The notes under the pieces: model-generated | Told to the model about the DNA's origin: nothing | The model's input: only the letters and a program-made list of their open reading frames with translations | The model's database searches: none | Source of the DNA: Candidatus Levyibacteriota bacterium | GTDB lineage: Bacteria; Patescibacteriota; Microgenomatia; Levybacterales; UBA12049 | Direction of reading: 5' to 3' | Length of the DNA stretch: 64,000 nucleotides | Assembly (NCBI GenBank): GCA_003152105.1 | Contig: PLZJ01000002.1 | Coordinates: forward strand, 753,713-817,712 | Part shown: positions 1 through 64,000 of the stretch, piece after piece | How the letters are laid out: the number at the start of each line of letters is the position of its first letter | Position numbering within the stretch: position 1 is the stretch's first letter | Position numbers and translations under genes: made by a program

Positions 1-98
1 AACAACAGTTAATCAAATGGAAAAAATATATCTTCATTTAATAATGACAAATCGAAAAAGGTTATCGCTAAAAACTCCTAAAAAGATTTTAAGAAGAG

Positions 99-611
99 TT
101 GCAAATAAAATCATCTTTACTCCATAACACGGAAAGCATCTTATTATGTTATACTTTCGTTCCTATGATGAAGTATAAGAAAAAAATGAGAAAACAGCTG
201 TCAAAATCAAATAAACAACATGCTTATGCTCTATCTTTACAAAAACTATTCAACTATATTGATATACGAGAATCTTATGTCAGTCTCATCTTGGGAGTTG
301 CAACGGTATTTTTAATTACCATTTCGTTATTTCTGGCAGTTCTTGGAAAAAATATTCATTTTACATTTTTTACTCCAACTTACCATACTAAATCGATCTA
401 TACACAAGGCATACAAACGGTTAATAAACAAAAATTACCTTCTAGCTCGATTTTGGGCAATTCTTACCTAGTAAAAGATGGAGATACGTTATGGGATATT
501 TCAATAAGAGCATATGGACGAGGAGACAAATGGGAGGATATTGTAAATGCAAATAATATTTATGACTCAGACTATATAATGGTTGGACAATCACTTGCTA
601 TACCTCGGTAA
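99..611 (+). CDS. LysM domain protein with an N-terminal TM anchor
   Basis: The C-terminus GDTLWDISIRAYGRGDKWEDIVNANNI...GQSLAIP is a typical LysM peptidoglycan-binding module, and a hydrophobic helix (VSLILGVATVFLITISLFLAVL) precedes it. The true start may be an internal Met. Confidence 0.5.
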   Translation: MQIKSSLLHNTESILLCYTFVPMMKYKKKMRKQLSKSNKQHAYALSLQKLFNYIDIRESYVSLILGVATVFLITISLFLAVLGKNIHFTFFTPTYHTKSIYTQGIQTVNKQKLPSSSILGNSYLVKDGDTLWDISIRAYGRGDKWEDIVNANNIYDSDYIMVGQSLAIPR

Positions 612-614
612 GCA

Positions 615-642
615 TTGACACTTATTGGTTAATAAGTATAAT
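615..642 (+). promoter_or_regulatory. Sigma70-like promoter for tRNA-Gly
   Basis: TTGACA at 615-620, a 16-nt spacer and TATAAT at 637-642 lie about 9 nt upstream of the tRNA 5' end. Confidence 0.4.
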
Positions 643-650
643 TGGTGTAT

Positions 651-722
651 GCGGTGGTAGTTCAGCGGTAGAATGTCTCCTTCCCAAGGAGAAGGTCGAG
701 GGTTCGACTCCCTTCCGCCGCT
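651..722 (+). tRNA. tRNA-Gly (anticodon CCC)
   Basis: The cloverleaf was folded by eye. The acceptor is GCGGTGG/CCGCCGC with discriminator U, the anticodon arm is TCTCC-TTCCCAA-GGAGA, and the T-loop is GGTTCGACTCC. Confidence 0.8.
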
Positions 723-744
723 CTTATTGACTACCCACAACAAT

Positions 745-1680
745 ATGAAAAACACCTATTTACTAATTATCCTATTAATTGTTATAGCTTTTTTTGGTGT
801 TTCAAGTAAATTTTTTAGAAATCAGAAACCAATTACCACTGTTATTAAATCTTCAGTTATAACAACTCATATCTCTAAAAATTTTTTAAAACCAACAATA
901 ACACCCATAGACCAAGAGTTATTCGGAAATGAAATAGCATTATCAGTATCACAACCGGCTGATAAATCTTCTGTGACGTCACAAAACATTGTTATTTCAG
1001 GAAAAACTGTGCCTGATGCAGACGTTTTTGTAAATGCAAATAATGTTAATGTAGATTCTTCAGGAATTTTTTCAACAAACATTTCTTTAAGTGAAGGTGA
1101 AAATAATATCTTTATTGATTCAAATGATGCTACAGGAAATACTAATGAAAAAATTATTTCTGTAAATTATTTGCCAACGATCGAGAGCACTTCAGCTATA
1201 TATTTACCAAATGTTAAGGTTGTAGCACTAGGTCTTTCTTCTATTAGCGTAAATAATAATTCAGCAACAGTAGTAATATCACCTAATTCTCAAACTATCT
1301 TTAAAAACAACTTCTGGGATCAAATACAATTCCAGAAAATTAGCATTGGTGATTTACTGAGTGTTTATGGACTGTGGGATGATGCTACGCATACTAAAAT
1401 CAATACCTCATTTATTAGAGATGATTCCATCACAACAAGAACCGCAGTTGTATACGGCGTAGTAGAACGTTCCAATGTAAATACTATGGAAATAGCAACA
1501 CGTACACTTGGAAATACATCAGTTCTTATTAGCAGTTCTATTATTTATTACAATTTACAGAATAAAATTATTTTATATAATCAGTTAGAAAAAAACGATA
1601 AGGTTAGAGTATCAGGGGTTTTAGATGCTGCAAACCATCAGATAAGCGCAGTAATGAATATTAAAGATTTTGCTAGGTAA
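745..1680 (+). CDS. membrane-anchored secreted hypothetical protein (Ig-like / OB-fold-rich)
   Basis: The ORF-track start (673) overlaps tRNA-Gly. The first ATG after the tRNA encodes MKNTYLLIILLIVIAFFGVSS, a signal/TM sequence. The rest is Ser/Thr/Asn-rich beta-type sequence with no enzymatic motif. Confidence 0.5.
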   Translation: MKNTYLLIILLIVIAFFGVSSKFFRNQKPITTVIKSSVITTHISKNFLKPTITPIDQELFGNEIALSVSQPADKSSVTSQNIVISGKTVPDADVFVNANNVNVDSSGIFSTNISLSEGENNIFIDSNDATGNTNEKIISVNYLPTIESTSAIYLPNVKVVALGLSSISVNNNSATVVISPNSQTIFKNNFWDQIQFQKISIGDLLSVYGLWDDATHTKINTSFIRDDSITTRTAVVYGVVERSNVNTMEIATRTLGNTSVLISSSIIYYNLQNKIILYNQLEKNDKVRVSGVLDAANHQISAVMNIKDFAR

Positions 1681-1737
1681 ATTGCCATGAATATTATTCA
1701 CTGTTGACGTATATGTGCTGATTTGATAATATAAATC

Positions 1738-3408
1738 GTGCCCCAATCAAAAGGAAACAAGACAAAGTATATTTTTGTTTCAGGAGGCGTAATTTCAGGA
1801 ATAGGTAAAGGAATTACAGCAGCCTCGATTTCTCTTCTTTTAAAATCTTCTGGTTACACTGTCGCACCAATTAAATTTGAAGGCTATTTAAATATAGATG
1901 CTGGTACTATAAACCCTATTGAACACGGAGATGTTTTTCTGTGTGATGACGGTGCAGAAACTGATATGGATATTGGAACTTATGAGAAGTTTTTGCAAGA
2001 GAACATGGGTAAAGAAAATTTTGTAACAATGGGTCAGATCTATAAAACGATTATCGATAAAGAGAGAAGATTTGAATATAACGGAGAGGATGTGGAAGCT
2101 GTTCATATTACCGAGGAAATTATTTCTCGAATTAATAAACTAGCATCAATTAAAAAGGCAGATATCGTTGTAATTGAACTTGGTGGAACAGCAGGAGAAT
2201 ATTGGAATGTATTTTATTATGAAGCAGCTCGATTATTAGCATTTCATAATCCAGGTGACGTTATCCATATTCATGTAAGTTATGTACCCACTCCAGGACA
2301 TTTAGGAGAACCAAAGACAAAACCCACACAACTTTCTGTTAGAACATTAAATTCAATGGGTATTCAACCGGATTTTATCGTTGCAAGATCAGAAAAACCG
2401 CTCGACCAAAGAAGAAAAGACAGATTTGCACTATTTTGCAACATGCATAGAGAAGATGTTATATCAAATCCAGATGTAAAATCAGTTTATGAAGTTCCAT
2501 TAGTTCTTGAAAAACAAGGTATTACTAAAAAAATAGTTGATAAACTCCACTTATCCGACAAAAAGCCTGAGATGAGTACTTGGGAAAACTTAGTTCAAAA
2601 AGTTTTGAAAAAGAAAGATCATACCGTTGAAATTGCTATTGTTGGAAAATACTTTGGAACAGGAGATTATCAGCTCAAGGATTCATATGCAGCACTTTTT
2701 GATGCTTTAGACCATGCAGGATTTGCCAAAAATACCAAAATTCATACTAAATGGATTGATGCAGAAAAAATCACAGATCAGAATATTGAAGAAATAATCG
2801 GTCAACCAAATGGTATAATTGTGCCTATTGGTTGGGGAGAAAGAGGAGCGGAGGGCATGATAAAAGCAGCAAACTACGCCCGAGTAAAACAAATTCCTTA
2901 TTTAGGTTTATGTTATGGAATGCAACTTGCTTGTATCGCGTTTGGAAGGTATGTGATTGGATTAACTGATGCAAACAGTGATGAAAATACCAAAACTATT
3001 AATAATATTATCCATTTTATGCCTGAACAAAAAGCAATTACTGAAAAGAGAGCATATGGTGGAACAATGAGACTTGGAGCTTGGGAAGCAATTATTAAAG
3101 AAAATACATTAGCATATCAATTATATGATACTTATAATGGTTTTATTGATAAAGCAAAAAGATTAACAAGCGAAAGGCATCGACATAGATATGAATTTAA
3201 CGATACATTTGTTTCTCAGTTTGAAAATGCAGGTTTCATATTTAGTGGTAGATCAGTTGAAGAAAATTTAGTGGAAATTATTGAACTTCCTAAATCACAA
3301 CACCCTTTTTATATAGGAACTCAGGGTCATCCAGAGTATAAAAGTAGACCTCTTTCTCCTCACCCGATTTTCTTAGGTTTTATTCAAGCATGTATAAATA
3401 CGTCCTGA
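1738..3408 (+). CDS. pyrG: CTP synthase
   Basis: The N-terminal synthetase motif YIFVSGGVISGIGKGITAASI is present, and the C-terminal class-I glutamine amidotransferase carries the GLCYGMQ catalytic Cys. The start is GTG and the stop is TGA. TTGACG-17-TAATAT lies immediately upstream, giving a near-leaderless mRNA. Confidence 0.9.
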   Translation: MPQSKGNKTKYIFVSGGVISGIGKGITAASISLLLKSSGYTVAPIKFEGYLNIDAGTINPIEHGDVFLCDDGAETDMDIGTYEKFLQENMGKENFVTMGQIYKTIIDKERRFEYNGEDVEAVHITEEIISRINKLASIKKADIVVIELGGTAGEYWNVFYYEAARLLAFHNPGDVIHIHVSYVPTPGHLGEPKTKPTQLSVRTLNSMGIQPDFIVARSEKPLDQRRKDRFALFCNMHREDVISNPDVKSVYEVPLVLEKQGITKKIVDKLHLSDKKPEMSTWENLVQKVLKKKDHTVEIAIVGKYFGTGDYQLKDSYAALFDALDHAGFAKNTKIHTKWIDAEKITDQNIEEIIGQPNGIIVPIGWGERGAEGMIKAANYARVKQIPYLGLCYGMQLACIAFGRYVIGLTDANSDENTKTINNIIHFMPEQKAITEKRAYGGTMRLGAWEAIIKENTLAYQLYDTYNGFIDKAKRLTSERHRHRYEFNDTFVSQFENAGFIFSGRSVEENLVEIIELPKSQHPFYIGTQGHPEYKSRPLSPHPIFLGFIQACINTS

Positions 3409-3463
3409 GTAAAGATTTCCTTACTTACTTGAGCTTTGATTTTAAATTTAGTATAATAGCTTC

Positions 3464-3748
3464 ATGTTACAAAGTGTTACATTTAATCCCGGTGATATAG
3501 TACAGGTATATCAAAAAATATCTGAGGGTGAAAAAACTCGAATTCAGATATTTGAAGGCACGGTACTTGGTATTCGTGGTAGAGGTGAAAATAAGATGTA
3601 TACTGTTCGAAAAGTTGTAGACGGCATTGCAGTTGAAAAAATATTTCCTCTCTTATCTCCAAGTATTGAAAAAGTTGTCATAAAAGGACACCAAAAAAGA
3701 AGAGTTAGAAGAGCAAAGCTTACTTTTATGAGATCTTCAATTAAATAA
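3464..3748 (+). CDS. rplS: 50S ribosomal protein L19
   Basis: It has the full-length L19 signature IQIFEGTVLGIRGRG...YTVRKV..GIAVEKIFPL.SP.IEKV. TTGAGC-17-TATAAT ends 6 nt before the ATG, so the mRNA is leaderless. Confidence 0.85.
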   Translation: MLQSVTFNPGDIVQVYQKISEGEKTRIQIFEGTVLGIRGRGENKMYTVRKVVDGIAVEKIFPLLSPSIEKVVIKGHQKRRVRRAKLTFMRSSIK

Positions 3749-3807
3749 TAGCGCTGCAGTAAGCTTCTTTTTCTAGTACAATATAGTAAGATTAGTTATT
3801 TTTCTAC

Positions 3808-5208
3808 ATGTTAGATAAAAAAGTTAAAATCATTGCAACTATTGGCCCCTCATCTCAAAGTAGTGAAATGATTCAAGCATTAGCAGAAAAAGGTACAGAT
3901 ATATTCCGTATTAATTTATCTCATGCTACAGAAAATCAATTAAGCTCTGTAGTATCAAATGTTAGGCTTGCAGAGACTAAACTAAATAAGCATTTATCAG
4001 TATTAGTTGATTTACCTGGACCTAAGATTAGAATAGGTTCAGTTATTGATGGGGCAAGTCTTAAGATCGGAGATACACTTAAAATACATTATAAGGATAT
4101 ACAAGGTACAGAATCAGACACATCATTAAATTATCCATCTATTCTTAAAAATATAGCTCCAGGAACCATTATGTATATTGATGATGGAAATATAAAATTG
4201 CTAGCTGAAGAAAATAATAATGAATATGTAAGAGCAACAGTACTTGTTGGTGGACCGTTAATTTCATATAAAGGATTTTCTGCAGAAGGTATTTCATATA
4301 CTAAAAATGGTGTATCTGAAAACGACAAAAAAAGCATCGAGCTACTTTTAAAATATGATGTTGATGCAATCGCAATTTCTTTCACGCAATCTGCAGCTGA
4401 TGTTACAGACATTAAAAATTTACTTCCATCAAATTCCACAAAACTTCTAATTGCAAAAATTGAAACAGAAGCAGGAGTTGAAAATGCAGAGGAAATTTTA
4501 AAAGTAGCGGATGGATTAATGGTTGCAAGAGGAGATCTTGGTCTTTCAGTTCCATTTGCTACAGTACCAAATATACAAAAACAACTTATAAAATTATGTA
4601 ATAAAAAAGCTAAACCAGTAATAACTGCAACGCAAATGCTGGAATCAATGATAAATAAACCTCTCCCTACTCGTGCAGAAGTAACTGATGTAGCAAATGC
4701 AATTATTGACGGGACAGATGCAGTAATGCTGTCTGCTGAAACAACTATTGGAAAATATCCATTGGAATCTGTGGATACTTTAGTTAAAATAATTTTGGAA
4801 ACGTTAAAACACTCACTGTTTTCTGAAGAAAATGCTGATATTGAACTTGGCAATGCAGTTTCTCATGCAGCAGGTATAATCGCGGATCAAATCAACTCCA
4901 AATTAATTATCGCATTTACGCAAAGCGGAGTAACAGCACAAAGAATTGCCAAATATAGACATAAACAGCCAATAATTGCCGCCTCTCAAGAACTTTCAAC
5001 ACTTAGGAACTTAAATTTCAGTTGGGGAGTGTATCCATTTCAAATAAGTAAAACAGAAGGATTTTCAGATTTAAGAAAACAAGCGCTCGAAATTGTTACT
5101 AAAAATGAATTTGTTACAGTTGAGAAAAATGATACCTATGTTATTGCAGCAGGAATGCCTTTTGGTCAAAGTGGGACTACAAATATGATTTTTATAGATA
5201 AAGTCTGA
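3808..5208 (+). CDS. pyk: pyruvate kinase
   Basis: Motifs KIIATIGPSS, MVARGDLG and the KPVITATQMLESM family pattern are present at 466 aa. Confidence 0.9.
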   Translation: MLDKKVKIIATIGPSSQSSEMIQALAEKGTDIFRINLSHATENQLSSVVSNVRLAETKLNKHLSVLVDLPGPKIRIGSVIDGASLKIGDTLKIHYKDIQGTESDTSLNYPSILKNIAPGTIMYIDDGNIKLLAEENNNEYVRATVLVGGPLISYKGFSAEGISYTKNGVSENDKKSIELLLKYDVDAIAISFTQSAADVTDIKNLLPSNSTKLLIAKIETEAGVENAEEILKVADGLMVARGDLGLSVPFATVPNIQKQLIKLCNKKAKPVITATQMLESMINKPLPTRAEVTDVANAIIDGTDAVMLSAETTIGKYPLESVDTLVKIILETLKHSLFSEENADIELGNAVSHAAGIIADQINSKLIIAFTQSGVTAQRIAKYRHKQPIIAASQELSTLRNLNFSWGVYPFQISKTEGFSDLRKQALEIVTKNEFVTVEKNDTYVIAAGMPFGQSGTTNMIFIDKV

Positions 5209-5217
5209 TTGCTTTCT

Positions 5218-7233
5218 TTATTTTGCTTCAACAATTTTAATTCTATCTCTAAGCATCGCAGCGGTTTCAAAATCTAAATCCTTTGCAGCTTGTCTCATAT
5301 GAGATCTCAGCACTTTAATAATTTTTATTTTTTCGTCAGGTAAAATAACTTCTTTTTCAGTAAGCTGTAAGATTTCATTATCAGGTTTCTTTTCATTTTC
5401 TTCCTCTAGTGTGACGAGCTTTGCTCGAATTGATTTTTGGATACCAAGTGGAGTAATAGAATGTTTTTTATTATACGCGGTTTGAATTTTTCTTCTTCTT
5501 TCTACTTCAGACATTGCTTCTTGCATTGATTTTGTCACTTTGTCAGCATACATAATTACGCATGAATCTAAATTCCTTGCTGCTCTTCCCATTGTTTGAA
5601 TCAAAGCACTGCGTGACCTCAAAAAACCTTCTTTGTCTGCATCGAGTATAATTACTAAAGAAACTTCTGGTAAGTCTAATCCTTCTCGAAGTAAGTTTAT
5701 TCCAACAATAACATCATAGTCACCAAATCGTAGTTTATCTAATACATCTTGCCTTTTAAGCGTTTCAATATCTGAATGTAAATAAGCAACTTTAACTTTT
5801 CTTTCCTCTAAAAAGCTTGCTAATTCTTCTGCCATTCGTTTTGTAAGCGTTGTGACAAGAACCCGTTGCCCTTTGTCACTTCTTTTTTTGATCTCATCCA
5901 TTAAATCAGGTATTTGTCCTTCTGATTTTCTTACTTCAATTATTGGATCAACAAGCCCAGTAGGTCTTATTAGTTGCTCGATAACACCGTTATCTGATTC
6001 TTTTGATAAAGAAATTTCATACGGATTTGGGGTTGCCGATATATAAGTAACTTGGTGTACTCTTTGCATAAACTCATCAAACCTAAGAGGTCTATTATCT
6101 AAAGCAGATGGTAATCTAAATCCATAGTCAATTAACATTTCCTTTCTTGCACGATCACCGTTATACATACCTCGTATCTGTGGTAATGTCATGTGTGATT
6201 CATCAATAAAGAGTAGCCATTCTTTATTATTTTGTTCAAAATAATCGAGTAGACTAAATGGTGGATCTCCTGGTTTACGTCCATCAAAATATCTAGAATA
6301 ATTTTCAATTCCATTTACAAATCCAAGTTCATTTATCATTTCTAAGTCATATTCAGTACGTTGTTTTAATCGATGAGCTTCGAATAGTTTGTTTTGCTTC
6401 TTAAATTGCTCAACGCGTTCTTCCAAATCATGCCTAATTTGTGCAAAAACTGATTTATAGGAAGCAGGATCAGTCATGTAATGTTTTGCAGGGTATATAA
6501 CACTTTCTTTTCTATCTTCTAAAGTATCGCCAGTTATTGGGTCAAAATCTATAAGTTTTGTAATTATGCTATCTTCAATTTCTATCCTAAGTCCAATATC
6601 CGTATATGCAGGGAATACATCTAAAGATTCACCACGTATTCTAAAACTTCCTCGTTTGAATCCATAATCATAGCGCTCATACTGTAAGTCTGCTAATCTG
6701 AGTAAAATATCTTTTTGGGATATTTCCATTTGTTTTGATAAATGAAGTATAAATTTACCATATTCAGCAGGTGACCCAAGATTATATATGCAAGATACCG
6801 ACGAAACTACAATTACATCTTTTCTTGTTAATAGATTCGTGGTAGATGCGAGTCTTAACTTATCTATTTCTTCATTAATCTCAACTTCTTTCTCAATGTA
6901 TGTATCTGATTGCGGAATGTACGCTTCAGGCTGATAATAATCATAATATGACACAAAATATGAAACAGCGTTGTGAGGAAAAAAATCTCTAAACTCTTGA
7001 TACAATTGTCCTGCAAGTGTTTTATTGTGAGAAATAATCAGTGTTGGCCTCTGTAAGTTTTGAATAACGTTGGCAATCGTAAATGTTTTTCCACTCCCAG
7101 TAACACCAAGAAGTACTTGATTCTGTACATTATTTTGTAAGTTTTCAGTTAAGTTTTTAATTGCTACCGGTTGATCACCGGTAGGTTTAAAATCTGATAC
7201 AAGCTTAAAATTCATAGAGTTATTGTAGCACAA
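5218..7233 (-). CDS. uvrB: excinuclease ABC subunit B
   Basis: The N-terminus FKLVSDFKPTGDQPVAI is UvrB-like, followed by the Walker A GVTGSGKT, helicase motifs and the C-terminal UVR domain DFETAAMLRDRI. Confidence 0.9.
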   Translation of the reverse strand: MCYNNSMNFKLVSDFKPTGDQPVAIKNLTENLQNNVQNQVLLGVTGSGKTFTIANVIQNLQRPTLIISHNKTLAGQLYQEFRDFFPHNAVSYFVSYYDYYQPEAYIPQSDTYIEKEVEINEEIDKLRLASTTNLLTRKDVIVVSSVSCIYNLGSPAEYGKFILHLSKQMEISQKDILLRLADLQYERYDYGFKRGSFRIRGESLDVFPAYTDIGLRIEIEDSIITKLIDFDPITGDTLEDRKESVIYPAKHYMTDPASYKSVFAQIRHDLEERVEQFKKQNKLFEAHRLKQRTEYDLEMINELGFVNGIENYSRYFDGRKPGDPPFSLLDYFEQNNKEWLLFIDESHMTLPQIRGMYNGDRARKEMLIDYGFRLPSALDNRPLRFDEFMQRVHQVTYISATPNPYEISLSKESDNGVIEQLIRPTGLVDPIIEVRKSEGQIPDLMDEIKKRSDKGQRVLVTTLTKRMAEELASFLEERKVKVAYLHSDIETLKRQDVLDKLRFGDYDVIVGINLLREGLDLPEVSLVIILDADKEGFLRSRSALIQTMGRAARNLDSCVIMYADKVTKSMQEAMSEVERRRKIQTAYNKKHSITPLGIQKSIRAKLVTLEEENEKKPDNEILQLTEKEVILPDEKIKIIKVLRSHMRQAAKDLDFETAAMLRDRIKIVEAK

Positions 7234-7276
7234 TACTTAGTTGACGCATTTTTGAGAAATAAAAATTGATATATTT

Positions 7277-7325
7277 TGTATACATATGTTCTCTTGACAA
7301 GGTTCTAGTATTTTTCGTATAAAAT
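7277..7325 (+). promoter_or_regulatory. lexA promoter region with a palindrome and GTTC direct repeats (candidate SOS operator)
   Basis: TGTATACA (7277-7284) overlaps CATATG. GTTC-N10-GTTC at 7288-7305 flanks the -35 TTGACA (7294-7299). The -10 TATAAAAT lies at 7318-7325 in the divergent uvrB/lexA intergenic region. Confidence 0.3.
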
Positions 7326-7355
7326 AATAGTATTCTTTTTAAGATACAAATCAAT

Positions 7356-7985
7356 ATGCCAGGAGTATTATATAAAAAAGAAAGAGAAGTATTGGAGTAT
7401 ATTGCTCAATTTCAAAAACATCATGGGTATTCTCCTACGTTAAAAGAAATTGCCCAAGCAACAGGTCATCGTGCTAATTCAACTATCCATACACTTATTA
7501 GATCTTTAGTAGAAAAAGGTTATATTCAAAAAGTAGATGGAAACACAAGAGTGCTTAAGATTCTCGATCAAAAAACTGCAGATAGAATGCTAGGTGCAGA
7601 ACCTTCTTTGGAGCTACCATTAATGGGATATATAGCTGCAGGAAAACCTTTAGAGCCACATACAGATCCTAATGCTACTTTTCAAGTAAGTGCATCAATG
7701 ATTACAGGTAAAAAAACTGCTTATGTTCTTCAAGTTAAAGGAAACTCGATGATTGAAGATGGTATTTTAGATGGAGATTTTGTCGTAGTTGAAAGAACAA
7801 ATCAAGCATATAACGGAGATATTGTCGTTGCACTCGTAGATAATAACTTGGCTACGTTAAAACGATTTTATAAAGAAGGAGAAAGAGTTATCCTTAAGCC
7901 TGCTAATGCTACTATGGAGCCAATTTACCCAACATCTTTAACAATACAAGGCAAAGCAGTAGGTGTTATAAGAAAATATCAGTAA
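7356..7985 (+). CDS. lexA: LexA repressor (S24 peptidase)
   Basis: An N-terminal winged HTH (LTLKEIAQATGH...) is joined by an AG cleavage region to the S24 motif VKGNSMIEDGILDGDFVVV and a downstream Lys. Confidence 0.85.
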   Translation: MPGVLYKKEREVLEYIAQFQKHHGYSPTLKEIAQATGHRANSTIHTLIRSLVEKGYIQKVDGNTRVLKILDQKTADRMLGAEPSLELPLMGYIAAGKPLEPHTDPNATFQVSASMITGKKTAYVLQVKGNSMIEDGILDGDFVVVERTNQAYNGDIVVALVDNNLATLKRFYKEGERVILKPANATMEPIYPTSLTIQGKAVGVIRKYQ

Positions 7986-7988
7986 TTT

Positions 7989-8894
7989 CTATTTTTTACT
8001 ACATAAATGTATTAATTGACTTATTGCTTCTTCAAAAGTAAATCCTGCTGCTTCTACTGCTTTTGGAAATAAACTTTGATTCGTAAGGCCTGGTATACTA
8101 TTTATTTCTAAGACATAAATTTGATCTTTTGTAATAATAAAATCAGTTCTTGAAAGATATTTAAATCCTAACTCTCTATGAATGCGTAGTGCTATTTTTT
8201 TAATTTTTTCTTGCAAGGCAGGTAAGAGAGAAGGAGCAAAGGGAATCTCTTTCGTCTTTCCATTATACTTATTATCATAGGTAAACAATTCTTTATTGGG
8301 AGTTTGAATTTCAATTAACGGAAGAACTTTTTTTTCTAAAATCCCTACGGTTACTTCTATGCCAGTTATATATGATTCAATCATAACTTCATGATATTTA
8401 TCAAATATATAAGTAGCAATATTATTTAAATCTTCTTTATTGCCTACAATCTGCACGTCTATGCTTGATCCGTTTTCAAGTGGCTTAATAATGACAGGGT
8501 AAATAAATGGCATATTATTAATGGTTTTTCTTGTTGCAATAAACCAATCTGGTGTTTTAATACCAAGAGATTTACATATATTTTTAAATGTACGCTTATT
8601 CCAACTTTTATGACATGTACTTGATGTTGGACCAATAAATTGCAATTTATTTTTTTCCAAAAAGTACGATAATTTTCCATCTTCGCCTTCAAAACCATGT
8701 AAAACAGGAAATATGACTGTATATTGTAAAAGAAGTGGTAATAAGTTATATAAGCCTAAACGAATATCAAATATTTTTACCCGGTAGTCTAAATTTTTAA
8801 TTGTTTCAAATATATTTGTAGCAGAAAGTAATGAAATTTCTTTTTCATCACATGTACCTCCAGTTAGAATAGCAATTGATGGTGGTTTATTCAT
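7989..8894 (-). CDS. ddl: D-alanine--D-alanine ligase
   Basis: The N-terminus IAILTGGTCDEKEISLLSA matches the pattern LFGG.S.EHEVSL.SA and is followed by an ATP-grasp C-terminus. Length is 301 aa. Confidence 0.75.
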   Translation of the reverse strand: MNKPPSIAILTGGTCDEKEISLLSATNIFETIKNLDYRVKIFDIRLGLYNLLPLLLQYTVIFPVLHGFEGEDGKLSYFLEKNKLQFIGPTSSTCHKSWNKRTFKNICKSLGIKTPDWFIATRKTINNMPFIYPVIIKPLENGSSIDVQIVGNKEDLNNIATYIFDKYHEVMIESYITGIEVTVGILEKKVLPLIEIQTPNKELFTYDNKYNGKTKEIPFAPSLLPALQEKIKKIALRIHRELGFKYLSRTDFIITKDQIYVLEINSIPGLTNQSLFPKAVEAAGFTFEEAISQLIHLCSKK

Positions 8895-8930
8895 AGATAA
8901 AAGAATATCCAGATAAGCCTATGTAGGAGA

Positions 8931-9557
8931 TTATTTTTTAAACTTTTTAGTAAGTTTTAATTTATGTTCAATATAAAAAAGTATAAGAAGCACTAAGGCA
9001 ATGACAATTCCAATTTCGAATTTATGGAATATTGGTCCAAGGGTAGTCCATTTACTGCCAACATAGTAACCAAAATAAATTAAACATGCACACCATACTA
9101 GGGAACCAGTAAGGGTATAGATGCAAAATCGCTTTAAATTCATTTTAAAGGCTCCAGCAGGTAATGAAATAACGTAACGAAGGCCTGGCAATAGTTTTCC
9201 AATAAACACGATTTTACTGCCGTATTTATCAAACCAGATTTCTGCTTTTTTATATTCATGTTCAGAAAGCAATATAAATTTTCCATATTTTCGAATTAAG
9301 GTTAAGATCACATGATCTTCTAAAAAATAGCCAATACCATAACCAATTAAGGAGCCCGTTAAGTCACCAAGTGAAGCTACTAAAACTATTAGTGGGAAAC
9401 TAAATACACCGTTGTGAGTTAGATATCCAGTAAATGGGAGAGTGATTTCAGAAGGTACGGGAATTAACGCAGAACCGAGTGCCATTAAGAAAAAGACGCC
9501 AAGATAGCCAGTTGAGTGAATAATTTGTATAATAAGGGACGAAAGTAGTTCAACCAT
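8931..9557 (-). CDS. DedA/SNARE-associated family membrane protein
   Basis: GYLGVFFLMALGSALIPVPSEI... is the DedA core and the protein is multi-TM. Its start abuts the rsmI start with no spacer. Confidence 0.6.
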   Translation of the reverse strand: MVELLSSLIIQIIHSTGYLGVFFLMALGSALIPVPSEITLPFTGYLTHNGVFSFPLIVLVASLGDLTGSLIGYGIGYFLEDHVILTLIRKYGKFILLSEHEYKKAEIWFDKYGSKIVFIGKLLPGLRYVISLPAGAFKMNLKRFCIYTLTGSLVWCACLIYFGYYVGSKWTTLGPIFHKFEIGIVIALVLLILFYIEHKLKLTKKFKK

Positions 9558-10250
9558 ATGGGAATATTATACATTGTAGCTACCCCAATTGGCAATTTAA
9601 AAGATATAACAATCCGTGCAAAAGAAATTTTGGAGAAGGTTGAGTTTATAGCGTGCGAAGATACACGAAGAACAGGATTACTAATTAAACAGTTAGGAAT
9701 AGAAAAAAAAGCAAGGTTCATTTCTTTTTATGAAGAAAATGAACAGATTAAAATGTATGAGATTATTGCTTTATTACAAAAAGGAAACAATGTGGCGCTC
9801 GTTTCAGATGCAGGAACTCCTACAATTTCTGATCCAGGATTTAAGTTAGTAAGAGAATGTATAGCTATTGGTATTGCAGTTGAATCTATTCCAGGTCCAA
9901 GTTCAGTAATAACTGCACTGACAGTATCTGGGCTTCCTACTGATAAGTTTTTATTTATTGGTTATTTACCTAAAAAACCTGGTAAACGATTAAAATTACT
10001 TGAAGAATTAAAAAAAACACATCAAAACACAGATCAACTAAAATCGACAATTATTTTACTTGAATCACCACACAGACTAATCAAAAGCTTAGAAGAATTA
10101 CGTGTTGCTTATGGTAATATCTACATCGTGATTGCAAGAGAATTAACAAAAATGTATGAAGAAGTAAGACGAGAAGAAATTATAAATAGCATTGCACATT
10201 TTAGTAAAACTCCTCCAAAAGGTGAATTCGTATTGCTTTTTATTCTTTAA
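9558..10250 (+). CDS. rsmI: 16S rRNA (cytidine1402-2'-O)-methyltransferase
   Basis: It starts MGILYIVATPIGNLKDITIRA and has a tetrapyrrole-methylase fold at typical length. Confidence 0.8.
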   Translation: MGILYIVATPIGNLKDITIRAKEILEKVEFIACEDTRRTGLLIKQLGIEKKARFISFYEENEQIKMYEIIALLQKGNNVALVSDAGTPTISDPGFKLVRECIAIGIAVESIPGPSSVITALTVSGLPTDKFLFIGYLPKKPGKRLKLLEELKKTHQNTDQLKSTIILLESPHRLIKSLEELRVAYGNIYIVIARELTKMYEEVRREEIINSIAHFSKTPPKGEFVLLFIL

Positions 10251-10877
10251 TTACACTGTATTCTTTTTGGCTTGACGAATGTCCTTATCTTCAATAGTAC
10301 CATTTGAAGAGATTTTATACACATATACTTGGCCAGTACTTATTTCTAAATGAGCAATTTTATCATCAGGAATATGTTCTAAATATTTAACAATTGCACG
10401 TAGTGCATTACCTGAACTTACAACGAGTACATTATTTCCTTCCATAACTTGCTTTAGTATTGTGTCTTTAAAAAATGGTATTTCTCTTTCGTATACTTGT
10501 TTCAAGGATTCTCCCTCAGGTATAGGATAATCCCATGACCTTCGAAGAAGTAAAAAATTTTTTTCTCCAATCTCTTTTTCAATTTCCCATTTGTTTTTAC
10601 CGTTATAAACACCGTAGTTTCGCTCATTAATTCGCTTATCTACTATAGTTGGTAAATCTTTTTGTTTAATTTCTTTTTTAATCTCTTCTAATGTATCTAT
10701 TGCTCTTTTAAATACAGAAACGTAGGCTGTTGTAAAATGAATATCCTTCAATTCCTTTCCCGCACGTTTTGCTTCATCTATTCCGATTGAAGTTAACTCT
10801 GGATTATCCCATCCTGTCCACCAACCTTTTTGGTTATATGTCGATAAACCGTGTCTAACTAATACTAATAATCCCAT
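10251..10877 (-). CDS. gpmA: 2,3-bisphosphoglycerate-dependent phosphoglycerate mutase
   Basis: LVLVRHGLSTYNQKGWWTGWDNPELTSIGIDEAKRAGKEL matches the dPGM N-terminus (RHG...TGW). It belongs to the histidine phosphatase family. Confidence 0.8.
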   Translation of the reverse strand: MGLLVLVRHGLSTYNQKGWWTGWDNPELTSIGIDEAKRAGKELKDIHFTTAYVSVFKRAIDTLEEIKKEIKQKDLPTIVDKRINERNYGVYNGKNKWEIEKEIGEKNFLLLRRSWDYPIPEGESLKQVYEREIPFFKDTILKQVMEGNNVLVVSSGNALRAIVKYLEHIPDDKIAHLEISTGQVYVYKISSNGTIEDKDIRQAKKNTV

Positions 10878-10885
10878 AAAATTAG

Positions 10886-12139
10886 TTACGCTTTGTGAAG
10901 CTCTGAATATATTTCGAGTAATCTATTATATTTTACGACTCTTTCACCTCTGGCAGGTGCACCAAATTTAGTAAAATCTGAATTCACGGCAATTGCAAGA
11001 TCAGCAATAAAATCATCTGTTGTTTCTCCACTCCTATGAGAGATTATTGTTTTTATATTATTTTTTTTAGCAAGTTCAATAACTTGTAAGGTTTCAGTTA
11101 CGGTTCCAATTTGATTTACTTTAATTATAACTCCTGTTATTGCCTTTGCATTAATTGCTTTTTGCAGTAATGTACTATTAGTTGAAATTATATCATCACC
11201 AATAATTACACAAGATGCAGGTAAGGTTTTAGTTATTTTTGCAAAACTATCAAAATCTTCTTCATAAAACGGGTCTTCGAAGTAACGAAGTGGGTATTTC
11301 TCATAAATTGATTTATAGAATACTAATAATTCTTCTGGGGTTATTTTTTTACTTTCACTTTTTAAGTTATATATACCGTCATCATAAAAACTTGAAGCAG
11401 CAACATCCATACCAATTTCTACATCTTTTTGGAACACATATCCTGCTTTTTTAATTGCGAGTAACAAATAGTCCAGAGCTTCGGTGTTTTTTGAAAAATT
11501 TGGCGCAAAGCCGCCTTCATCTCCTAGTAAATTACTGAAGCTATTTTCATGCAAAAGTTTTTTAAGTTGTGTATATATGGTTACTGCTTGTTCTAAGGCT
11601 TTTGGGAATATTTTAGTAGTGGGTAAAATCATGAATTCTTGAAAGTCAATATTTCCACCAGCATGCATTCCACCATTTAAGATATTAAAAGCAGAGATTG
11701 GTTGTTCATAAGAGTCGTTATGTGAAGTTAGATTTCGTAAATATTTGTATAATGGAATTTTTTGCTCTTGAGCAGATACTCTTGCTAGTGCTAAAGAAAC
11801 CGGCAATATTGCATTAGCTCCAAGTTTCGTTTTATTCTCAGTACCATCAAGTTTATTCATTAATAAATCTAGTTCATTTTGATAAGAAGGATCTTTTCCT
11901 ATTAATGATGGACCAATCACTTCGTTAACATTTTCTACTGCTTGCAGCACTCCTTTTCCACCATAAACTGATCGATTATTATCTCTTAATTCTAAAGCCT
12001 CGTGTATAGAAACAGATGCACCGCTTGGACAAGATGCAACCGCGTTTATGTTCGTATCTAATGAAATTGTAACTTCTACAGTAGGGGTGGCTCTACTATC
12101 TAGTATTTGTCTTGCATGTATCGAAGTTATTTTAGCCAT
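10886..12139 (-). CDS. eno: enolase
   Basis: It starts MAKITSIHARQILDSRATPTVEV and is enolase-like along its full length. Confidence 0.9.
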   Translation of the reverse strand: MAKITSIHARQILDSRATPTVEVTISLDTNINAVASCPSGASVSIHEALELRDNNRSVYGGKGVLQAVENVNEVIGPSLIGKDPSYQNELDLLMNKLDGTENKTKLGANAILPVSLALARVSAQEQKIPLYKYLRNLTSHNDSYEQPISAFNILNGGMHAGGNIDFQEFMILPTTKIFPKALEQAVTIYTQLKKLLHENSFSNLLGDEGGFAPNFSKNTEALDYLLLAIKKAGYVFQKDVEIGMDVAASSFYDDGIYNLKSESKKITPEELLVFYKSIYEKYPLRYFEDPFYEEDFDSFAKITKTLPASCVIIGDDIISTNSTLLQKAINAKAITGVIIKVNQIGTVTETLQVIELAKKNNIKTIISHRSGETTDDFIADLAIAVNSDFTKFGAPARGERVVKYNRLLEIYSELHKA

Positions 12140-14363
12140 TTTTATCTAACAATTTGTGTTCGTAACTTGCAATAACTCTTCGGGTTTGTTGTAAATCCTC
12201 AGGAGGAACAGTTATGCTTGATATTCCACATTGTACCATAAATTCAATTCCCGCTAATGAGGATACAGATGAGGAAATGTAACATGTTTCAATCTTATGT
12301 TTTTGAGCAACTTCAATGCCTTGCGATAATAACCAATTTGTTGACTTATTTTGATCTGAAAATCCTTGTGATAATTCTAAATTGTTTTTATCTATTCCAA
12401 ACATAAGTGAGGATAATGTTGCAACATCAAAACTAACCCCATCGAGTCCAGAAGAAACGAACATATCCAACTCAGCGATATTTGCTGGAAGCTGTGCCAA
12501 TAGCCATATTTTGAATAATGGAGAACTTTGTAATCCATTTGCATAAAGAAGTTTTTTAATTGATTGAAATTCAGAAACTGTTCTTACAAAGGGCAGAAGA
12601 ACTCCGATATTTTTACCTGTTGCTCTTTTTCTAATTTCCTTAATTACATCGATTTCAATTTTTAACAAAATATTGTCATCCAAATAGCGAAGAGCACCTC
12701 TGTAGCCTAAAAATGGATTTTCTTCTACTTCTTCATATGCTTTTCCAAAAGAAAGAGTTCTAAGCTGTGAAGAAGTGAATTCAGAGAATTTATATAAAAC
12801 AGGCATGGGATAATATTGATCGCATAGATTTTGTAAGGTTTTTACCATTGTATTGATAATCACATTTCGATTCTCCTTTTTAAAAAGCTGTTTTGGATGA
12901 AGATTATATTGTTTAAAAAAGATTTCTCCATAAATAATACCGACTCCATCTGCATAAGGAACTGTTTCTTTATGAAAATCAGTTTTAGTTGATATAGTTG
13001 TAAGTAGTTTAGTAGCAGTTATCGAGTGACTTTTCGATAATTTACTAAAGTCAGCACTACCATGATAAACAGTGCCTTTTTGACCATCTACAAGCACTGC
13101 TTGACCAGTTTTTAGAATATCGAGTGCATTTTCAGAATTGGCGATGACAGGTACACCAATTTGTTTAAATAACAATTGAGTACTTGGAGAAGCTGCTTCT
13201 TCTACAATAATTGCATTTGCTTTCTTTAATACACTTGCAGTTTCTAAATCTATTTTTTGCGTTACTAACACATCACCTTGCTTTACTAAAGGTAAATCTT
13301 TTTTATTTTTAATAACTCGAACATTTCCTTTAATTATTCCAACTCCATGAGGAGTACCAACAAGGAGGGGTTTAAACGCATCATGCATGTCAGTTTTGCC
13401 AGTATTTTCAGATAGTTCTCTTGTGTTTAGAAGAAACAGTTTATTGTCTTCATACGCAAAAAAAGCTTCTTGTGGAAAGTAAAAGTGTTTTTCTAACTTT
13501 TTTGCCAGTAGCGCCACTTCAATAATTTGTTTATCGCTTAATTTTTGCTCATAGCTTTCCTCGGCTGTGAGGGTATTAATTTTTGTATGGGTGCCAATAG
13601 TTGACTGCATAACTTCTTGATTTGCAATTCTTTTTGTTTTAATTTCTAGCGATAACTTATCAACCTCATAATAATCGGTTTTTTCACCATGTAATATGTA
13701 TCCAGGTAGTCCATATGCTGCTTCTATGAGTATAAGCTTTTTATTGCTACTATCTGGATCTTTGGTAAATAGTCTTCCTGAAATATCAGCGTTTATTGAT
13801 GCTTGAACAATTGAAGCAAGAGAAAGTGTTTTGTAAGAGACTTTTTCTTCATTCATTCGAAGTAACATTGATGTATCAAAAAGTTTGGCAAAGCTTTCTT
13901 TAATTCTTTGCAGTAGGTTTGCATCACCAACAATTTGCATAAAACTACTGGTAGAATCTGATAGACGAAAAAGAGTATTTCTGTTGCCAATTGAAGCTGA
14001 TATAACATTAACCGATGGCAATGAATGCTGAGTATGAATTTTTTTGTATGCTTTAATTATCGATTCTGCTAATTCTTCCGGATAGGATGAATACAAAATA
14101 ATTTTTTTAATTGCTTGTGATACTTGCTCAACTGAGGAATGATCGGAATAGGTTATTGTTGATAGAAGATTATCAATTTTGGGTTTAAGCTTATTACTTT
14201 CAATAAACGTAAACCAAGCTGCAGTTGTTATAACAAACGCATTTGGCACGGTAATATCTGAAGCAAGCATACTTGCAAGGTGTAATCCATAAGTACCGGT
14301 CAGTTCTACGTCTTCTTTATCAATTTCTTTTAGCCACAATACAAATGGCTGTTTGGACAGCAT
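12132..14363 (-). CDS. phosphoenolpyruvate synthase-like protein (PEP-utilising enzyme architecture; phospho-His motif not conserved)
   Basis: It has a PPDK_N ATP-grasp N-terminus (VPNAFVITTAAWFTF; GRLFTKDPDSSN..ILIEAAYGLPGYILHGEKTDYYEVDK). The C-terminal TIM barrel carries ENPFLGYRGALRY and the Cys region CYISSSVSS. The central mobile domain reads AIIVEEAASPSTQLLFKQIGVPVIAN where [19 protein letters not shown] is expected. Confidence 0.6.
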   Translation of the reverse strand: MLSKQPFVLWLKEIDKEDVELTGTYGLHLASMLASDITVPNAFVITTAAWFTFIESNKLKPKIDNLLSTITYSDHSSVEQVSQAIKKIILYSSYPEELAESIIKAYKKIHTQHSLPSVNVISASIGNRNTLFRLSDSTSSFMQIVGDANLLQRIKESFAKLFDTSMLLRMNEEKVSYKTLSLASIVQASINADISGRLFTKDPDSSNKKLILIEAAYGLPGYILHGEKTDYYEVDKLSLEIKTKRIANQEVMQSTIGTHTKINTLTAEESYEQKLSDKQIIEVALLAKKLEKHFYFPQEAFFAYEDNKLFLLNTRELSENTGKTDMHDAFKPLLVGTPHGVGIIKGNVRVIKNKKDLPLVKQGDVLVTQKIDLETASVLKKANAIIVEEAASPSTQLLFKQIGVPVIANSENALDILKTGQAVLVDGQKGTVYHGSADFSKLSKSHSITATKLLTTISTKTDFHKETVPYADGVGIIYGEIFFKQYNLHPKQLFKKENRNVIINTMVKTLQNLCDQYYPMPVLYKFSEFTSSQLRTLSFGKAYEEVEENPFLGYRGALRYLDDNILLKIEIDVIKEIRKRATGKNIGVLLPFVRTVSEFQSIKKLLYANGLQSSPLFKIWLLAQLPANIAELDMFVSSGLDGVSFDVATLSSLMFGIDKNNLELSQGFSDQNKSTNWLLSQGIEVAQKHKIETCYISSSVSSLAGIEFMVQCGISSITVPPEDLQQTRRVIASYEHKLLDKNG

Positions 14364-14455
14364 ACAATTATTATCTAGACTTTTACTAGTTTCTGCAAGT
14401 GTTATTTATAGAAAACTTGCTTGACATGAGTAATGTATATTTATACAATCAGTTT

Positions 14456-14881
14456 ATGGAACCACAACCTAAAAAGATCTTAGTTGTAGAAGACGACGTC
14501 TTTTTAAGTGAAATTTATGTCGATACATTAACAAAAGAGGGATATAATATCGACCGAGCAATTGATGGTGAACAGGCAACACAAAAAATAAAACAAGGTG
14601 GATATGATTTAATACTTCTTGATATCATTATGCCAAAAATGGATGGCATTTCAGTAATGGAAAACTTAAAACAAGATCCTAGTTTTAAGTTAACCTGTCC
14701 GCTTGTATTTTTAACTAACTTGGATAATGAAGAGCAAATGAAAAAAGCATTATCTTTAGGAAACGGCTATTTAATTAAAAGCCTTATGACACCTGGTGAT
14801 TTAGTAACTGAAGTCAAACAATATCTTTCAATGCAATTTGCCCCTCTTACGCAGACGCCACCAACGACACAACAGAATTAG
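14456..14881 (+). CDS. stand-alone response regulator receiver (CheY-like)
   Basis: The receiver fold is KKILVVEDD...DLILLDIIMPKMDG...K with no output domain. The track start 14399 lies inside the promoter TTGACA(14421)-17-TACAAT(14444), and the ATG at 14456 sits exactly 7 nt after the -10, so the mRNA is leaderless. Confidence 0.7.
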   Translation: MEPQPKKILVVEDDVFLSEIYVDTLTKEGYNIDRAIDGEQATQKIKQGGYDLILLDIIMPKMDGISVMENLKQDPSFKLTCPLVFLTNLDNEEQMKKALSLGNGYLIKSLMTPGDLVTEVKQYLSMQFAPLTQTPPTTQQN

Positions 14882-16298
14882 TTATTGGAAATGTGCTTGC
14901 TTCAATCGTTTTTTGATCTTTTACTATTTTTAGACTAAACGAAAAAGTCGAACCTTTATCAATTTCTGAATTTACCCAAATTTTGCCTCCATGCATTTCA
15001 ATAATTGATTTAGTAATATATAATCCGAGACCAGTTCCTTCCATAGTAATCTTTGTTAAATAACTATCTCCAACACTGCTAAATTTTTGGAATAATTTAT
15101 CAAGATCTTCTTTTGTCATACCTTTTCCTGTATCGGTAAGATTTGTAATAATCATATCGTTTTCAATTTTAAAGGAAACAGTAATTGAACCACCAGGAGG
15201 AGTGAATTTAATTGAATTACCTGCTAAATTAATAAATACTTCTTTCATTTTATCTGGATCTGCCATAACTTGTATATTTTCTGCTCCACTTGCATCGACA
15301 TGTAGCGTAATTTGCTGACCAGATGCAAAAGGAGTAAGTTCTGTAAATGTGTCTTGTGCAAGTTTAGCTAAGTTAATTTCTTTTTGACGTATAACATAAC
15401 GACCAGCTTCAATTCTTGATACATTTAACATATCATTTACTAGATTAATTAATCTATTCGTAGCATCTAAGGCATGCTCAAGATAGGTAGTATCTTTTTC
15501 ACTTGGACTGCCATTCTTTTTATTCTCGAGATACATCCACAAATATGATTTTATAGCTGTCATTGGAGTTCGGAGTTCATGTGATGCTAAAGAAACAAAC
15601 TCATCTTTCATTTTATCAAGTTGTTTTAAGCGATCATTAGCATCCTCAATAGATTTATATAAAAGTGTATTGTCTAAAGAAATGCCAATAACACTACTTA
15701 GTCGCTTAATTAAATCTTGTGAATAAATATCAATAGATGCTTCATCTTGTGCCAAACTTATAATTAATATACCAAAACATTGACCACGAATTACAAGTGG
15801 ATATACTACCGTTGATTTAATTTGAAGAATCGAAGCAAATGTATCAATATTTTTTTTATTTTCAAAAGTAGCAAATACATCTAAAAGCGTATTTGTAATA
15901 TATGCCCGTTTAGTTCCTAATGCTTTAACGAGAAGATTATTGGTACTTGAAAAAGGCATAGAAGTAACATAAATAGGTAATACGTCATTTAACTTAGCTT
16001 GAATTTGCTCATCTAAATGAGAAAAAGCTATTTGCTCTAAAGAATTTAATTTAGAATTTGATAAATATATTGAAGCTGTTACAAAATCGGAATTTTCTAT
16101 TACCGCATCTACAATACTTTTTGCAACCTGCATGACATCTGTTATGGAGTTAAGTGTAATTTCATCAATCTTTCTAAGCAAAGTTAATGTTTTATTTGTT
16201 TGAGATAACTCATAATTTTTTTTATACATTTCTTCTGTAATATGAGTTAAATCATTAGCTACAGAATTATCAGATTTTGAAGAATTATTGGGATCCAT
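14847..16298 (-). CDS. soluble sensor histidine kinase (GAF-HisKA-HATPase)
   Basis: The H-box HELRTPMTAIKSY is followed by N/G boxes (GTGLGLYITKSI) and preceded by an N-terminal GAF-like region. No TM segment is present. The 3' end overlaps the convergent receiver gene by 35 nt. Confidence 0.75.
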   Translation of the reverse strand: MDPNNSSKSDNSVANDLTHITEEMYKKNYELSQTNKTLTLLRKIDEITLNSITDVMQVAKSIVDAVIENSDFVTASIYLSNSKLNSLEQIAFSHLDEQIQAKLNDVLPIYVTSMPFSSTNNLLVKALGTKRAYITNTLLDVFATFENKKNIDTFASILQIKSTVVYPLVIRGQCFGILIISLAQDEASIDIYSQDLIKRLSSVIGISLDNTLLYKSIEDANDRLKQLDKMKDEFVSLASHELRTPMTAIKSYLWMYLENKKNGSPSEKDTTYLEHALDATNRLINLVNDMLNVSRIEAGRYVIRQKEINLAKLAQDTFTELTPFASGQQITLHVDASGAENIQVMADPDKMKEVFINLAGNSIKFTPPGGSITVSFKIENDMIITNLTDTGKGMTKEDLDKLFQKFSSVGDSYLTKITMEGTGLGLYITKSIIEMHGGKIWVNSEIDKGSTFSFSLKIVKDQKTIEASTFPITNSVVSLVASA

Positions 16299-16321
16299 TA
16301 TTTAATTATATACTTAAGAAT

Positions 16322-16600
16322 TTATTTGAGTAAAGATGGCACTTGCTCTTGAGGTAACTTTGAAAGAATATCTTTTGCAGCATGCCTACAAACTTCTACT
16401 GAGGTCTGTCCAAAAATAATTTCGTATTTTGCGACCAATTTTTCAAGAATTTCTTTTTCATTTCCTGTTAATGCTACCTCATTATTGCTTACATTAATCT
16501 TTAAGCCAGATATTTTTTGAGCTTGTTCTAACGCAATAGGTCCTATTATGCCCTCTTGAGCTTTTATTATTTTTAATACTGCTTGTGAATATACATCCAT
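16322..16600 (-). CDS. small hypothetical protein (92 aa), cotranscribed with the kinase
   Basis: The ORF lies 23 nt upstream of the kinase and 2 nt downstream of the membrane protein. I recognise no family. Confidence 0.4.
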   Translation of the reverse strand: MDVYSQAVLKIIKAQEGIIGPIALEQAQKISGLKINVSNNEVALTGNEKEILEKLVAKYEIIFGQTSVEVCRHAAKDILSKLPQEQVPSLLK

Positions 16601-16601
16601 A

Positions 16602-17426
16602 TTATGACTCCCTATATTCCTTTAAAGCGGTAAATAGTTGAAAAATTCCAAAACCAAGTAAAGTGTAAGAAACGGCATATATATAATCTAAAATACTTCC
16701 AGGATAATAAGTATTTTGAAAAATAACAAAACAATATTCAGCTAAAAATTGAGCCACAAACGCTATAATTATAAATAGTATTTTACTTCGCATTAATCCT
16801 CCAAGGCTATTTCTAGTAAGTGAATAAGTTAGTAGTGCAATAGAAATATAAATTATCGGACCTGTTGGATAACCATAATTTAGAAATGTTTCAACAGGGT
16901 GCTTAAAATCTATAGAATAATTTTTTAAAACGAGCCAGTAAGAAACTACCAAAATTATTAGAGGAATAAAAATAACTTGTACTTTAGAACTTATTGAGTT
17001 TAAGGAAAATCTTACACCTGAAGCTTCTGCTAATAAGATTATGCCATAAATATAAAAAGGGATAGTACCAAAAAAACCAATATCTCCAATTGAAGGATAC
17101 GGTACAGCTATATGTAATACAAAAATATAATAACTATATGCAAGTTGTCCAAATTCTTGAAATAGTAAGCCAAATGAAAACATGATTATGGCTCTTCCCA
17201 TTAAACTTCTCCAACCACCCCATGATTTGGCAATAGAGAATCCAAATAATGCTGACCATGCAGCTATTACGCCATATAAATTGCCGAAATACCCAAAAGC
17301 AGAGAAAGGATTTTCACTTTGACTCTTATTTAGAAAAAAGGTTAAATAAAGCCACCAAATACTAAAGAAAATAAATAAACCCACTAATACTTTTGCTGGC
17401 CAATAATATTTTATAGTTTTTAACAT
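16602..17426 (-). CDS. polytopic membrane protein (candidate membrane sensor partner)
   Basis: About 8 hydrophobic helices run throughout. It is the first gene of the membrane protein/small protein/kinase string. Confidence 0.5.
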   Translation of the reverse strand: MLKTIKYYWPAKVLVGLFIFFSIWWLYLTFFLNKSQSENPFSAFGYFGNLYGVIAAWSALFGFSIAKSWGGWRSLMGRAIIMFSFGLLFQEFGQLAYSYYIFVLHIAVPYPSIGDIGFFGTIPFYIYGIILLAEASGVRFSLNSISSKVQVIFIPLIILVVSYWLVLKNYSIDFKHPVETFLNYGYPTGPIIYISIALLTYSLTRNSLGGLMRSKILFIIIAFVAQFLAEYCFVIFQNTYYPGSILDYIYAVSYTLLGFGIFQLFTALKEYRES

Positions 17427-17498
17427 ATAGTACTATATAAGCAAAGCACAGTATGCATAACTTGTCAATATTCATCCTAATCGGTTACAATAAATAAA

Positions 17499-18461
17499 AT
17501 GATTGACACAATTGATCCTGACAATCAACTTGCAATAAACAATTTAAACAACAAATATCCAGAATTCCCAAACTCCAAAAAATTGGAATTCCAGGACAAA
17601 GAGTTAATAGAAAAACTCTTACTTAACTTTCCACCCTATTCTGATTTTAACTTTTTAAGTTTATGGAGCTATAACACAAAGGATGATATAGAATTTTCAA
17701 TACATAACAATAATATAATTTGTAAAATGAGAGACTATATCACTGGCGAATTTTTTTATACGTTTGCTGGATCAAATTCTCCATTTTCAACAATAGAAAC
17801 AATATTTAAATACTTACAAGAACATAAATTACCGTTACTTTTAAAGATAGTTCCGGAAACAAGTATTGACCAAATCCAAGTAAAGCAGAGATTTAATATT
17901 ATTGAGGATAGAGATCAATTTGATTATATTTACTCTATTGAGGGCTTCGCGAACTTAAAAGGAGGAGATAATGTTAAAATTCGAAATTATTGCAATAGAT
18001 TTAAAGAACTTTATTCAACTATTAACCAAAAAACTTTAGATCTATCTAATTTAAACGATCAAGTAATTTTTTTATCAATATTTGACAGATGGAGACAATT
18101 TAAAAATCAAGATAAAGAAGCAATTACCGAAAGACTTGCCCTAGAAAGACTTTTTCAAATATCAAGTCAGGTTGATAATTTATATAATATTGTATTGTAT
18201 GACGTTGATAAGCCAATAGGTTTTTTTATCGGGGAACAATGTAAATCAGAATATGCGATCAGCCATTTTGCTAAAGCTGATTCTCAAAATTACCATGGCA
18301 TCTATGCTTACTTATATCATAAATCTTCAATGGATTTATTCAATCTTGGTTATAAATATGTTAATTATGAGCAAGATTTAGGCATTCCAGGGTTAAGAAG
18401 ATCCAAAGAGCAAATGCACCCTGTTTACTTTTTAAAAAAGTATTCTATTTCACCTTCTTAG
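17499..18461 (+). CDS. hypothetical protein, DUF2156-like (GNAT-fold, MprF C-terminal-like)
   Basis: The pattern NFPPYSDFNFLSLWSYN...NIICKM...FAGSN resembles the DUF2156 N-terminal half, and FFIGEQ...HFAKAD is acyltransferase-like. The call rests on memory of the family pattern. Confidence 0.35.
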   Translation: MIDTIDPDNQLAINNLNNKYPEFPNSKKLEFQDKELIEKLLLNFPPYSDFNFLSLWSYNTKDDIEFSIHNNNIICKMRDYITGEFFYTFAGSNSPFSTIETIFKYLQEHKLPLLLKIVPETSIDQIQVKQRFNIIEDRDQFDYIYSIEGFANLKGGDNVKIRNYCNRFKELYSTINQKTLDLSNLNDQVIFLSIFDRWRQFKNQDKEAITERLALERLFQISSQVDNLYNIVLYDVDKPIGFFIGEQCKSEYAISHFAKADSQNYHGIYAYLYHKSSMDLFNLGYKYVNYEQDLGIPGLRRSKEQMHPVYFLKKYSISPS

Positions 18462-19056
18462 TTATTGTATTTTTCTTTTTAAATAAAATTCCAATTTTGT
18501 ATTGTACTAAAACATAAACTAATACGTTTATTATTAAATAATATAAAGGGAAAGTAATGTTAGCGAAGTTAGAGTTTTTTATAGTTAACAAAGTAATAAA
18601 ACCACTAGATCCAGCCGCTAGCCATGGCCAAGCACTTTCAGTTTGTGGTTTATTGTATGATTTTACAAGTGTTGGCACATATGCTGCTGCGTCAGCTAGA
18701 ATACTAAACATAATTGCTATGTTGCCATTGTTGGTAATATACCAAAGTATAATTCCAAGTATCGAAAAAAATGCACAAATAATATCTAACTTTTGAATTT
18801 TTGCATAGGATTTCTTGTTAATAAAAGTGGCTAAGAACACAAAAAAGGGAATTAATCCTACACTTAGGGGCATTATTGCTTGAAATCCTACTCCCTGATT
18901 TAACTCTGCAAAAAATGTAATAATAGGAGGAATTGACCAAAGAAAAAAAGATACTCTGTTTGGTTGAATTTTACCTTTTATCGTATCATTTACATAACTA
19001 ATAAATCCAAGAAGGTTTAGAGCAATGCCAACATAAATGAAATTGGGGTTTAACAT
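18445..19056 (-). CDS. hypothetical integral membrane protein
   Basis: It has 6 predicted TM helices and no motif. Confidence 0.4.
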   Translation of the reverse strand: MLNPNFIYVGIALNLLGFISYVNDTIKGKIQPNRVSFFLWSIPPIITFFAELNQGVGFQAIMPLSVGLIPFFVFLATFINKKSYAKIQKLDIICAFFSILGIILWYITNNGNIAIMFSILADAAAYVPTLVKSYNKPQTESAWPWLAAGSSGFITLLTIKNSNFANITFPLYYLIINVLVYVLVQYKIGILFKKKNTITKKVK

Positions 19057-19093
19057 AAAATGAATGCTATATATTGAATACTAACTCATCAAT

Positions 19094-19582
19094 TTACCAT
19101 TCATCTGCCCTGTATACTGCCATAACCAGTGCACAAGTTGGAGAGTTTTTTACATGAGCCGAGATAATTTGCATTTGTAGTCTCCTTGGATGAAATTGAA
19201 TATTTCTAGTCTTACATAAATCAATTAATGAATTAGTAATATCAGTTTTAAGGACTGCATCGACAATACGCATAGATTGGCCTTCAATTTCGTGTTCAAC
19301 AAAGAGTCCGCTACCATCTTCTAATTGATACCAGCCTATTCCAGCCCCCACTGCTTTTCCAGCATGATCACTTCTTTTTTCGGCTTTTACAACATAAAGT
19401 CTATGACCGAATTCATTTTCTTGTGTTTTATATTTGGCTATTTTAATTTCAGACCCGACAGGAATTATTGAAGAAAGGGGGATAATATTATAATTTGCCA
19501 CTCCAGCAGTATTTAATGCGGCATCAAAAGAAGAAAGTAACGTTTTTCCATAACCAATTCCTTTTGTAACGGTAATAATCAT
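19094..19582 (-). CDS. pdaD: pyruvoyl-dependent arginine decarboxylase (archaeal-type)
   Basis: SFDAALNTAGVANYNIIPLSSIIPVGSEIKI aligns with M. jannaschii PdaD [31 protein letters not shown], including the Ser-Ser self-cleavage site. Length is about 160 aa. Confidence 0.7.
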   Translation of the reverse strand: MIITVTKGIGYGKTLLSSFDAALNTAGVANYNIIPLSSIIPVGSEIKIAKYKTQENEFGHRLYVVKAEKRSDHAGKAVGAGIGWYQLEDGSGLFVEHEIEGQSMRIVDAVLKTDITNSLIDLCKTRNIQFHPRRLQMQIISAHVKNSPTCALVMAVYRADEW

Positions 19583-19632
19583 TTAAATAATTTCGTAATT
19601 CTAATTATCTATATAGTTCAAATCTTTGTCAA

Positions 19633-20679
19633 CTATGCTTCAGCTAATTTATTCTTAAAATAATCTACCCAAGGATTTATCGCAGGGTTTTGATTATAAT
19701 ATAAGGCCAAATAGAGCGTAACATAACTTCCATAAAGTAACATTTCAAAAAAATCATCATACATTGATGCACCTGAGGTTTCGTATTCTTCAATCGTTCT
19801 TTTGTTTTGCTTAACCACTTCAGTTGTAAGTTTTACCCTTTTTTGTATTTTAGGAGAATAATTTGGAGAAAAAAAGGAGATAAATGCCAAAGGAGCTTCT
19901 GTTGGAAAAAGTAATCCCTCCATTAAATGGTGATTTAAATCTGGAATTAGATAGAAAGCAGAAAATGATTTACTTGTTTCATTAAATTGATTTCTAAATA
20001 TCTGCGCGTTTCCCGCTAAATGTTCCGCTGCAAAAATTACTGGAATTTTATTAATATATTTTTGGTAATCTTTTCGTGCATTTTCTCGAATTGAAAGTTG
20101 ATTCTGAGAAAGTCTTTTTAACGCATCTTCTAATTCTTGTTCTTCCAAAGAAAGTATTCCCGTCTTATCTATAAGTCCAAGCAATCCTAAAATAGTATAT
20201 CCCGCACCAAGTCTTGGAGTACCCGAAGGATTTAGTTTTCCATCAAAAATATATGCAGTGATATTATGTTTTTTCGCAAATTCTGCAAGTTCTCCTCCTT
20301 TTGTTAAAATTACCATTTTTGCTTGTTTTGACAATGCCTCTTCTGCACAAGATAATACCTCTTCAGTAGACCCTGAATAACTAGTTAGAACAACAAGCGT
20401 TTGATGATTAACATATTCAGGCAAGTGGTAATCTGAAATTACCTCAGAAGGATATTTCATAAATTTACCCTGTAAAGCTTTTAAAACTAAAGCCCCATAT
20501 ATTGAAGCTCCCATGCCACAAAAAACAATATTTTTAATATCTGAGAATTTATGCGTAACAGTGACTTCATTCACTTCTTTCCATGCTTGTTCTAATTGTT
20601 TTACTAAGTTTTCAGTTGAAAGAACGGTATTTTGAGGATCAATTTTTTGGAGTTCTTCTTTATTATCAAAATCTATCAT
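19633..20679 (-). CDS. bifunctional phosphoglucose/phosphomannose isomerase (SIS domain, archaeal-type)
   Basis: The SIS fold has VFCGMGASIYGA and SYSGSTEEV, matching the PGI/PMI signature SYSGNT.E. It is about 330 aa. Confidence 0.55.
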   Translation of the reverse strand: MIDFDNKEELQKIDPQNTVLSTENLVKQLEQAWKEVNEVTVTHKFSDIKNIVFCGMGASIYGALVLKALQGKFMKYPSEVISDYHLPEYVNHQTLVVLTSYSGSTEEVLSCAEEALSKQAKMVILTKGGELAEFAKKHNITAYIFDGKLNPSGTPRLGAGYTILGLLGLIDKTGILSLEEQELEDALKRLSQNQLSIRENARKDYQKYINKIPVIFAAEHLAGNAQIFRNQFNETSKSFSAFYLIPDLNHHLMEGLLFPTEAPLAFISFFSPNYSPKIQKRVKLTTEVVKQNKRTIEEYETSGASMYDDFFEMLLYGSYVTLYLALYYNQNPAINPWVDYFKNKLAEA

Positions 20680-20683
20680 TTAC

Positions 20684-21118
20684 TTATACTTCCTTTCGTT
20701 CTAATTTTCTTTGCGCTTCTGTTTCATCAGGACGATTAAAATCATCTTCCAATCGCATCGTTGTACCAATTTCTGGCGTAGACACTTCAACTATATCACA
20801 ATCCGTAACTGCAATATGTCTATGTTTTTGCCCTACGATTGTCGTATATCCTCTTCCTTTTTCCATATGTAATGTTATTAGATTTTTTTCTTTGTTTTCA
20901 ATAATAAGATCACACTCTCCATTTAACAACCAATATGATTCTTGTTTTTTATCATGAACTTGTAAAGATAGACGTGCGCCTTTGTTAATATGAAGAATTT
21001 TCCCCATATAAGGAAGTCCTTCTGGAACCCAATGAAGTTCATAACCCCAAGGTTTATCAATTTTTTTAACATATGAAGAGGTAGAAAACGTTGAAGAATC
21101 AAAGGTTGAAAAATCCAT
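20684..21118 (-). CDS. cupin domain protein (mannose-6-phosphate isomerase type II-like)
   Basis: KPWGYELHW...LSLQVHDKK.ESYWLLNGE has cupin His residues and is PMI/GMP C-terminal-like. Confidence 0.45.
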   Translation of the reverse strand: MDFSTFDSSTFSTSSYVKKIDKPWGYELHWVPEGLPYMGKILHINKGARLSLQVHDKKQESYWLLNGECDLIIENKEKNLITLHMEKGRGYTTIVGQKHRHIAVTDCDIVEVSTPEIGTTMRLEDDFNRPDETEAQRKLERKEV

Positions 21119-21124
21119 AAATAG

Positions 21125-22507
21125 TTATTTTGCCACGTTTGTAATCTGATCTTTTAAAATTTTTACTTTTTCATCTAGAACATTCTTATCTAATGCTTCA
21201 ACATTTAAACGAAGTAATGGTTCAGTGTTAGAAGTTCTCATATTAAATCTCCAGTTATTATAACTAATTGAAATACCATCAATTTCTGATAACTCACCAT
21301 CTTTGTAGATATTTTTTATTGTTTCAAGTATTTCGTTAGCATTTGTGACTTTAAAGTTAGTTTCACCTGACTCGAAAGATCTTCTCACTTCTTCGACAAG
21401 CTCAGACAACGTCTTACCTTCTTCACTCAATACTTTTAAGACAGTAAGTATTATAGGTAGTTGTGACTCAGCATTTCCTGTATCTCGAAAAAAATAGTGA
21501 CCTGAGGATTCTCCTGCAAAGATACCTCCAGAAGCATTTAATGCCTCAGTGATAAAAGCATGACCTACTTTTGTAATAAGCGACTTACCCTTATTTTCTT
21601 CCACAATTTTTGAAGGAGTTAAAATATATCTAATATCAAAAAGTATTGTTTCACCTGGATTGTTTTTTAAAAATTCACGTGCAACTAGTGCAGTTATCAT
21701 TGATGCTGATACTACTTGGCCCTTTTCGTCAATAAAAAATAATCTATCGCCATCTCCATCTGGAGCTAAACCAAGATCAGCTTTTTCCTCAATTACTCTG
21801 TTTTGCAAACTCTCTAAATTAGTAAAATCTAATGGATCTGGTTGATGAGCTGGAAAATTTCCGTCTAAGTCAAAATTCATTTTGATAAGTGTTGCTGATA
21901 CAGCGTTAAATAATGCTTCGATATATGTTGCTCCCATGGCATTTGCGGGATCTGCAACTATCTTAAAATTTTTAATTGTTGGGTTGTTTAGCATTTGTAA
22001 ACTACTTTTCACTTCATCTGGCAAAATATTATTTTTTGGCGTTAATAATCCTTTATATTTTGGAGTATAAGTTATAGTTTTTTGTGACATTTCCTTAATC
22101 ATATCCATACCAGTTGATTTGCCAATTTTAATTAGTCCTTTTGGACTATTTATTACAAACTTTAACCCATTCCACTGCGGAGGATTATGAGACGCAGTAA
22201 TTTGAATTCCACAATCATAATGGTAATGTGAAACAGTGTAGTAAAATGAAGGAGTTGATAATTTACCAGTATCTATAACTTCTGCACCAAGATCAACTAA
22301 TGTCTTTTTAGCTACAGCAAATAATGAATCTCCTGATAGCCTCATGTCATAACTTAACACGACCTTTAATTGCCTATCATTTGAAATTTTTTCAGTAAAG
22401 AAAACGTAGATTGCCTTTATAACTATTGCAATATTTTCTTCATTAATATCTGTTGGATAAATGCCACGAATATCGTATGCTTTAAAGATTTGTGAATTTA
22501 TTTGCAT
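21125..22507 (-). CDS. phosphoglucomutase/phosphomannomutase
   Basis: The active-site loop ITASHNPPQWNGLKF (TASHNP) and the metal-binding DGDGDR motif are both present. Confidence 0.85.
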   Translation of the reverse strand: MQINSQIFKAYDIRGIYPTDINEENIAIVIKAIYVFFTEKISNDRQLKVVLSYDMRLSGDSLFAVAKKTLVDLGAEVIDTGKLSTPSFYYTVSHYHYDCGIQITASHNPPQWNGLKFVINSPKGLIKIGKSTGMDMIKEMSQKTITYTPKYKGLLTPKNNILPDEVKSSLQMLNNPTIKNFKIVADPANAMGATYIEALFNAVSATLIKMNFDLDGNFPAHQPDPLDFTNLESLQNRVIEEKADLGLAPDGDGDRLFFIDEKGQVVSASMITALVAREFLKNNPGETILFDIRYILTPSKIVEENKGKSLITKVGHAFITEALNASGGIFAGESSGHYFFRDTGNAESQLPIILTVLKVLSEEGKTLSELVEEVRRSFESGETNFKVTNANEILETIKNIYKDGELSEIDGISISYNNWRFNMRTSNTEPLLRLNVEALDKNVLDEKVKILKDQITNVAK

Positions 22508-22516
22508 TTAGTAATC

Positions 22517-23212
22517 TTAGAACTCGAGCAAAAAAAAGTCAAGGCTCTCCAACAAAGGGAGGGGAAGATTGCCAGTCTTTTGAGCTACATCAAGCAAAAA
22601 TAATTTTGCATATACTTTTTTTAATAGGCTCTCTGAAAGATTTTGTGAAATTGTTTGAATTTTTTTTGTTTGCCAAGGTGCTAACCGTAATAATTCATCA
22701 ATTTTTTTGGCATCTTGCTGTTTAGAAGAAAGCAGAAGTCTCACTTGTCGAATTAGCATAAAAAATATAAATTCAACTTCACTATTTTGCATTGCTTTGT
22801 GAAAAAGCTTTATTCTATCATTAGTAGATGCTGAGAATAGTGAATCTATAAACGCAAAAATATCCATTGGTAAAGGATAATGTGTAACTTGTGCTCCTTT
22901 TATAAGTTTTAGCTGAACAGAAGTTAATTGTTTTCCTTCCCAGAAATTAACAGTTACAGATTTTGGAGCATTTGTTACGTAGCTTATAATATCTTTACTT
23001 TCACTACTTGTGGCTTTTTTCTTTGTAAAAAAATCATCTATAAAGACAGCAACACTCGAAGCAAATAAAGAACCACCTTCCATTAGTTGCTTTAATTCTG
23101 TAAGTGTTATTGTATCTGCTTGTAAAACATAAAAATTTTTAAATTGAGTCTTTAGACTATTGTAGTAAGCTCGAGATGCAACAATATCTTCTCCGTGAAT
23201 TATAGTAATCAT
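22517..23212 (-). CDS. hypothetical protein, possibly DNA polymerase III delta subunit-like (HolA-like, reduced)
   Basis: The N-terminus IIHGEDIVASRAYY and the C-terminus LAPWQTKKIQ...LLDVAQKTG loosely resemble delta-subunit motifs. The call is weak. Confidence 0.3.
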   Translation of the reverse strand: MITIIHGEDIVASRAYYNSLKTQFKNFYVLQADTITLTELKQLMEGGSLFASSVAVFIDDFFTKKKATSSESKDIISYVTNAPKSVTVNFWEGKQLTSVQLKLIKGAQVTHYPLPMDIFAFIDSLFSASTNDRIKLFHKAMQNSEVEFIFFMLIRQVRLLLSSKQQDAKKIDELLRLAPWQTKKIQTISQNLSESLLKKVYAKLFLLDVAQKTGNLPLPLLESLDFFLLEF

Positions 23213-23215
23213 ATA

Positions 23216-23617
23216 TTAGCCTTTTTGCTTTTTGTATTGTTTAAAGAGTTGATTCGCTAAGCTGCCTAAGTGCCTACTTCGTGTGTTGTGTGGAAGTAGT
23301 GCGCCTGAAAAATTTTTAGGAATATGAAGCAATTCATGTATAAGAACTTTTTGCTTTTCGTCACTTGTTAGTTTATCAAAATGTTTTGATAATACCTCAA
23401 TAACATATGCTGGTTCAATCTGTAGGGCGTGTTGAAATATCTTTGGAAATGACCAAATTCTTGCATAAGCTCTGGCCTTAGAACCATCTGTTCTATAACA
23501 ATATAGCTTTGTACTATCGATATAGGGAAGATCTATTACACCCAATATTTCAACAATATCATTTTTAACATCTTCAGCTTCGCTCCATTCGAGTTTAAGT
23601 GACTTCTTTTTAGGCAT
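23216..23617 (-). CDS. putative HExxH zinc metallopeptidase-like protein (SprT/DUF45-like)
   Basis: LIHELLHIPKNFSGALLPHN carries an HExxH...H arrangement in a 133-aa protein. Confidence 0.35.
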   Translation of the reverse strand: MPKKKSLKLEWSEAEDVKNDIVEILGVIDLPYIDSTKLYCYRTDGSKARAYARIWSFPKIFQHALQIEPAYVIEVLSKHFDKLTSDEKQKVLIHELLHIPKNFSGALLPHNTRSRHLGSLANQLFKQYKKQKG

Positions 23618-23620
23618 AAA

Positions 23621-24166
23621 TTAGGTATGTTTATCAGCTATATTCGAAGCACCATATGCAAAAGGTTTTGTTTTTGCAACATAACCACTTCCAGTTACCA
23701 TTCCAACTACTTCCTTAATCATAGATCTTGTTTCACCATGCTCGCCAACATCAATATGAATTTCCAAGTTATATTTTGGCATTTTCCCATTTAGCGATTT
23801 TTGCAGTATTGGCACAAATACTGAGGCAAATTCTAATGAAGTAGAAGTTTCTTCGTACACTTTTTGACGAAGTGTATGAATATCACTTGCAAACTTTCTT
23901 TTCCAAAAATATCTACCTCCATACCCACGTCTATAAACAACAAGTGCAGTTACTAGATGAATTTGTTTTTTTCCTGTTGATTGATGAATTCTTTCTTGAG
24001 AATCAGTTCCAATAACTAAGCTATATGTTGCACTTGGATCTTCTTCTAAAAATGATTTAATATGGGAAACAATATCACTTGTTAAAACCTTTCCGTGTGT
24101 TAAACTCTCGAACTCTTCTTCTATTATGTTAGTTGTTTTATTCATATTTATATATGCAATAGCCAT
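23621..24166 (-). CDS. YkuK-like RNase H-fold protein (DUF458)
   Basis: HIKSFLEEDPSATYSLVIGTDSQ resembles the YkuK family N-terminus (..IGTDSQ). Confidence 0.4.
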   Translation of the reverse strand: MAIAYINMNKTTNIIEEEFESLTHGKVLTSDIVSHIKSFLEEDPSATYSLVIGTDSQERIHQSTGKKQIHLVTALVVYRRGYGGRYFWKRKFASDIHTLRQKVYEETSTSLEFASVFVPILQKSLNGKMPKYNLEIHIDVGEHGETRSMIKEVVGMVTGSGYVAKTKPFAYGASNIADKHT

Positions 24167-25314
24167 TTTAACATTGTTTTAACATTTTTTGGAACAGTAA
24201 GGATAAGTGAATGGGAATTTTCATTGTTATTAAAGTTTTCAACTGGAAGACTACTTGCTTTTACTGATATGCCAAGTACTTCTTTTTTTCCTATTACAGG
24301 GTTCCCTTTAATTTTAATATAACTCTTTATTGTAGTATATACAGGAGTTGGATTGTGCGAACTGTCCATCAAAGACAAATCTGCAAACGGACTACCACTT
24401 CCTTGCAACAAAAAAGGAGTTATTGCAACAATACTTGGATCAGTCCATACAGAAGAAAACGCAGTTTGATAATAAGAAGAAATAGTTGCGTTACTAAGTA
24501 TTTTGTTTGACCATCCGGTTTCGGTTATAAAAATAGGAAGTTGCTTATTACTCATCTGCGCTGCTAATTGCTGCTCAAAGCGATAACTTGCAATACTTTC
24601 ACCATCTTGTTTTTGAGGAGAAGCTGAAAATGCAGGATTTGGATATGAATGACTAGCAATGCCATCAATTTGATTAAAAATACCAGGAACAGCATCGTTC
24701 ATAGCTTTCATATAATCAAATTCATCCATTGAGTCAGTCCCATTTGTAATTGCCGCGTTATCAAATCCAGCTGATATAATAAAAAAATCAGGATTTTTTG
24801 ACTTAAATACATTTACTGCGTAACTGAGAAGCGTTGCATATTCTCCAGGGTTTGGTGTTCCCCCCCATTCATCACCTCGATTAGGCTCATTAAAAATGAT
24901 TACATATCTATTTTTTGTAGGCCAGTTTAATGAATTTAAAAAGTTTGCAAAATCTTGAATATCCAAATAGGTAGGCTTTCTCCAAACAGTAGTGTTAAAA
25001 TAGTCATCATCTGTTGATATTCTAACAATTGGAATAATATGCATTTTAGCTGCATCATCCATGAATTTTTGCCAAATTACCAAATCTTTATTTCCAGCTT
25101 GAATTGGGATAGTTACGTACCCCCAATCTCCACCTGAAGAATTTACTAAATCGCTTGCTTGAGATATTTCAGTAGGAAAAAGTATATGTACACCAATCTT
25201 ATTATTTGGTTTATCCAAAGGATTTACTATAGCAAAACAATTACCAGTAAACAAAATAGTGCACAAAAAGAAAATGGTTAGAAATGTTAGTAATTTCATA
25301 GTGGTCTCAAACAA
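24148..25314 (-). CDS. secreted TIM-barrel glycoside hydrolase (GH5-like)
   Basis: A signal peptide MKLLTFLTIFFLCTILFTGNCFA is followed by a candidate acid/base FNEPN and a nucleophile ITETGW, about 130 aa apart as in GH5-clan enzymes. Confidence 0.45.
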   Translation of the reverse strand: MFETTMKLLTFLTIFFLCTILFTGNCFAIVNPLDKPNNKIGVHILFPTEISQASDLVNSSGGDWGYVTIPIQAGNKDLVIWQKFMDDAAKMHIIPIVRISTDDDYFNTTVWRKPTYLDIQDFANFLNSLNWPTKNRYVIIFNEPNRGDEWGGTPNPGEYATLLSYAVNVFKSKNPDFFIISAGFDNAAITNGTDSMDEFDYMKAMNDAVPGIFNQIDGIASHSYPNPAFSASPQKQDGESIASYRFEQQLAAQMSNKQLPIFITETGWSNKILSNATISSYYQTAFSSVWTDPSIVAITPFLLQGSGSPFADLSLMDSSHNPTPVYTTIKSYIKIKGNPVIGKKEVLGISVKASSLPVENFNNNENSHSLILTVPKNVKTMLKWLLHI

Positions 25315-26491
25315 CTATACCAAGTGTCTCAAGGCATGACTTAACAAGCGCAACATTTGTTAAAGACTCTGTAGTATTCGAGTCTGTTATGCGTGAACAA
25401 ATAGTTTTAATATATTCGAGCGCTAGAGGTAAGTTTAAGTCATTAAGTAAGATTTGGTCAAAATCATGTCTATTTATAGCAACAGCTTTTTTTGTACTAA
25501 ACTTAGAAAGAATAGATAGTATAGTATTAATTTCTAATGCAGCTTTTTCTAAATCTTCTTCCTGATAGGCAAATTCGTTTCTATACTTTTTACTAAGCAA
25601 ATACCATCGTAGTTGATTGCCAGTATATTTTTGTAATACATCTTTAATCAATATTAAATTTCCCAAAGATTTTGACATTTTATCTCCTTTATACATAACC
25701 ATTGCAGTATGCATCCAGACATTTACAAAAGGTGCATTATTCGTATAAGCTTCAGATTGAGCAATTTCACTTTCATGATGGGGAAATAGCAAGTCTCTAC
25801 CTCCTCCATGAATATCAATTTGATTTCCTAAATACTGTAATATAATTGCACTGCATTCTATATGCCATCCAGGCCTGCCTGGTCCGTATCTGCTTGGCCA
25901 ACTTGGTTCATTATGTTGGGATTTAAACCATAATACAAAATCAAGAGGATGTTTTTTGTTTAGATCTTGAGTATTATTTCCTCTTTCTTTTGAAAGCAAT
26001 AATAATTCCCTGTCTGAAAAATGATCTAAGATTCCATATACCTTGTGTTTTTGAGTATCAAAATAAACGAATCCGTTTTTTTCATAAGCGTAATTTGTTT
26101 CAACTAATTTTCCTATAATTTCGAGAATTTTTGGCATAACGTGAGTTGCCTTAATAAAGTCGTTTGGTCTTTGTACGTTTAACTCATCCATGTATTGCAA
26201 ATAATCATTTGTCCAATAAGTTGCTACTTCTTGCCACGTTTTATGTGTTTCATTTGCTTGTTTAATCACATCATCGCTATCATTAATGTCGGTTACGTTT
26301 TGTACATATTTTACGTTGTAGTCTAAATAACGTAAAAACCTAATTAAGACATCAAACGATACATAGGTAAATGCATGACCTAAATGAGCAGCATTATTTG
26401 GCGTAATACCACAAACATACATTGTTATACTTTTTTTACTTTGTGGCAAAAATTCTTCTACACTTCTAGTTCTTGCGTTATATAATTTCAT
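25307..26491 (-). CDS. cysS: cysteinyl-tRNA synthetase
   Basis: It reads MKLYNARTRSVEEF...MYVCGITPNNAAHLGHAFTYVSFDVLIRFLR with HIGH and KMSKS (KMSKSLGN) motifs. I chose the ATG at 26491, aligned to the E. coli N-terminus, rather than the track's TTG at 26509. Confidence 0.85.
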   Translation of the reverse strand: MKLYNARTRSVEEFLPQSKKSITMYVCGITPNNAAHLGHAFTYVSFDVLIRFLRYLDYNVKYVQNVTDINDSDDVIKQANETHKTWQEVATYWTNDYLQYMDELNVQRPNDFIKATHVMPKILEIIGKLVETNYAYEKNGFVYFDTQKHKVYGILDHFSDRELLLLSKERGNNTQDLNKKHPLDFVLWFKSQHNEPSWPSRYGPGRPGWHIECSAIILQYLGNQIDIHGGGRDLLFPHHESEIAQSEAYTNNAPFVNVWMHTAMVMYKGDKMSKSLGNLILIKDVLQKYTGNQLRWYLLSKKYRNEFAYQEEDLEKAALEINTILSILSKFSTKKAVAINRHDFDQILLNDLNLPLALEYIKTICSRITDSNTTESLTNVALVKSCLETLGIVV

Positions 26492-26783
26492 CAACATATT
26501 GTATAACAAATTGTAAAATTAGTGTAATTTATGCTTTAAAACTCATCATTGACTCTTACAACAATTTGTATTACGTTATCTAGGTGAGACCAATTGAAAG
26601 AAGGATAATGTCTGAATTAACAAGACGACGAGGAGAAATTTTTTTTCAATCTACTCGAAGCATACAATATACTTATGAAGAAGTTCCAGAAGAAACTACA
26701 ACGCAAACTGAGCCTTCGAGAAATGTTCAGTTGCAACTACCTAATTTTAACCAGGAGTTATACGATCAAAATAATACCTTAAG

Positions 26784-26856
26784 TGACCCCAACGGGAGTC
26801 GAACCCGTGTTGCCGGGATGAAAGCCCGGCGTCCTAGGCCACTAGACGATGGGGCC
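26784..26856 (-). tRNA. tRNA-Glu (anticodon TTC)
   Basis: The reverse complement reads GGCCCCATCGTCTAGTGGCCTAGGACGCCGGGCTTTCATCCCGGCAACACGGGTTCGACTCCCGTTGGGGTCA. It forms a clean cloverleaf with anticodon loop CTTTCAT. Confidence 0.8.
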
Positions 26857-26900
26857 GCACTAGAACAAGTCTTGTAATTATACAGTAAATGCTAAGCGTA

Positions 26901-26931
26901 AACAATAAAACCACCCTAAAAGTTAGGGTGG
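26901..26931 (-). terminator. Rho-independent terminator after the membrane-protein gene (minus strand)
   Basis: The hairpin CCACCCTAA-aag-TTAGGGTGG (26911-26931) is followed on the minus strand by TTTTATTGTT. Confidence 0.5.
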
Positions 26932-26945
26932 AAATAGAAGCCTAT

Positions 26946-27683
26946 CTATTTTTTAGATGATCTCTGACCTGCTGTTTTATTCTCAGACTTAGTATGTAGC
27001 GTGGTATCACTTATATTTTTCTTTAAATTATCTAATAGCTCTGAAGCAGTTCTTTGACCACCAAGACCAAAAGCTATTCCTCCAGCAATCGCTATCATTG
27101 CTACAAATCCTTGAAATAATATTTTTATCAGATCTGAAGCTACATTTAATTGAGTTAAAACAACTAGTATGGTAAATATATTTACTGCATACTGCGTTGA
27201 TACTGCAAGCATTCGAGATGTATTACTAGATACTTCTTGCGTTGAAGCAAGCACAATATCATAGGCAAGTTTACCAAAAACGAATCCGACCAAACCGATA
27301 ATCACTGCAATAAACACATTTGGTAAATATAATAAAAACGAACGAAGGATAGTATCAACTTGTGATAAGCCCCATACTTCAGCTGTTGGCATCAAAAAGA
27401 CTATTATAATAAACCAACGGGATATTTCAGCTAAGATATTTGTCCAAGTAAGTTCACTTCTTGCTTGAGGAACATTATATCTTCGAAGAAATTTTTCAAT
27501 ATTTAATGCTTTTAATACGCCGACTATTATTTGCTTAACAATTGATGCAATGATAATACCGATTAGAAGAATAACTATTCCTGCGATAAAACGTGGAATA
27601 AATGTAACTAAAGCAAATAGGGCATTATTAAGAGAAGCTAGCAATATTTGTCCAATATTAGGTAAGTTAGTAGATGAGTACAT
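26946..27683 (-). CDS. membrane protein with repeated conserved-TM-helix segments (MscS-associated 'TM_helix'-like)
   Basis: Four to five TM helices carry repeating ...L.n....AlvtfiPrfiagivillIG... patterns, and the C-terminus is basic. Confidence 0.4.
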   Translation of the reverse strand: MYSSTNLPNIGQILLASLNNALFALVTFIPRFIAGIVILLIGIIIASIVKQIIVGVLKALNIEKFLRRYNVPQARSELTWTNILAEISRWFIIIVFLMPTAEVWGLSQVDTILRSFLLYLPNVFIAVIIGLVGFVFGKLAYDIVLASTQEVSSNTSRMLAVSTQYAVNIFTILVVLTQLNVASDLIKILFQGFVAMIAIAGGIAFGLGGQRTASELLDNLKKNISDTTLHTKSENKTAGQRSSKK

Positions 27684-27770
27684 TTAATTGTCACCTCCTT
27701 TCATACAAAGATACATTTGGACTGAATTTAAAGGCAGTTTCTACTGTAGTGTAAATAATATCTGTGCGTA

Positions 27771-27799
27771 TTGTCAATAGGAAGAATGATTGTTATAAT
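27771..27799 (+). promoter_or_regulatory. promoter for tRNA-Lys(TTT)
   Basis: TTGTCA at 27771-27776, a 17-nt spacer and an extended -10 TGtTATAAT (-10 at 27794-27799) lie 15 nt before the tRNA. Confidence 0.45.
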
Positions 27800-27814
27800 T
27801 GTCATACGTTTTAT

Positions 27815-27886
27815 GGGCCGTTAGCTCAGCGGTAGAGCAGGAGCCTTTTAAGCTCTTGGTCGCAGGTTCGAATCCCGCACGGCTCA
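27815..27886 (+). tRNA. tRNA-Lys (anticodon TTT)
   Basis: GGGCCGTTAGCTCAGCGGTAGAGCAGGAGCCTTTTAAGCTCTTGGTCGCAGGTTCGAATCCCGCACGGCTCA has anticodon loop CTTTTAA. The T-stem has one A-C mismatch. Confidence 0.75.
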
Positions 27887-27977
27887 CATGAAAGTACAGA
27901 TTATTTTGTAGTTAATAAAGTTATTTATCTAAACTTAGTAGAAGCTATAAATAATGTGGTATTTTAAAAAATAGAAG

Positions 27978-28103
27978 TTACTGTTTTCTTTTGTGTTTAC
28001 TTTCTTTTAATTTAAGCATTTCCTTTTTAGCTTCTCTTCTTTTTTGAGTTTTGCGTGGATGTGATTTTTTCTTACTGCCAACTCCTGTATTTCTTTTTGC
28101 CAT
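27978..28103 (-). CDS. small highly basic protein (41 aa), possibly a ribosomal-type or nucleic-acid-binding protein
   Basis: This ORF is not in the supplied track because it is under 60 aa. Hand translation gives MAKRNTGVGSKKKSHPRKTQKRREAKKEMLKLKESKHKRKQ. It lies in the same orientation, immediately downstream of the pilin/PgeF genes. Confidence 0.35.
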   Translation of the reverse strand: MAKRNTGVGSKKKSHPRKTQKRREAKKEMLKLKESKHKRKQ

Positions 28104-28176
28104 ATTATAATTATACACTAATTTAGTTAATCTTGAAATCCTATAAATTTAATAGATTTCAATACATAAAAATAAA

Positions 28177-28743
28177 TTAATTAGGACTCATAATTAAATA
28201 ACCACCGATTCCGGTTGGTCCTAAATAATTGCCGCACACTCGTAACGCAGATGGATTAGCGTCTGGACATATGGCTCCAGGAGTAGGTTGTGTTTCTAAA
28301 CATGCTTTTAAACAGTAATGTGGATAATACGTATTTGAACCAATTACTATTGCTGGTCCATAACCAATATATTGATAAATATTATAATTGGTATTTAGTG
28401 GATCACATGGCATAGTTTGTAAATACACTATTCCATTTGCATCATGAAAACTGTTTCCAGTTCCACAATTATCAATATAAAAAAAACCACCTGATCCACT
28501 TTCATTAAAGTTACTCGCGCTAGGATATCCTTTATTTTGAGATCGAAATTCTTCCAGGGCATACTGAATTTTTGCTAAATCAGCTTTTCTTTGAGCATCT
28601 CTACCTTTTTCTAGTAAATATGGTGGGTTAATAATTACAATTGTGAACGTAGCTAAAATTCCAAGAATTGCGATTACAATAATAACTTCAACTAACGTAA
28701 ATCCAAGTTCTAATTTATTGTTAAAAAAATTTCCTGTTTTCAT
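28177..28743 (-). CDS. type IV pilin-like protein (prepilin N-terminal cleavage/methylation domain)
   Basis: The leader MKTGNFFNNKLELG is followed by the FTLVEVIIVIAILGILA class III signal, and the globular part is Cys-rich. Confidence 0.7.
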   Translation of the reverse strand: MKTGNFFNNKLELGFTLVEVIIVIAILGILATFTIVIINPPYLLEKGRDAQRKADLAKIQYALEEFRSQNKGYPSASNFNESGSGGFFYIDNCGTGNSFHDANGIVYLQTMPCDPLNTNYNIYQYIGYGPAIVIGSNTYYPHYCLKACLETQPTPGAICPDANPSALRVCGNYLGPTGIGGYLIMSPN

Positions 28744-28768
28744 TTCTTAGTTTACTATGAACTATTTT

Positions 28769-29521
28769 TTAATTAATTTCAATATCTGGATTACTTTTTA
28801 ACCCAATTAGTGCCATCATGGTACTAAAATTGTAACCCCCATCTCTTCTATAGGAAAAATATGTATCTTTTAAACAATAGGTGCATTCATTATTAATTTC
28901 AATATTTTCTTTTTTAATACCATTTTCTATCATTTGTAACTTCGCAATCGACTTAAGAGACAATGATTTGGTATTATTTTTTATCTTTCCGGCATTTTTG
29001 TAAGCCCTAAATTTAGCATAAACATCCTCTTTTACCAAAAAATGGCATTCTTCTATGCCTGGGCCGATTCCTGCCAGGAGTAATGAAGGATTAATAAAAA
29101 ACTTTTCTTTAAGCATCAAAATAGCATTGTTTATAATTTCTTTATCAAGCCCTTTCCAACCTGCATGCAAAATACCAATTATGTTTGTTGGAGGATAATA
29201 AAAAAAGATAGGCAGACAATCTGCTACTGTCACTGATAAGTATAATTCATTTTCTGTAGTTACTAAGCCATCTACTTGAGGAATAAAGGAAGTAGTATCT
29301 TTGGTTACTATAGCTACAATATTTTGTTGCGCAAGCAAAGCTGAAACTAATGAAGTTTTTTTTATTTTTACCTTACGCAAAAATGTAGCTCTGTTCTTTT
29401 CATTTTTTATTTTATAATTTTTTGCTTGTAATTTCATTGAACCATCTTGTTTAGTTGATATTTCTGTTACCAAATTTGGGTAAGGAGAAAAAATGGAAAA
29501 TTGAAGAGAACTTTTATGCAT
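28769..29521 (-). CDS. YfiH/PgeF family purine-nucleoside phosphorylase/peptidoglycan editing factor (DUF152)
   Basis: The HAGWKGL motif and the C-terminal CTYCLKDTYFSYRRDG (Cys-x-x-Cys...FSYRR) are characteristic of PgeF/YfiH. Confidence 0.7.
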   Translation of the reverse strand: MHKSSLQFSIFSPYPNLVTEISTKQDGSMKLQAKNYKIKNEKNRATFLRKVKIKKTSLVSALLAQQNIVAIVTKDTTSFIPQVDGLVTTENELYLSVTVADCLPIFFYYPPTNIIGILHAGWKGLDKEIINNAILMLKEKFFINPSLLLAGIGPGIEECHFLVKEDVYAKFRAYKNAGKIKNNTKSLSLKSIAKLQMIENGIKKENIEINNECTYCLKDTYFSYRRDGGYNFSTMMALIGLKSNPDIEIN

Positions 29522-29533
29522 AAAATATGGCGG

Positions 29534-29746
29534 TTAGTTATTTTGACCTAGTTTATAGCCAACAATTATTCCAACAACCGCGCCTACTGTATTGCCAACA
29601 AGTGATTCAATAGATAAAAATGAATACCCAAAGAATACAGGGATATATCCACCGATAAAAGAACCAACAGTAACTGCTATCCAAATCAATGTATTTTGAG
29701 ACATACTGTTATAATAACATAGTCTTTCCATTCTATCAGCACTCAT
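29534..29746 (-). CDS. GlsB/YeaQ/YmgE-family small membrane protein
   Basis: It has the Gly-zipper TM pattern IWIAVTVGSFIGGYI...VGNTVGAVVGIIVGYKLG. The real start is probably the internal Met (MSQNT), which gives 29534..29704. Confidence 0.4.
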   Translation of the reverse strand: MSADRMERLCYYNSMSQNTLIWIAVTVGSFIGGYIPVFFGYSFLSIESLVGNTVGAVVGIIVGYKLGQNN

Positions 29747-29811
29747 TATAATAAATTGCTATTTATGTATTTTTTTAATATAATAGATGATCAATAATTA
29801 CTTCATATTTT

Positions 29812-32724
29812 ATGGATTACATAACAATTAAAGGAGCCAGGGAACATAATTTAAAAAACATAGATGTTCAAATTCCAAAAAATAAATTAGTAGTTTTTAC
29901 TGGTTTATCTGGTAGCGGAAAATCAACACTAGCGTTCGATACTATTTACGCCGAAGGACAAAGAAGATATGTAGAAAGTCTTTCTTCTTATGCAAGACAA
30001 TTTCTAGGAGTAATGAAAAAGCCTGATATAGATGTTATTGAAGGACTCTCTCCTGCTATTTCAATAGACCAAAAATCTGCATCACATAATCCCAGGTCAA
30101 CTGTTGGAACCGTTACTGAAATTTATGACTATTTTAGATTGCTTTTTGCAAGAATAGGTCACCCACATTGTCCAAATTGTGGAAGGGAAATTACTCATTT
30201 AACTAAAGATGAAATTACAACTATTATCATGCAAATGCCAAACAACAAAGGCAAATCGATTAAAGAAAGCATAAAACTTCTAATACTTGCACCAATAGTT
30301 AAAGACAGAAAAGGTGAATACGCAGAACTTTTTAAAGACTTAAAAAAACGTGGATATAAAAAGGTTCGTATAGATAACATGTTGTATGATTTACAAGACA
30401 ATTTTAATCTTATTAAAACCAATAAACATACTATTGAAGCAGTTATTGATCAAGTTATGCTCGGTTATGATACAGACAGGCTACGAATTGCAGGAGACGT
30501 TGAACAAGCATTGGCACTAGGTAATGGAGAAATGGTTGCTTCAACAGTACTTGATAAGGGGTTTACGTTTCCTAAAAGCCCAAAATCAATGGAGGATGAG
30601 CTGTTTTCTGAAAAATTCGCTTGCATATATTGTAAAATATCAATCCCTGAAATTGAACCAAGAATTTTTTCTTTTAATACACCACACGGTGCATGTCCTG
30701 ATTGTAATGGACTTGGATACGTATTAACGGTTGATAAAGATTTAGTTTTTAATAAAAATCTATCAATTAGAGAAGGAGGAATACTTCCCTTCTTTTCTCT
30801 TTATGATAATGACACATGGTTTTCTAGAACATTTAAGACATTTTTAAAAGAGAATAACATTGCTGATAACAAAGAAATTAGTACTCTTTCTGAGGATAAG
30901 CTCCATTTAATTTTGTATGGAACAGGTACTGCAAATTATGAAGTTACAGGAGAAAATAGATTTGGCAGATCAACTGCCATTTACGAACAGTTTCATGGCA
31001 TAATTGAAATTCTAAAAGAACGATTTACGTCTACAGACTCAATGATGGTTCGCTCTCAAGTAGAAAAATTTATGAGAAATGAAACGTGCACCACTTGTCA
31101 TGGTACGAGACTTAAAAATGAAGCGTTATCAGTAACTATTGATGATAAATCAATAGTTGATGTCACATCAATGTCAATTGCAAATACGTTACTTTTTACA
31201 CAAAAATTACCGTCAATAATATCACAAAGAGAAAAAGAAATTGCAAAATTAATTGTTAAAGAAATAATTCTTAGATTAACTTTTCTGGTAGATGTAGGGC
31301 TTGAATATTTAACACTGGCAAGAGGAGCTCATACATTATCAGGAGGAGAGGCTCAGCGAATTAGATTAGCTTCTCAAATTGGAAGCGGCTTAACAGGTGT
31401 TTTATACGTATTAGATGAGCCTTCGATTGGCTTACATCAACGTGATAATCAAAAACTAATTGAAACACTTAAAAAATTAAGAGATTTAGATAATTCTGTT
31501 ATTGTTGTAGAGCATGACGAAGAAACAATGGAGGCAGCAGATTATATTCTAGACTTTGGACCTAAAGCAGGCGAATATGGAGGAGAAATTATTGCAAAAG
31601 GAACTATTTCTGAAATTAAAGAAAACGCTAAATCATTAACAGGACAATTTTTATCCAAAAAAAGACAAATCCATGTTGATTCGTTTTCACCTGAGGTTGT
31701 TAAAGAATACGAAACCTATCAATCACAAAAAGGAAAAAAACTTACACTTTATGGTGCGCAGGAACATAATTTAAAAAACCTAACTGTTGATTTCCCACTC
31801 AATTCACTTATTGTAGTTACAGGTGTATCAGGAAGCGGAAAATCAACATTAATTAACGATATTCTGTTTCATTCTTTAATGACAATGAAAAACCCATTTC
31901 ATCGAGAAAAACCTGGAAAATTTTTACGCTTAGACGGATATGAAAACATTAAGCACATATATCAAATCGACCAATCTCCGATTGGTAGAACACCAAGAAG
32001 TAATCCAATCACATATACTGGCGCGTTTACATATATTAGGGAATTATTTGCAAAAACAAAAGAGGCGCGCATAAGAGGTTATCACCCGGGCAGATTTTCG
32101 TTTAACGTCAAAGGGGGAAGATGCGAAGCTTGTGAAGGAGAGGGTCAAATTAAAATAGAAATGCAATTTATGCCAGATGTTTACATAACATGCGAGGTAT
32201 GCCAAGGGAAGCAATACAATGCAGAAGCACTTGAAATACTTTTTAACGATAAAAATATTGCAGACATTTTACGAATGAGCGTTGAAGAGGCATTACATTT
32301 CTTTGGCTTTTCCAAAACTCTATCTCATAAATTGCAGGTTCTTTCAGACGTTGGTTTGTCATATATTAAACTCGGACAACCAGCACCAACACTTTCTGGC
32401 GGAGAAGCACAACGAGTGAAACTTGCAACTGAGCTTTCAAAAAGAGGAAAAGATAGTCTTTATTTACTTGATGAACCTACTACTGGTCTTCATTTTGCAG
32501 ATTTAGAAAAATTACTATTTGTATTAAAACGTTTAGTTTACCAGGGCAATACCGTAATAGTCATAGAGCATAATTTAGATATTATTAAAAATGCAGATTA
32601 CATAATTGACCTTGGTCCGGAAGGTGGAGATAAAGGTGGAGAAATTATTGCAATGGGAAGTCCTAAACAAGTTGCAGAAAATGACCGCTCATACACTGGA
32701 AAAGTTTTAAATAAAGTGCTTTAA
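29812..32724 (+). CDS. uvrA: excinuclease ABC subunit A
   Basis: It starts MDYITIKGAREHNLKNIDVQIPKNKLVVFTGLSGSGKSTLAFDTIYAEGQRRY and has two ABC ATPase modules with Zn-finger Cys clusters. Length is 970 aa. Confidence 0.9.
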   Translation: MDYITIKGAREHNLKNIDVQIPKNKLVVFTGLSGSGKSTLAFDTIYAEGQRRYVESLSSYARQFLGVMKKPDIDVIEGLSPAISIDQKSASHNPRSTVGTVTEIYDYFRLLFARIGHPHCPNCGREITHLTKDEITTIIMQMPNNKGKSIKESIKLLILAPIVKDRKGEYAELFKDLKKRGYKKVRIDNMLYDLQDNFNLIKTNKHTIEAVIDQVMLGYDTDRLRIAGDVEQALALGNGEMVASTVLDKGFTFPKSPKSMEDELFSEKFACIYCKISIPEIEPRIFSFNTPHGACPDCNGLGYVLTVDKDLVFNKNLSIREGGILPFFSLYDNDTWFSRTFKTFLKENNIADNKEISTLSEDKLHLILYGTGTANYEVTGENRFGRSTAIYEQFHGIIEILKERFTSTDSMMVRSQVEKFMRNETCTTCHGTRLKNEALSVTIDDKSIVDVTSMSIANTLLFTQKLPSIISQREKEIAKLIVKEIILRLTFLVDVGLEYLTLARGAHTLSGGEAQRIRLASQIGSGLTGVLYVLDEPSIGLHQRDNQKLIETLKKLRDLDNSVIVVEHDEETMEAADYILDFGPKAGEYGGEIIAKGTISEIKENAKSLTGQFLSKKRQIHVDSFSPEVVKEYETYQSQKGKKLTLYGAQEHNLKNLTVDFPLNSLIVVTGVSGSGKSTLINDILFHSLMTMKNPFHREKPGKFLRLDGYENIKHIYQIDQSPIGRTPRSNPITYTGAFTYIRELFAKTKEARIRGYHPGRFSFNVKGGRCEACEGEGQIKIEMQFMPDVYITCEVCQGKQYNAEALEILFNDKNIADILRMSVEEALHFFGFSKTLSHKLQVLSDVGLSYIKLGQPAPTLSGGEAQRVKLATELSKRGKDSLYLLDEPTTGLHFADLEKLLFVLKRLVYQGNTVIVIEHNLDIIKNADYIIDLGPEGGDKGGEIIAMGSPKQVAENDRSYTGKVLNKVL

Positions 32725-32769
32725 GTGTTTAGTTTCCTCTGTTATTATTAATAAATCCACAAAAACCTT

Positions 32770-34587
32770 ATGGTAAGAAAAATACTAATTATTTTTTCAT
32801 TTCTTTTTTTGCTCGCTGCGTTCCACAACGTTGGTACAGTATATGCTAAACGAGATATTATCTCTTCTTATGATGTTACGTATCGTGTAAATGAGGATGC
32901 TTCGACTCATGTTACGTTTCTTGTAACACTTACAAATGAATCAAGTCAATCTTATGCTTCTTCTTATAAACTGTTGCTAGGATTTTCAAATATGAGCAAT
33001 ATTAAAGCTTCAGATCCCATTGGTTCTCTAATCCCAACTATTATTGAAGATTCAAAAGGTAAAACAGTCCAACTTGATTTTAACAAACATGTTGTTGGTG
33101 TAGGCAAACAACTCATTTTTACTCTATCATTTGATACAACTGACGTTGCGCAAAAAGAAGGGCAAATTCTTGAGGTAAATATTCCCGGTATTGCCAACGC
33201 TTCCCAATTTGAAAATTTTAATGTACATCTGATAGTTCCTCCTGAATTTAAACAACCAACGTATATAAAGCCAAATATTGCATTTAGTACATTTGATTTC
33301 ACAAAAACGCAATTAGGTACTTCAGGAATCTCGTTAGCTTTTGGGAAACAGCAAGAATTTGTTTTCTCGTTAACGTATCATCTGCAAAATAACAATATAT
33401 TTCCGCACACACAATCTATCGCTCTTCCTCCAGATACTAATTATCAAAAAATTACTATTGGTTCTATAAATCCTCAACCAGAAAGCGTAACCAAAGACAT
33501 AGATGGAAATTGGATAGCTACATTTAATCTAAACGGAGTTGGTACTAAAACAATTCTTGTAAAAGGAAAAGCTTTTATTACTCTACGTCCGAAAAATGAA
33601 CAAATTACCGATCAACAAAAGTTATTATATACACAAAACCAGCAGTATTGGGAAACACAAACGCCACAAATTCAACAAATTGCTAGATCCCTCAAAACAC
33701 CAAAAGCAATATATGATTATGTAGTCAAGACATTACATTATGATTTTTCTCGTGTAGTTGATAGCAAAAATAGACTTGGGGCTGCTTCGCTTATATCAGA
33801 TCCTAGTTCAGCTGTATGTTTAGAATTTAGTGATCTGTTTATTGCAATTGCCAGAGCAAACGGAATTCCAGCTCGAGAACTTTCAGGATATGCATATACG
33901 CAAAATACAAAAGAAAGACCACTATCGCTTGTTAAAGACATATTGCATGCTTGGCCAGAATATTATGATTTTTCAAAAAAAACGTGGATAATGGTTGACC
34001 CTACATGGGGCAATACTACAGGAGGTATCGATTATTTTGATACATTGGATTTTGATCATTTTGTTTTTGCAATTCAAGGAGCTAGCAGTACGTACCCCAT
34101 TCCAGCTGGAGGTTATAAAACAGAAGCAAGTAAAAATGTAAAAGACGTTTCGGTTTCGTTTGGAAATGATGTGCAAAATAATAATTTTACTCAATCTGTG
34201 GAAGTAAAAATGCCTGCGCATGCTTATGCTGGACTTCCTCTTTTTGGAACAGTAACAATCAAAAATGATGGTGGCGTTTCTATGCCTGCGCAAAATATCA
34301 GTATCTTATCAAACAAAATTGACCAAAAGGGTCAACCTGTATCTTATAGAGAAATACTACCGTTTGGCTATGAAACTGAACAATTCTTACTTCCCCAAAC
34401 ATCACTTTTGACAAATGAATCTGATACTCTTACAATTAAATCCTATAATGAGTCGGTGAGGCTACAATTTAACGTTTCACCTATTCCATTATCATTTTTA
34501 GCAATAGGAGGCATATTTGTTGCAATATTTAGCACAGCAATACTTATTATTACCAAAAGAACCTGGCGTATATCTCTTTTTAAATAA
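32770..34587 (+). CDS. surface-anchored transglutaminase-like (cysteine protease superfamily) protein
   Basis: It has an N-terminal signal/TM and a C-terminal TM anchor. The core AVCLEFSDLFIAIARANGIPARELSGYAY provides the Cys, DILHAWPEYYD provides the His and WIMVDPTWG provides the Asp, forming a transglutaminase-like triad. Confidence 0.55.
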   Translation: MVRKILIIFSFLFLLAAFHNVGTVYAKRDIISSYDVTYRVNEDASTHVTFLVTLTNESSQSYASSYKLLLGFSNMSNIKASDPIGSLIPTIIEDSKGKTVQLDFNKHVVGVGKQLIFTLSFDTTDVAQKEGQILEVNIPGIANASQFENFNVHLIVPPEFKQPTYIKPNIAFSTFDFTKTQLGTSGISLAFGKQQEFVFSLTYHLQNNNIFPHTQSIALPPDTNYQKITIGSINPQPESVTKDIDGNWIATFNLNGVGTKTILVKGKAFITLRPKNEQITDQQKLLYTQNQQYWETQTPQIQQIARSLKTPKAIYDYVVKTLHYDFSRVVDSKNRLGAASLISDPSSAVCLEFSDLFIAIARANGIPARELSGYAYTQNTKERPLSLVKDILHAWPEYYDFSKKTWIMVDPTWGNTTGGIDYFDTLDFDHFVFAIQGASSTYPIPAGGYKTEASKNVKDVSVSFGNDVQNNNFTQSVEVKMPAHAYAGLPLFGTVTIKNDGGVSMPAQNISILSNKIDQKGQPVSYREILPFGYETEQFLLPQTSLLTNESDTLTIKSYNESVRLQFNVSPIPLSFLAIGGIFVAIFSTAILIITKRTWRISLFK

Positions 34588-35812
34588 ATCAGGAGATATT
34601 TTATATGTTGGGAAAGCAAAGAATTTAAAAAGCAGAGTATCTTCATATTTTGTAAATAAAAATAATTTAGGAGAAAAAACAAAACTTTTAGTTTCACAAA
34701 TTCATAAAATTTCATATGTTATTGTTGCATCAGAAATAGAATCACTGCTTCTGGAAGCAAAATTAATTAAAAAACATAATCCTAAATTTAATATTCGACT
34801 AACTGATGGGAAATCTTATCCGCTAATTAGAATAACAATAAAAGAACCTTATCCTAAAGTATTAATTGCAAGACGAATTGATGACAATACATCAATCTAT
34901 TTTGGCCCTTTTCCAAACACTGGTGCAATGAAACTTGTACTAAGAACAGTTAGAAAAATATTTCCTTTTGAATCAGTCAGAAATCATCCGAAACGATTTT
35001 GCCTCTATCATCATCTTAATTTATGTCCGTGTGCAGAGGTTTATAATACTGACACTAGCCGTAAGGAATATCTAAAAACTATCCGATATGTAATATCCTT
35101 TTTAGATGGAGATGTGAAAAAAGTTGTCAATGATTTGATAAAAGAACAAAAACTAGCCAGTACAAATGAAGAATTTGAAAAGGCAAGCTATATACAAAAA
35201 CAATTACATGCAATAGATATAGTTACAAGTCCAATTCATAAACCCTTTGATTACGAATCAAATCCAAATCTAGTAGAAGACAAAAGAAGCCAGGAATTAT
35301 TATATTTGCAAAAAGTACTTGTAGATAACAACATACGAGTTGCGTATCCAACTCGGATAGAATGTTACGACATTTCAAATATTCAAGGCACAAATGCAGT
35401 TGCATCAATGGTAGTTTTTACTAACGGAGAAAAGGATGCAAAATGGTACCGAAGATTTAAAATGAAAATCGAAGGTAAACCAAATGACTTTGCTATGATG
35501 AACGAAGTCATTACAAGAAGATTAAAACATGAAGAATGGCCCTTTCCACAGCTTATTGTTGTAGATGGCGGTAAAGGGCAAGTAGGAAGCTCACAAGATG
35601 CTTTAAATGTAAGTGGCAAAGATATACCATTAATTGGACTTGCTAAGCGTTTAGAAACAATAGTGCTTCCAAATTCTAAAGAAATAAAATTGCCTGATGA
35701 TACACCTGCTTTGCATTTACTAATGAGATTAAGAGATGAAGCGCATCGTTTTGCCATCACATATCATAAAAAAATACGATCTAAAAACGCCTTATTGACT
35801 GCAATTGGGTAA
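34517..35812 (+). CDS. uvrC: excinuclease ABC subunit C, short form (GIY-YIG + UVR + RNase H-like; no C-terminal HhH)
   Basis: GVYLFLNKSGDILYVGKAKNLKSRVSSYF matches UvrC [30 protein letters not shown]. The C-terminal RIECYDISNIQGTNAVASMVVF...RDEAHRFAITYHKKIRSKN is the endonuclease domain. The protein ends at 431 aa without the (HhH)2 tail. Its start overlaps the upstream gene by 71 nt. Confidence 0.75.
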   Translation: MLQYLAQQYLLLPKEPGVYLFLNKSGDILYVGKAKNLKSRVSSYFVNKNNLGEKTKLLVSQIHKISYVIVASEIESLLLEAKLIKKHNPKFNIRLTDGKSYPLIRITIKEPYPKVLIARRIDDNTSIYFGPFPNTGAMKLVLRTVRKIFPFESVRNHPKRFCLYHHLNLCPCAEVYNTDTSRKEYLKTIRYVISFLDGDVKKVVNDLIKEQKLASTNEEFEKASYIQKQLHAIDIVTSPIHKPFDYESNPNLVEDKRSQELLYLQKVLVDNNIRVAYPTRIECYDISNIQGTNAVASMVVFTNGEKDAKWYRRFKMKIEGKPNDFAMMNEVITRRLKHEEWPFPQLIVVDGGKGQVGSSQDALNVSGKDIPLIGLAKRLETIVLPNSKEIKLPDDTPALHLLMRLRDEAHRFAITYHKKIRSKNALLTAIG

Positions 35813-35832
35813 TAGTGGCAGCAATACTGTAA

Positions 35833-37191
35833 TTATTTTTTAGTGAGAGAATATACGTAGGGGTAATATAAAAACGATGCGGGAGCTCCATCAATTAAAT
35901 ACTTTTCAAAATCTGCATATATTATTTTTCTGGCATTTACATCAATAGTTTTTCTTCCATCCTCTAGTAATTGGTCAATTCTCAAATCTCTGAAGTTTCC
36001 AATATTCAAGGGTTGACCGGAATGCCATAACGAATATTGATCTGGATCTTTCGGTGGATTAAACGCATATAAGAATACTTGAAAATTTCCTGGTATGCTA
36101 TCAACTATTACAATATTTGACTTAACATTAATCTTTTCCCAATTTCTCTGTATTATTTTTGCGGTTTGAACATATTCTGGAAAAGTTGTAATAGTCAGCG
36201 TCATTGGACCATTAATATTTGCTGCTTTTAACAGTAATTGGGAATGAGTAAAATCTTGTAGCCTTTGAAAATCAGGGTCATTTATTGCAAACCACATTTG
36301 GGGAGGATAGGGAGTGTAAGTACGAGAACCGTAAGGAAATGTATTGGGCAAAGCATAGGTTAATGCATCTCGTATTCTTTTATCCGACAAGTATTTACTA
36401 TCTGAAGTATTGTAAAACAACGTGACTAAATTATTACTATCTAAACTTTTTATAATTTCAGTATTTGGAAATTTTGAAAACGTTGTTTTGTTATAATCAA
36501 TATCCGTTAATCCAATTACTTTATTTATTTCTCCAAGCACATACGCAGTCTTTAATGCATCTTGTGTTGGATAAAATTGATATGTTTTTGTCATATAGGA
36601 ATTTTTAGAAGCAATTAATTTTATTGTTTGAACAAAATCTCCATTTAAAGTAACATTTTGTATGCGGTACTTACCGACACCAATATTGCTGTTTTTTAAT
36701 ATTGGGTGAGAAAGTGTGACTAAAAATGGTGAATAAGAATCTTTAAGATGAAATATCATAGCATAAGCTGATGGGCGAGAAATGGTTACATCCTTATAAG
36801 AAAGATTAATATCTTTTGAGGTAACATTTGTACCGTCTGAAAAATATAAATTATTAAAGAGATCAAATTTATAAGTTTTTCCATCACTTGAAACTACCCA
36901 TCTTTTCGCAATTCCTGGTTTTGGTGTACCATCTGGAGCTAGCGTAGTTAAACCAACGGACACATCCTGAAGGATAAAGGTTGGAAGAGAATCGAGTGTA
37001 TATGCTCCTACAATTCCAATTCTTTGTTGTTCTGATATTGCAAGTTTGGCAAGAAGAAAATCTGCGGAAAATTTTAGAAATAAAAATAATGCTAATCCTA
37101 TAATGAAAAAGAATAGTAGAGATTTCCCCTTTTTTTTAAGATATGCTCTAATCAGCCATATAAACAGGCGTCTGCGACGTAAAAATATCAT
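35833..37191 (-). CDS. membrane-anchored solute-binding protein, family 5 (peptide/nickel SBP-like)
   Basis: An N-terminal TM is followed by GLTTLAPDGTPKPGIAKRWVVSSDGKTYKFDLFNNLYFSDGTNVTSKDI, the typical SBP_bac_5 N-lobe pattern. No ABC partner genes are adjacent. Confidence 0.45.
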   Translation of the reverse strand: MIFLRRRRLFIWLIRAYLKKKGKSLLFFFIIGLALFLFLKFSADFLLAKLAISEQQRIGIVGAYTLDSLPTFILQDVSVGLTTLAPDGTPKPGIAKRWVVSSDGKTYKFDLFNNLYFSDGTNVTSKDINLSYKDVTISRPSAYAMIFHLKDSYSPFLVTLSHPILKNSNIGVGKYRIQNVTLNGDFVQTIKLIASKNSYMTKTYQFYPTQDALKTAYVLGEINKVIGLTDIDYNKTTFSKFPNTEIIKSLDSNNLVTLFYNTSDSKYLSDKRIRDALTYALPNTFPYGSRTYTPYPPQMWFAINDPDFQRLQDFTHSQLLLKAANINGPMTLTITTFPEYVQTAKIIQRNWEKINVKSNIVIVDSIPGNFQVFLYAFNPPKDPDQYSLWHSGQPLNIGNFRDLRIDQLLEDGRKTIDVNARKIIYADFEKYLIDGAPASFLYYPYVYSLTKK

Positions 37192-37198
37192 ATTTTAC

Positions 37199-37417
37199 TC
37201 AATGAGGAAAAAGTAATGCAATAGATAATATTGCAAACAGAATTACAAGTCCCATTGTTATCCATACAAGAAATTTTTCAACGCTTCTTTTGCTTCTATA
37301 AAATTCTCCGCCGCCTCCAAAAGTAGAAGAAATACCTGCACCTTGCATTTGGAGTAAAATGCATGCAATAAGTCCTATTGCAACGATTAATTGAAGAATT
37401 TGTAAAAATGTACTCAT
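37199..37417 (-). CDS. secG: preprotein translocase subunit SecG
   Basis: The 72-aa protein has two TM segments and a central Gly-rich loop LQMQGAGISSTFGGGGEFYRSKR, the SecG pattern. Confidence 0.7.
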   Translation of the reverse strand: MSTFLQILQLIVAIGLIACILLQMQGAGISSTFGGGGEFYRSKRSVEKFLVWITMGLVILFAILSIALLFPH

Positions 37418-37425
37418 CAGTAGTA

Positions 37426-38391
37426 TTATAACTGCTTTATAACTGCCTTTGCAAGCTTATCGCTGTTGTGATACAGAGGAAATTCTTCATCAATTAAATC
37501 ATGCGTTACGACGTTGTAGGCAACTTTTTGTGGAAGGGTAAGAGGAACAAATGAATATTGCTTTTTAAATTTTTTTGGAATTACCGCATCAATTTTATTA
37601 TTAATAAAAAAAGTATCAAAAATATGAGATTTTGTATGTTTTTTAATGGCATTTGCAAAATCCGAAATTGTATAATTTTTTGTCTCAAAACTCTTATTTG
37701 CAACATTTACAACAAAAAACTTTTTGGCTTTTGCATCAATTACTGCTTGTAAAATAGCAGGTATGAGAAGTACTGGCATAATTGTGGTGTATAAATCACC
37801 TGGTCCTGCAATAATACAATCTGCATTTCTTATAGCAGTAATAACTTCCTTGGGTACTCTTGGATCCTTTGGTTGTAAATACAATTTTCTAATTTCACCT
37901 TTAAATAATCCTTTATCTATATTTTGTTCTCTTTTTACAATATGATGCGTTGAAGTTTTTGCCTCTATCCCTATCTGATCTAGTGTTGAGGGATAAATTT
38001 TGCCTTTTGTGTTAAACATTTTTTCAAGTTCTGCAATTGTTACTAATACATCACCAGTAATATCCTGTAGCGAAGCAAAGAGTAAATTTCCTATTTTTTG
38101 ACCATATATTGATTTATCAGCTCCGTATCTATTTCCTGGAAATCTATATTGAAGTAAGTTTTGCATGCGATCATCTGCTTCTGACAATGCTATCATGCAG
38201 TTAATAATATCTCCAGGAGGTAAAATATTAAATAATCTTCTCAGTCGTCCAGACGAACCACCATCATCAGCCATTGAAACTACTGCGGTTATGTTAGTTG
38301 TATACGCTTTTAATCCACGGAGTAAATTAGCAGTTCCCACGCCTCCGCCTAGACAAACAAATCGTGATTGACTTATTTTTTTGTTATCCAT
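37426..38391 (-). CDS. yvcK: gluconeogenesis factor YvcK (CofD-like, UPF0052)
   Basis: CLGGGVGTANLLRGLK and VVSMADDGGSSGRLRR are signature YvcK motifs. Confidence 0.75.
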   Translation of the reverse strand: MDNKKISQSRFVCLGGGVGTANLLRGLKAYTTNITAVVSMADDGGSSGRLRRLFNILPPGDIINCMIALSEADDRMQNLLQYRFPGNRYGADKSIYGQKIGNLLFASLQDITGDVLVTIAELEKMFNTKGKIYPSTLDQIGIEAKTSTHHIVKREQNIDKGLFKGEIRKLYLQPKDPRVPKEVITAIRNADCIIAGPGDLYTTIMPVLLIPAILQAVIDAKAKKFFVVNVANKSFETKNYTISDFANAIKKHTKSHIFDTFFINNKIDAVIPKKFKKQYSFVPLTLPQKVAYNVVTHDLIDEEFPLYHNSDKLAKAVIKQL

Positions 38392-38777
38392 GACATGAAT
38401 GCGTCTAAAACTGCAAGCATTCCTGCAGTAACTATAAACGCAATAAGCGTATTCATATGAAGTCTAGGAATAATAAATCCAGCAGAGGAAAATCCAGGGT
38501 AGGTAAATGCCTTTACAGATATTTGCGGTATTATTACAGTAAGACCATATAAAATAAGTCCATTACTAATAAACGAAAAGAGACCCAGACTTACAAGGTT
38601 AAGAGGTAATGAAACTATGTTAATAATTGGTTTAATAAAAATAGATACTAATGAAAGTATAAATCCTCCTATTATAAAAACTAGTATTCCCCCCTGTACC
38701 TGTACACCAGGAAAGGCAAGTGTAAGGAGAAAGAGAGATAACGCATTAAAAAATGTCATGCGTAATATTTTTTTCAT
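38373..38777 (-). CDS. DUF360/YvlD-type 4-TM 'phage holin superfamily IV' membrane protein
   Basis: FFNALSLFLLTLAFPGVQVQGGILVFIIGGFILSLVSIFIKPIINIVSLPLNLVSLGLFSFISNGLILYGLTVI matches the DUF360 consensus layout. The call is from memory. Confidence 0.45.
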   Translation of the reverse strand: MKKILRMTFFNALSLFLLTLAFPGVQVQGGILVFIIGGFILSLVSIFIKPIINIVSLPLNLVSLGLFSFISNGLILYGLTVIIPQISVKAFTYPGFSSAGFIIPRLHMNTLIAFIVTAGMLAVLDAFMSWITKK

Positions 38778-38885
38778 GGCAGCCTCTCGTACTGGACATT
38801 ATACAGCTTAACCAAGAATTTGTATAGGTATGTCAGAACTTGTAAAAAACGAAAATACTTTGTATAGTACGTAAACAATATATTT

Positions 38886-40046
38886 ATGGATACTATTTTA
38901 TGCCCAAACTGTAATCAATCCATCGAAATCAGTCAAGCTATTCGCCATCACATCGAAGAAGAAGTAATTTCAGCTGAAAAAAATAAACACAAAATTGAGC
39001 TCGAACAACTAGATAGAAAAATTCGAGATGAAGAGAGAAAAAAACTTACAGAAGAAATTGATTTTAAATTAAAAGATAAAGAAAATCAGCTCGAAGAAAC
39101 AAAACTACAAAACAAAGCACTACGAGATCAATTACTCGATTTAAATAAAAGCATAAGACAGTTACAAGAATCGGAAGATAAAAGGGCTTTAGAAAATGAA
39201 AAGAGGCTTCAACAAGAGCGTTTAAACATTAAGCAAGAGGCCATGAAACAGGAAGAAGAAAAGTCTCAACTTGTAATATCAGAATTAAAAAAACAATTGG
39301 AAGATCAAAAAAAACTCTTAGTAGATGCACAAAGAAAAATGAATCAAGGCTCTCAACAATTACAAGGAGAAATTTTGGAGTTAGAACTAGAATCAAGATT
39401 ACGATCGACTTTTTTATATGATGAGATACTTCCTGTTCCTAAAGGAGTAGAAGGAGCTGATATCTTACACAAAGTATATTATAAACCAGAAGTATACAGC
39501 GGTTCTATTGTTTGGGAGCTAAAACGAACTAAAACATGGAACAAAGATTGGTTGGCAAAACTACGAGAAGACGCTAGAAAACTAGGCACATCTACTGCAG
39601 TTCTTGTTTCAGAAGTTTTACCTGATTCCATAACACATTTTGGGTTATTAGATAGAGTTTGGGTTTGTTCTTTTGAATATGCAATTCCACTTGCCTCAGT
39701 ACTTCGAGTAAACTTAGTACAAGTAACGCATGCAAAAGCTACAGCAGAAAATAAAGACAAAAAACTTGAGTCACTCTATACTTATTTAACAAATGATGTT
39801 TTTAGAGGAAGATTTGAGTCTCTTGTTGAAAGTATTGTGGAACTACAGGTTGATGCCGAAGCGGAAAAACGAGCACTTCAACGCTTATGGAAAAAGAAAG
39901 AAATTCAATTAAATAGATTAATTAATAATACGTCTTTTATGTATGGAGAATTACAGGGAATTTTAGGTTCTGCTTTGCCAACTATCAGAGGACTTGATAA
40001 TCCTCAAATCGAATCTGGTGATTATGATGAAAGCAAAACAGATTAA
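38886..40046 (+). CDS. DUF2130/RmuC-like protein: N-terminal zinc ribbon, long coiled coil, C-terminal PD-(D/E)xK-like nuclease domain
   Basis: The N-terminus has CPNCNQ and is followed by about 150 aa of E/K/Q-rich heptads. The C-terminal domain has PKGVEGADILHKV...SIVWELKRTK, a D...ELK arrangement. Confidence 0.5.
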   Translation: MDTILCPNCNQSIEISQAIRHHIEEEVISAEKNKHKIELEQLDRKIRDEERKKLTEEIDFKLKDKENQLEETKLQNKALRDQLLDLNKSIRQLQESEDKRALENEKRLQQERLNIKQEAMKQEEEKSQLVISELKKQLEDQKKLLVDAQRKMNQGSQQLQGEILELELESRLRSTFLYDEILPVPKGVEGADILHKVYYKPEVYSGSIVWELKRTKTWNKDWLAKLREDARKLGTSTAVLVSEVLPDSITHFGLLDRVWVCSFEYAIPLASVLRVNLVQVTHAKATAENKDKKLESLYTYLTNDVFRGRFESLVESIVELQVDAEAEKRALQRLWKKKEIQLNRLINNTSFMYGELQGILGSALPTIRGLDNPQIESGDYDESKTD

Positions 40047-40052
40047 CCAGTC

Positions 40053-40676
40053 ATGACACTGCCTACTTTTAATGAGGAACGTTCTCTTTGGAAAAAAGAC
40101 TATTCATTTATATCTGGAATTGATGAGGTAGGAAGAGGTAGTTTTGCTGGTCCTTTAGTTACGGCAGCAGTAATTTTCCCTAAAAATTATAACAATAGAC
40201 ACGGTATAAATGATTCAAAACTCCTTACGCCAAAACAAAGAGAAGAACAAAGTAATATTATCAAACAAGTAGCAATGTGTTTTTCTATTTCGACAATTTC
40301 AGTTTCCGTAATAAATAAAGTAGGGATAGAAAAAGCCACTCAAATGGGATTTAGGAAAAGTATAAAAGAACTTTCTGTAATGCCAGATTATGTATTAATA
40401 GATGCATTTAAAATAAAACAATTCGCAAACACAAAACAAAAAGCAATAATAAAAGGGGATAGAATCTCAGTTAGCATTGCAGCTGCTTCTATTATTGCAA
40501 AGGTATACAGAGATTCACTTATGAATACACTGCATGAAAAATTACCACAATATGATTTTCAAAACAATAAAGGATACGGAACAAACTTCCACAGGAAAGC
40601 TATATATGAATTAGGATTAACAAAATGGCATAGAACATCATTTAATTTAAGCAAGTATATAAATACTAAAGCTTAG
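40053..40676 (+). CDS. rnhB: ribonuclease HII
   Basis: The GIDEVGRGSFAGPLVTAAVI DEDD motif starts a 207-aa protein. Confidence 0.85.
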   Translation: MTLPTFNEERSLWKKDYSFISGIDEVGRGSFAGPLVTAAVIFPKNYNNRHGINDSKLLTPKQREEQSNIIKQVAMCFSISTISVSVINKVGIEKATQMGFRKSIKELSVMPDYVLIDAFKIKQFANTKQKAIIKGDRISVSIAAASIIAKVYRDSLMNTLHEKLPQYDFQNNKGYGTNFHRKAIYELGLTKWHRTSFNLSKYINTKA

Positions 40677-40698
40677 ATAATCTCATAATAGAGGAGTT

Positions 40699-41667
40699 TT
40701 ATAAAGCACTAAATGCTTTGTTTATCTTTATTGTTAAAGCGTGGATACTCTTTTCGTTATACATAGAATACGCAATTACCGATAACCCCATTTGTGTTAA
40801 GAGTTTTATTTTTTTGTTGAGTGTTTTTTCATCAATTAAATCAATCTTAGTTAAGACAATAATTTCTGGTTTAGTAAGGAGCAGTGGATTATAGTTTTCA
40901 AATTCAGATCTGACAATTTCATACGTTTGTTTAATGTTTTCATCAGTACTATCAATTAAGTGAAGTAATATTTTTGTTTTCTCAATATGCTTAAGAAACG
41001 TTATTCCTAAGCCTTTACCTTCCGAAGCACCTTCTATGAGTCCTGGTATATCAGCAATTGGGTATGTATTAAGCATCCCGATATTGGGTTCAAGTGTTGT
41101 AAAGGGATAATTACCAATTTTTGGAGTAGCATTTGTAAGAACTGAAAGCAAACTACTCTTGCCTGCATTTGGTAAACCTACCAAACCTATGTCTGCAATT
41201 AACTTTAATTCCAGTAGTAGATTTTTGGCTTCTCCTTTTGTACCTTCTTCTGAACTAAGTGGAGTTTGATTTGTAGCTGATTTAAAATAAGCATTTCCTT
41301 TTCCACCGATTCCTCCTTTAGCAAGTAAAACTTTATTATTACTATTTGTTATTTCGTATATATTTCCTGTATCAGTATCAGTAATAATCGTACCAAGTGG
41401 CACTAGTATTGTCATGTGATCTGCATTTTTTCCAAATAATTTAAATTTTTTCCCAGGAATACCGCTATTTGCAATTATCTTTTTTTTATATCTAAATTCT
41501 TTAAGATCAGTAATATTATTTGAGCCTTGAAAATAAATACTGCCTCCATTTCCACCATTTCCACCATCTGGTCCTCCTCTTGCAGTTTGACCGTTTCTTA
41601 AAAAAGTGGCGGCTCCATTTCCACCATCTCCTGCCTTAATATATAGTGTGACATTATCAACAAGCAT
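40699..41667 (-). CDS. obg: GTPase Obg
   Basis: The Obg fold has a Gly-rich N-terminus GDGGNGAATF...GGPDGGNGGNGGSIYF and the G domain GLVGLPNAGKSSLL. It ends after the G domain with no C-terminal TGS/OCT. Confidence 0.85.
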   Translation of the reverse strand: MLVDNVTLYIKAGDGGNGAATFLRNGQTARGGPDGGNGGNGGSIYFQGSNNITDLKEFRYKKKIIANSGIPGKKFKLFGKNADHMTILVPLGTIITDTDTGNIYEITNSNNKVLLAKGGIGGKGNAYFKSATNQTPLSSEEGTKGEAKNLLLELKLIADIGLVGLPNAGKSSLLSVLTNATPKIGNYPFTTLEPNIGMLNTYPIADIPGLIEGASEGKGLGITFLKHIEKTKILLHLIDSTDENIKQTYEIVRSEFENYNPLLLTKPEIIVLTKIDLIDEKTLNKKIKLLTQMGLSVIAYSMYNEKSIHALTIKINKAFSAL

Positions 41668-41777
41668 TGTTGCATTATAGTACAGATATGGTTTGTTAGA
41701 TAGTTTTTTGACATAAAGTAGCTAGAACCTGACTACTTTATTGACAGAATAAAGTTTTACAATTACTATGTCTGCAA

Positions 41778-42809
41778 ATGCCAAGAGAATTTGGTCCTGC
41801 AATTACTAGTATTGGGAAGGGATTACCCGAACATGCGTTTAGCAATCAACAAATAATTGATGATTTCGGCGTTGATAGTTCTGATGAATGGATAAGAACC
41901 AATGTCGGCATCAAGCAACGATATATTGCAGGCCCTGAACAAGCAACTTCTGATTTCGCAGTTGCTGCGGCAACAAATGCACTTGAACGTGCCCGTTTAA
42001 AAGCATCTGATATAGATCATGTTATCGTAGCTACTGCAACGCCCGATTATCTATTTCCTTCAACTGCAGTACTTGTACAAGATCGTTTAGGCGCAAATGC
42101 AGGCGCACATGATGTAATGGCCGCATGTACAGGAGGTATTTATGCACTTGCAGATATGTGTTCTATGCATGAAGCCGATTTAATCGAAATTAACAAGTCG
42201 CTAGTTATTGGAGCTGAAACTCTTACTAGGCATGTTAATTGGGAAGATAGGGGAACTGCAGTTTTATTTGGCGATGGAGCAGGTGCAGTAGTTATTGAAA
42301 ATATTCCAAATCCTGGACTTATGAAATTTGTTCTTGGTGCTGATGGGTCACAAGCGAAAAGTTTATATATACCCTCAGGTGGAAGTCGGAATCCTATTAC
42401 AGAACAAGTACTAGAAGAAGGTAATGATGCAATTATTATGAATGGGCCAAAAACATTTAAACATGCTGTTAACCGAATGAGTGAAGCGGCTGAAGAAGTA
42501 ATGCAAAAAGCACATTTAACAGATGCGTTAGGAAATATTGATACAAGACATATAGATCATGTTATCCCACATCAAGCAAATGTTAGAATTATGAATGCAG
42601 TATGGAATCGTTTTGGTCTGCCAGTCGAAAAAAGAGTATCGAAAATTGAAAAATATGGAAACACATCTGCTGCTTCTATTTTTATAGCAATGAATGATGC
42701 ATATGAAGATGGGACCATAAAAAAAGATGACGTATTACTACTTGTGGCATTTGGCGCTGGTTTTACGTATGGAGCAGCTGTTTTACAATGGCAATTAGAA
42801 AATAAATAG
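41778..42809 (+). CDS. fabH: 3-oxoacyl-ACP synthase III (FabH-like KAS III)
   Basis: SDEWIRTNVGIKQRYIA is present, with Cys in AACTGGIYAL, His in VIPHQANVRI and Asn in GNTSAASIFIA. The catalytic triad is complete. Confidence 0.75.
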   Translation: MPREFGPAITSIGKGLPEHAFSNQQIIDDFGVDSSDEWIRTNVGIKQRYIAGPEQATSDFAVAAATNALERARLKASDIDHVIVATATPDYLFPSTAVLVQDRLGANAGAHDVMAACTGGIYALADMCSMHEADLIEINKSLVIGAETLTRHVNWEDRGTAVLFGDGAGAVVIENIPNPGLMKFVLGADGSQAKSLYIPSGGSRNPITEQVLEEGNDAIIMNGPKTFKHAVNRMSEAAEEVMQKAHLTDALGNIDTRHIDHVIPHQANVRIMNAVWNRFGLPVEKRVSKIEKYGNTSAASIFIAMNDAYEDGTIKKDDVLLLVAFGAGFTYGAAVLQWQLENK

Positions 42810-42818
42810 TGCTATTTA

Positions 42819-43676
42819 TTACGAAACAAATATATCTTTATTTGCTTGTCTTTTTCCGACAAGTTGCATCCAGTCTCTTGGAAATGATTCTAGTTTTCCT
42901 GCCTTTTTCAATTTAACAAACATTTCATGTGCCGATTCTCTTAATACTTTTCTCGCCACTTCAACTGGAACTCCCGGCAATGTTCCTCCTGCAAAATCAG
43001 CATAATCACAAATTGCATCTACGTCACCCTCGTTCATTTCCACAGCTACTGTTTCTGCTGCAACATCAGTAATTCCTTTTGCTCTTGCAATTCCTACATA
43101 CTCTTCTTGCGTATGTTTAAAATAATTAAGAGGCTTTCCAGGAGAGTATCCCAAAGCTTGTGCTTTTTGTTTACCTAGAACCGCAAGTTCTCCCCATACT
43201 CGTGCTCTATTTCTTGGTGTATTTATATATCCACAACTTATGACAATTACTCCATCAGGACGTAATACACGAGCTGTTTCTTCAAATGCTTCTTCCACAT
43301 CGGTTAAGTGAATACTATTTGCAAAAACGACTACATCAAATTTACCGTCTTCTGCTGGAATTTCTTCAGCTTTACCAACTGCGAATGTTACCTCAGGACG
43401 AAAAGCAAATTTACGCCTTGTTGAAGCAATTGCACTTTCATCTGGATCTACTTCAAGAATTGTCCCACCTGCCAATACTTTATCCTCCTCTAGCAAGAGT
43501 TCAGTCATTGCTCCTTTTCCAGATCCAAGATCTAGTATATGTAGCGCTTGAGGAGCAAGTTGAATAGTCTGTCGATTAATTTCTCTATAAAAACGACGTC
43601 TAGTAAATCGCTCATAAGTATGATCAAAATCAGTAGGAACAGGTGGTGGTGTTTGATGTGTTTGTTCTGGGCTCAT
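42819..43676 (-). CDS. class I SAM-dependent methyltransferase
   Basis: Motif I ILDLGSGKGAMTELL is followed by the post-I acidic ILEVD and motif II FDVVVFANSIH. Confidence 0.65.
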   Translation of the reverse strand: MSPEQTHQTPPPVPTDFDHTYERFTRRRFYREINRQTIQLAPQALHILDLGSGKGAMTELLLEEDKVLAGGTILEVDPDESAIASTRRKFAFRPEVTFAVGKAEEIPAEDGKFDVVVFANSIHLTDVEEAFEETARVLRPDGVIVISCGYINTPRNRARVWGELAVLGKQKAQALGYSPGKPLNYFKHTQEEYVGIARAKGITDVAAETVAVEMNEGDVDAICDYADFAGGTLPGVPVEVARKVLRESAHEMFVKLKKAGKLESFPRDWMQLVGKRQANKDIFVS

Positions 43677-43797
43677 AATTAATTTAGACTGATAATAGTA
43701 GCTTTATCAATGGAAGTCAACAACTATTCCTTGAAAGATCTTGCAAAATAAAATAAAAACTGCTATTGTCTCAAAAGATTAGATCAACTCAACAATA

Positions 43798-45324
43798 ATG
43801 AATAAATCTGCAGAATATCTTGAAGCAAGAGCAGAAACATTGGGTGCACATCTTCATAAAGAACCTTCAAGTGGCGTTTCGATTACTGGATATGCTGCAT
43901 TAACTCCACTTGGTGACACGCAGGAAACTTTTGAAGGAATGTTAAATGGGCAGTCAGGTGTGGTTGAATTTGATGCAAATAATTTTGCGGTAAATGTAGC
44001 AGCACCTGTAAAACATTTCGACCCACTAGAACATTTTGATAGACGCGCACTCCGAGGTGTATCGTACGTTACTGCAATGGCTGATGTATTAACACAAAGA
44101 GCTGCCTTAGATGCTGGACTTATTCAGAGCACAAATGAAATGTTGGGCGACGAATTACCAAGTGGACAGAAACAAGATAGACATAAAATAGGAAGCTCAA
44201 TTGGAAGTGGCATTGGTCCAACCCCTAATATATTACGTATTTATCAACAATTATATAAAGATGTTGAAGGATTGGAAAGTAAATTAAGGCAAACAATTAA
44301 TCCTGAAGAAAGAAGTGAATTAGAAGGTGAAATAAAAGCAAAAATTAGAAAAAACTCTGAAAGAGTAGGACCATTGTGGGGACTGGAAATGTTCCCTGAA
44401 GAAGTAAATTCAGATCCATCTATGAAACTTGGTTATTCTGGACCAGGTATTAGCGATACTGCAGCATGTGCGACTGGACTTTCAAATGCAGTCGAATCTG
44501 TTCGAAAAATAAAAGAAGGTGAAAGTGAAAAAGATTTTGGTGGAGGTGTAGAAGCTATCTTAACTGATCCAAATAATATTCATATTGGTGACATTGGAAT
44601 TGCGTCATTTGCAGCACTTCGCCTTGTGCTTTCTACAGAATATTTTAATATTTTAAAGAAAACAATAACTAGTCCTGAAGAATCTAGCCGGCCTTATGAT
44701 CGAAATAGAGATGGATTTGTTCTGGGCGAAGGTGGAGCAGTTGTTTTATTTGAAAGATCTGATTTAGCAGCAGCAAGAGGAGCAAACGTACATGCAGAAG
44801 TTGTCGGATACAGTAAATCACTGGATGGTAAAGGTCAAACAGATTTGGATGTTGATAATGTTGCAAGAACTATTCTTGAAGCGTGCGAAAACCGTTGGAC
44901 TTATGAAATAGAAGTTCCTGATGTTATATTTGCCCATGCAACAGCTACAAAATCTGGCGACAGAGCAGAGGCAAAAGCATTGTATAAAGCATTTGGAAAG
45001 TTACTGCAAGACATTCCCATTACTGCAAATAAAAGTAATATCGGTCATTTAGCTGGAGGAGCGGGAAGTGTAAATCTAGCAATGGCGATAGAAGCACTTC
45101 GCCAACAACAAATTCCTCATATTTTAAATTTAGTTAATCCTAGATTAAATTTAGAAAATCCGGAAGAAGAAGATGATGAAGAAATAAACCATGTCGTTTT
45201 TGTTAGAAATGAGCCGCTTAAAGGAAACTTTCAAAAAGCACTTATACTTGGGTATGGTTTCGGGGGAAATAATGCTGCAATGTTGATTAGAAGACCAAAG
45301 CTTCATAACTTACTAGTTTATTAG
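43798..45324 (+). CDS. beta-ketoacyl-ACP synthase I/II-like ketosynthase (FabF/FabB family) with insertions
   Basis: The N-terminus VSITGYAALTPLGDTQETFEGMLNGQSGV leads to the active-site Cys DTAACATGL, then HATATKSGD and NIGHLAGGAG, a CHH triad. At 508 aa it carries a charged insert and an acidic C-terminal stretch EEEDDEE. Confidence 0.7.
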   Translation: MNKSAEYLEARAETLGAHLHKEPSSGVSITGYAALTPLGDTQETFEGMLNGQSGVVEFDANNFAVNVAAPVKHFDPLEHFDRRALRGVSYVTAMADVLTQRAALDAGLIQSTNEMLGDELPSGQKQDRHKIGSSIGSGIGPTPNILRIYQQLYKDVEGLESKLRQTINPEERSELEGEIKAKIRKNSERVGPLWGLEMFPEEVNSDPSMKLGYSGPGISDTAACATGLSNAVESVRKIKEGESEKDFGGGVEAILTDPNNIHIGDIGIASFAALRLVLSTEYFNILKKTITSPEESSRPYDRNRDGFVLGEGGAVVLFERSDLAAARGANVHAEVVGYSKSLDGKGQTDLDVDNVARTILEACENRWTYEIEVPDVIFAHATATKSGDRAEAKALYKAFGKLLQDIPITANKSNIGHLAGGAGSVNLAMAIEALRQQQIPHILNLVNPRLNLENPEEEDDEEINHVVFVRNEPLKGNFQKALILGYGFGGNNAAMLIRRPKLHNLLVY

Positions 45325-46971
45325 CTTAGGAATAATTGATCGCTTTACTACAGTCGCTTGCAAATCTTTTATGCCTCCGATAATTGTTCCTTCAGAAGAA
45401 ATAACGATATTACTACCAAATGTGCGTTTATCTAATTGAACAGTTTCTGCGTCATAACAAATTCCATCTCCAGCTCTGACTGTATGATTATCAAAAAAAT
45501 CTGTTTCCCCAATTCTTAAAAATAATGGCATTACATTTGTATCAATTTTTTCAAGATGAACAATGCCAGCTGCTTGGGCAGCACCTTCTATCAACTGATC
45601 TTCAAGTAAAGCAACAACTTCATCATTAGTAACTTGCTTAACCTTTAATCCTTTAATGCTCGCAGTAATTTTATTGTCATGTTCTCGAATTATAGAAACA
45701 TTATATGTGCCATCATCACAGAGCTGCGGTTCAACCCGCAATACTGTTTTTCCATCAGCAGATACAATTTCTTTAAACTCAACTTCTCTAAAGCCTACTA
45801 ACTTAAGATTTCCATCTCCTAATCCTAAATGAGATGAAATTAAGCCAATTGTTTCAATTGCTGCTCTAATTTGTTTGTGTCCTGGAAGTATTTTTGGCAA
45901 TCCACTTTCTGGAGCAAAATGCCCTTCTGCTAATAACTGATCAACATGAACGACACCATAATATGCGCTAGGATCGCCTTCTTTTTGTTTTACCGTTGTC
46001 ACAAGTTGCTGATCATTTTCTCTTGTGACTTGATTTTTTGTTGCTATTGCTCTTCCAATTCCAGATTTTCTATCTTCATCTTGATTATTTCTTTCCATAG
46101 TTTGTACGTAAACCTGTTGTGTTCCATACCACTGCTCAAGCATTGTTTGCGCATCTTCGATATCATTAAAAAATTCAGTATAACCGCTTGGAACTGATGG
46201 ATTTTTTAATAAAGCGATAACTTTTTCTCCTACCTCTGATGTTGGTACAGTTCTTGGGAGTCCAAGTTTATCCGATATAACATTATGCATATCCTCCGCA
46301 GAATACTGACCATTTGACTCTCTTTTTGCTGCTATATTAAATACCATAACATTTGCAGTATCTGGTACGATTGGTGGCGTTACTTCTAAAAATCGTATAC
46401 CCCGCTCTGCCATTTCTGCTTGTCGCTTATGAAGTGATTGTAAATCTTCATATTTGTGTCTGGCAACATTGTCGTATTGTGAAACTATTGATATGGCACC
46501 TCTGAGTTGTGGGTCAAAATGACCTGGCACACTTTGCAATCTAATGATTACACCTCCGTCATTCATGATAGGCAAAAATTGAGTTACTAAATCATTTGAA
46601 GCGTCACTGTTTAGCGCTTGAGTTGATCCAGATGTTACAAGAACTACATAATCTACTTTACCATTAAGCTTTTCTGCTGCTTCTTGAAATAACTGCTTTC
46701 TCCCTTCAGAAGTCGACATATCAGCAGATAAACCATAAGCTGTACCATTATTTTCTGAAACATCATGCAGCACCGTATTTGCCCGCTTTTGCTTATCTCT
46801 AAATGAAAATGCTACCGTTACTTTTTCAGCTGCCAATGCTTTAACGATTGCAGCTCCAATATCTCGATTACCACCAGATACAAAAGCGGTCTTGTCAACT
46901 AAAGAAAGTTCACGATTTATCTGCCTGTCTTGTATTATTTGATCTAATGTTACTGCTTGTTCTGGACTCAT
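45313..46971 (-). CDS. fusion protein: N-terminal SDR with Y-x6-K (enoyl-reductase-like FabI/FabL spacing) + FabZ-like hot-dog dehydratase + extra C-terminal region
   Basis: The N-terminal Rossmann fold has AFVSGGNRDIGAAIVKALA and YDNVARHK (Tyr-x6-Lys). The middle has HFAPESGLPKILPGHKQIRAAIETIGLI, matching the FabZ GHFP...PG...EA.AQ pattern. Total length is 552 aa. Confidence 0.5.
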   Translation of the reverse strand: MSPEQAVTLDQIIQDRQINRELSLVDKTAFVSGGNRDIGAAIVKALAAEKVTVAFSFRDKQKRANTVLHDVSENNGTAYGLSADMSTSEGRKQLFQEAAEKLNGKVDYVVLVTSGSTQALNSDASNDLVTQFLPIMNDGGVIIRLQSVPGHFDPQLRGAISIVSQYDNVARHKYEDLQSLHKRQAEMAERGIRFLEVTPPIVPDTANVMVFNIAAKRESNGQYSAEDMHNVISDKLGLPRTVPTSEVGEKVIALLKNPSVPSGYTEFFNDIEDAQTMLEQWYGTQQVYVQTMERNNQDEDRKSGIGRAIATKNQVTRENDQQLVTTVKQKEGDPSAYYGVVHVDQLLAEGHFAPESGLPKILPGHKQIRAAIETIGLISSHLGLGDGNLKLVGFREVEFKEIVSADGKTVLRVEPQLCDDGTYNVSIIREHDNKITASIKGLKVKQVTNDEVVALLEDQLIEGAAQAAGIVHLEKIDTNVMPLFLRIGETDFFDNHTVRAGDGICYDAETVQLDKRTFGSNIVISSEGTIIGGIKDLQATVVKRSIIPKLIN

Positions 46972-46975
46972 ATTG

Positions 46976-47872
46976 CTATTTAATAAGCGTCATCGCTTGA
47001 ACAACTTCAGGTTCTCTATGCGTTACTAAATATACTATCGCTCTCGCTGCATCTTCTGGAGTAAGATCATCGGAAGAGTTAAGAGAATCTCTTAAAAATG
47101 TTCTTTGCTCATCAGTTAAATCAGCTGTCAATGGAGTATCTACTAATGCAGGTCTTAGTATGCTTGTATAAATATCTCGTTTTACGTTTAACTCCGATGC
47201 AGTTCCAATTGCTATCGCTTCCATGGCACTTTTTGAAGCACTATAATTTGTTTGTCCAGGCAACATTGCATGTTTTCCAATGCTGGAAACGTAAACAATG
47301 TCTCCTCCTTTTGGATCTCTATTTCTAACCATTTTTTTGACTGCTGCTCGAGTTACAAAAAAAGCACTATCGACATTTGTACGCATCACATCATACCATT
47401 GATTCGTTTTCATTGTTAATATAAGGTTATCTTGTTTTGTGCCAACATTATTTACAACAACATCAATTCGTCCAAAAACATCAACTACTCCATTTATTAA
47501 TGCCTCTGCTCCTTCTTCTGTAGTAACATCAGCCGGAATAAAAACAGCATCCGCTCCGTCTCCAATCGCTTTTATTTCTTGAGCAGATAATTCACCCACT
47601 TCTTGCCTTTGAGGTCTGCCATTAATTACTACTTTCATACCCATTTCACCAAATAGCCGTGCGGTAGCAAAACCAATTCCTTGCGTAGAACCAGAAATAA
47701 CAGCCACTTTTCCAGCTAGTTTTTCTCGATCAACTGGAGGAAGCATATCAGGAGAGATACTGTTACCAAGTACACTTGAGATATTTTCTGGCGCAAGACT
47801 TATATTTATTTTCTGCGTAAGTGCTACATTACTTTGATTAGAGGATGATTCACGATCTTGTTCTGAGGTCAT
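46976..47872 (-). CDS. SDR-family 3-oxoacyl-ACP reductase-like (FabG-like)
   Basis: It has KVAVISGSTQGIGFATARLF, NVG and YSASKSAMEA (classical Y-x3-K), with a roughly 50-aa N-terminal extension. TTGACT-17-TATCAT lies upstream at 47890-47930 on the minus strand. Confidence 0.7.
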   Translation of the reverse strand: MTSEQDRESSSNQSNVALTQKINISLAPENISSVLGNSISPDMLPPVDREKLAGKVAVISGSTQGIGFATARLFGEMGMKVVINGRPQRQEVGELSAQEIKAIGDGADAVFIPADVTTEEGAEALINGVVDVFGRIDVVVNNVGTKQDNLILTMKTNQWYDVMRTNVDSAFFVTRAAVKKMVRNRDPKGGDIVYVSSIGKHAMLPGQTNYSASKSAMEAIAIGTASELNVKRDIYTSILRPALVDTPLTADLTDEQRTFLRDSLNSSDDLTPEDAARAIVYLVTHREPEVVQAMTLIK

Positions 47873-47952
47873 ATATTAGTTTTGAAAATGATACTACTGA
47901 GTAATAGTTGAGTCAATATGTAGTTTTATAAAAAATTGACAAGCTATTTTCA

Positions 47953-50900
47953 ATGTGCAATAACTTATATATGAGCAAAATTGCTAATAACTCATTACGT
48001 GAAAATAGCTCACATTTAGTAAGAAACTATTGGGATAAATTTTTAAAACTACCGACAATAATTAAATACGCAGTAGTAATAATGGTTTTTATTCTACTTT
48101 CTATTCCAACTGGACTATTAACAAGACAAAGTTTATTTAATTTTGCTTCACAAACCCAAGGATTTCATGTCATTTCTAATACACTTTATTATAATGACAA
48201 GCCATTTAAAGCATGGGGATTTAATATGGTTGGTGCTTTAGGACAAGCAAATTGTGGAGATGGAACAAGTTCTGATCCAAATGGAAAAGTTGCTGCTCAA
48301 AATTTTAACAATAATGAACTCTCTTATATGGAAAAAAATTGGGGTGCTCCAACTATTATTAGAATTCAGGTCTCTCAACCGGCATTAAGCGGTAAATTAT
48401 CTTCTATTAGCTGGCAAAATTACGCAAGTCAGATAGAAAATGATATTAAATTAGCAGAAAACAATAAGGTCAATGGGATTATAATTGCCATGCAAAATGG
48501 ACAAAATGGCTGTGGAAATAGTGCATCTTATCCTTCGAATGATACAAATGTAGCATGGATGAATTTAATATCAAATACAACAATTAAATCAGATCCTCAG
48601 GTTCTTCTTGAACTATATAATCAGCCTCAAAATAACGGAAATAATAGTAATCAATGGCTCACTTGGAAATATGGGAATATGCGAAAAGGAAGTACTTGTC
48701 GAGCTTACTCTGGAAATATCTTTGGAATGGAATGCTTGGCAGAAAATATTAGAAATAGAGGAGTAAGCAACGTATTAATTGCAGATGGAGCAGACAAAGC
48801 ATCAAATTTCCTAGGAATTAGCCAAAAAGACACCAATACAAATTCTCCAAATTACAATCAAAACTATTTGTTGGACGACCAAAATACTGTTTACGGAATT
48901 GAACCATATGGGCAAGATATCAATTCAAATAATAACACATCGAAGATTATATGGGATGCGAATTTTGGTACGCTTTCTCAAACTAAACCTGTGTTAGTTA
49001 CTGAATGGAATATGACGTTACAAAGCTGTACTCGAAACGCCTTAACAACTCAAGAGGTACAAGCACTTGGGTATCCAACTCCAAATAGTAACCAAACATA
49101 TTACCAATATAATGGGGAAGATAATACATCACCATTTTTCTCATACTTAAGTGCTCACAATATCGGATTAATTGTTAATAGTTTTGACTCGTCAAATACA
49201 ACAATAAGAACTACAAATGCTTCTACTGGTAACTGGAATAATTGGTATCCAAGTAAATGTGAGATGGCAGTTGGAATTAACAATAACCTACCAAATAGCA
49301 GTGCAGGAAACATATTGCCTTCTGGACTTATATATAATATTGGCGTAGGATGGGATGTTTTGCAACAATTCCGACAGTGGGCAGTTTTAACAGACAGAGC
49401 ATTTTTACCTCATATTATTGCTGGCTATTGGCTAACAAATCCACAAGATATTAAAATAGCCGCGAAAGAAAAAGTACAATTTATTCATACGTATGGTGAC
49501 TTCAATAATTTACCAGGAAATGCTTATCCTATACTTAAATCAAATAATATGAAAGTTATTTCTTCAGATTTATTAACACCCCTTAATGATTATGGTTGTT
49601 GGCACTATAGAATGTATCATCCAACCTATAATTCATACATTGCATCATGTAAATCTATGCCAAACGGGTATGCTAATTTTCAAGCCAATGCTTACGGACT
49701 CCAAAGCGCAAATAATTTATTGCTAACAAGAATAAAAAATAAATTAATTGCAATTAGAAACAATACCAAATACGCTTCTTATTTATCTTATCTTTATGTA
49801 ATCGATGACTGGGGTAGCGGAGATTTTAAAAGTGCAAAGACACCTCTGAAAGAAATTAATGGCTTAATTCATACCATTATTCCAGGCGTACAAAGTATTT
49901 GCGGATTTTCGTTTGGGAGCGTACCATTTAAATCACACGCAGGAACAGTAAGTTATTTTGCTAATCCCTTAAATAATTATTCACCGGAAGGTTGTGATAA
50001 TGTCAGTGGATATGGATATGCGGTCAGATATAAAACAGATAGTGCCAAAAATTATGATTGGAAAATGCCAGGCATAATGGAAGCATGGCAAAAACAGTTA
50101 ATAGCAAACGGAATAAGTGATTATCCGAATTGGAATAAAATAGTAAATGTAATTGGTACGGGCCAGGTATTTGGAAGCTACACAGGTAGTTACGTTATTC
50201 CTTTATATGACACTGCAACCGCTAAAAAATTAAATGTACCAATTTATCAACCAATAATTGATCAGGAAACAGATTTTTGTAAGTTAGGAATGTCTTTATT
50301 TTTTTATGACTATCATGCTAGTGGAAGTTATTATACTCCTGCAAACAATACAAGTATTGATGAAGGAGTTAAACAATCTATAATACAATGTAATCAAATC
50401 TGGAACACGATTACTGTTGTCACCCCTACTTTTACTCCAACGCCAACGCTTACACCAACGCCAACGCTTACACCTACACCTACCCCAACCCTATCTCCAA
50501 CGCCTTCTCCAACGCCAACGCTTACACCTACACCCACTTTAACACCTACCTCTACGCCAACTCCACCTCCGGGATGTTTTTATAAACAACAAGAATGCAA
50601 TATTCACAAAGGTCAGGTTAGTTGCGGGCCAGAAATATTAATTTGTACAACTCCAACACCAATTACAGTTATAAATCCTGTACAAAACAAATTAATTAAT
50701 GGGTCATTTGATTTTGGTAATTTAACCGGCTGGACAACGTTTAATAAATCAGTGAATTCTAATACGGTTGCTATTGACCCATCAACATTCGTAAATGGCA
50801 ATTATTCTGTTAAAGCAACTATTAATCAGCCTGGAAAAAAAGAATGGTACTTTCAGTTAATGCAAGGTCCAGTACAGCTTAGCTTAAGCACAAACTATAT

Positions 50901-51162
50901 GATATCTTTTTATGCCAAGGCTTCTCAAAATAGGAGATTACAAGTATTTGTGCAAAACTCAAATCACATTCCATATTCAACGCAAAACTTTATATTGACA
51001 ACTACTTGGCAAAAATATTCATTTAATTATTTTCAACCTTCAACAGATGACAACGCAGCGCTAAAGTTTAATCTAGCTGATGCAGCAGGAAATATTTGGA
51101 TTGATAAAGTATCATTATCCCCGGTTCTGGTTAATATTGAGAATAAAGATACTTTACCGTAA
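47953..51162 (+). CDS. giant secreted/anchored CAZyme-like protein: N-terminal TM, glycoside-hydrolase-like domain, Pro/Thr linker, C-terminal CBM4/9-like domain
   Basis: [18 protein letters not shown] is present. ...LELYNQPQ... and LVTEWN are reminiscent of GH5-clan acid/base and nucleophile positions, but the assignment is weak. The PT linker reads [52 protein letters not shown]-terminal beta-sandwich has [14 protein letters not shown]...WYFQLMQ. The start may be the ATG at 47971, because 47953 lies in the spacer of TTGACA (47936). Confidence 0.55.
50424..50572 (+). repeat. tandem 6-9 nt coding repeats (ACNCCNACN..CTT) encoding a (T-P-T-L)n linker
   Basis: The degenerate repeat reads acgccaacgcttacaccaacgccaacgcttacacctacacc... 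Comparable PT tracts occur at about 52966-53020, 54780-54840 and 55188-55300. Confidence 0.6.
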
Positions 51163-51255
51163 CTGTTCACAAACTCAACTTATTTGATTATTTCTCTTGT
51201 AATTTGGTTGACATGCAAGATATTTTGATCTAGACTCAAAAAAGAAAGAATATAC

Positions 51256-52140
51256 ATGAATTATTTCTTTAAACATAAAATCCCTTTGTTTAAACAAAAA
51301 TTTTCATCATTAGATAAATTCCATAAGCTGAGCATAGGGATTGTATTATTGTTTATATTTGTAACCCCCTCGCTTGCACTTGTCACAAACTTATTCACTA
51401 ACGCCTCTTCCCTTGACTCATTCAGACTAGAGGCAGAACCAACTTCTACAAATAGTAATAGGTTATCTGGAAATGTTAGTGTGGTAACCGATACTAGTTC
51501 ATCTAACGGACAGGCTATACTATTTGGATCTAATGGAGTAAATGGTGCCAATGTTACTTTTAATCCATCAGTTATTCCCTTTTCTGCACCAGAGATAGGT
51601 AATCCATGGCACGGACAATATGAGTGGCAACAAGGACAACTGATCCCTTCACCATGGCCTGTTACAGATTCCTATCTTCGCTACGATACTGCGCCAACGG
51701 ATATAGGCTCTTGGGCTACTCTTGAACCAACACAGGGAAATTATGACTTCTCTTCAATTGATACAGCTTTGGCACAGGCAAAAGCAAATGGAGGCAAACT
51801 TGGAATAACAATTGCTGCTGCAAGAGGAGATATTACGGGTCAAGCATTTATACCAAATTATTTAATAAGTGATATGGCTGGAGATTCACAATCATACTGG
51901 AGTGGAGTTTCACCGGGAAATGGAGTATATGTGCCGGATTGGAATAATAGTTTTTTTATGACACGAGCGCAGGCTCTAATTAATGCGTTGGCTGCAAAAT
52001 ATGCAAATGACCCACGTCTTGGATGGATTGAAACCGGAATTTATGGAAATTATGCAGAGTGGATAAATGATGGTCTTCCAAATGGTCCAAGTGGTCAAAC
52101 ACCTGCTGTAATTACCGATGCAAATAAAAAAACATCATAG
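51256..52140 (+). CDS. N-terminal fragment of a frameshifted giant surface protein (TM anchor + DUF4874-like glycoside-hydrolase-like region)
   Basis: It has the TM IGIVLLFIFVTPSLALV. LRYDTAPTDIGSWATLEPTQGNYDFSSIDTALAQAKANGGKLGITIAAA is typical of the DUF4874 TIM-barrel family. It stops right after an A7 tract. Confidence 0.5.
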   Translation: MNYFFKHKIPLFKQKFSSLDKFHKLSIGIVLLFIFVTPSLALVTNLFTNASSLDSFRLEAEPTSTNSNRLSGNVSVVTDTSSSNGQAILFGSNGVNGANVTFNPSVIPFSAPEIGNPWHGQYEWQQGQLIPSPWPVTDSYLRYDTAPTDIGSWATLEPTQGNYDFSSIDTALAQAKANGGKLGITIAAARGDITGQAFIPNYLISDMAGDSQSYWSGVSPGNGVYVPDWNNSFFMTRAQALINALAAKYANDPRLGWIETGIYGNYAEWINDGLPNGPSGQTPAVITDANKKTS

Positions 52141-52223
52141 ATTGGTGGGTCAACTCTTTTCCTAAAACTAGAATCTTAGCAGTTATTGAAGAAGATGGAG
52201 ATCAATATGGATTTAAATATGCC

Positions 52224-55200
52224 ATGAGCTTAACTCCAAAACCTGGCTCTCCGGCTATTGGGTGGCGGTATAACAGTCTTGGGACCCTTGGACCAACTGC
52301 TAGTTATCTAACAGGACTTCAATATTGGGAAACACCACCACCAGCTGGTGCAGATGGAACAATACTATCGGAGCGATGGAAAACTGCTCCTGGTATAGTA
52401 GAATTTGGTGGTTTATCACCTTCTTCAACTACTGACTCACTTAATGATGCCTATACAGACGTGCTTCGTTACCACATTGATATGGTTGATGGAAGTTATT
52501 TTGATAACTGGAATAATTACTCAAGTGCTGAGCAGGCAACTTTGCAAAATATTATGGAACACTCGGGCTACAGAATTAGTCTTGATTCCCTAACACTGCC
52601 CTCAGTAGTCAGTCCAGGGAATAATTTTACAGTTTCTACTAATTGGTCTAATCTTGGTTCTACACCTGCATATAATCCATGGAATATCATGATTGAGCTT
52701 AAGGACTCATCTGGAAATGTTGCGTGGCAAGGAAAATCAAGTTTAGATTTTCAAACTCTACTTCCTACTAACTCAACAGGAACAGATATTCCAAATACTA
52801 CAACTGATACTTTCACAGTTCCTTCCAGTATTCCTTTGGGAACTTATTCTGTTTCTGTAAAAATAGTAGATCCAACAGGCTATTATAATCCAATGAATTT
52901 AGCAAATTCGGCAAAACAATCGGATGGAAGTTATTTACTTGGTCAAATTTCAGTTGGTAGCTTGGCTCCAACACCAACACTATCACCATCTGGAACTCCA
53001 ATAACTCCTACACCTATTACGAACTCGTCATTTCTTTGGCCAAATATACAAGGTAAAGTAGGAGCATTTTTTATAGGATTAAATAATAATTCAGATGTTG
53101 CACTAACTGCTGGGCAGGGTTTAAATCAAACTGTGCTTGATACAGTAAATCCAGGTAGTAGATTGGAAAATTTATATAATCAGTACAATTTTAAATACTA
53201 TGATTATTATGTCTGGAACCAAATCTACGGCAACTGTCAAACAAACCATGCAGCAGGATACGTTTGTCCATATTATCAAAACTCATCAAATCTACAGTCT
53301 GCATTAAGCGCAATTCAATCACATATTAATAGCAATAGTATTGCGACAGATAAAGCGGTAAGTGGATATGTCATTTTGGACGATTTTCCTGGAATTATTC
53401 CTCAAACATTCTTTGATCAAGTTGCAACTATGATACACAACGCCAATGCTGGATCAAATGGTATGACAAAATCAGCGATTTCCAGACCAACCATATGTGA
53501 CTTCGGAGGGTGGTTGGATTATAAGACAAGTGTAAACGGAGCTTGGAACCATAATGATAACGATATTACAAAACAATCTACAAATTTCTATCCTGCTGAT
53601 TGTGACATGGTCGAGCTTTATCCAGAATGCTACAACGAACCAGCAAATTATTCACATGGGGATTGGTGTGATTGGACAATGCAGGACACTACAGGAGGAA
53701 ATACGCCAAAAATAACTAGAGAATATAACATATTACAAAGTAAAGGTTGGGATATTACTAAAGAACCATTAATTGCCAATGCTCAGTCATATGGCTATAC
53801 CGCCGCCTACCAATCGGGAAGCGGAGTATATATTATTCCTCCTACAGGAATAGAGGAAAGTACTTTAATAAAGTCATATTGTGATACTGGAGCAACTTCT
53901 GTAAATGATTTTGCCTGGGATGATCCTGCTCATGCCTCAAATATTAAATCTGAACTTGCTAACGATTCAGGCATGTATAGCGGATTTTTGAGTGGTGTAA
54001 ATTACTGCAAATCTAAGTGGGGAATAGCTATGGGCCCTTCCTCATCCAAAATAGCAAATGTAAATTCATCATTTAATTTAATATCAATGCTTGGTAAGCT
54101 TGTGCAACATTTTACTTCTATGTTCAGTGCACACGCGCAAACCCTAACACCAACCACAATTCATTTGATTTCAGGTTACTCCGGCACCAATACTGGGGGT
54201 AACACAATTGTTTTTGGACCTCCAAGTGGATACTCAGCAGATGATGTAATGATTGCGCAAATTACAACCCAAGGAACACCAGGAATAACACCTCCTGATA
54301 GTAGTTGGAACGGTATTAAACGTACAAACACAGCTTCAAACTCTTTGGTTCAAGAATTATATTATCATGTAGTAAAAGCTAGTGAACCATCGACCTATAC
54401 ATTTACCTTCACATCCCCAGAACAAGCTTCTGGAGGAGTTGCTGATTATAGTGGAGTTAATACTTCAAATCCAGTAGATCAGGTTAATCAAGGATCAGCT
54501 CTTAACTCTAGTAATATTTCAGCCGCAAGCATAAATGTTAATGCAACCGGAGAAAGACTTATGTTTTTTGGAGGATCACTTTCGAATACATCCTTTACAC
54601 TTCCAACTGGCATGTCACAAGTATGGCAAAAAGAAAATACTGCCATTTCATCTAATTTAGCGGACTTATATACCAATGCTGGCTCAACTGGGGTTATAAA
54701 TGAAAGCAGTGCAGTTTCAGCAGATAATGTTGCACAAGATTTATTACTTCAACCAGCAGGTTCAACTTTTACAAATCCCACGCCAACTTCTACTCTTTCA
54801 ATATCTCCTACCCCAGTCTCAGCTTCACCTACACCCAGTTGTTCTCCTTTACCTAGTGGAAAAGGTACAGATGTTATTACCTTTACAGTACCAACAGGCA
54901 CTAACTCTTATAACGTCTGGTTTAGAATGAAAGTACCAACTTCTGGCGACTCAATTTATTCACAACTTACGGACAATTCCGGCAATGCATTTGGATGTCC
55001 ATCACAAATTATTGATAATAATACAGTAGATGGAAACTGGCACTGGATTCCTCAAGGTCAAAATTCCTTAACCCAGGGACAAACTTACACATTTACTTTG
55101 ACTGGAAATCAAGATGGAGTTAAAGTTGATGAAATAATATTGTCTCAAACATGTGGACCAACAGGAGTAGGCGATAACTGTCTAGCTGCTCCTACACCAA

Positions 55201-55385
55201 CACCTACCTTAACACCTATTCCTTCACCTACAGCTGTTCCAAGCCCAATTACAACATCTACTCCTACGCCTGTCAGACCTACTCCAACATCTACACCTCT
55301 AAGTTGCAAAAAACTTTCTATTAATTGCTATTATACAAATTTAAGTACCTGTTCTTATGTTTGCGGAGACACAAAACATAAGTAG
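52224..55385 (+). CDS. C-terminal part of the same surface protein (DUF4832-like + PT linkers + C-terminal CBM-like domain)
   Basis: The frame is open from 52128 (coding-like NIIDWWVNSFPKTRILAVIEEDGDQYGFKYA) upstream of the first ATG. It has PAIGWRYNSLG...W.TAPG and then multiple PT linkers. The C-terminus has NWHWIPQGQ..TYTFTLTGNQDGVKVDEIIL, a lectin/CBM-like sandwich. Confidence 0.55.
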   Translation: MSLTPKPGSPAIGWRYNSLGTLGPTASYLTGLQYWETPPPAGADGTILSERWKTAPGIVEFGGLSPSSTTDSLNDAYTDVLRYHIDMVDGSYFDNWNNYSSAEQATLQNIMEHSGYRISLDSLTLPSVVSPGNNFTVSTNWSNLGSTPAYNPWNIMIELKDSSGNVAWQGKSSLDFQTLLPTNSTGTDIPNTTTDTFTVPSSIPLGTYSVSVKIVDPTGYYNPMNLANSAKQSDGSYLLGQISVGSLAPTPTLSPSGTPITPTPITNSSFLWPNIQGKVGAFFIGLNNNSDVALTAGQGLNQTVLDTVNPGSRLENLYNQYNFKYYDYYVWNQIYGNCQTNHAAGYVCPYYQNSSNLQSALSAIQSHINSNSIATDKAVSGYVILDDFPGIIPQTFFDQVATMIHNANAGSNGMTKSAISRPTICDFGGWLDYKTSVNGAWNHNDNDITKQSTNFYPADCDMVELYPECYNEPANYSHGDWCDWTMQDTTGGNTPKITREYNILQSKGWDITKEPLIANAQSYGYTAAYQSGSGVYIIPPTGIEESTLIKSYCDTGATSVNDFAWDDPAHASNIKSELANDSGMYSGFLSGVNYCKSKWGIAMGPSSSKIANVNSSFNLISMLGKLVQHFTSMFSAHAQTLTPTTIHLISGYSGTNTGGNTIVFGPPSGYSADDVMIAQITTQGTPGITPPDSSWNGIKRTNTASNSLVQELYYHVVKASEPSTYTFTFTSPEQASGGVADYSGVNTSNPVDQVNQGSALNSSNISAASINVNATGERLMFFGGSLSNTSFTLPTGMSQVWQKENTAISSNLADLYTNAGSTGVINESSAVSADNVAQDLLLQPAGSTFTNPTPTSTLSISPTPVSASPTPSCSPLPSGKGTDVITFTVPTGTNSYNVWFRMKVPTSGDSIYSQLTDNSGNAFGCPSQIIDNNTVDGNWHWIPQGQNSLTQGQTYTFTLTGNQDGVKVDEIILSQTCGPTGVGDNCLAAPTPTPTLTPIPSPTAVPSPITTSTPTPVRPTPTSTPLSCKKLSINCYYTNLSTCSYVCGDTKHK

Positions 55386-55539
55386 ATTAATAGAGTGAGT
55401 AATAAAACAGGATAAACATAATTATATTTATAGTGAGCCAACCGCACTTTCTATCAAATCATTCCTGGAATTCATAACTAAATTTTTGGACATATATCAA
55501 GTAAGAAGCAATTAATTTAAAATAGAATTTACCTTCTAA

Positions 55540-55812
55540 CTATTTTAGATTATCCAATATCCACATTCTAGCAAGAGTTGTTGGTCCTATTCCTTGTTTA
55601 AATGCTTTATTTCTAATCTCTTGTAAATGTTTTGGCTGAATTCGAATTGTAATTGTGCTTGTTTTATTTGCTTGATGAAATCCAACAAGAGTACCGTCAT
55701 TAATCTCATCAACCGCAGAATGAGTATCCCAAAAGTTAGCTTCTTCCTCGTATGTTTTAAATGGTTTTAGTGGAATAAATTGATGTTCTTTTACTATTTT
55801 AACTTTTGTCAT
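55540..55812 (-). CDS. brnA: BrnA-type antitoxin (CopG/RHH-like)
   Basis: It reads MTKVKIVKEHQFIPLKPFKTYEEEANFWDTHSAVDE...TSTITIRIQPKHLQEIRNKAFKQGIGPTTLARMWILDNL. The FWDTH...RI...G.pyQtL layout is BrnA-like. I set the start at the internal Met because the longer ORF would overlap the toxin gene by 120 nt. Confidence 0.6.
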   Translation of the reverse strand: MTKVKIVKEHQFIPLKPFKTYEEEANFWDTHSAVDEINDGTLVGFHQANKTSTITIRIQPKHLQEIRNKAFKQGIGPTTLARMWILDNLK

Positions 55813-56020
55813 TATCTTCACCTCCTTCAAGAGTATATTCGTTATAAAAACTTTTTTCTTCTTTTCTGGATGGTCTTGCAGTAATAAGACCATACGTGTT
55901 TTTGCTTTTTCGGTGCCCAATTACGATACTTAAATATCTTTTGCTTTTTGTACGACCGATTAAAATCCAGCGATCAAATTTACCTTGAATAAAAACATAA
56001 TCATGGGATATAATCTCCAA
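55799..56020 (-). CDS. brnT: BrnT-type toxin (DUF497), N-terminally disrupted
   Basis: The C-terminus LSIVIGHRKSKNTYGLITARPSRKEEKSFY matches BrnT ...RIISARKATKKE...Y. The reading frame upstream reads ..VEEDR*EHIAKHNISLNEVLEI.., which is BrnT-like (..EWD..KA..N..KHGVSFEEA) but is interrupted by TAA at 56060-56062. No ATG is present, and the track starts at TTG. Confidence 0.5.
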   Translation of the reverse strand: MEIISHDYVFIQGKFDRWILIGRTKSKRYLSIVIGHRKSKNTYGLITARPSRKEEKSFYNEYTLEGGEDNDKS

Positions 56021-56120
56021 AACCTCATTTAAACTAATATTATGTTTCGCAATATGTTCTTATCTATCTTCTTCAACTATTAAAGTATCAATTACAATGT
56101 CTTTAATCACTTTAAATAGT

Positions 56121-56137
56121 GTAAGACATTGTCTTAC
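56121..56137 (-). promoter_or_regulatory. perfect 17-bp palindrome (candidate BrnA operator) overlapping the predicted brnTA promoter
   Basis: The palindrome is GTAAGACA-t-TGTCTTAC. On the minus strand, TTGACA-17 nt-TACACT sits with the palindrome covering the spacer and -10. Confidence 0.35.
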
Positions 56138-56378
56138 TTTTGTCAATATCGTAAAAATTACTTGCCCAAATTTTTATGATACAGGTTTAAAGGATAAAAT
56201 AGATTATCCTATTCTAGGGAAAAGTTTATAAGGCTATTCGTGATTGCGAGAACAACACTGTTCCCTTCGGTGAACAATTCGTCTGGTGGATGGAACACCT
56301 TCTTCGAGTATATCATAATTTAATAAATACAGGAGCAATTTATGACAATTATATAAATTAATTTGTTATACTCAAATT

Positions 56379-58253
56379 ATGGATGATTCATTAATATCTG
56401 AAGAAAATAAACCAGTTGATTATTTAATTGAAGGCGAGGGTCAAAATGCAACGATTTCTAGTCCTGAAAGAGTAATAAATGATATACCTGAAGCAGCTGT
56501 AGAAAAAGCAAAATCAAGTAGAGAACTAGTTGAGACAAAACTTCGCCCACAAGATATTCAAGATCAAGCGGGTTTTAGTCGAAGAATATATTCTTTTATT
56601 ACTTTAACTGGAAAAGAAACTAAATTTTCTCTTAGAGGAAGATACGAATTACCAGAAACTGATAGTTCATTTAAAGATATAGGTACAAAACCTCTTGATG
56701 ATGTATTTGTTGGTAATGAGTTCCAAAGTTATAAATCATCACATCGTAGTGAAGCTGAAAGAATTCAAACTACAAAAGATTTCGAAGGCTTCATTGCACT
56801 TTCTGACCAGTTAATTCCTGATAATCCAAGAGTTGAGCAGGCAAAACAAGACATACAAAATGGTGTATATAGCGATGATACCATTACATTTATTAATGAG
56901 CTGGTAGCTACTAGCATAATAGATGACAAAGGTTTAGTTAACAGTGAAATCAATGCTGATGCAGAAGCCTTAATGATACTAGCTTTAAGTGGTAACGCAG
57001 AAGCTCAACGTTTAGTTCAAAGTAAGTCAGAAGCACTTCTTAGAATGGATGATGAGAAAAAACAAAGGGCAATAACAGAAGGAAAATTAAGAGTAGAAGG
57101 AGAATTGAAAGATGTTCCAGATGCGGATATGTCAAGACATTCTCTGGTTCATATTTACGAAGGTCCAGTTGAAAGAGACGAGCATGGAAATGTTATTTTA
57201 AGATCAACTGCATACAGACCAAAAGCCGCCCCATTTGGTCAAGTAATCTTAAGAGACACTATACATACTTCAATAGATGGACCTGTCGGAGAACATGATT
57301 TAGGTAGCTGGGATGATATTGATACTGTAGTAGTTGCTAAAGCAAAAAACAATATTGATAAGGCAGATACAATTAGGCCAGAAGATACCTACTTTCATAT
57401 ATATCCACATCAGGCATTAACCCTTGAAGAAGCAACGGGTATTGTTCCAGGAGAAGTGCCTGAAGATGCGATTATATCAAAGCTGCCTGATGGTAAAACA
57501 ATACTATATAGACGAAATGGATTTACTGTCAGACATTTACAAGAGTATTTGAAATTAAACCCAGAAGCACCTCATGCTCTTACTTCCATTTTAAATAATG
57601 AAACATTTGTTGATTTAGGAAGCATAACAGAAACCGTAAACGCTCTTACGCAATCTTTAAATGAAGACGATGCTTCTTTAAGAGCTGAACCTGCATTAAC
57701 TAAAGGATTAATCAATGTTTATTCAAAAGCTGGAGTAGAAAGATTACAATCGAAATCTAAGAATCCTAGTGACTCCGAATTCCCCACGCTAAGTCGTGAA
57801 GAAATTGCTAAAAGAATAGCTCATTTAATTATTGGAAGGCTGCCTACAGAAATAAGAAATACTGCTGTCAAAGAAGCTATTAGGGATCAAGGCAGCGAAA
57901 TGCATACTATTATGGCTCATGGATGGCAAAACGAACATGATATTGAGATAATTAAATATGCTCTAGAAAGAGGTATAAGTACTGGCGAACACATAAATAC
58001 AATTGCTAGTGAAACTACTGATAAAATCGCTGATGCTTTTGAGTCTGCTGGCACAGAAGGAGGAATTGATAATAATTACATGCCATCATGGGGAGATGCA
58101 ACAGACGATGAAACAAAGGTTGTAGATGTAGTAAAATATGGATACAATTGGAAAAAATATTCATATTCACCTACTCCTAAAGAGATACTTGAATTAGCTC
58201 CACAAACTAGAGCAGATATCTACGATTCCGGAGTATTAACAGCTAGGATATAG
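56379..58253 (+). CDS. orphan acidic hypothetical protein (624 aa, no TM, no recognised domain)
   Basis: It is a long clean ORF rich in D and E. It lies between the BrnTA module and tRNA-Lys(CTT). Confidence 0.5.
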   Translation: MDDSLISEENKPVDYLIEGEGQNATISSPERVINDIPEAAVEKAKSSRELVETKLRPQDIQDQAGFSRRIYSFITLTGKETKFSLRGRYELPETDSSFKDIGTKPLDDVFVGNEFQSYKSSHRSEAERIQTTKDFEGFIALSDQLIPDNPRVEQAKQDIQNGVYSDDTITFINELVATSIIDDKGLVNSEINADAEALMILALSGNAEAQRLVQSKSEALLRMDDEKKQRAITEGKLRVEGELKDVPDADMSRHSLVHIYEGPVERDEHGNVILRSTAYRPKAAPFGQVILRDTIHTSIDGPVGEHDLGSWDDIDTVVVAKAKNNIDKADTIRPEDTYFHIYPHQALTLEEATGIVPGEVPEDAIISKLPDGKTILYRRNGFTVRHLQEYLKLNPEAPHALTSILNNETFVDLGSITETVNALTQSLNEDDASLRAEPALTKGLINVYSKAGVERLQSKSKNPSDSEFPTLSREEIAKRIAHLIIGRLPTEIRNTAVKEAIRDQGSEMHTIMAHGWQNEHDIEIIKYALERGISTGEHINTIASETTDKIADAFESAGTEGGIDNNYMPSWGDATDDETKVVDVVKYGYNWKKYSYSPTPKEILELAPQTRADIYDSGVLTARI

Positions 58254-58380
58254 AATCAATTTTTTCTATTTTAGTTTTGTGTTCGATTCCCATTGGGTTA
58301 TGAAGCTAACACTTTTCACAACGATTTTAGAACGCAAAAGATTAGACTGTTAAATCAAGCTAAATGAAGTTATTTTTCAC

Positions 58381-58453
58381 ATCTGAATCTGTGAGCCGCC
58401 GGGGAATCGAACCCCGAACCGACTCCTTAAGAGGGAGTTGCTCTGCCAATTGA
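58381..58453 (-). tRNA. tRNA-Lys (anticodon CTT)
   Basis: The reverse complement reads GGGCCGCTAGCTCAATTGGCAGAGCAACTCCCTCTTAAGGAGTCGGTTCGGGGTTCGATTCCCCGGCGGCTCA, with anticodon loop CTCTTAA. Confidence 0.8.
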
Positions 58454-58540
58454 GCTAGCGGCCCGTTCTTACAAATTCCATCTACATTATAACAATGACA
58501 ATTAACAATAACAACAAAATGCAGCTTTTTCGTAATCTGT

Positions 58541-58765
58541 CTATTTTCCGTTTATTGAAGCCAGCAGAAGCAACGATATAAAAAGCATTGATGAAAGACT
58601 AACAATAAGCTGTAGCTTAGATAATCTTTGAATGCTAATTGGCGTTTTTAAGTGAATCGAATGTTCGGCATTTTTAGCACCGTGGAGATACAATAAGTTA
58701 AATATTACAGAACTTAGTATAGTAAAAATACTAAGTGCATAAAAAATTGTATATATATTCATCAT
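58541..58765 (-). CDS. small 2-TM membrane protein
   Basis: The 74-aa ORF overlaps the upstream gene end by 4 nt, suggesting an operon. Its two hydrophobic helices could equally be chance hydrophobic sequence. Confidence 0.3.
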   Translation of the reverse strand: MMNIYTIFYALSIFTILSSVIFNLLYLHGAKNAEHSIHLKTPISIQRLSKLQLIVSLSSMLFISLLLLASINGK

Positions 58766-59385
58766 GTAAATGTTTCGTCAAAATAAGCAAAATTATTTCG
58801 TCGACTTGTATCTCTATACCACATTTCTCCTTGTGGATAATAGTGACCACGCTGCGCATACTCATTTGATAAATGAATCCCGATAACTCTTGAGTTTCTA
58901 ATATTTTCCAAATAAAAGATATCATGGTGCGTAGGACGATCAAAAGTTATAGCAATATTACCCATATCTATAAAATCCGATATTAATCCACTTTTTAACG
59001 TATCTATTTCAGTGCATTTAACTTGATCTAAAAGTACTTGATCTTGATTAAAAGATGCAAGTGGTGAATATCTTACCTCAAGTATTTTTCTCGTTGTTGC
59101 TATATACAAATTAAAATACCAATCAATAAATATTTTAATCAGTAATGAAATAAAAACATTTACTATTGTTATAACAACGGTAAATGCAATCAGCTCTGAT
59201 GAAAAAGATATTATAAACAAATAGACAGAAGCAACAATTCCTAAAAGACTGATAAATGCTAGTGAAAGAAGGGGACCAAGAAGTATAAGGGGATGTTTTC
59301 TAGTAACAACAAGGAGTCGCTCATTTGGCATTGTCAGAAATTTTCGCCAATCTCCCGAGATCACATATTTATTTACATCTTGCAC
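58762..59385 (-). CDS. membrane-flanked bacterial PH-domain protein (bPH_2/YdbT-like)
   Basis: Two TM helices (LILLGPLLSLAFISLLGIVASVYLFIISF; AFTVVITIVNVFISLLIKIF) are followed by a soluble region with the ..YRITnrRi... style pattern (YIATTRKILEVRY). Confidence 0.4.
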   Translation of the reverse strand: MQDVNKYVISGDWRKFLTMPNERLLVVTRKHPLILLGPLLSLAFISLLGIVASVYLFIISFSSELIAFTVVITIVNVFISLLIKIFIDWYFNLYIATTRKILEVRYSPLASFNQDQVLLDQVKCTEIDTLKSGLISDFIDMGNIAITFDRPTHHDIFYLENIRNSRVIGIHLSNEYAQRGHYYPQGEMWYRDTSRRNNFAYFDETFT

Positions 59386-59522
59386 CCAAGCCTCCTTTCT
59401 TTAATAATTTAGACCAAATTAATAGTCTATGGATAAATACGTAATTATTAGTAGTATAAACTTATATTGTAAATTTTGATTAAGAGTAAAGAAAGAGTTA
59501 TGTAATAAATTATAGTACTCTG

Positions 59523-59596
59523 TGCAGCCCCGACAGGGATCGAACCTGCAACCTACGGTTCCGAAGACCGTCGCTCTATCCAATTGAGCTACAGGG
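59523..59596 (-). tRNA. tRNA-Arg (anticodon TCG)
   Basis: The reverse complement reads AGCCCTGTAGCTCAATTGGATAGAGCGACGGTCTTCGGAACCGTAGGTTGCAGGTTCGATCCCTGTCGGGGCTG, with anticodon arm ACGGT-CTTCGGA-ACCGT. Confidence 0.7.
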
Positions 59597-59693
59597 CTAG
59601 AGGATATCTAGTATTCTAGCAAAACATTGTCAGAACTTCAATAAAACTTAAGGACAAGATACTAAAAATAGTATATAATGTTGAGATAATTTT

Positions 59694-62042
59694 ATGAAAG
59701 AGGCGTATCAGAAAATTAAATTTTTCATAGGTTGGCCTTTATCACTTTTAGCCATATATTTCATTTATAAATTAATCTCCTCGAAATTTTCAGATATTAT
59801 TCCAAATATTTTACATAGCAATTTCTATTTATTAACACTTAGTTTACTAAGTTTTATTTTGTACTATTTTATTCGAGCATATATATGGCAAGAACTTATA
59901 CAAAATGAGGCTACTAAAATTCCACTTAAGCATGTGTCATTTTATTGGGCTATATCTGAGGCCAAGCGCTATATCCCAGGAAATGTGTGGTCTTTTTTAG
60001 GAAGAGTAAACCAATTTGAACGGTTTAAATTAAGTAATAAAAAAATTCTTACGCTTATGTATTACGAAATACAACTTATACTACTGAGTTCAGTACTACT
60101 GTCGTTACTTAGCTTACCAATTGCATATATTTTTTTTCATATTACAATTAATAGATCACTCTTTTACTCCTTAGCAACGCTTCTTGTAACACTAATTGCA
60201 CTTTTGACAGTTTGTGGCAAAGCTTTTACTTCCAGAATAAGTTCTCGTTTTCTTTTGCCTTATTCAAAAACTGAAAACTTTAGATTATTGGCTTTATATT
60301 CTGTTGCATTTTTACTGTATGGGATTGGCACTTATTTTTCGATTGTTGCGATACTTCCTTTAACTCCTAGGTATTTTTTTGAATTTTGTGGTTTTTTTAC
60401 TTCATCACTGCTTATTGGCTATGTAACATTAATAACTCCTACAGGACTTGGTGTTAGAGAAGCAGTTACAACTGCTGGTTTATCTTTATTTCTCCCAACC
60501 AGTAGTGCGGCTCTGGCATCATTGTTTTCCCGTTTAATGCTTATCATTGGAGAATTATTGTTCATAGGCATTGCATTTTTATGGCATAAATCAAAAACAA
60601 TACTTTTGACAAAAGTTGAAAAATTTGTTTCTAACAACAAGCAGCTGAGCATACTTTGCTTTTTGTTCATACTATTTGTTTTATATTTTAGCGTACTTAG
60701 TATATTAAGATATAATAATTTTTATACTGGACGATTTGATTTAGGTAATATGGATCAAGCTGTATGGAATACAGCACATGGAAGAATTTTTCAAATCACC
60801 GATCCAAATGGGACTGATATAATATCACGACTTGCTTATCATGCAGATTTTCTTTTAATATTATTTGCCCCTTTTTATTATATTTGGTCAGATCCACGAA
60901 TGCTTTTATTGCTACAAACAGTAATTGTTGGCATTGGATCGTTTTATTTATATTTTTTTGCTCAATCTATTTTAAAAAACAAAAATCTGGCACTATTAAT
61001 TGCTTTTACATATCTTATGTATTCGCCTCTCGAAAATTCTATTCTTTTTGACTTTCATGCAGTAACGGTTGCAACTACTTTTCTCATTGCATCATTTTAT
61101 TATCTTGAAAAAAAGAAGTATATTTTCTTTTCATTATTTCTTATACTTGCGTGTCTGTCTAAAGAAGAAATATGGTTAATAGCCTCATTATTTGGGTTGT
61201 ATATATTACTTAAAAAACCTTTTAAAAAAATTGGCTTCATAATGACTGTAGTTTCATTTGCTATATTTTATTTCTTAGTAGACTTCGCAATACCACATAG
61301 TAAAGGTACGCAACATTTTGCGTTGTCTTATTATTCAGATTTTGGAGACAAACCGTCTAATGTAATTCGAAACATTTTACTCAATCCTATAAAAACATTT
61401 GGCATTTTATTTCAACAAGAACAATTATCGTATGTTTTTAAACTTTTACTGCCACTTGGATTTTTACCATTACTTTTTCCAGCAGCAATTATTTTTGCAG
61501 CCCCAGACTTACTTATCGATCTTCTTAGTAATAATTCAAATGCACACCAAATATACTATCAATACACTGCACCTATTACTCCATTTTTATTTATTGCTTC
61601 TATATATGGCGTATTTCACTTTTTAAAAAAGTTTCCCAAGATTCCACCACTTGTAATTGGTTTATATCTTTTTATTACAACCATTTTTTCCGCATACACG
61701 CTTGGACCATTACCACAATCACTCAAACCAAACATAGATATGCTTATAAAACCACTCTGGTATGCACACGATATAGATAAGTTTCTTTCTCAAATTCCAA
61801 AAAGCTATTCAATAGCCGCAACTAATAATCTTGGCTCTCATTTATCCAGAAGACAAAAGATTTTTACTATACCAGTTGGCGTTGAAAAGGCAGATATTGT
61901 AGCTTTTTTATTAAATGACCCATTTGCGCAACCTTCCTTAAAACAACAAAAGGCTATGGCAGAAGATCTCAAGACAAAGGAAGATGACAAATATACCTTA
62001 TTATATGAAGAAAAAGATTTTATCGTTTTTACTGCAAAGTAA
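59694..62042 (+). CDS. polytopic membrane fusion: N-terminal lysyl-PG-synthase-TM/flippase-like (YbhN/UPF0104) domain + C-terminal DUF2079 (GT-C-like) domain
   Basis: The N-terminus has WAISEAKRYIPGNVWSFLGRV and PTGLGVREAVTTAGLSLFL, the UPF0104 hallmark. The C-terminus starts at RYNNFYTGRFDLGNMDQAVWNTAHGRIF, the DUF2079 N-terminal pattern. More than 20 TM helices are predicted. Confidence 0.5.
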   Translation: MKEAYQKIKFFIGWPLSLLAIYFIYKLISSKFSDIIPNILHSNFYLLTLSLLSFILYYFIRAYIWQELIQNEATKIPLKHVSFYWAISEAKRYIPGNVWSFLGRVNQFERFKLSNKKILTLMYYEIQLILLSSVLLSLLSLPIAYIFFHITINRSLFYSLATLLVTLIALLTVCGKAFTSRISSRFLLPYSKTENFRLLALYSVAFLLYGIGTYFSIVAILPLTPRYFFEFCGFFTSSLLIGYVTLITPTGLGVREAVTTAGLSLFLPTSSAALASLFSRLMLIIGELLFIGIAFLWHKSKTILLTKVEKFVSNNKQLSILCFLFILFVLYFSVLSILRYNNFYTGRFDLGNMDQAVWNTAHGRIFQITDPNGTDIISRLAYHADFLLILFAPFYYIWSDPRMLLLLQTVIVGIGSFYLYFFAQSILKNKNLALLIAFTYLMYSPLENSILFDFHAVTVATTFLIASFYYLEKKKYIFFSLFLILACLSKEEIWLIASLFGLYILLKKPFKKIGFIMTVVSFAIFYFLVDFAIPHSKGTQHFALSYYSDFGDKPSNVIRNILLNPIKTFGILFQQEQLSYVFKLLLPLGFLPLLFPAAIIFAAPDLLIDLLSNNSNAHQIYYQYTAPITPFLFIASIYGVFHFLKKFPKIPPLVIGLYLFITTIFSAYTLGPLPQSLKPNIDMLIKPLWYAHDIDKFLSQIPKSYSIAATNNLGSHLSRRQKIFTIPVGVEKADIVAFLLNDPFAQPSLKQQKAMAEDLKTKEDDKYTLLYEEKDFIVFTAK

Positions 62043-62052
62043 GATAAATAAT

Positions 62053-62862
62053 CTATTTTGTTAGTAAAAGAGGAGAGAGTGCTTTAGCCAATTTTTCTGC
62101 AATACCTTTTTCTCCTATGACAACACTATAAACATATTTTCCAGACTCTTGTTTCATATCTGGTGGTTTTGAAATATATACACAAGAAAGCCCTGCTTCT
62201 TGAGCAATTAAAACGGGGGCTGCAATATCCCAAATTGCTTCATTTAGCATCATAGTTATATCCATTCTTCCAAGTGCTGTCATGGCTCCATGAAAACAGG
62301 TAGCGCGATAATTTGCTGGAACTCCACAAATTGCAGAAACGGTTTCTATAACTTTTACTTTAGTCTTCGTATCACCAATAAATCCGAAAGTGATAAAGGG
62401 TTTTGGTTTAACAAAACTTTTTCGAAGTACTTTTTTTCCATTATAAAACATACCTTTGCCTGAAAATGCATGAATAGTTTCCCTTAATATTGGAAAAGAA
62501 ATAATACTATAAATTGGTTCATTGCCCTTCCAAAGTGCAATCATCGTTCCAAAAATTGGAATATTATGTGCAAAATTGTTCGTTCCATCAATTGGATCTA
62601 TAATCCAGTTATATTCTTTGATGTTTTGTTTTCCTTCTTCAGTAATAAAACCAATTTCTTTTGAAATCTTACGTAAGCTAGTTCGAAGATAGGAATCTAT
62701 TTCTTTATCAGTTTTTGTTAAAATTGCATTTGAAAACGCATATCCTTTTTTCCATTCAAGTGTAGTTTCTTCTTGAAACGCCTTATAAATGAGCTTATCT
62801 GTCTTTTTAAGAATTGCAGAAACGCTTCTGTGTATTTCTTGGAGTGGAACTGGAGTATTCAT
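62053..62862 (-). CDS. inositol monophosphatase family protein (SuhB/CysQ/FBPase-like)
   Basis: The metal-binding motif WIIDPIDGTNNFAHNIPIFGTMIAL (W..DP.DGT) is followed by the C-terminal WDIAAP.LIAQEAG. Confidence 0.8.
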   Translation of the reverse strand: MNTPVPLQEIHRSVSAILKKTDKLIYKAFQEETTLEWKKGYAFSNAILTKTDKEIDSYLRTSLRKISKEIGFITEEGKQNIKEYNWIIDPIDGTNNFAHNIPIFGTMIALWKGNEPIYSIISFPILRETIHAFSGKGMFYNGKKVLRKSFVKPKPFITFGFIGDTKTKVKVIETVSAICGVPANYRATCFHGAMTALGRMDITMMLNEAIWDIAAPVLIAQEAGLSCVYISKPPDMKQESGKYVYSVVIGEKGIAEKLAKALSPLLLTK

Positions 62863-62894
62863 TATGTAGAGTATAGCAAAAATGATACTATCTT

Positions 62895-63332
62895 TTATTT
62901 TTTATGAATAGTAAGTGAATGAAGCTTTAATTTTTCTAAATATGAGTTTATATATTTTCTATGTATGGTGTGTATTTGCTTTTTAACAAATTTTCTGGGT
63001 ATCAAGCATATAAAAGACGCAATACCTGCTATTATCAGGTTATCTATGTTTGCACTTACTGAATCTACTCCATTACTAAGCAAAGCTATAAATCCAAATA
63101 TAATCGAAGCAGTTACAGCAGCTCTGATTCGATTTATTTTTTTGATTTTTGATGTATTTTTCTTAGTAAATAGCCTTGAATCACCAATAGCATAGCCAAT
63201 AAAGGTAAAAAGAAGTAAATTTACAAAAAATAAGGCAAAATGCATAGTTGGCAGATAATAGCAAAGAAATGACCAAAAATCAACTATAGGTTTAGTTTGC
63301 TTTGTGCCTAATCGTGCCTGTAAACATAGCAA
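62895..63332 (-). CDS. hypothetical membrane protein
   Basis: It has three or four hydrophobic helices and no motif. Confidence 0.35.
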   Translation of the reverse strand: MLCLQARLGTKQTKPIVDFWSFLCYYLPTMHFALFFVNLLLFTFIGYAIGDSRLFTKKNTSKIKKINRIRAAVTASIIFGFIALLSNGVDSVSANIDNLIIAGIASFICLIPRKFVKKQIHTIHRKYINSYLEKLKLHSLTIHKK

Positions 63333-63381
63333 TTACTCCCTTGAATTGCTATTTATCCTATAAAATGCTATTATATATAGA

Positions 63382-63400
63382 CCGCGGGAGCGGTTTTTTT
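63382..63400 (+). promoter_or_regulatory. GC hairpin + T7 run immediately upstream of typA (terminator-like/attenuator-like element)
   Basis: CCGCGGGAGCGG (stem CCGC/GCGG) is followed by TTTTTTT and ends 7 nt before the typA ATG. Confidence 0.3.
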
Positions 63401-63407
63401 ATAGACT

Positions 63408-64000
63408 ATGCAAATTAGAAACGTCGCAATCATCGCACACGTTGATCACGGAAAAACTACCTTGGTTGACGCACTTTTGAAGCAATCAAAAACCAAACTA
63501 CACAAAGATTCTTCTGAATCTCTTATTATGGATTCAAATGAACTTGAAAAAGAAAGAGGAATAACGATATTTTCCAAAAATGCCTCAGTCATCTTTAATA
63601 ATACTAAAATTAATATTATAGATACTCCAGGACATGCAGATTTTGGTGGAGAAGTAGAAAGAGTCCTTAAAATGGCTGATGGCTGCTTGCTACTTGTTGA
63701 TGCAAAAGAAGGACCAATGCCGCAAACACGCTTTGTCTTAAAAAAAGCCCTCCAAATGAAGCACAAAATTATCGTTGTGGTAAATAAGATAGATAAAAGT
63801 GATCAAAGAGTACATTATGTATTAGATAAGACGCTTGATTTATTCTTAGAACTGGGCGCAGATGATGTAACTGCTGATTTTCCAATAATTTACGCTTCAG
63901 CAAAAAGAGGCGTTGCAGGTCTAGATGATAATTTGGAAAATATGACTGATATTACACCAGTATTTGACACTATTATTAAAGAAATTCCAGCTCCCTCTGG
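63408..64000 (+). CDS. typA: translational GTPase TypA/BipA (N-terminal part; continues beyond the window)
   Basis: [27 protein letters not shown]...[22 protein letters not shown]...[44 protein letters not shown] matches BipA almost residue for residue. Confidence 0.85.

Follow-up and report, generated by a model that had tools for sequence, protein, structure and literature searches.

A PEP synthase-derived gene with eroded active sites ahead of enolase in a Levybacteria-type CPR bacterium

The window analysed here, a 64-kb stretch of DNA from a Levybacteria-type CPR bacterium with a tiny genome of ~1.15 Mb, contains a ppsA-derived gene for a probable pseudoenzyme (pseudo-ppsA; 12132..14363, minus strand), identified by its open reading frame, three Pfam domains and synteny. 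The frame begins with ATG and encodes 743 amino acids. Its stop overlaps the ATG of the enolase gene (eno; 10886..12139, minus strand) by 8 nt (ATGGCTAA), so the two genes are probably co-transcribed and translationally coupled. A gene of the 2,3-BPG-dependent phosphoglycerate mutase type (dPGM; 10251..10877, minus strand) follows downstream in the same direction, and the window also holds an intact pyruvate kinase gene (pyk; 3808..5208, plus strand). An earlier note on this DNA, written from the sequence, had described a glycolytic cluster of eno, gpmA and pyk, and all three genes do exceed their NCBIfam cut-offs (TIGR01060, 507 bits against 300; TIGR01258, 171 against 82; TIGR01064, 457 against 306). 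No second copy of ppsA or PPDK was found within the 64-kb window of the ~1.15-Mb genome. A stand-alone receiver-domain protein (14399..14881, plus strand) is encoded divergently, 35 bp from the start of pseudo-ppsA, and adjoins a histidine kinase gene (HisKA + HATPase_c; 14847..16298, minus strand), which serves as context only.

A common gene order, PMM-PGI-[ppsA]-eno-(gpm)-TPmeth-VTT-LexA-UvrB-L19-CTPsyn, recurs in ~80 loci of Levybacteria and Gottesmanbacteria, and eno follows ppsA in ~70 of the 80. This conserved order shows that pseudo-ppsA is the positional, vertically inherited ortholog of the canonical ppsA of these groups. The receiver gene belongs to a ~8-kb block between PGI and ppsA that is inserted relative to the common order. 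It lies upstream of degenerate ppsA in the window and at L006, L073, L084, L086 and L049 (-1.6 kb), and upstream of canonical ppsA at L028 and L081. A functional tie of pseudo-ppsA to the receiver and histidine kinase genes was rejected because the receiver gene also occurs at canonical loci; its placement, which is no evidence of function, is treated as a lineage-specific rearrangement.

The 743-residue protein has the three-domain architecture of PpsA, with the domain order that the earlier note had assigned to PpsA/PPDK. PPDK_N (the ATP-grasp domain; residues 21-324, 159 bits), the PEP-utilizers mobile domain (PF00391; residues 361-430, 31.7 bits) and PEP-utilizers_C (residues 445-734, 92.8 bits) all score above their gathering thresholds. 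Both equivalog models for PpsA score it below cut-off, however: 418.7 against 598 for NF005057 and 388.5 against 739.75 for TIGR01418. The neighbouring eno, pyk and dPGM genes, by comparison, pass the NCBIfam cut-offs of their own families. The AlphaFold2 model has a mean pLDDT of 81 with confidently predicted domains, and its best Foldseek match is PpsA 2ols (E=1e-50). The N-terminal domain superposes on the ATP-binding domain of rifampin phosphotransferase (RPH; 5hv6) with a TM-score of 0.89, and the C-terminal domain on PpsA 8a8e and 9dae with TM-scores of 0.92 and 0.86 (rmsd 1.8 A). Confidence drops at two former catalytic segments, namely the loop that replaces RSSATAEDLP (residues 126-132, pLDDT < 50) and the former phospho-carrier block (residues 391-400, pLDDT 55).

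The central swivel (phospho-His) domain homolog (13044..13361, minus strand; residues 335-440) is supported by its PF00391 score and by alignments, and it lacks the phospho-carrier His. The segment AASPSTQ (13176..13196, minus strand; residues 390-396) stands in the alignments where GGxT(S/C)HA is expected, and both LKKANAIIVEEAASPSTQLLFKQIGVPVIAN (residues 379-409) and ENPFLGYRG (residues 547-555), quoted in the earlier note, are present in the protein. The loop is best described by a one-residue deletion at the His position, GGxTxH becoming AASPS-T, and the regulatory Thr of the domain is replaced as well. Four independent alignments agree on a gap or a Thr, and so uphold the reading GGRTSH to AASPST with loss of the catalytic His: phmmer against solved PpsA structures opens a one-residue gap opposite the His of GGRTSH, MAFFT alignments with 16 and with 95 homologs leave the phospho-carrier column without a His in this protein, and hmmalign to an HMM of canonical orthologs puts Thr395 in the His column. 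A profile alignment placing a His there would have overturned that reading, and none was placed. The more specific proposal that a Thr or Gln occupies the position thus holds for Thr395 in the profile alignment and gives way to a gap in phmmer. A PROSITE-type phosphorylation-site pattern is matched by 89 of 96 relatives and is not matched by the 743-residue protein.

No hidden GGxTxH was found in the other reading frames of the loop region, and those frames are full of stops, which rules out a compensated frameshift concealing the motif. The His residues nearest the loop, and the sole ones in the swivel domain, are H339 and H434. Both were rejected as substitute phospho-carriers, since their columns vary among homologs in the MAFFT alignments and H434 sits 3 residues from an inter-domain linker (437-445) of low pLDDT. 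The suggestion that another residue, for instance the His of TVYHG (H434), takes over is also not supported because the swivel His has to reach two active sites, in the ATP-grasp and PEP domains, and both are destroyed.

Losses extend to all three domains, and in this respect the earlier note, which centred on the phospho-carrier His, understated the damage. Aligned with hmmalign, the protein differs at 14 of 17 positions that serve catalysis or ligand binding, and none of the ATP-grasp, swivel and PEP-binding domains is spared. The 17-site pattern reads YINREFNRPTRRQATKI against a consensus of KREDDEQRTHRRENDRC, consistent with MAFFT and with phmmer against PDB sequences, and only R315, R555 and R594 are retained. 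For some of these sites, such as the Arg of PFVR, we take the catalytic identity from motif conservation and the literature. The ATP-grasp-like N-terminal domain (13389..14363, minus strand; residues 1-325) has lost its nucleotide/Mg site: seven of eight residues are replaced (K to Y25, R to I121, E/D to N127/R128, D to E299, E to F301 and Q to N313), R315 alone remaining, and the motifs GGK, VRSSATAEDL and QDxEW have become GTY, VISASIGNRN and QEAFF. The C-terminal PEP-binding TIM-barrel homolog (12135..13031, minus strand; residues 445-743), placed by alignments and structure superposition, keeps the ENPFLGYR555G and LPFVR594 motifs. It has lost Mg ligands and the acid/base Cys (E to Q624, N to A648, D to T649, R to K659, C to I696), with ExP, SND, DRD and ICGQ reading QLP, VAT, DKN and YISS, so that R555 is kept in the PEP/pyruvate site and the other residues tested there are changed. 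Ile696 occupies the column of the catalytic Cys, two residues downstream of Cys694. The C-terminal motifs once described as conserved are therefore so in part: ENPFLGYRG is present, but the Cys region is gone. Because every one of the three partial reactions has lost the residues it needs, the protein is predicted to be unable to interconvert pyruvate and PEP, and the earlier view that canonical phosphotransfer is impossible without the His is supported. The gene should not, on this evidence, count as a working PEP synthase.

Comparison with known systems places the protein closest to PpsA (EC 2.7.9.2; NF005057, TIGR01418; 2ols, 8a8e, 9dae), with which it shares the three domains, their order, a full-length alignment, superposable folds and the NPxLGxRG and PFVR motifs, and, in related genomes, the chromosomal position upstream of eno. 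It differs from PpsA in the deleted His, in the replaced Thr, ATP-grasp Lys, Arg and acidic residues, PEP-domain Mg ligands and Cys, in falling below both equivalog cut-offs, and in its 33% identity to canonical orthologs, which are 60-67% identical among themselves. PPDK (EC 2.7.9.1; 1dik, 1kbl) is likewise built around a swivelling domain and has homologous catalytic motifs (K22, R337, T453 and H455, with mutants in PDB entries 1jde, 2dik and 1ggo) but is more distant, at 12-14% identity in the structure search, and the equivalents of K22, T453, H455 and the PEP site are missing from pseudo-PpsA. Rifampin phosphotransferase and other PEP-synthase-like proteins with ATP-grasp and swivel domains (5hv1, 5fbs; NF041857) have a similar N-terminal ATP-grasp domain (E ~1e-35), and RPH models match residues ~7-317 only. 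Their domain order is different, however, with the substrate domain in the middle, a C-terminal His domain that keeps its His and no PEP TIM barrel, whereas in pseudo-PpsA the swivel domain is central and PEP-utilizers_C occupies 445-734. A swivel homolog outside the dikinase cycle, hit in the phmmer and structure searches, occurs as the C-terminal PEPut domain of Bacillus, Geobacillus and Staphylococcus pyruvate kinases (2e28, 3t05); there it is fused to the kinase, while the one in the window stays within a full-length PpsA scaffold.

The rapid divergence is specific to pseudo-ppsA and not genome-wide. UvrB, LexA and TP-methylase of the window are 68%, 71% and 54% identical to those of canonical loci, equal to the inter-locus values, and the PpsA/UvrB identity ratio is 0.48 in the window against 0.89-0.99 at canonical loci. 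The reading frame has nonetheless been kept. Neutral drift simulated to the observed divergence introduces 23-28 stops, and a stop-free frame survived in none of 100 runs; 35-75 stops are present in the other five frames of the gene. GC1/GC2/GC3 is 0.45/0.33/0.20, like that of the neighbours, and few indels have accumulated across the 743 residues. Canonical relatives have 159 columns that are at least 95% conserved; pseudo-PpsA retains 47% of them, with Gly/Pro at 67% and the rest at 40% (p=0.002), while retention at the catalytic sites is 3/17 (p=0.01). Because neutral drift brings stops, GC periodicity is normal, Gly/Pro are retained and the AlphaFold domains are confident, these data lend indirect support to purifying selection on frame and fold after the loss of catalysis.

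Close relatives of the 743-residue protein are lacking in the collections searched: the best match in a word-indexed protein search has 36% identity, a metagenome contig scan gave two distant truncated homologs only, and an exhaustive profile search over 1.84 billion representatives found no sequence above ~35%. The protein forms a singleton cluster. Asked whether the His loss is lineage-wide, the data give a mixed answer, since the His is kept by most orthologs of the clade, with independent losses in a minority of other lineages. Our analysis reveals 71 full-length 50%-identity clusters in which at least 8 of the 17 sites are changed and the length is still ~740 residues; ~80 columns remain at least 80% conserved in them, many of them polar, and the patterns of loss differ among lineages. 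Truncated versions at L083 and L084 still end directly before eno or gpm. A recurrent alternative pattern in the C domain, D-D-[SN]-P, is common to some of the other degenerate homologs and absent from the window protein. The window protein has 97 derived states, of which no other degenerate protein shares more than 16, and kinship with the other degenerate clusters was rejected on this ground. The literature searched yielded no account of a catalytically dead PpsA or of a pseudoenzyme derived from PpsA.

In CPR, pyruvate kinase has a patchy distribution: about a third of genomes carry it, and PEP synthase is its proposed substitute (PMC7304191). Where the sequence extends far enough beyond uvrB to tell, pyk is found at three of three degenerate and one of 20 canonical loci (p=0.002), a comparison that covers 23 phylogenetically non-independent loci and one chromosomal position, so that pyk may lie elsewhere in genomes scored as negative. 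The comparable loci with pyk at this position are the window, L004, L049 and L073 only. A pyruvate kinase would make PpsA dispensable for the step from PEP to pyruvate.

The reading we favour, with moderate confidence, is that a vertically inherited PpsA was made redundant by pyruvate kinase and is now kept as a non-catalytic pseudoenzyme. PpsA would be the enzyme interconverting PEP and pyruvate in most relatives; in lineages with pyruvate kinase, this one included, it would have turned redundant, selection on catalysis would have relaxed and the active sites would have eroded. The protein may then have been retained for a non-catalytic role, heading an eno-gpm operon and coupled translationally to enolase. 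The term pseudoenzyme denotes an enzyme homolog that is deficient in catalysis and is retained for regulation or scaffolding (PMC5106787, PMC10211241). As in pseudoenzymes generally, catalytic motifs are missing according to the alignments while the homologous fold, in the predicted model, and the frame are kept; pseudo-enzyme, one of the options raised in the earlier note, is thus the best description. A regulatory or scaffolding role, or any other non-catalytic function, is putative here and suggested by the upkeep of the reading frame and fold. The likeliest role, and the weakest step of the proposal, would be that of a structural or ligand-binding partner in lower glycolysis that senses phospho-carboxylates, since the NPxLGxRG arginine, which binds the PEP phosphate in the superfamily, is retained. 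The truncations at L083 and L084 show that some lineages can do without the C-terminal domain, which weakens the idea of PEP sensing.

It is rather unlikely that the gene is a decaying relic without a function of its own, its frame open only because a premature stop would exert polarity on the essential enolase gene or uncouple its translation. The 8-nt overlap with eno, the fast divergence, the lineage-differing losses with truncated forms ending right before eno or gpm, and the fact that a new conserved site is not identifiable are all in keeping with such decay. Stop avoidance alone, however, would leave amino-acid change neutral, contrary to observation: no class is retained better than Gly and Pro, whose codons are GC-rich in a genome of 32% GC, the codon-position GC periodicity is that of neighbouring genes, indels are few in a protein with confidently predicted domains, and the 71 independent clusters hold their conserved, often polar, columns. 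We regard it as improbable that the protein is still an enzyme whose catalytic residues have migrated or whose chemistry has changed, be it through phosphotransfer by H434 or H339 or through a new TIM-barrel reaction. The intact predicted fold, the three retained arginines with the ENPxLGxRG motif, and D-D-[SN]-P as a hint of selectable new site configurations speak for it, but all three active sites are affected, both sets of Mg ligands included, the columns of the candidate His residues vary and H434 adjoins the linker, and the window protein has neither D-D-[SN]-P nor, given how few derived states it shares, a conserved new motif. Errors of assembly, binning or sequencing, which a singleton protein from a metagenome assembly might bring to mind, are very improbable, as the identical protein is recorded from two sources, on contigs 1.14 and 1.15 Mb long, the surrounding synteny is perfectly conserved, the frame is undisrupted with the composition of its neighbours, and the changes are spread over the whole length with no local patch.

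Judging by domain content, annotation pipelines and KEGG-style reconstructions will call the gene PEP synthase and would thereby wrongly assign to this organism a gluconeogenic step from pyruvate to PEP, or a step from PEP to pyruvate plus ATP. Within the visible region, the sequence indicates that pyruvate kinase alone can link PEP and pyruvate. With ~70 clusters showing the same erosion the problem extends beyond one genome, so the catalytic sites should be checked before a PpsA is counted towards CPR metabolism. Tentatively, dead PpsA homologs, full-length or truncated, may even be a class that is widespread and has long been maintained in Microgenomates, and perhaps also in DPANN archaea, where 'PEP synthase' is kept even in genomes without glycolysis; their conserved non-catalytic job could be phospho-metabolite sensing or a scaffolding partnership with enolase and lower glycolysis, for example. 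If such a class is real, calls of 'PEP synthase present' in CPR/DPANN reconstructions would be systematically unreliable. The degenerate homologs also provide a natural series, from one-residue loss through total loss to truncation, of an enzyme with three active sites decaying, probably after functional replacement by pyk, while frame and fold are kept. Degenerate PpsA is thus a good system for asking which non-catalytic roles arise in ultra-small genomes.

The open reading frame at 12132-14363 on the minus strand of the window runs from an ATG without interruption for 743 amino acids, and its product carries the three PpsA/PPDK domains in canonical order, as the earlier note had proposed. 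All three exceed the Pfam gathering score: PPDK_N (residues 21-324, 159 bits), the PEP-utilizers mobile domain (residues 361-430, 31.7 bits) and PEP-utilizers_C (residues 445-734, 92.8 bits). The top NCBIfam models are two PEP synthase equivalogs, to which the protein scores 418.7 and 388.5, far short of the curated cut-offs of 598 and 739.75, respectively, and the closest solved structures are PEP synthases (8a8e, 9dae and 2ols; E = 5e-83 to 3e-61). A scan of one genome per species yielded 80 loci, nearly all from Levybacteria and Gottesmanbacteria (Microgenomates, CPR), that share with the window the order PMM-PGI-[ppsA]-eno-(dPGM)-TP-methylase-VTT-LexA-UvrB-...-L19-CTP synthase; by position, the gene is therefore orthologous to ppsA. 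The window departs from the common PMM-PGI-ppsA order through an insertion of ~8 kb between PGI and ppsA, upstream of pseudo-ppsA, with a divergent receiver-domain gene, a histidine kinase, LPG_synthase_C and others at 14399-19056. At the loci of two other degenerate homologs (P0002 and P0046; L001:1-7967 and L086:1-5933) the divergent upstream neighbor is an Hpt + receiver pair, which heads a type IV pilus-like cluster (T2SSE, T2SSF, pilin).

The earlier note had read the phospho-carrier motif GGRTSH as AASPST in this protein, and alignment with characterized PEP synthases and homologs bears this out, the catalytic column never being filled by a His. In the alignments with 8a8e, 9dae and 2ols a one-residue gap in EEAASPS-TQLLF lies opposite the His of GGRTSH, and the column is also without His in two MAFFT alignments, one including 16 homologs and the other 95, and in an hmmalign alignment to an HMM of canonical orthologs. 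The swivel domain contains only H339 and H434, and a search for a hidden His motif in the other reading frames of the loop region gave stops and no motif.

Seventeen positions are invariant in the canonical relatives and, as is established for PPDK, PpsA and Enzyme I, form the active sites: the Lys of GGK, the Arg of VRSS, the E and D of AED, the D and E of QDxEW, the Q and R of QxR, the T and H of TxH, the Arg of LGxRG, the Arg of PFVR, the Glu of ExP, the N and D of SND, the Arg of DRD and the Cys of CGQ. PDB entries for the PPDK mutants K22A, R337A and T453A are among the structure-search matches. The canonical consensus at these positions is KREDDEQRTHRRENDRC and the window protein, in the hmmalign table, reads YINREFNRPTRRQATKI; 14 of the 17 are changed and only R315, R555 and R594 are kept. 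The ATP-grasp nucleotide/Mg site, the phospho-carrier loop, and the Mg ligands and proton-donor Cys of the PEP/pyruvate domain are thus all lost. The Cys region, previously described as conserved, is not, as ICGQ is replaced by YISS, with a Cys lying two residues upstream; nor is it tenable that another His stands in for the missing one, because both sites that a swivelling His must visit are destroyed. Every catalytic criterion for membership among the PEP synthases appears to exclude the protein, which by descent is of the PpsA lineage; it should be labeled a 'PEP synthase-like pseudoenzyme' rather than a PEP synthase, and its mode of action matches nothing enzymatic that can be named.

Neutral drift simulated from a canonical ppsA, at the base composition of the window and comparable divergence, left 23-28 stop codons, and none of 100 runs was stop-free; the five other frames of pseudo-ppsA contain 35-75 stops each. 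Its GC1/GC2/GC3 (0.45/0.33/0.20) is indistinguishable from that of neighboring genes. The protein retains 47% of the 159 columns that are at least 95% conserved in 86 canonical relatives, and retention depends on residue class: 67% for Gly/Pro, 43% for hydrophobic, 38% for polar and 3/17 for catalytic columns (Gly/Pro versus the rest, p = 0.002; catalytic versus the rest, p = 0.01). Gly/Pro have GC-rich codons, so that mutation pressure by itself, in a genome of 32% GC, would lead to the reverse of this preferential retention. The AlphaFold2 model has a mean pLDDT of 81, with low values limited to linkers and two degenerated catalytic loops (126-132 and ~391-400), and Foldseek places its C-terminal domain on 8a8e/9dae (TM 0.92/0.86, rmsd 1.8 Å) and its N-terminal domain on 5hv6 (TM 0.89). 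No relative closer than 36% identity was found in any collection searched. Together, the stops, codon periodicity, kept columns and predicted structure suggest, indirectly, that frame and fold are still selected. The main rival explanation, that the protein is functionless and its open frame matters solely for enolase expression, draws on the operon structure and the fast evolution of the gene, but leaves the residue-class-specific conservation, the codon periodicity and the conserved polar columns unexplained. A changed enzymatic activity is unlikely because all three sites have been lost simultaneously.

Degeneration is confined to the gene of the PpsA homolog. UvrB, LexA and TP-methylase of the window are 68%, 71% and 54% identical to those of canonical loci, which is the level among canonical loci themselves, whereas the PpsA homolog is only 33% identical, compared with 60-67% among canonical orthologs. 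In this relative-rate control, the PpsA/UvrB identity ratio is 0.48 for the window versus 0.89-0.99 for canonical loci, and the host organism is shown to be an ordinary member of the clade; an assembly artefact as the source of the divergent gene is very unlikely. The glycolytic neighborhood described in the earlier note also stands, as the respective curated cut-offs are exceeded by enolase (507 bits versus 300), pyruvate kinase (457 bits versus 306) and dPGM. The enolase at 10886-12139 (-), which passes its equivalog cut-off, has a mean identity to the clade of 46.5%, versus 54-60% among canonical loci, and the enolase adjoining the degenerate ppsA of locus L073 is likewise low (40.9%).

As to whether the loss is lineage-wide, it is not general, with only about 4 of 80 species-representative loci degenerate, although degenerate relatives do exist elsewhere. 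In the genome set, the His is replaced by Leu in L006 (protein P0002), along with a few further changes, and in L073, where the PEP domain is degenerate; in L049 the ATP-grasp domain is degenerate and the Cys is changed to Phe. The homolog P0003 retains the His, but its N-terminal motifs and its Cys are gone. Two metagenome loci encode truncated homologs with ATP-grasp and swivel domains and without the PEP-binding domain (L083:5986-7371, 462 aa; L084:5998-7329, 444 aa). Their phospho-carrier His is replaced (SSTPAAN and GEKNTY, respectively), they stand in the place of ppsA, immediately ahead of enolase (L083) or dPGM (L084), and L084 is akin to L049 (UvrB 81%, LexA 79%). When 1.84 billion cluster representatives were searched exhaustively with a profile and the matches tabulated at the 17 sites, 71 full-length clusters had at least 8/17 sites changed, a count that inflates prevalence since fast-evolving sequences split into many clusters. 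All are about 700-800 aa long, only 25 retain the His, and about 80 columns are still at least 80% conserved among them. Judging from marker similarities, there seem to be no fewer than three separate degenerate lineages (the window; L049, L084 and L073 as one group; L006), and the differing orders of domain loss point to repeated events; the derived residues of the window protein form no clear set in common with any other degenerate lineage.

Arg->Pro in DRD is common to 16 homologs (P0032, P0046, P0069, P0083, P0090, P0094, P0099, P0112, P0120, P0125, P0154-P0156, P0158, P0171 and L073). A recurrent C-domain pattern is common to many of these clusters as well (ExP Glu->Asp, SND Asn->Asp and Asp->Ser/Asn, Cys->Tyr/Phe/Thr), and the ATP-grasp site is intact in some (P0155, P0032, L073). 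Instead of random decay, this could reflect a subfamily whose C-domain site has been re-modelled, one to which the window protein does not belong. Five long PpsA homologs of 1,150-1,220 aa (P0030, P0068, P0107, P0151 and P0013) have an apparent non-His at the His column and every other catalytic site intact; P0013 contains the intein-splicing Pfam domain PF14890, and these are probably inteins beside the catalytic His that break the alignment, not true losses. In the Levybacteria-type locus L045:3727-6000, the ppsA ortholog is in two ORFs (residues ~2-436 and ~471-738), owing either to true pseudogenization or to a frameshift in the assembly. P0023 (436 aa), from the DPANN archaeon Candidatus Woesearchaeota, has the ATP-grasp and swivel domains only, without the His.

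Pyruvate kinase is patchy in CPR bacteria, present in roughly one genome in three, and a proposal exists that PEP synthase takes its place (PMC7304191); a passage in PMC8100219 cites as established that PEP synthase runs in the glycolytic direction in Thermococcus. Among loci with at least ~1.9 kb beyond uvrB, pyk lies between uvrB and rplS in 3/3 degenerate loci (window, L049, L073) versus 1/20 canonical loci (Fisher p = 0.002, for loci that are not phylogenetically independent and a single chromosomal position). In the simplest account, most of these organisms would use PpsA as their PEP<->pyruvate enzyme, the presence of pyk would make it redundant, and the catalytic sites of the redundant PpsA would then erode.

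The stop of pseudo-ppsA overlaps the enolase ATG by 8 nt (ATGGCTAA) and eno follows ppsA in about 70 related loci, so that the window protein is probably made together with enolase and dPGM. The NPxLGxRG motif, including R555, is retained, and in PPDK and Enzyme I the Arg of this motif binds the phosphate of PEP, which favors a putative non-catalytic role, structural or metabolite-binding; this is the weakest step of the argument. That some homologs are truncated speaks against a universal need for the C-terminal domain. Between the pseudo-ppsA ATG and the start listed for the divergent receiver gene lie only 35 bp (14364-14400, minus strand). The end of a TTGCAG-17 nt-GATAAT element is ~6 nt ahead of the ATG; a Shine-Dalgarno sequence is not apparent, and the transcript may be leaderless.

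Elsewhere in the window, a tRNA-Gly(CCC) at 651-723 (+) overlaps the first 51 nt of the listed 335-aa ORF at 673-1680 (+), whose true start is probably further downstream. In the region 42000-56000, where several ORFs are very long (1,069 and 1,053 aa), the G+C is 0.36-0.38, versus ~0.32 elsewhere.

Full-text literature searches found no description of a catalytically dead PpsA, in CPR or elsewhere. The pseudoenzyme call corrects the metabolic reconstruction of this genome and draws attention to an annotation trap that recurs in CPR genomes, and the homologs provide a graded natural series of decay from enzyme to pseudoenzyme. A 2026 preprint reports that 'PEP synthase' (K01007) is kept in ~90-100% of Nanobdellota genomes without glycolysis, and leaves its retention in these glycolysis-lacking DPANN archaea unexplained (10.64898/2026.05.13.725050); the catalytic integrity of these Nanobdellota genes may merit the same check.

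Follow-up and report, generated by a model that had tools for sequence, protein, structure and literature searches.

We suggest that the five intact genes at 41778-47872 of the window (the whole 64-kb stretch of DNA analysed here, taken from a scaffold of ~1.14 Mb, so that ~6% of the genome is visible) encode an enzyme set for building acyl chains: a FabH, a methyltransferase, a FabF-like ketosynthase (KS), a fusion of an SDR domain with a double hot-dog domain, and a FabG-like ketoreductase (KR). The source genome is CPR-like and Levybacteria-like (Microgenomates), in agreement with the minimal, host-dependent type of genome that had been predicted from the DNA. On balance, the cluster is best read as a lineage-specific, divergent FAS-II-type module of this bacterium, probably dependent on a carrier. 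The original prediction had seen in these five adjacent genes the activities of one FAS-II elongation cycle. The families are matched far beyond chance, and the five genes could together cover such a cycle. The features are collected in Table 1.

Table 1. Genes, domains and promoter-like sites in and around the cluster (positions counted from the first nucleotide of the window)
Feature	Position	Strand	Details
fabH-type beta-ketoacyl synthase III, 343 aa	41778..42809	+	Cys117 / His265 / Asn295
Class I SAM-dependent methyltransferase, 285 aa	42819..43676	-	Pfam Methyltransf_11 / 25 / 31 / 12; conserved KS partner in relatives
Divergent FabF-like (KAS I/II-type) KS, 508 aa	43798..45324	+	Pfam PF00109 + PF02801 (ketoacyl-synt N and C)
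Fusion protein, 552 aa	45313-46971	-	N-terminal SDR + C-terminal double hot-dog
Fusion, N-terminal SDR domain, residues 1-282	46126..46971	-	Gly motif 33-39, Ser147, Tyr166-x6-Lys173; putative enoyl reductase
Fusion, C-terminal double hot-dog dehydratase, residues 283-552 + stop codon	45313..46125	-	
FabG-like classical SDR ketoreductase, 298 aa	46976..47872	-	Ser197, Tyr210-x3-Lys214; N-terminal extension of ~50 aa
Promoter-like site	41741..41769	+	9 nt upstream of fabH; 10/12 consensus matches; weak evidence
Promoter-like site	43692..43720	-	upstream of methyltransferase gene; 10/12 consensus matches; weak evidence
Promoter-like site	47888..47916	-	upstream of KR-fusion pair; 10/12 consensus matches; weak evidence

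In the scheme we propose, FabH would condense an acyl-CoA primer with a malonyl thioester, the KR would reduce the 3-keto group, the double hot-dog domain would dehydrate the 3-hydroxyacyl intermediate with His351 of the first half and Glu462 of the second as catalytic residues, and the SDR domain of the same polypeptide would reduce the resulting enoyl thioester with NADPH. The KS would carry out further rounds of decarboxylative elongation, and the methyltransferase would modify the primer, an intermediate or the product. An acyl carrier, a malonyl transferase and the malonyl-CoA supply lie outside the cluster and presumably have their genes in another part of the genome. Most likely the pathway would supply the lipids of the cell itself with acyl chains, which would be synthesised de novo or obtained by elongation of scavenged ones. 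Gene content, catalytic residues, folds, conservation and distribution are established here; the enoyl reduction by the SDR domain, its use of NADPH, the carrier dependence and the product are inferred. A biosynthetic direction is favoured because the KS has a decarboxylating Cys-His-His set and FabH a Cys-His-Asn set, neither of them having the Cys-His-Cys of thiolases.

FabH is canonical. It belongs to KAS III by its score against the curated NCBIfam model TIGR00747 (339.5 bits, cutoff 292.1), also exceeds the cutoff of PRK09352 (353.7 bits against 249), and aligns with the solved T. thermophilus FabH (1ub7, 247 bits) at all three catalytic residues. The KR gene, co-directional with the fusion gene and 4 nt upstream of it, encodes a protein that matches Pfam adh_short (E = 3e-42) as well as the KR domain and whose top PDB matches are FabG proteins; against the NCBIfam model 3oxo_ACP_reduc (TIGR01830) it reaches 155.7 bits, below the cutoff of 297.75. 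Homologs of 49-51% identity adjoin the fusion gene in three related loci (L002, L005 and L017).

The KS aligns with FabF (1j3n) at Cys224, His380, Lys412, His417 and GFGG 487-490, and these residues, which are those of KAS II, are invariant in an alignment of 11 clade members and one canonical FabF. It is ~100 aa longer than FabF owing to insertions specific to a sub-clade, the main one being residues 110-177 in place of FabF residues 90-114, and it falls below the fabF equivalog cutoffs (239 bits against 493.75 for TIGR03150 and 233 against 387 for PRK07314). Its homologs form ~90 clusters at 33-63% identity, with canonical FabF coming next at ~30%; the enzyme belongs to a clade distinct from FabF, every named member of which is from Microgenomates. 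The catalytic triads originally proposed for FabH and the KS, the Y-x3-K of the KR and the unusual insertions and extra length of the KS were therefore correctly called, and alignment, which had been put forward as a check for lost catalytic residues in the two condensing enzymes, finds them intact in both.

The fusion protein was originally described as an SDR joined to a FabZ-type hot-dog domain. A reductase-like SDR with Y-x6-K is indeed joined to a dehydratase-type hot-dog part, but the latter (~270 aa) is double and not a single FabZ domain. Its first hot-dog carries His351 (GHF), PG 363-364 and Arg369 at the degenerate Glu position, and its second carries Glu462 and Gln466 (IEGAAQ); all long forms of the family keep His351, Glu462 and Gln466. 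The motif, GHFxxxxxxPxxxPG + ExxxQ, is FabZ-like, and a sequence profile of the region matches FabZ (4zw0) at E = 6e-6, which places it with the FabZ/FabA dehydratases, from which it differs in having its two units fused in one chain. The window protein itself has no FabZ match in Pfam or NCBIfam and none to Pfam PS-DH, to which 6 of 29 homologs match weakly (E = 6e-4).

In its layout the dehydratase resembles those of modular PKS and FAS-I (e.g. CurJ DH 3kg8, PpsC DH 4ooc), in which likewise the first hot-dog supplies the His and the second the acidic residue (E/D-x3-Q), giving one active site per pseudo-dimer. Unlike these, it stands outside any megasynthase, is joined to an SDR-type and not an MDR-type reductase in the order reductase to dehydratase, uses Glu as the acidic residue, as FabZ does, and is nearer in sequence to FabZ than to PS-DH. 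Such a fusion is seldom found (31 clusters among 5.8 billion proteins; only 9 of ~185,000 species representatives carry it), and short forms with a single hot-dog, as well as stand-alone double hot-dog relatives, occur beside it. Taken together, the short forms, the stand-alone double hot-dogs and the fusion illustrate, in natural proteins, how a FabZ-like homodimer might turn into a pseudo-dimer of the PKS kind.

For the SDR domain we infer an enoyl reductase role, because its Y-x6-K is invariant (Ser147, Tyr166 and Lys173 are kept in 29 homologs), because the module already has a separate classical Y-x3-K ketoreductase and no other reductase, and because FabL is the closest characterised neighbour of PRK07806, the curated family nearest to the domain. 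Y-x6-K is the spacing of FabI and FabL, and MFE-2 dehydrogenases have Y-x3-K. By score the domain is not a member of PRK07806 (96.3 bits, cutoff 162), and it reaches 33 bits against FabL (cutoff 328); a short-form relative (P0030) scores 131.6 bits against PRK07806, and a stand-alone homolog (L022), at 305.6 bits, is a member. In both relatives the second-best score is that of FabL (98 bits for full-length L022, 62 bits for P0030), and every FabG model scores lower. We know of no PRK07806 member with a tested function. The domain shares with FabL and PRK07806 an NADPH-type glycine motif and an active site of the pattern Y-x-x-V-[AG]-x-x-K, and differs from them in its low scores and in a Ser147-Tyr166 loop ~8-9 residues longer than expected. 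The glycine-rich motif contains Arg36, and this, with the basic residues after strand beta-2, suggests, under the SDR coenzyme classification, the use of NADPH, i.e. a reductive role.

In peroxisomal MFE-2, too, an SDR at the N-terminus precedes a double hot-dog domain, and consecutive steps are catalysed by the two domains. If the fusion were MFE-2-like, a 3-hydroxyacyl dehydrogenase or ketoreductase would be joined to a hydratase or dehydratase, and the module, left with no enoyl reductase, would give hydroxy or unsaturated products or serve degradation. In line with this, whole-domain fold searches with the SDR domain return generic classical SDRs (ketoreductases and dehydrogenases, not FabI), and a profile of its catalytic half matches no solved enoyl reductase significantly. 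However, MFE-2 combines a Y-x3-K, NAD+-dependent dehydrogenase with a MaoC-type hydratase, whereas the Y-x6-K domain here is joined to a dehydratase with a FabZ-type His/Glu dyad, and none of the 29 family members matches Pfam MaoC_dehydratas at E <= 1, FabA and PS-DH being matched instead. The fusion gene also adjoins decarboxylating condensing enzymes. With the NADPH-type residues, the separate KR and the FabL-related parent family likewise speaking against it, we regard the MFE-2-like reading as distinctly unlikely, and the protein does not appear to be a member of the MFE-2/MaoC hydratase-2 fusions.

The enzymes resemble bacterial FAS-II in that discrete enzymes serve condensation, ketoreduction, dehydration and, putatively, enoyl reduction, with a FabH that passes its curated model, the Cys/His/His/Lys of the KS, the Ser/Tyr/Lys of the KR, a FabZ-type dyad and the FabI/FabL spacing in the reductase domain. 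They depart from it in having dehydratase and putative enoyl reductase in one polypeptide, in a pseudo-dimeric dehydratase where FabZ is a homodimer, in the ~100 aa of KS insertions and in a methyltransferase as an integral neighbour. As the KS, the KR and the SDR domain all lie below the NCBIfam cutoffs for FabF, FabG and FabL, their substrates may differ.

The methyltransferase was predicted to be of class I and SAM-dependent, and so it proved (Pfam Methyltransf_11, E = 1.8e-19), although it reaches no curated NCBIfam model at cutoff; its sole PDB matches are generic methyltransferases, a generic Methyltransf_11 fold carrying no substrate information. Homologs of 36-40% identity lie inside the clusters of L005, L006, L010 and L023, and methyltransferases are also called in the L008 and L011 loci. 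Ordinary FAS-II gives no explanation for this tight linkage. BioC-like priming, in which a malonyl thioester is O-methylated and then elongated by the KS, KR, dehydratase and enoyl reductase to an omega-carboxy acyl chain (pimelate-type or longer), would account for a core that has a methyltransferase but often no FabH, as in L023, L008 and L011, where methyltransferase and KS are present and FabH is absent. BioC is indeed among the weak NCBIfam matches (TIGR02072, 39.3 bits, E = 6e-10), but the score is far below the cutoff of 184.95 and below those of several unrelated methyltransferase models, so that the protein is not a BioC by this measure. No bio genes lie near the cluster, and none resembling bioF, bioA, bioD, bioB or bioH is found in the window or the related loci. 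We consider such priming highly improbable.

The original prediction saw no ACP or malonyl transferase nearby, and the searches of the window agree. A motif scan, phmmer with AcpP probes and a 4-sequence carrier-protein HMM found no ACP-like ORF in the 64 kb, and in 24 related loci phmmer and the HMM found none closer than 10 kb to the homologous genes. FabD, AcpS and ACC are absent from the Pfam-scanned ORFs of the window (a scan that left out several ORFs at 32.8-37.2 kb and 58.8-63.8 kb) and from the called genes of 37.4-57.7 kb, and tblastn with the AT-like proteins and the PPTase of relatives gives no match anywhere in the window. Unlike in FAS-II, then, acpP, fabD, acpS and acc are not clustered with the module. 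The acpP gene of many bacteria is located apart from some of their fab genes.

The methyltransferase-KS-fusion-KR core is kept, in varying gene order, in related Levybacteria and Microgenomates (L023, L005, L006 and L008), and the fusion gene stands alone in five relatives, so an adjacent KS is not strictly required. A membrane-anchored acyltransferase resembling FabD, which bears GxSxG and xAFH motifs, is added in some relatives, and in L005 there is a PPTase of Sfp type (25.7 bits, cutoff 25); both suggest a dependence on a carrier. A FAS working on acyl-CoA thioesters, or on a non-canonical carrier, would instead explain why ACP, AcpS and FabD are not seen. It fits the lack of an ACP in the window and the 24 related loci, the lack of an AT-like gene in L023 (the window's closest relative) too, and the clade-specific KS insertions; an ACP-independent route has also been proposed for Nealsonbacteria, which have FAS-II homologs and neither AcpS nor FabD (PMC7242380), and an archaeal FAS independent of ACP has been described (bioRxiv 10.1101/2024.07.05.601840). 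Against it, FabH is canonical and the KS keeps the FabF architecture, both being families that normally use malonyl-ACP, the transferases and the PPTase of relatives imply a phosphopantetheinylated carrier, and a distant acpP could lie outside the ~6% of the genome seen here. We hold this reading to be quite unlikely. A broader form of it, that some Microgenomates, though taken to be lipid auxotrophs, run a self-sufficient minimal FAS of a new architecture made up of the clade-specific KS, the KR, the fused enoyl reductase/double hot-dog dehydratase and an obligatory methyltransferase, with no canonical AcpP, AcpS or FabD and with CoA or an unrecognised carrier in their place, seems to us rather unlikely.

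The cluster was also suggested to be a specialised pathway for a methylated lipid or polyketide-like product rather than bulk FAS. In this reading, which extends to aryl-polyene-like compounds, the methyltransferase would tailor or C-methylate the product. Several observations are compatible with it: the methyltransferase is conserved within the module, the KS, KR and reductase domain are too divergent for housekeeping equivalog cutoffs, the dehydratase fold is a PKS-like double hot-dog, a Crp-type regulator lies inside the cluster in some relatives, and a Daviesbacteria relative has two adjacent KS genes that resemble a KS/CLF pair. However, only one KS, with an active Cys, occurs in the window, and a CLF or other second KS-like ORF, an ACP, a cyclase, a thioesterase and an adenylating enzyme are all missing, which does not fit a type II PKS or aryl-polyene system. 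The KS also scores higher with FabF (156 bits) than with the actinorhodin KS of type II PKS (114 bits), the full reductive set (KR, dehydratase and putative enoyl reductase) predicts saturated chains, and no specific family, PKS C-methyltransferases included, is matched by the methyltransferase. A specialised product is therefore unlikely, and this part of the original prediction is not upheld.

Nor is the suggestion of horizontal acquisition supported. Local GC is higher, as had been noted (0.379 vs 0.324), but the rise is confined to codon positions 1 and 2 and is due to the amino-acid composition of the cluster proteins, which are richer in Ala, Val, Gly, Glu and Arg. GC3 is at background (0.183 in the cluster vs 0.199 in the flanks, p = 0.18), and composition therefore shows no sign of recent transfer. 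With the flanking RNase HII, DUF2130 and holin genes syntenic with the related locus L007, and with the core recurring in related Levybacteria and Microgenomates, we conclude that the cluster genes are native to the genome. Among them only FabH looks foreign, and anciently so: its nearest named homologs are non-CPR FabH proteins (~43-50% identity), and its GC3 shows no departure from the native level.

In general, CPR bacteria have been reported to be without fatty-acid synthesis and to depend on hosts for lipids (PMC7143001, PMC7242380), and the conserved, natively encoded FAS-type module with intact catalytic residues in Levybacteria and relatives is to be set against this description. If the module is active, at least this lineage can build or elongate acyl chains, and inferences on its host dependence would have to change. 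Partial FAS-II sets in CPR are already known, and by its published description that of Nealsonbacteria (Probst et al. 2020, PMC7242380) is similar in having FAS-II homologs with no visible ACP synthase or malonyl-CoA:ACP transacylase and in raising the same question, whether the pathway is ACP-independent; the present module brings into sharper focus whether ACP is indispensable to bacterial FAS enzymes. The Nealsonbacteria set differs in belonging to the Parcubacteria superphylum and not to Microgenomates, and the paper makes no mention of a fused enoyl reductase-dehydratase, a Microgenomates-specific KS clade or a linked methyltransferase.

Promoter-like sites are not enriched across the region (26, against 22.5 +/- 4.5 in shuffles). 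The one upstream of the methyltransferase gene sits in the 121-nt divergent intergenic region that this gene shares with the KS gene.

The five long open reading frames originally predicted between 41778 and 47872 were recovered exactly, and with them the overall observation of a compact fatty acid or polyketide-type elongation cluster; the interpretation placed on it is partly supported. We suggest, with moderate confidence, that the most likely explanation is a lineage-specific, biosynthetic and probably carrier-dependent FAS-II-type module, for which the partners absent from the cluster would presumably be encoded elsewhere.

Genes of the cluster in the window and FabD-like acyltransferase (AT-like) genes at related loci in other genomes
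Gene	Location	Position	Strand	Features
FabH	Window	41778-42809	+	NCBIfam TIGR00747, 339.5 bits (cutoff 292)
Methyltransferase	Window	42819-43676	-	Methyltransf_11, E = 1.8e-19; generic class I SAM enzyme
KS (FabF-like ketosynthase)	Window	43798-45324	+	Both ketoacyl-synthase domains present
Fusion protein, 552 aa	Window	45313-46971	-	Sole Pfam match is N-terminal adh_short
KR (FabG-like ketoreductase)	Window	46976-47872	-	FabG-like classical SDR; Ser197, Tyr210-x3-Lys214
AT-like	L002	11649-12788		GxSxG and xAFH
AT-like	L005	11771-12976		GxSxG and xAFH
AT-like	L006	11644-12666		GxSxG and xAFH
AT-like	L010	3993-5156		GxSxG and xAFH

The catalytic residues expected of the condensing enzymes are in place. 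Alignment with the solved FabH of T. thermophilus (247 bits) places the predicted Cys/His/Asn triad of FabH at Cys117 (AACTGG), His265 (PHQAN) and Asn295 (GNTSAAS), and KS aligned with FabF (1j3n) retains Cys224, His380, Lys412 and His417 as well as GFGG. The Y-x3-K motif predicted for KR is likewise present. KS indeed exceeds FabF by about 100 aa, which lie mainly in residues 110–177 and an acidic C-terminal insertion, and reaches just 239 bits with the fabF equivalog model (cutoff 494); KR also falls below the FabG equivalog cutoff. The original prediction had taken the extended ketosynthase, together with the lack of a nearby ACP or malonyl transferase, to suggest a specialised pathway for a methylated lipid or polyketide-like product, a reading we regard as unlikely. 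The methyltransferase reached no curated model at its cutoff and gave only unspecific PDB matches; that it serves in BioC-like priming is highly improbable.

In the fusion protein, the Y-x6-K spacing predicted for the N-terminal SDR domain was confirmed by an alignment of 29 relatives, in which Ser147, Tyr166 and Lys173 are invariant. This is the spacing of FabI and FabL (enoyl-ACP reductase III). We infer that the domain is an enoyl reductase from this match, from the presence of a separate classical KR in the module, from the lack of any further reductase there, and from its being joined to the enzyme that acts immediately before it. Further to that, its closest curated family is the SDR subfamily PRK07806 (96 bits, under the cutoff of 162), and FabL is the next-best model for two proteins: L022, a bona fide PRK07806 member (306 bits), for which FabL is the next-best full-length model (98 bits) and outranks every FabG-type model, and P0030, a short-form relative of the fusion, with the same order of models. 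Fold searches on the SDR domain returned generic SDRs, and a profile of its catalytic half recovered no solved enoyl reductase, both of which we counted against this activity; the profile had no significant match at all among PDB sequences, however, and by itself neither favours nor rules it out. An MFE-2-like fusion, in which the domain would not be an enoyl reductase, is very unlikely. For the putative enoyl reductase, Arg36 in the glycine motif and the basic residues after strand β2 suggest NADPH as coenzyme, on our own application of the SDR coenzyme classification. The L022 gene (4073-4885, from an Abditibacterium MAG) encodes a stand-alone Y-x6-K SDR among ribosomal-protein, secY and adk genes, and PRK07806 itself looks like an uncharacterised family akin to FabL.

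Fold searches of the whole fusion chain were dominated by generic SDRs, and the C-terminal domain was therefore modelled alone. Its sequence profile matches many solved FabZ structures (top match 4zw0, E = 6e-6), the GHF (His351)...LPGH motif is conserved across the 29 aligned relatives, and an invariant helix, LLEDQxIEGAAQ (Glu462, Gln466), aligns to the catalytic-Glu helix of FabZ in the comparison with 4zw0. The predicted FabZ-type hot-dog therefore stands as regards its profile and His351/Glu462, but not as a single domain, since the hot-dog is double. The second hot-dog has no GHF counterpart by reading of the sequence, and in the first Arg369 occupies the position of Glu in the short forms of the fusion; with one GHF only and the Glu position lost beside it, the two form a pseudo-dimer with a single active site, similar to the dehydratases of PKS and FAS-I. 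In the short forms (three relatives, 409–422 aa), which match Pfam FabA (E = 6.7e-7), the only hot-dog carries His as well as Glu; six long forms match PS-DH weakly. In an exhaustive HMM search of 1.84 billion representatives, the hot-dog domain turned up in only 165 proteins, either fused (~530–630 aa) or stand-alone (~265–330 aa), one of the latter having FabZ as its only NCBIfam match.

Among 5.8 billion protein clusters searched, only 31 relatives of the fusion were found, assigned, where named, to Candidatus Levybacteria or the Microgenomates group, and a pattern-limited search found its SDR signature in 9 GTDB species representatives only. The clade that contains KS comprises ~90 clusters, and every member with a name is from Levy-, Roizman-, Shapiro- or Daviesbacteria; outside it lies canonical FabF, only ~30% identical to the window KS. 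The closest relative, L023 (KS 63% identical), has methyltransferase(-), KS(+), fusion(-) and KR(-) in the same order and orientation as the window, with no FabH or acyltransferase, and L008 carries the same four genes with a short-form fusion. L002, L005, L006 and L010 contain a larger version with an AT-like gene, a Crp-type regulator and divergent FabH-like genes; the methyltransferase is missing from L002, and a second FabH-like gene replaces KS in L002 and L010. The fusion gene stands alone in five genomes, and in L007 it is flanked by RNase HII, DUF2130 and holin genes, which are also the flanks in the window. Within 10 kb of the KS-only loci L011–L013, no stand-alone copy of either fusion domain was found. 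At L024, a FabH relative has a 585-aa neighbour, which was rejected as a cryptic KS, being dissimilar to the window KS and having no Pfam match.

Several of these loci have features of their own. On a 591-kb contig, L011 (1-12200, with the KS-clade member P0110) carries methyltransferase, KS and KR together but no fusion gene; the trio adjoins a phage-type integrase and a terminase fragment, a hint that module parts can be mobile among these genomes. In L012 (10001-12754, Candidatus Daviesbacteria), two KS genes encoding 487 and 427 aa stand side by side and resemble a KS/chain-length-factor pair; the latter shares only 23% identity with the window KS. Six Levybacteria-like loci from GTDB/TPA (L014–L017, L019 and L020; L015 is on the same contig as L006, and L016 as L004) are titled 'uncultured Gammaproteobacteria bacterium', a label that is probably wrong.

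The horizontal acquisition raised earlier as a possibility was not borne out. The locally higher GC is real (0.379 in the cluster vs 0.324 in other genes) but confined to codon positions 1 and 2 (GC1 0.559 vs 0.429), GC3 being native (0.183 vs 0.199, Mann–Whitney p = 0.18), so that GC is ruled out as a mark of transfer and composition offers no sign of recent acquisition. The cluster proteins are enriched in Ala, Val, Gly, Glu and Arg. The core module appears to have been passed down within the lineage. FabH departs from this: the related loci contain only distant FabH-like genes (23–34% identity), and the nearest named homologs of the window copy (~43–50% identity) come from Bacillota, Omnitrophica, Verrucomicrobia and similar groups, a pattern compatible with an old acquisition or replacement.

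As predicted, the window contains no ACP by DSL-motif scan, phmmer or a small HMM, and no Pls, ACC, FabD or AcpS genes among those scanned. The same ACP searches were negative up to 10 kb from the homologous genes at 24 loci; the probes were E. coli and B. subtilis AcpP for phmmer, joined by act-ACP and AcpM in the 4-sequence HMM, with recovery of its own four seeds by the HMM as the sole control. Small neighbours in the relatives (109–135 aa, ~292 aa and 83–115 aa) were rejected as hidden carriers, as they matched no ACP probe, the conserved 109-aa and 293-aa ones had no PP-binding match in Pfam, and they were also found without FAS genes. At the same time, the AT-like proteins of L002, L005, L006 and L010 bear a C-terminal transmembrane helix (the L002 copy alone reaches Pfam Acyl_transf_1, the other three being too divergent for any Pfam match), and L005 has a Sfp-type PPTase ~9 kb away (25.7 bits, cutoff 25). 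These FabD-like genes, like the PPTase, speak for the existence of a phosphopantetheinylated carrier in at least some of these genomes, and fatty acid synthesis independent of a carrier is quite unlikely. In L002 (15973-17185) the cluster is followed by a conserved gene pair that has equivalents in L005, L006, L007, L010 and L019 and also occurs without the cluster: one protein (~292 aa) has an N-terminal membrane anchor and the motif GDAGPG..TGKHLGGSPEVM, the other is helical (109–135 aa), and neither has a family match.

CPR bacteria are generally reported to lack fatty acid synthesis (PMC7143001). Some Nealsonbacteria have FAS-II homologs with ACP synthase and FabD missing (Probst et al., PMC7242380), and an ACP-independent route was raised there as a possibility, as proposed for archaea (PMC7242380; bioRxiv 10.1101/2024.07.05.601840). 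Ours is the same kind of finding, but in a different CPR superphylum. The open-access literature yielded no prior description of Levybacteria/Microgenomates FAS genes or of an SDR-hotdog fusion of enoyl reductase and dehydratase; three features appear to be undescribed, namely this fusion with its double hot-dog, a KS clade specific to Microgenomates and the close linkage of the methyltransferase.

The window lies on a 1.14-Mb scaffold and is CPR-like in gene content (glycolysis genes, UvrABC, LexA, Ddl, CysRS and several secreted glycosidase-like proteins); promoter and terminator scans gave site counts not above chance. Directly adjoining the cluster, 47953-55385 encodes three large secreted-looking proteins of 1069, 294 and 1053 aa; the first has a Pro/Thr-rich linker, the second a weak GH42 match and the third DUF4832. 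Their genes also have raised GC (0.34–0.39), via codon position 2. Apart from the cluster, lipid-related genes seen in the window are limited to two, encoding a phosphatidylglycerol lysyltransferase C-terminal domain alone (LPG_synthase_C, 17499-18461) and a DedA/VTT membrane protein (8931-9557). A putative phage metallopeptidase (PhageMetallopep, 23216-24166) lies next to an RNase H-like gene amid housekeeping genes. The open reading frame at 673-1680 overlaps tRNA-Gly (651-723), and its true start is therefore probably further downstream.

Follow-up and report, generated by a model that had tools for sequence, protein, structure and literature searches.

A putative bifunctional dehydratase/enoyl reductase, an SDR domain fused to a double hot-dog, in Microgenomates-group CPR bacteria

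Which reactions would be catalyzed by a protein that joins an SDR domain and a FabZ-like dehydratase in one chain? The question is raised by an ORF in the 64-kb stretch of DNA analyzed here (64,000 nucleotides, hereafter the window) from a Candidatus Levyibacteriota bacterium. The initial annotation described an SDR with the enoyl-reductase-type Y-x6-K spacing, covalently linked to a FabZ-like dehydratase and followed by about 130 aa of unknown function. Register alignments, a motif scan and the hot-dog fold bear out the linkage of the two enzyme types. The last segment, by profile and structure comparison, is not a separate region but the second half of a double hot-dog. Every string on which that description relied (SGGNRDIG, YDNVARHK, the GHF containing H351, and IRAAIE) is present in the ORF. 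Its domain limits of 330–470 and 470–552 hold only approximately, and the units that we delimited are listed in Table 1 with the neighboring genes.

Table 1. Coordinates of the fusion gene, its domains and motifs, and the adjacent genes in the window
Feature	Position	Strand	Remarks
Fusion gene, SDR + double hot-dog, 552 aa	45313..46971	-	ATG start; stop codon 45313-45315
SDR (Rossmann) domain, residues ~20-285	46117..46914	-	Putative NADPH-dependent enoyl reductase
Hot-dog repeat 1, residues ~286-446	45634..46116	-	Extra N-terminal strands, His loop, central helix 364-381, antiparallel sheet
Hot-dog repeat 2, residues ~447-552	45316..45633	-	Central helix 457-472, sheet, C-terminal helix; without His loop
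Cofactor motif S32-G-G-N-R36-D37-I-G39, residues 32-39	46855..46878	-	Family consensus TGGSRDxG; G33/R36/G39 invariant, D37 at least 90% conserved
N121, Asn of the Asn-Ser-Tyr-Lys signature	46609..46611	-	At least 90% conserved
S147, Ser of the signature	46531..46533	-	Invariant
Y166-D-N-V-A170-R-H-K173, Y-x6-K motif, residues 166-173	46453..46476	-	Y166/A170/K173 invariant, 29 sequences
H351 (GHF)	45919..45921	-	Aligned with FabZ catalytic His54
R369 (IRAA)	45865..45867	-	At FabZ catalytic Glu position, repeat 1
E462 (IEGAAQ, ExxxQ motif)	45586..45588	-	Aligned with FabZ catalytic Glu68
FabG-like ketoreductase, 298 aa	46976..47872	-	Classical YSASK; directly upstream of the fusion gene
FabF-like ketosynthase, 508 aa	43798..45324	+	Convergent; 12-nt overlap with 3' end of the fusion gene
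Class I SAM methyltransferase, 285 aa	42819..43676	-	Recurs in relatives' clusters
FabH, 343 aa	41778..42809	+	NCBIfam FabH cutoffs passed

The fusion ORF is not a chance product, as it has 31 homologues at 32–48% identity and 54 matches with E<1e-10 in a search of 1.84 billion representatives. The relatives come from Levybacteria, Daviesbacteria and unclassified Patescibacteria MAGs, and they show three architectures: the SDR alone, the SDR with one hot-dog (about 390–450 aa) and the SDR with two. Our literature searches returned no account of an SDR/double hot-dog fusion or of PRK07806, the uncharacterised family that proved to be the closest curated match of its SDR domain.

The N-terminal domain belongs to the SDR superfamily, as it passes Pfam adh_short (PF00106) with 45 bits against a cutoff of 26.6. 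Y-x6-K is the signature of SDR enoyl reductases, and FabL, which uses NADPH as a cofactor, carries it in the extended form Asn-Ser-Tyr-x6-Lys (PMC9260719). The spacing is found in the fusion protein with the lysine in the classical register, and the FabL form is complete (N121, S147, Y166 and K173), with a valine at Y+3 and thus without an internal methionine. A pattern scan detected no Y-x3-K anywhere in the 552 aa. Of the 97 relatives whose sequences extend into the motif region, nearly all carry Y-x2-[VI]-A-x2-K. In the alignment of 29 sequences G33, R36, G39, S147, Y166, A170 and K173 are invariant.

The initial annotation would have failed had the domain fitted ketoreductases better in another Tyr/Lys register. 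Three independent HMMER profile alignments, with RasADH, 4h15 and E. coli FabG as references, place K173 on the classical SDR lysine and V169, not a tyrosine, on the classical tyrosine position. An hhalign comparison of the family with the neighboring FabG gave a different register of low confidence in that region, and we treat it as such because it disagrees with the three HMMER alignments. The glycine motif, which had been called atypical, is so in its Gly-to-Asp change; otherwise it follows the classical TGxxxGxG pattern in its NADPH variant ("SRGIG") and not the Gx5SxA of FabI. The motif carries the arginine typical of NADPH users, and NADPH is the putative cofactor.

Family models gave a less direct answer. 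The top NCBIfam match of the SDR domain is PRK07806 (NF005868), with 96.3 bits over residues 24–212 and all other families at or below 43 bits; the domain thus misses the PRK07806 cutoff of 162 bits, though this is its best family by more than 50 bits. For true PRK07806 members FabL is the clear second-best family at 63–97 bits, over the full length in two of four. The SDR domain itself scores 33 bits with the FabL model NF005975 (cutoff 328 bits), confined to residues 25–116. FabI is not matched either: the Gx5SxA cofactor motif and Yx2Mx3K are replaced by TGGSRDxG and by a valine in place of the methionine, and the profile aligns with E. coli FabI at 19 bits over the N-terminal 80 residues only. 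Structure comparison singled out neither FabI nor FabL, and FabG-type and other ketoreductases are the proteins that the domain resembles most, overall, in sequence and structure. The domain is related to FabL and PRK07806. The motif of the initial annotation is confirmed, while enoyl-reductase activity is an inference for a domain that misses the FabL cutoff and points structurally to neither FabI nor FabL.

The assignment of the C-terminal part as a dehydratase is well supported. Neither the window protein nor its halves match Pfam PF07977 (gathering cutoff 23 bits), even at E<=10, but scores above this cutoff are reached by the short relatives P0029–31 (24–29.5 bits) and by the homologue of L013 (33 bits). 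The hot-dog assignment of the window protein follows from profile comparison with these short relatives and from structure comparison, which recovered the fold in the middle domain, where its absence would have spoken against the initial annotation. By hhalign each repeat, taken by itself, aligns with the one hot-dog that the short relatives have (96.5% and 99.5%). It is on these matches that the duplication rests, since repeat 1 aligned directly with repeat 2 gave no significant result (E 0.3). As there are sister forms with a single hot-dog, the duplication appears to be lineage-specific.

Both FabZ/FabA catalytic elements, a histidine in an HF(P) loop and a glutamate in an ExxxQ on the central helix, are found in the protein, split between the repeats. 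E. coli FabZ served as the reference for these positions. The proposed catalytic histidine, H351, is conserved in at least 90% of the aligned homologues and does match His54. The catalytic glutamate had been sought in IRAAIE (368–373), and this is not correct: R369 occupies the Glu position there and E373 the Gln position, and the equivalent of the glutamate is E462 in repeat 2. E462 is invariant in the nine closest sequences, and both R369 and E462 occur also in a branch at 28–30% identity. With an arginine at the Glu position of repeat 1 and no His loop in repeat 2, the second potential active site has been lost.

The gene neighborhood points to fatty-acyl elongation. The FabG-like gene ends 4 nt from the fusion ORF, probably in the same operon, and is directly upstream of the fusion gene in six relatives' loci as well (L001, L003, L005, L008, L011 and L014). 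Clustering with such genes is usual among the relatives: FabH-, FabF- and FabD-like genes and the methyltransferase recur around it in varying combinations, and in a single locus, L013, the fusion gene adjoins a fused ACC (acetyl-CoA carboxylase) and a FabH-like gene. Neither the window nor the 24 loci contain a further FabZ- or FabI-like ORF. An ACP was likewise not found there by regular expressions and phmmer, for which E. coli and B. subtilis ACP served as queries. The small conserved downstream ORFs that were considered (109 aa in L001, 135 aa in L005, 83 aa in L026 and 162 aa in L013) are not ACP-like. An identity of the methyltransferase as BioC is not supported (39 bits against a cutoff of 185), and it looks like a generic class I enzyme. 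In a Rosetta-stone test, two stand-alone SDR relatives, P0039 and P0040, had no adjoining FabZ or FAS genes. One PRK07806 member adjoins an AMP-ligase and a large ketosynthase.

We consider that the fusion is probably bifunctional, a 3-hydroxyacyl dehydratase and NADPH enoyl reductase that carries out the two final steps of fatty-acyl elongation in a type II-like cycle. The C-terminal 267 residues are a double hot-dog that goes back to a single one of the FabZ type. His351 of repeat 1 and Glu462 of repeat 2 would make up one active site like that of FabZ where the halves of the pseudo-dimer meet, and there the protein would convert a (3R)-hydroxyacyl thioester, carried by ACP or CoA, to the trans-2-enoyl thioester. 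The SDR domain would then use NADPH to turn the enoyl thioester into a saturated acyl chain, the hydride being delivered to C3, Tyr166 acting on the enolate and Lys173 holding the nicotinamide ribose. Combined with its FabG-, FabF- and FabH-like neighbors and with the FabD-like and ACC genes of relatives, the fusion would complete an elongation cycle in the Microgenomates-group CPR.

The alternative that survives best is that the dehydratase is joined to a second ketoreductase or another carbonyl reductase of unusual Tyr/Lys geometry, for example one with a chain-length or stereo-specificity unlike that of the neighboring FabG. We regard this as unlikely. It would agree with the overall similarity of the domain to ketoreductases, but an invariant Y-x6-K with its lysine in the classical register is the arrangement of enoyl reductases and is undescribed for ketoreductases. 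By way of PRK07806, FabL is the nearest family with a named function, and a canonical FabG-like ketoreductase is already encoded immediately upstream. A pathway of this kind would do without an enoyl reductase; its products would be unsaturated or polyene/polyketide-like, and the methyltransferase might modify them. FAS-like clusters without an enoyl reductase are known from aryl polyenes, and their existence, the conservation of the methyltransferase in the cluster and the PRK07806 member beside the AMP-ligase and ketosynthase speak for this possibility, but ACC, FabD, FabH and FabF indicate an ordinary malonyl-based elongation.

A degradative role of the type of MFE-2, the peroxisomal multifunctional enzyme type 2 (HSD17B4/Fox2), is very unlikely. 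In that case the SDR would be a 3-hydroxyacyl-CoA dehydrogenase of beta-oxidation and the double hot-dog an enoyl-CoA hydratase 2. The SDR of MFE-2 is, however, a Y-x3-K dehydrogenase, its hot-dog is of the MaoC/hydratase-2 type with D-x-N-P-x-H, and it degrades CoA esters. Neither Y-x3-K nor the hydratase-2 pattern [YF]-x-x-[LVIG]-[STGC]-G-D-x-N-P-[LIV]-H is present in the fusion sequence. The least credible alternative is that only the dehydratase is catalytic and the SDR, as in the pseudo-KR of PKS, is a structural or regulatory nucleotide-binding scaffold that dimerises the dehydratase or docks it to partners, for although the glycine motif has an Asp at its second Gly position and the domain misses all curated family cutoffs, the strict conservation of G33, R36, G39, S147, Y166 and K173, with N121 at 90% or more, across 32–48% identity, and the retention of the same motif in stand-alone enzymes of the clade argue for SDR catalysis.

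If the protein is a dehydratase/enoyl reductase, its family may record how such a fusion arose. We tentatively suggest an independent and still visible transition from a type II to a type I-like system, giving a compact de novo FAS in Levy- and Daviesbacteria. The fusion of a FabL-like enoyl reductase with a FabZ monomer would have come first, as in the single-hot-dog forms, and the hot-dog would then have been duplicated inside the fusion. The copies would afterwards have subfunctionalised, the His being kept in copy 1 and the Glu in copy 2. A single CPR lineage would thereby have repeated the path by which the DH domain of megasynthases is proposed to have arisen, and the compact FAS would draw on the clustered ACC, FabD, FabH, FabF and FabG. 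A bolder version is that the system uses CoA or an unrecognised carrier, because no ACP gene was found in any cluster.

The usual description of CPR bacteria is that they cannot make lipids of their own (PMC7304191, PMC7242380). If our reading is correct, the conserved cluster of ACC, FabD, FabH, FabF and FabG with a DH-ER in Microgenomates-group genomes would contradict this view and suggest that some of them elongate or make acyl chains, and metabolic models of presumed CPR symbionts would change. Since proteins of this family are currently labeled "SDR family oxidoreductase" or "hypothetical", pathway reconstructions would score FabZ and FabI as missing. With the fusion, bacterial enoyl reductases would gain a further type, akin to FabL and PRK07806, and for the first time one of the SDR type that is covalently joined to its dehydratase. 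This would be relevant to the diversity of ENRs and to what is assumed about triclosan-type inhibitors, and would give PRK07806 a testable function. The stand-alone, single- and double-hot-dog forms would make a natural series from a FabZ-like homodimer to a one-site pseudo-dimeric DH.

The closest known relatives of the SDR domain share its motifs to different degrees. PRK07806 members have the Y-x-x-[VI]-A-x-[ST]-K motif and the "ASG" segment in common with it, and some PRK07806-like sequences (P0089, P0092 and P0097) are joined to one or two hot-dogs as well. They differ in having SRGIG where the fusion family has SRDIG, and most are stand-alone proteins of ~260 aa from Actinobacteria and Chloroflexi. 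FabL (enoyl-ACP reductase III of the Bacillus subtilis type) shares the classical-type SDR fold, the FAS II setting, a TGxSRxxG-type glycine motif with the NADPH-type arginine, and the Asn-Ser-Tyr-x6-Lys signature lacking the FabI methionine. In contrast to FabL, the fusion SDR has an Asp in place of the second Gly in its cofactor motif, a longer Ser-to-Tyr loop (18 residues), a conserved C-terminal extension (H229, LGLP, GYTEFF) and the covalent dehydratase.

The double hot-dog can be compared with FabZ and with the DH domains of type I systems. With FabZ it shares the GHF...PG...(I/L)E(A/G)xAQ motif, a dyad whose His and Glu come from two hot-dog units facing each other at an interface, and the proposed pathway step. 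FabZ, however, is a single hot-dog that forms homodimers or hexamers with two sites per dimer, whereas the fusion has two diverged units in one chain, of which repeat 1 alone keeps the His and repeat 2 alone the Glu, and hence one site per pseudo-dimer. Repeat 1 moreover has extra N-terminal strands, and the whole unit is joined to the SDR. The type I FAS/PKS DH arrangement, a double hot-dog whose N-terminal half holds the His and whose C-terminal half holds an acidic residue, is also found here. Pfam PS-DH (PF14765, cutoff 23.7) does not match the window protein, and the short forms reach just 11.7–12.6 bits. Identity to such domains, for example CurJ DH (3kg8) and PpsC DH (4ooc), is only 11–14%, and the acidic residue is Glu as in FabZ (ExxxQ) rather than the Asp of DxxxQ/H, which together with HxxxGxxxxP marks type I DH domains. 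Whereas those domains are parts of megasynthases, the fusion is a free-standing protein of 552 aa in the order ER-DH instead of DH-ER, and its putative ER is of the SDR type, in contrast to the MDR-type ER of animal FAS/PKS.

The fusion ORF is a real, conserved gene, and every string that the initial annotation quoted is present in it (SGGNRDIG at residues 32–39, YDNVARHK at 166–173, GHF with H351, and IRAAIE at 368–373). A word-indexed search returned 31 homologues with 32–48% identity, of which the named ones carry the annotation Candidatus Levybacteria or "Microgenomates group". When the N-terminal 290 residues were compared exhaustively by HMMER with 1.84 billion representatives, 54 of these matched at E<1e-10. 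Among GTDB species genomes, 19 matching loci turned up. Thirteen of them encode the fusion, including a full-length branch at only 28–30% identity, and belong to Levybacteria, Levyibacteriota, Daviesbacteria, unclassified Patescibacteria and mislabelled MAGs; in the remaining six, which lie in hosts from unrelated phyla, the match is confined to the SDR part. Several of the MAGs containing loci L007, L008, L010–L012, L015 and L016 are titled "uncultured Gammaproteobacteria bacterium" (TPA assemblies). These titles look like placeholder or wrong labels; the MAGs are assigned to the CPR because of their gene content and similarity to Levybacteria.

Pfam adh_short (45 bits) and adh_short_C2 both match the N-terminal domain. 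Across 29 aligned sequences, G33, R36, G39, D107, S114, G115, S147, Y166, A170 and K173 never vary, while N121 is conserved in at least 90%. The Y-x6-K spacing of enoyl-reductase type, proposed earlier for this domain, is upheld: a motif search found no Y-x3-K anywhere in the 552 residues, and in three of three profile alignments (residues 103–262 against the classical SDR structures 6ihh and 4h15, residues 18–288 against E. coli FabG) K173 coincides with the catalytic Lys and V169 with the classical Tyr position. Tyr166 is therefore shifted three residues N-terminally relative to the classical Tyr. An hhalign comparison with the neighboring FabG gave a different register around Y166/K173, a stretch judged unreliable. 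Yx6K has been given for both FabI and FabL, and the signature of the NADPH-specific FabL is Asn-Xn-Ser-Xn-Tyr-X6-Lys, without the FabI methionine (PMC9260719). A Tyr displaced in this way is the defining feature of SDR enoyl-ACP reductases, and N121, S147, Y166 and K173 reproduce the FabL signature.

The best curated NCBIfam family was PRK07806 (NF005868; 96 bits, residues 24–212), ahead of the next family at 43 bits and FabL (NF005975) at 33 bits. As 96 bits is below the family cutoff of 162, the SDR domain is a relative of PRK07806 rather than a member. True PRK07806 proteins from the HMMER search also have Y-x-x-[VI]-A-x-[ST]-K. In all four that have a second match, FabL is the clear second-best at 63–97 bits (full length in two), with other SDR families at about 70 bits or less, and the SDR domain is tied to FabL transitively, through PRK07806. 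We found no literature on the function of PRK07806. A true PRK07806 SDR with Y-x6-K in Auritidibacter ignavus (CP125879.1) lies directly downstream of a FabG-like SDR; this order mirrors that of FabG and the fusion in the window, and the pair recalls the mabA–inhA pair of mycobacteria. A second PRK07806 gene is accompanied by genes for an acyl-AMP ligase and a ketosynthase; a third lies outside any lipid context. In Actinobacteria, PRK07806 may be a family of enoyl reductases that has gone unrecognised.

The C-terminal 267 residues gave no direct Pfam match. Three short relatives (409–422 aa) and one distant long relative pass the Pfam FabA model (PF07977), and alignment revealed a single hot-dog with the textbook FabZ motif GHF...PGHxMIEAxxQ in short forms and two units in long forms. 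In profile–profile comparisons with the single hot-dog, residues 335–436 matched at 96.5% (E 9e-10) and residues 437–552 at 99.5% (E 4e-23); compared with each other, the two units had no significant similarity. Confident AlphaFold models of the full-length protein (pLDDT 91.6, pTM 0.89) and of residues 286–552 (pLDDT 93.6) contain long central helices at 364–381 and 457–472 with an antiparallel sheet around each. The fold, the FabZ motif and the PF07977-positive sister forms bear out the FabZ-like dehydratase that the initial annotation had joined to the SDR. Its "roughly 130-aa region of unknown function" is instead the second half of a double hot-dog, because the profiles match unit by unit and the models show two helix-and-sheet units.

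Profiles of both repeats were aligned to E. coli FabZ, whose catalytic residues are His54 and Glu68. H351 of GHF aligns with His54, as had been anticipated. The Glu of IRAAIE, also proposed as catalytic, has to be given up: in repeat 1 (residues 286–446), R369 stands in place of Glu68 and E373 in place of Gln72, and the equivalent of Glu68 is E462 of IEGAAQ in repeat 2 (residues 447–552). Each site of the FabZ dimer combines the His of one subunit with the Glu of the other. The fused pseudo-dimer would keep only one such pair, its His lying in repeat 1 and its Glu in repeat 2. The R369/E462 pattern is also kept in the 28–30%-identity branch. Two relatives in the family alignment, P0015 and P0018, have GYF for GHF, with Tyr replacing the catalytic His, and P0018 has Ala at the E462 position as well; both may be dehydratase-dead copies.

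Repeat HMMs and a motif search sorted 97 relatives into three forms: SDR alone (245–280 aa, ending just past a conserved GYTEFF), SDR with one hot-dog (~390–450 aa) and SDR with two (~530–606 aa). Nearly all that reach the region have Y-x6-K, and a few members of the distant branch have Y-x7-K. PRK07806-like sequences with an SRGIG motif are also fused to one or two hot-dogs (P0089, P0092, P0097). The coexistence of single- and double-hot-dog sister forms, together with the complementary loss of catalytic residues, suggests a hot-dog duplication specific to the family's lineage.

Features of the window (G+C ~32–37%) and of loci around relatives (L-numbers)
Feature	Location	Coordinates	Strand	Remarks
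FabH	window	within cluster 41778-47872	+	passes NCBIfam cutoffs, 354 bits vs 249
Class I SAM methyltransferase	window	42819-43676	-	Methyltransf_11/25
FabF-like KS	window	43798-45324	+	508 aa; 239 bits vs FabF cutoff 494
Fusion ORF	window	45313-46971	-	552 codons
FabG-like KR	window	46976-47872	-	YSASK; 156 bits vs FabG equivalog cutoff 298
1069-aa ORF	window	47953-51162	+	long Thr-Pro repeat linker, Asn-rich sequence
Glycoside-hydrolase-42-like gene	window	51256-52140
1053-aa ORF	window	52224-55385	+
Fused ACC	L013	5101-8316	+	biotin carboxylase and both carboxyltransferase halves, 1071 aa
Methyltransferase	L003	8248-9141
Methyltransferase	L005	16687-17550
Methyltransferase	L014	12962-13861
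Methyltransferase	L016	16128-17150
Sfp-type phosphopantetheinyl transferase	L005	20378-21121		9 kb from fusion
Conserved hypothetical pair	L001	15973-17185		~293 aa; 109-135 aa
Conserved hypothetical pair	L005	17591-18881		~293 aa; 109-135 aa
PRK07806 SDR, Auritidibacter	L027	6194-7786

The window genes run FabH, methyltransferase, FabF-like KS, fusion, FabG-like KR. The fusion gene starts 4 nt beyond the FabG-like gene on the same strand, and its 3' end overlaps the convergent FabF-like gene by 12 nt. The FabF-like KS is ~100 aa longer than typical FabF, with an insertion around residues 100–200; the FabG-like KR has a classical motif and a ~50-residue N-terminal extension rich in Ser, Asn and Pro. 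The same partner genes recur near homologues of 28 to 48% identity: a FabG-like gene directly upstream at six loci (L001, L003, L005, L008, L011, L014), often an adjoining FabF- or FabD-like gene, FabH-like genes and the methyltransferase, with a Crp-type regulator in L001 and L005. At L013, the fusion gene comes immediately after a FabH-like gene and the fused acetyl-CoA carboxylase, in which no biotinyl (BCCP) domain could be detected, and FabD and FabF lie 5 kb downstream. Stand-alone CPR copies of the SDR have unrelated neighborhoods. The methyltransferase is not BioC-like by score (39 bits against the BioC cutoff of 185) and may modify the acyl product. The conserved hypothetical pair follows a FabH-like gene or the methyltransferase and has no Pfam family for either member; the small protein of L005 begins with four tandem SLYSEKK repeats. 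The two large window ORFs flanking the glycoside-hydrolase-42-like gene probably encode secreted or surface carbohydrate-active proteins.

When E. coli FabZ and FabI served as queries against the window and 24 loci, no further dehydratase gene and no gene resembling FabI turned up, and neither regular expressions nor phmmer with the E. coli and B. subtilis ACPs found an ACP gene within 10 kb of the fusion in the window or in any locus, L001–L016 included. Canonical fab clusters carry acpP between fabG and fabF. A carrier protein is expected because of the FabD, FabF and phosphopantetheinyl transferase genes, and we assume that it is encoded elsewhere.

The fusion is probably a bifunctional DH-ER enzyme. 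The predicted dehydratase is the strong part of this assignment because of the modeled fold, the FabZ motif, the conserved His/Glu, the Pfam-positive sisters and the pathway context. We infer the enoyl reductase from four observations: an invariant Y-x6-K register without a classical Tyr, the tie to FabL via PRK07806, a separate canonical KR encoded next door, and a cluster that otherwise lacks exactly DH and ER. Sub-threshold family scores, a PRK07806 family of no known function and uninformative structural neighbors count against it, and there is some chance, a fairly small one, that the SDR is a second ketoreductase or another reductase. A degradative enzyme like MFE-2, which shares the layout of an SDR with a double hot-dog, is improbable, as the fusion protein has neither Y-x3-K nor the hydratase-2 motif and differs from MFE-2 in the chemistry of both halves. 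A non-catalytic SDR domain is about equally improbable.

The general description of CPR bacteria is that they do not synthesise lipids (PMC7304191; PMC7242380). An FAS-like cluster conserved in Microgenomates-group genomes is therefore notable. Taken singly, the parts of the fusion belong to known kinds (a FabZ-type dehydratase and a putative SDR enoyl reductase that is FabL-like), and no description of their fusion was found in the literature searched. DH and ER are joined in type I FAS and PKS too, and there the DH follows the same one-pair logic, with His in one half and an acidic residue in the other. In those systems, however, the order is DH-ER and the domains lie inside megasynthases. 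Their ER is an MDR protein in animal FAS and PKS, an FMN/TIM-barrel enzyme in fungal FAS and FabK-like in PUFA synthases.

Follow-up and report, generated by a model that had tools for sequence, protein, structure and literature searches.

Two open reading frames (ORFs) called side by side in the window (the whole 64,000-nucleotide stretch of DNA analysed here) are two pieces of one ancestral gene. The reading frame changes between them at or next to a run of seven adenines (A7, 52126-52132, + strand) in the context ...gat gca aat AAA AAA Aca tca TAG. Inserting one base produces a single ORF of 1376 amino acids with no internal stops. An earlier note on this DNA had proposed that a 1-nt frameshift at the A7 tract splits one gene and that one extra A would restore an ORF of ~1380 aa; homologue alignments, tblastn and a structure model bear out the split, and translation bears out the repair. 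We consider it probable, if well short of certain, that a recent and real A8-to-A7 deletion gave rise to a young, possibly reversible pseudogene.

Homology across the frame break

A protein search with a fused 521-aa query returned about 30 homologues, each a single ORF covering about 90% of it. The earlier note had held that split orthologues would speak against its reading; every homologue proved to be uninterrupted. In the closest of them (P0002), the residues encoded by the 32 junction codons, NIIDWWVNSFPKTRILAVIEEDGDQYGFKYA, align gap-free to TLIDYWNKEMPHTRLVVLIEESGDGYGFTYS, with 15 of 31 positions identical by hand count, and the alignment passes through the junction itself without a gap (TDANKK-N-IIDWW against TDANKK-T-LIDYW). 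In tblastn, every one of ten homologues matched through a frame-1 HSP that reaches no further than 52134 and a frame-0 HSP. The frame-0 HSPs start at 52128 in seven, at 52134 in two and at 52083 in two, the last being a chance upstream extension. Residue numbering is continuous over the frame switch (P0002 residues 101-295, then 294-580). We also translated about 10 homologue loci through the junction (8 in genomes of Ktedonobacteria, Chloroflexia and others, and 2 on metagenome contigs), and all were uninterrupted.

Conserved residues are distributed on both sides of the break. Alignment A1 contains 48 invariant columns, and the fused sequence is included in all of them. The invariant residues, among them E109, E220, R290, W327, E335 and H359, are divided between the two ORFs, so that one invariant glutamate lies in ORF1 (E220) and another in ORF2 (E335). 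In an AF2 model, the break falls where helix 240-253 begins, after barrel strand 207-211 and before strand 258-262; as modelled, it lies inside the conserved barrel and is predicted to be destructive. The supposedly intergenic codons encode this helix and the next barrel strand, RILAV (258-262).

Frame 0 has a TAA at 52125-52127, is open from 52128 and reaches its first ATG at 52224, 32 codons on, before ending at 55385. The 32 stop-free codons described in the earlier note are thus present. On their own they are weak evidence because 7.6% of 32-codon windows in the off-frames of the window's genes are likewise stop-free, and we regard homology, not the open codons, as the decisive evidence for a single gene. 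The flanking stops bound the missing base to about 52128-52137, with the A run as its likeliest site, and the tblastn HSPs tighten this interval to 52128-52134. The deleted base could also sit just past the A tract: adding a base there instead (ACA+N) gives KKT[I/L/V/F]IDWW, which fits KKTLIDYW of P0002 at least equally well.

Architecture of the reconstructed protein

With one base restored, the gene would encode a secreted or anchored multidomain glycoside-hydrolase-like protein (Table 1), in which the junction-spanning stretch reads ...ITDANKKNIIDWW.... ORF1 contributes a hydrophobic N-terminal segment, the leading half of the barrel, with strands up to model residues 207-211, and the invariant Glu of YAEW (52051-52062). 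The hydrophobic segment, LSIGIVLLFIFVTPSLALV, is a putative signal peptide or signal anchor. Homologues carry an equivalent hydrophobic N-terminus in the alignment, and among the two translated ORFs such an export segment is found in ORF1 only. Together with the Pro/Thr linkers, this segment suggests that the product is exported.

The N-terminal part is predicted to fold into a (beta/alpha)8 barrel resembling clan GH-A, with a DUF4832 domain after it. Evidence for the barrel comes from PDB profile matches to GH42/GH35/GH10 chains, from Foldseek matches to GH35, GH14 and GH5 barrels (probability 1.0) and from the alternating strands and helices of the AF2 model (pLDDT 79, pTM 0.80). The Glu of the IVEFGG motif (E335) has a putative catalytic role. 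At the ATG called as the start of ORF2, the family has an internal Met or Leu (FKYAM / FTYSM / LSYAL).

Among the domains that the earlier note had named, DUF4832 stands, with its modelled beta-sandwich reaching about 52955. DUF4874 (PF16173) falls away, having no Pfam match at E ≤ 0.01 on the fused protein; the N-terminal half weakly matches Glyco_hydro_42 instead. We likewise do not retain a C-terminal CBM-like domain, the sole basis of which is sub-threshold GEVED/PPC matches. No above-threshold match was found by Pfam search for domains 2, 3 or 4. Domain 2 shares 27% identity over 335 residues with P0038, and domain 3 shares 29% identity over 197 residues with the N-terminus of P0039.

Table 1 Features of the split gene and its upstream region (positions in the window).
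Feature	Position	Strand	Basis or remark
Best sigma-70-like promoter match of the region, TTGACA-17-TAGACT, 10/12	51208..51236	+	Consensus match only
Reconstructed single gene, 1376 codons with one base restored	51256..55385	+	
ORF1 as assembled, 294 aa, ending ANKKTS, TAG 52138-52140	51256..52140	+	
Hydrophobic segment following Lys-rich N-terminus	51328..51384	+	Translation
Pfam Glyco_hydro_42 (PF02449) match, residues 150-255, part of the barrel	51703..52020	+	25.3 bits, cut-off 21
A7 homopolymer, where the 1-nt deletion most likely occurred; an ancestral A8 would encode N-K-K-N	52126..52132	+	
Frame-switch interval	52128..52137	+	After frame-0 TAA 52125-52127, before frame-1 TAG 52138-52140
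So-called 'intergenic' stretch, coding in frame 0	52128..52223	+	Alignment, tblastn, structure model
ORF2 as called, 1053 aa, without export signal	52224..55385	+	
IVEFGG motif, second family-invariant Glu (E335, numbering of the alignment query)	52395..52412	+	Barrel strand, model residues 332-336
Pfam DUF4832 (PF16116) match, fused residues 390-541	52422..52877	+	61.7 bits, cut-off 29.2
Pro/Thr linker 1	52965..53021	+	
Domain 2, ORF2 residues 272-600	53037..54023	+	Intact
Domain 3, ORF2 residues 653-844	54180..54755	+	Intact
Domain 4, ORF2 residues 876-979	54849..55160	+	Sub-threshold GEVED/PPC matches only
Pro/Thr linkers flanking domain 4	54774-54848 and 55188-55298	+	
Cys-rich C-terminal tail, 28 residues, LSCKKLSINCYYTNLSTCSYVCGDTKHK	55299..55382	+	

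Compared with the DUF4832, GH42-like family, the N-terminal 570 residues of the fused protein align over ~90% with some 30 members, at 33-52% identity for the 17 in alignment A1 and down to 24% for the most distant by BLASTP. Unlike the rest of the family, this member has ~800 extra C-terminal residues, made up of three further domains and Pro/Thr linkers, and a frameshift. A literature search found no characterised activity for the family. Within this uncharacterised glycosidase-like family, the restored sequence is a multidomain member of unusual length. For annotation, the two calls (294 and 1053 aa) are best joined into a single gene carrying a frameshift flag, which avoids counting two proteins or a novel 'DUF4832-only' architecture.

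No sign of programmed recoding at the A7 tract

The best promoter match lies 19 nt upstream of the ORF1 start, in a region where the number of such sites is not above shuffle expectation, and no comparable site occurs between 52141 and 52223. Shine-Dalgarno motifs precede only 6 of the 51 genes, so this signal is uninformative about the ORF2 start.

Ribosomal -1 slippage on A-AAA-AAA was offered by the earlier note, together with slipped-strand phase variation, as one of three explanations beside a homopolymer sequencing error and a recent pseudogenisation. That heptamer is out of register: the ORF1 frame reads AAT AAA AAA ACA, which gives T-AAA-AAA. No X XXY YYZ heptamer is present in the ORF1 frame, which has T AAA AAA or A AAA ACA instead, and single-tRNA slippage on A AAA is the only possibility at the tract. 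RNA folding likewise revealed no stimulatory signal: the 100 nt downstream have an MFE of -15.3 kcal/mol where shuffles average -18.0 (z +0.91), and the 141 nt around the site also fold worse than their shuffles (z +1.76). No GGAGG-like element was found upstream of the tract in 52100-52125, and Rfam returned tRNAs only and no known recoding elements. The frameshift is shared by 0 of the ~30 homologous proteins, a sample of relatives that are not close, and the one homologue that has an A6 there, at the matching NQKK position, has an unbroken frame. Without a heptamer, a structure or a conserved shift, the evidence weighs against programmed -1 slippage.

Origin of the frameshift

The A7 tract is of ordinary length for its genome. 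Long homopolymers inside the 52 ORFs of the window number 84 (82 of A or T, 7 or 8 nt long, and two of C, 6 and 7 nt long), and the A7 at the break is the only one that disrupts a reading frame; the other 83, of which 15 are 8 nt long, stay in frame. Sense-strand tracts in the 51 genes comprise 42 A7 and 12 A8, where synonymous shuffles predict 34.1 and 13.4. Tracts of at least 9 are absent (about 8.6 expected for A and T together from shuffling), and the split gene itself has only two tracts of at least 7. The genome has a GC content of 33%, and the scaffold measures 1.14 Mb. Two other ORF pairs considered as split genes were rejected, since they encode unrelated proteins: transglutaminase-like and UvrC (32770/34517), and holin-like and CofD (38373/37426).

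Under the pseudogene reading, one base would have been lost between 52128 and 52137, most likely when replication slippage cut an A8 tract (AAT AAA AAA AAC, encoding N-K-K-N) to A7. We infer that the organism itself, and not just the consensus, carries the deletion, and that the lost base belonged to the A run. Translation from the ORF1 start would end at TAG 52138 after 294 codons, leaving a truncated product that comprises the export signal and the first barrel half and is probably inactive. The remaining 1085 codons would not be productively expressed because an export signal, a canonical start at the junction and a detectable promoter are all absent; full-length protein could arise from the A7 allele only through low-level unprogrammed slippage of polymerase or ribosome. 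We found no further disabling mutations: no stop interrupts the 1085 downstream codons, and homologues match domains 2 and 3 over their full length. This lack of further damage downstream suggests that the event is recent. Tracts of this kind readily gain and lose bases, so the frameshift may be reversible. Recombination with the upstream 1069-aa neighbour as a paralogue was also considered and rejected, BLASTP similarity being not significant.

We searched for other alleles of the gene. Identical ORF1 (P0001) and ORF2 (P0034) are found on three deposited contigs of different lengths at NCBI and ENA; all three carry the split form and could share one read set. The two others besides the present contig measure 1,149,594 bp and 0.2-1 Mb. 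The restored 1376-aa protein was not found in a collection of 15 billion proteins by two protein searches or by exact look-up of two restored sequences. Screening genome contigs with a family profile recovered no same-species genome and only distant homologues (27-39% identity), and six peptides of the fused protein recovered only one relative, at 40%, from metagenome contigs. No literature match was found for BioSample SAMN07125042.

An intact A8 gene in the organism, with the missing A being a sequencing, assembly or polishing error, is possible but in our view unlikely. Homopolymers are a classic site of indel errors, the break is at or adjoins one, the gene is otherwise intact over 1376 codons, and a single error per 64 kb fits a polished long-read or hybrid assembly. 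Against such an error, the many in-frame homopolymers of the window (83 of 84, 15 of them of 8 nt) indicate that the assembly is not generally error-prone at such tracts, the same split recurs on all three deposited contigs (with the proviso that they may stem from one read set), and an intact version is absent from every collection searched. The undamaged downstream part would be equally expected from a consensus artefact or from an ON/OFF switch. That the two ORFs are genuinely separate genes for two functional proteins is hardly credible: gene callers do annotate two genes, but a conserved helix and strand are encoded by the 32 codons that separate the stop from the first ATG, the ORF2 ATG is an internal family position and every homologue is a single ORF. 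Because the split falls inside the (beta/alpha)8 barrel, invariant residues lie on both sides and the export segment is confined to ORF1, a designed two-gene arrangement is excluded.

It is also doubtful that the tract is functional, whether as an A7/A8 contingency locus or through programmed -1 ribosomal or transcriptional slippage from the A7 allele. Large exported or surface proteins are a gene class typically under phase variation, and the product here is large and predicted to be exported or surface-exposed, with an undamaged downstream part. Poly-A tracts can moreover support productive transcriptional slippage, as in Citrobacter rodentium tssM1 (PMC4256274). A functional tract is opposed by the missing heptamer and upstream element and by flanking RNA that folds worse than shuffles (z +0.9 and +1.8). 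It is opposed too by the ~30 homologues, none of them frameshifted and the sole A6 homologue intact, by a tract frequency not above background, by the absence of longer tracts, by the position of the tract at codon 290, far from the 5' end, and by the OFF state of every deposited contig. With A7 and A8 tracts so common, dozens of intact genes would be damaged if slippage on A7 were efficient. The evidence does not specifically support phase variation, and we find it very unlikely that the tract switches a giant secreted glycoside-hydrolase-like protein ON and OFF or acts as a valve on its synthesis through low-level transcriptional slippage. If an ON/OFF reading were true, the population would consist mostly of OFF cells with an ON minority. 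Were A7/A8 heterogeneity real, the locus would be a modest case of phase variation from an uncultivated lineage; without it, the locus is an everyday young pseudogene or reflects one error in the consensus.

Known systems place the favoured reading, a young frameshift pseudogene, in context. Homopolymer contingency loci occur in phase-variable surface genes of Campylobacter, Helicobacter, Haemophilus and Mycoplasma, where the tracts exceed the genomic background in length and show length polymorphism. The present locus resembles them in having a mononucleotide tract within the coding region of a predicted exported protein, with a 1-base change switching the frame, and differs in that its tract is of ordinary length for its genome. 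Programmed transcriptional slippage typically involves tracts of 9 or more; the tract here is A7, not a long A/T tract (at least 9) of the tssM1 type. The C. rodentium tssM1 run comprises 11 A, its arrangement is also conserved in Yersinia and each of the two products is required (PMC4256274). As in tssM1, the gene is interrupted just past a poly-A run and an added A restores full length. Unlike tssM1, the run is A7, the split is not shared by any relative and the truncated product is half a barrel. To our knowledge, the endosymbiont poly(A) frameshifts proposed as rescued involve longer tracts, unlike the 7-nt tract here. For such endosymbiont genes and for the present one alike, low-level rescue by polymerase infidelity is conceivable (PMC3017870; PMC5574713). 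RNA polymerase insertions rise exponentially with run length, and Traverse and Ochman detected no frame-restoring transcription errors (PMC5574713). The split gene is like the poly(A) frameshift pseudogenes of Buchnera and Blochmannia in that a 1-base change lies in or next to an A tract in an otherwise intact gene, and its host, at 33% GC and rich in A/T tracts, is like those AT-rich small genomes.

One gene across two reading frames

Rereading the sequence and its frames bore out every coordinate in the earlier note, which had described a giant surface protein split by a 1-nt frameshift in an A7 run. The sequence at 52114-52140 is ACC GAT GCA AAT AAA AAA ACA TCA TAG, and ORF1 ends in ...AVITDANKKTS*. 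The frame of ORF2 is open from 52128 to its first ATG and beyond, and one added A yields a single ORF of 1376 codons. Stop-free 32-codon windows amount to 7.6% in the off-frames of the window's genes; 32 open codons are unremarkable alone, and homology therefore carries the case.

Searching with the N-terminal 521 residues of the fused protein retrieved ~30 proteins, all single ORFs with ~90% query coverage. P0002, its nearest homologue (53% identity), aligned across the junction without a gap (ITDANKK-N-IIDWWVNSFPKTRILAVIEED in the fused protein, MTDANKK-T-LIDYWNKEMPHTRLVVLIEES in P0002), and the called start of ORF2 fell inside the family alignment, at a Met/Leu column. Each of ten homologues compared with the window by tblastn gave an HSP in frame 1 that ends no later than 52134 and another in frame 0, starting at 52128 in seven cases and 52134 in two, with residue numbering running on unbroken across the switch. 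We retrieved homologue loci from genomes (nine, mostly Ktedonobacteria and Chloroflexia) and metagenome contigs (two). In keeping with the single gene proposed earlier, all ten loci translated through the junction were uninterrupted there; none has a long homopolymer at the junction, and one carries A6 at the same N-Q-K-K position with its gene intact. We regard the finding as real and correctly described: a 1-nt deletion at or adjoining the A7 tract interrupts one exported, multidomain glycoside-hydrolase-like DUF4832 gene.

The switch must lie 3' of the frame-0 TAA and 5' of the frame-1 TAG. Restoring A8 reads NKKNIIDWW, while an extra base after ACA (52134) reads NKKT[I/L/V/F]IDWW, a fit to NKKTLIDYW of P0002 that is at least equal. 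Mutation is far more probable in the homopolymer, as a prior and not a demonstration.

Features of the split gene and its surroundings
Feature	Position	Strand	Details
ORF1	51256-52140	+	294 aa; frame 1
Lys-rich, hydrophobic N-terminus	51328-51384	+	ORF1 only
TAA in ORF2 frame	52125-52127	+	frame 0
A7 run	52126-52132	+	
Bounds of frame switch	52128-52137	+	
ORF2	52224-55385	+	1053 aa; frame 0; first ATG at 52224
Cys-rich tail	55299-55382	+	28 residues; end of split gene
Ketosynthase-containing cluster	41778-47872		
Upstream neighbour	47953-51162	+	1069 aa
Small overlapping gene pair	55540-56020	-	
ORF	56379-58253	+	624 aa; no Pfam match; example in start-motif survey
ORF	58762-59385	-	207 aa; no Pfam match
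Gene	14847-16298	-	example in start-motif survey
Gene	40699-41667	-	example in start-motif survey
Gene	62053-62862	-	example in start-motif survey

Protein domains and gene neighbourhood

Two families had been named for the protein: DUF4832 held up (Pfam, 61.7 bits), whereas DUF4874 had no Pfam match on the fused protein. Glyco_hydro_42 matched weakly, above the cut-off. Searched against the PDB, the family profile found chains of GH42, GH35 and GH10. An AlphaFold model from the alignment (pLDDT 79, pTM 0.80) shows a (beta/alpha)8-type barrel with a beta-sandwich after it, and Foldseek matched GH35, GH14 and GH5 barrels. The reading frame changes where helix 240-253 begins, between strands 207-211 and 258-262 (model residues). 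ORF1 holds the family-invariant Glu of 'YAEW' and ORF2 that of 'IVEFGG', which we infer to be the catalytic pair.

Beyond the break, 1085 codons are still open, and the lack of secondary lesions implies an event that is recent, reversible or artefactual. Domain 2 (ORF2 residues 272-600) and P0038 share a 335-residue alignment; for domain 3 (ORF2 residues 653-844) and P0039 the alignment spans 197 residues. The C-terminal domain previously called CBM-like drew only GEVED/PPC matches, all sub-threshold. A Cys-rich tail (LSCKKLSINCYYTNLSTCSYVCGDTKHK), possibly for sorting or anchoring, follows the last Pro/Thr linker.

The upstream neighbour is also large and exported-looking. It contains long Pro/Thr linkers and, C-terminally, a CBM_4_9 domain; Pfam matches nothing in its first 849 residues, and it was rejected as a paralogue of the split gene. 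Genes for a FabH-like ketosynthase III, a methyltransferase, a KAS I/II-like ketosynthase and two short-chain dehydrogenases make up a cluster that may encode a small lipid or polyketide-type pathway beside the two exported-protein genes. Directly downstream of the split gene, the overlapping pair (CopG_antitoxin match above cut-off, BrnT_toxin below) resembles a BrnT/BrnA-type toxin-antitoxin module. Across the window, a GGAG/GAGG/AGGA motif lies upstream of the start in 6/51 genes and a TATAAT-like box ends 3-12 nt before the start codon in 7/51 (2.1% of random positions), a pattern that points to limited use of Shine-Dalgarno sequences and to leaderless mRNAs for some genes.

Origin of the frameshift

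We favour, with somewhat better than even confidence, a genuine young frameshift allele: a pseudogene, possibly reversible. A single consensus error is a lesser possibility. Within 52 ORFs of the window lie 84 long homopolymers: 82 of A or T, measuring 7 or 8 (15 of them 8), and two C runs, one of 6 and one of 7. Of these, only the A7 run at the junction interrupts a frame, so the assembly shows no general weakness at tracts of this kind, which counts against an error. Other overlapping ORF pairs in the window, considered as split genes, were rejected as unrelated genes. The window lies within ENA scaffold WOOD18-1_SAMN07125042_METAG-scaffold_5 (1,139,039 bp), and three differently sized, possibly non-independent contigs (NCBI, ENA) encode ORF1 and ORF2 proteins of identical sequence. 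The restored allele was absent from the protein collections searched, and genome and metagenome contig searches found no same-species contig elsewhere. We give a true two-gene arrangement almost no credence, given the single-ORF homologues and the internal position of the ORF2 start. A designed arrangement is excluded because ORF1 alone has the hydrophobic N-terminus and, upstream of it, a promoter-like site, the best of the region; the same region search found none before ORF2. The split gene is an ordinary kind of event, and in practice the two gene calls need merging and flagging.

Functional phase variation or recoding is improbable. The slippery A-AAA-AAA heptamer suggested earlier is out of register; the ORF1-frame codons are AAT AAA AAA ACA, so that single-tRNA slippage alone is possible. 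We found no stimulatory RNA structure (z +0.9 downstream and +1.8 around the site, folding worse than shuffled controls), no SD-like element upstream of the tract, no Rfam match other than tRNAs and no homologue sharing the split. Sense strands of 51 genes carry 42 A7 and 12 A8 tracts, near synonymous-shuffle expectation. In this genome of 33% GC the A7 tract is nothing unusual, and efficient A7 slippage would therefore harm dozens of intact genes. A7 and T7 tracts are slightly over-represented on the sense strand of the window ORFs. A or T tracts of at least 9 are absent from the sense strand of the 51 genes, against ~8.6 expected for A and T together (~5.6 A and ~3 T by synonymous-codon shuffles; observed coding-region maximum 8), which suggests that tracts longer than 8 are selected against. 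Low-level unprogrammed rescue, or reversible A7/A8 switching in the population, is conceivable, with nothing specific in its favour. Insertions by RNA polymerase increase exponentially as runs lengthen (PMC5574713), and known productive slippage sites, such as the 11 A of Citrobacter tssM1 (PMC4256274), exceed the A7 here in length.
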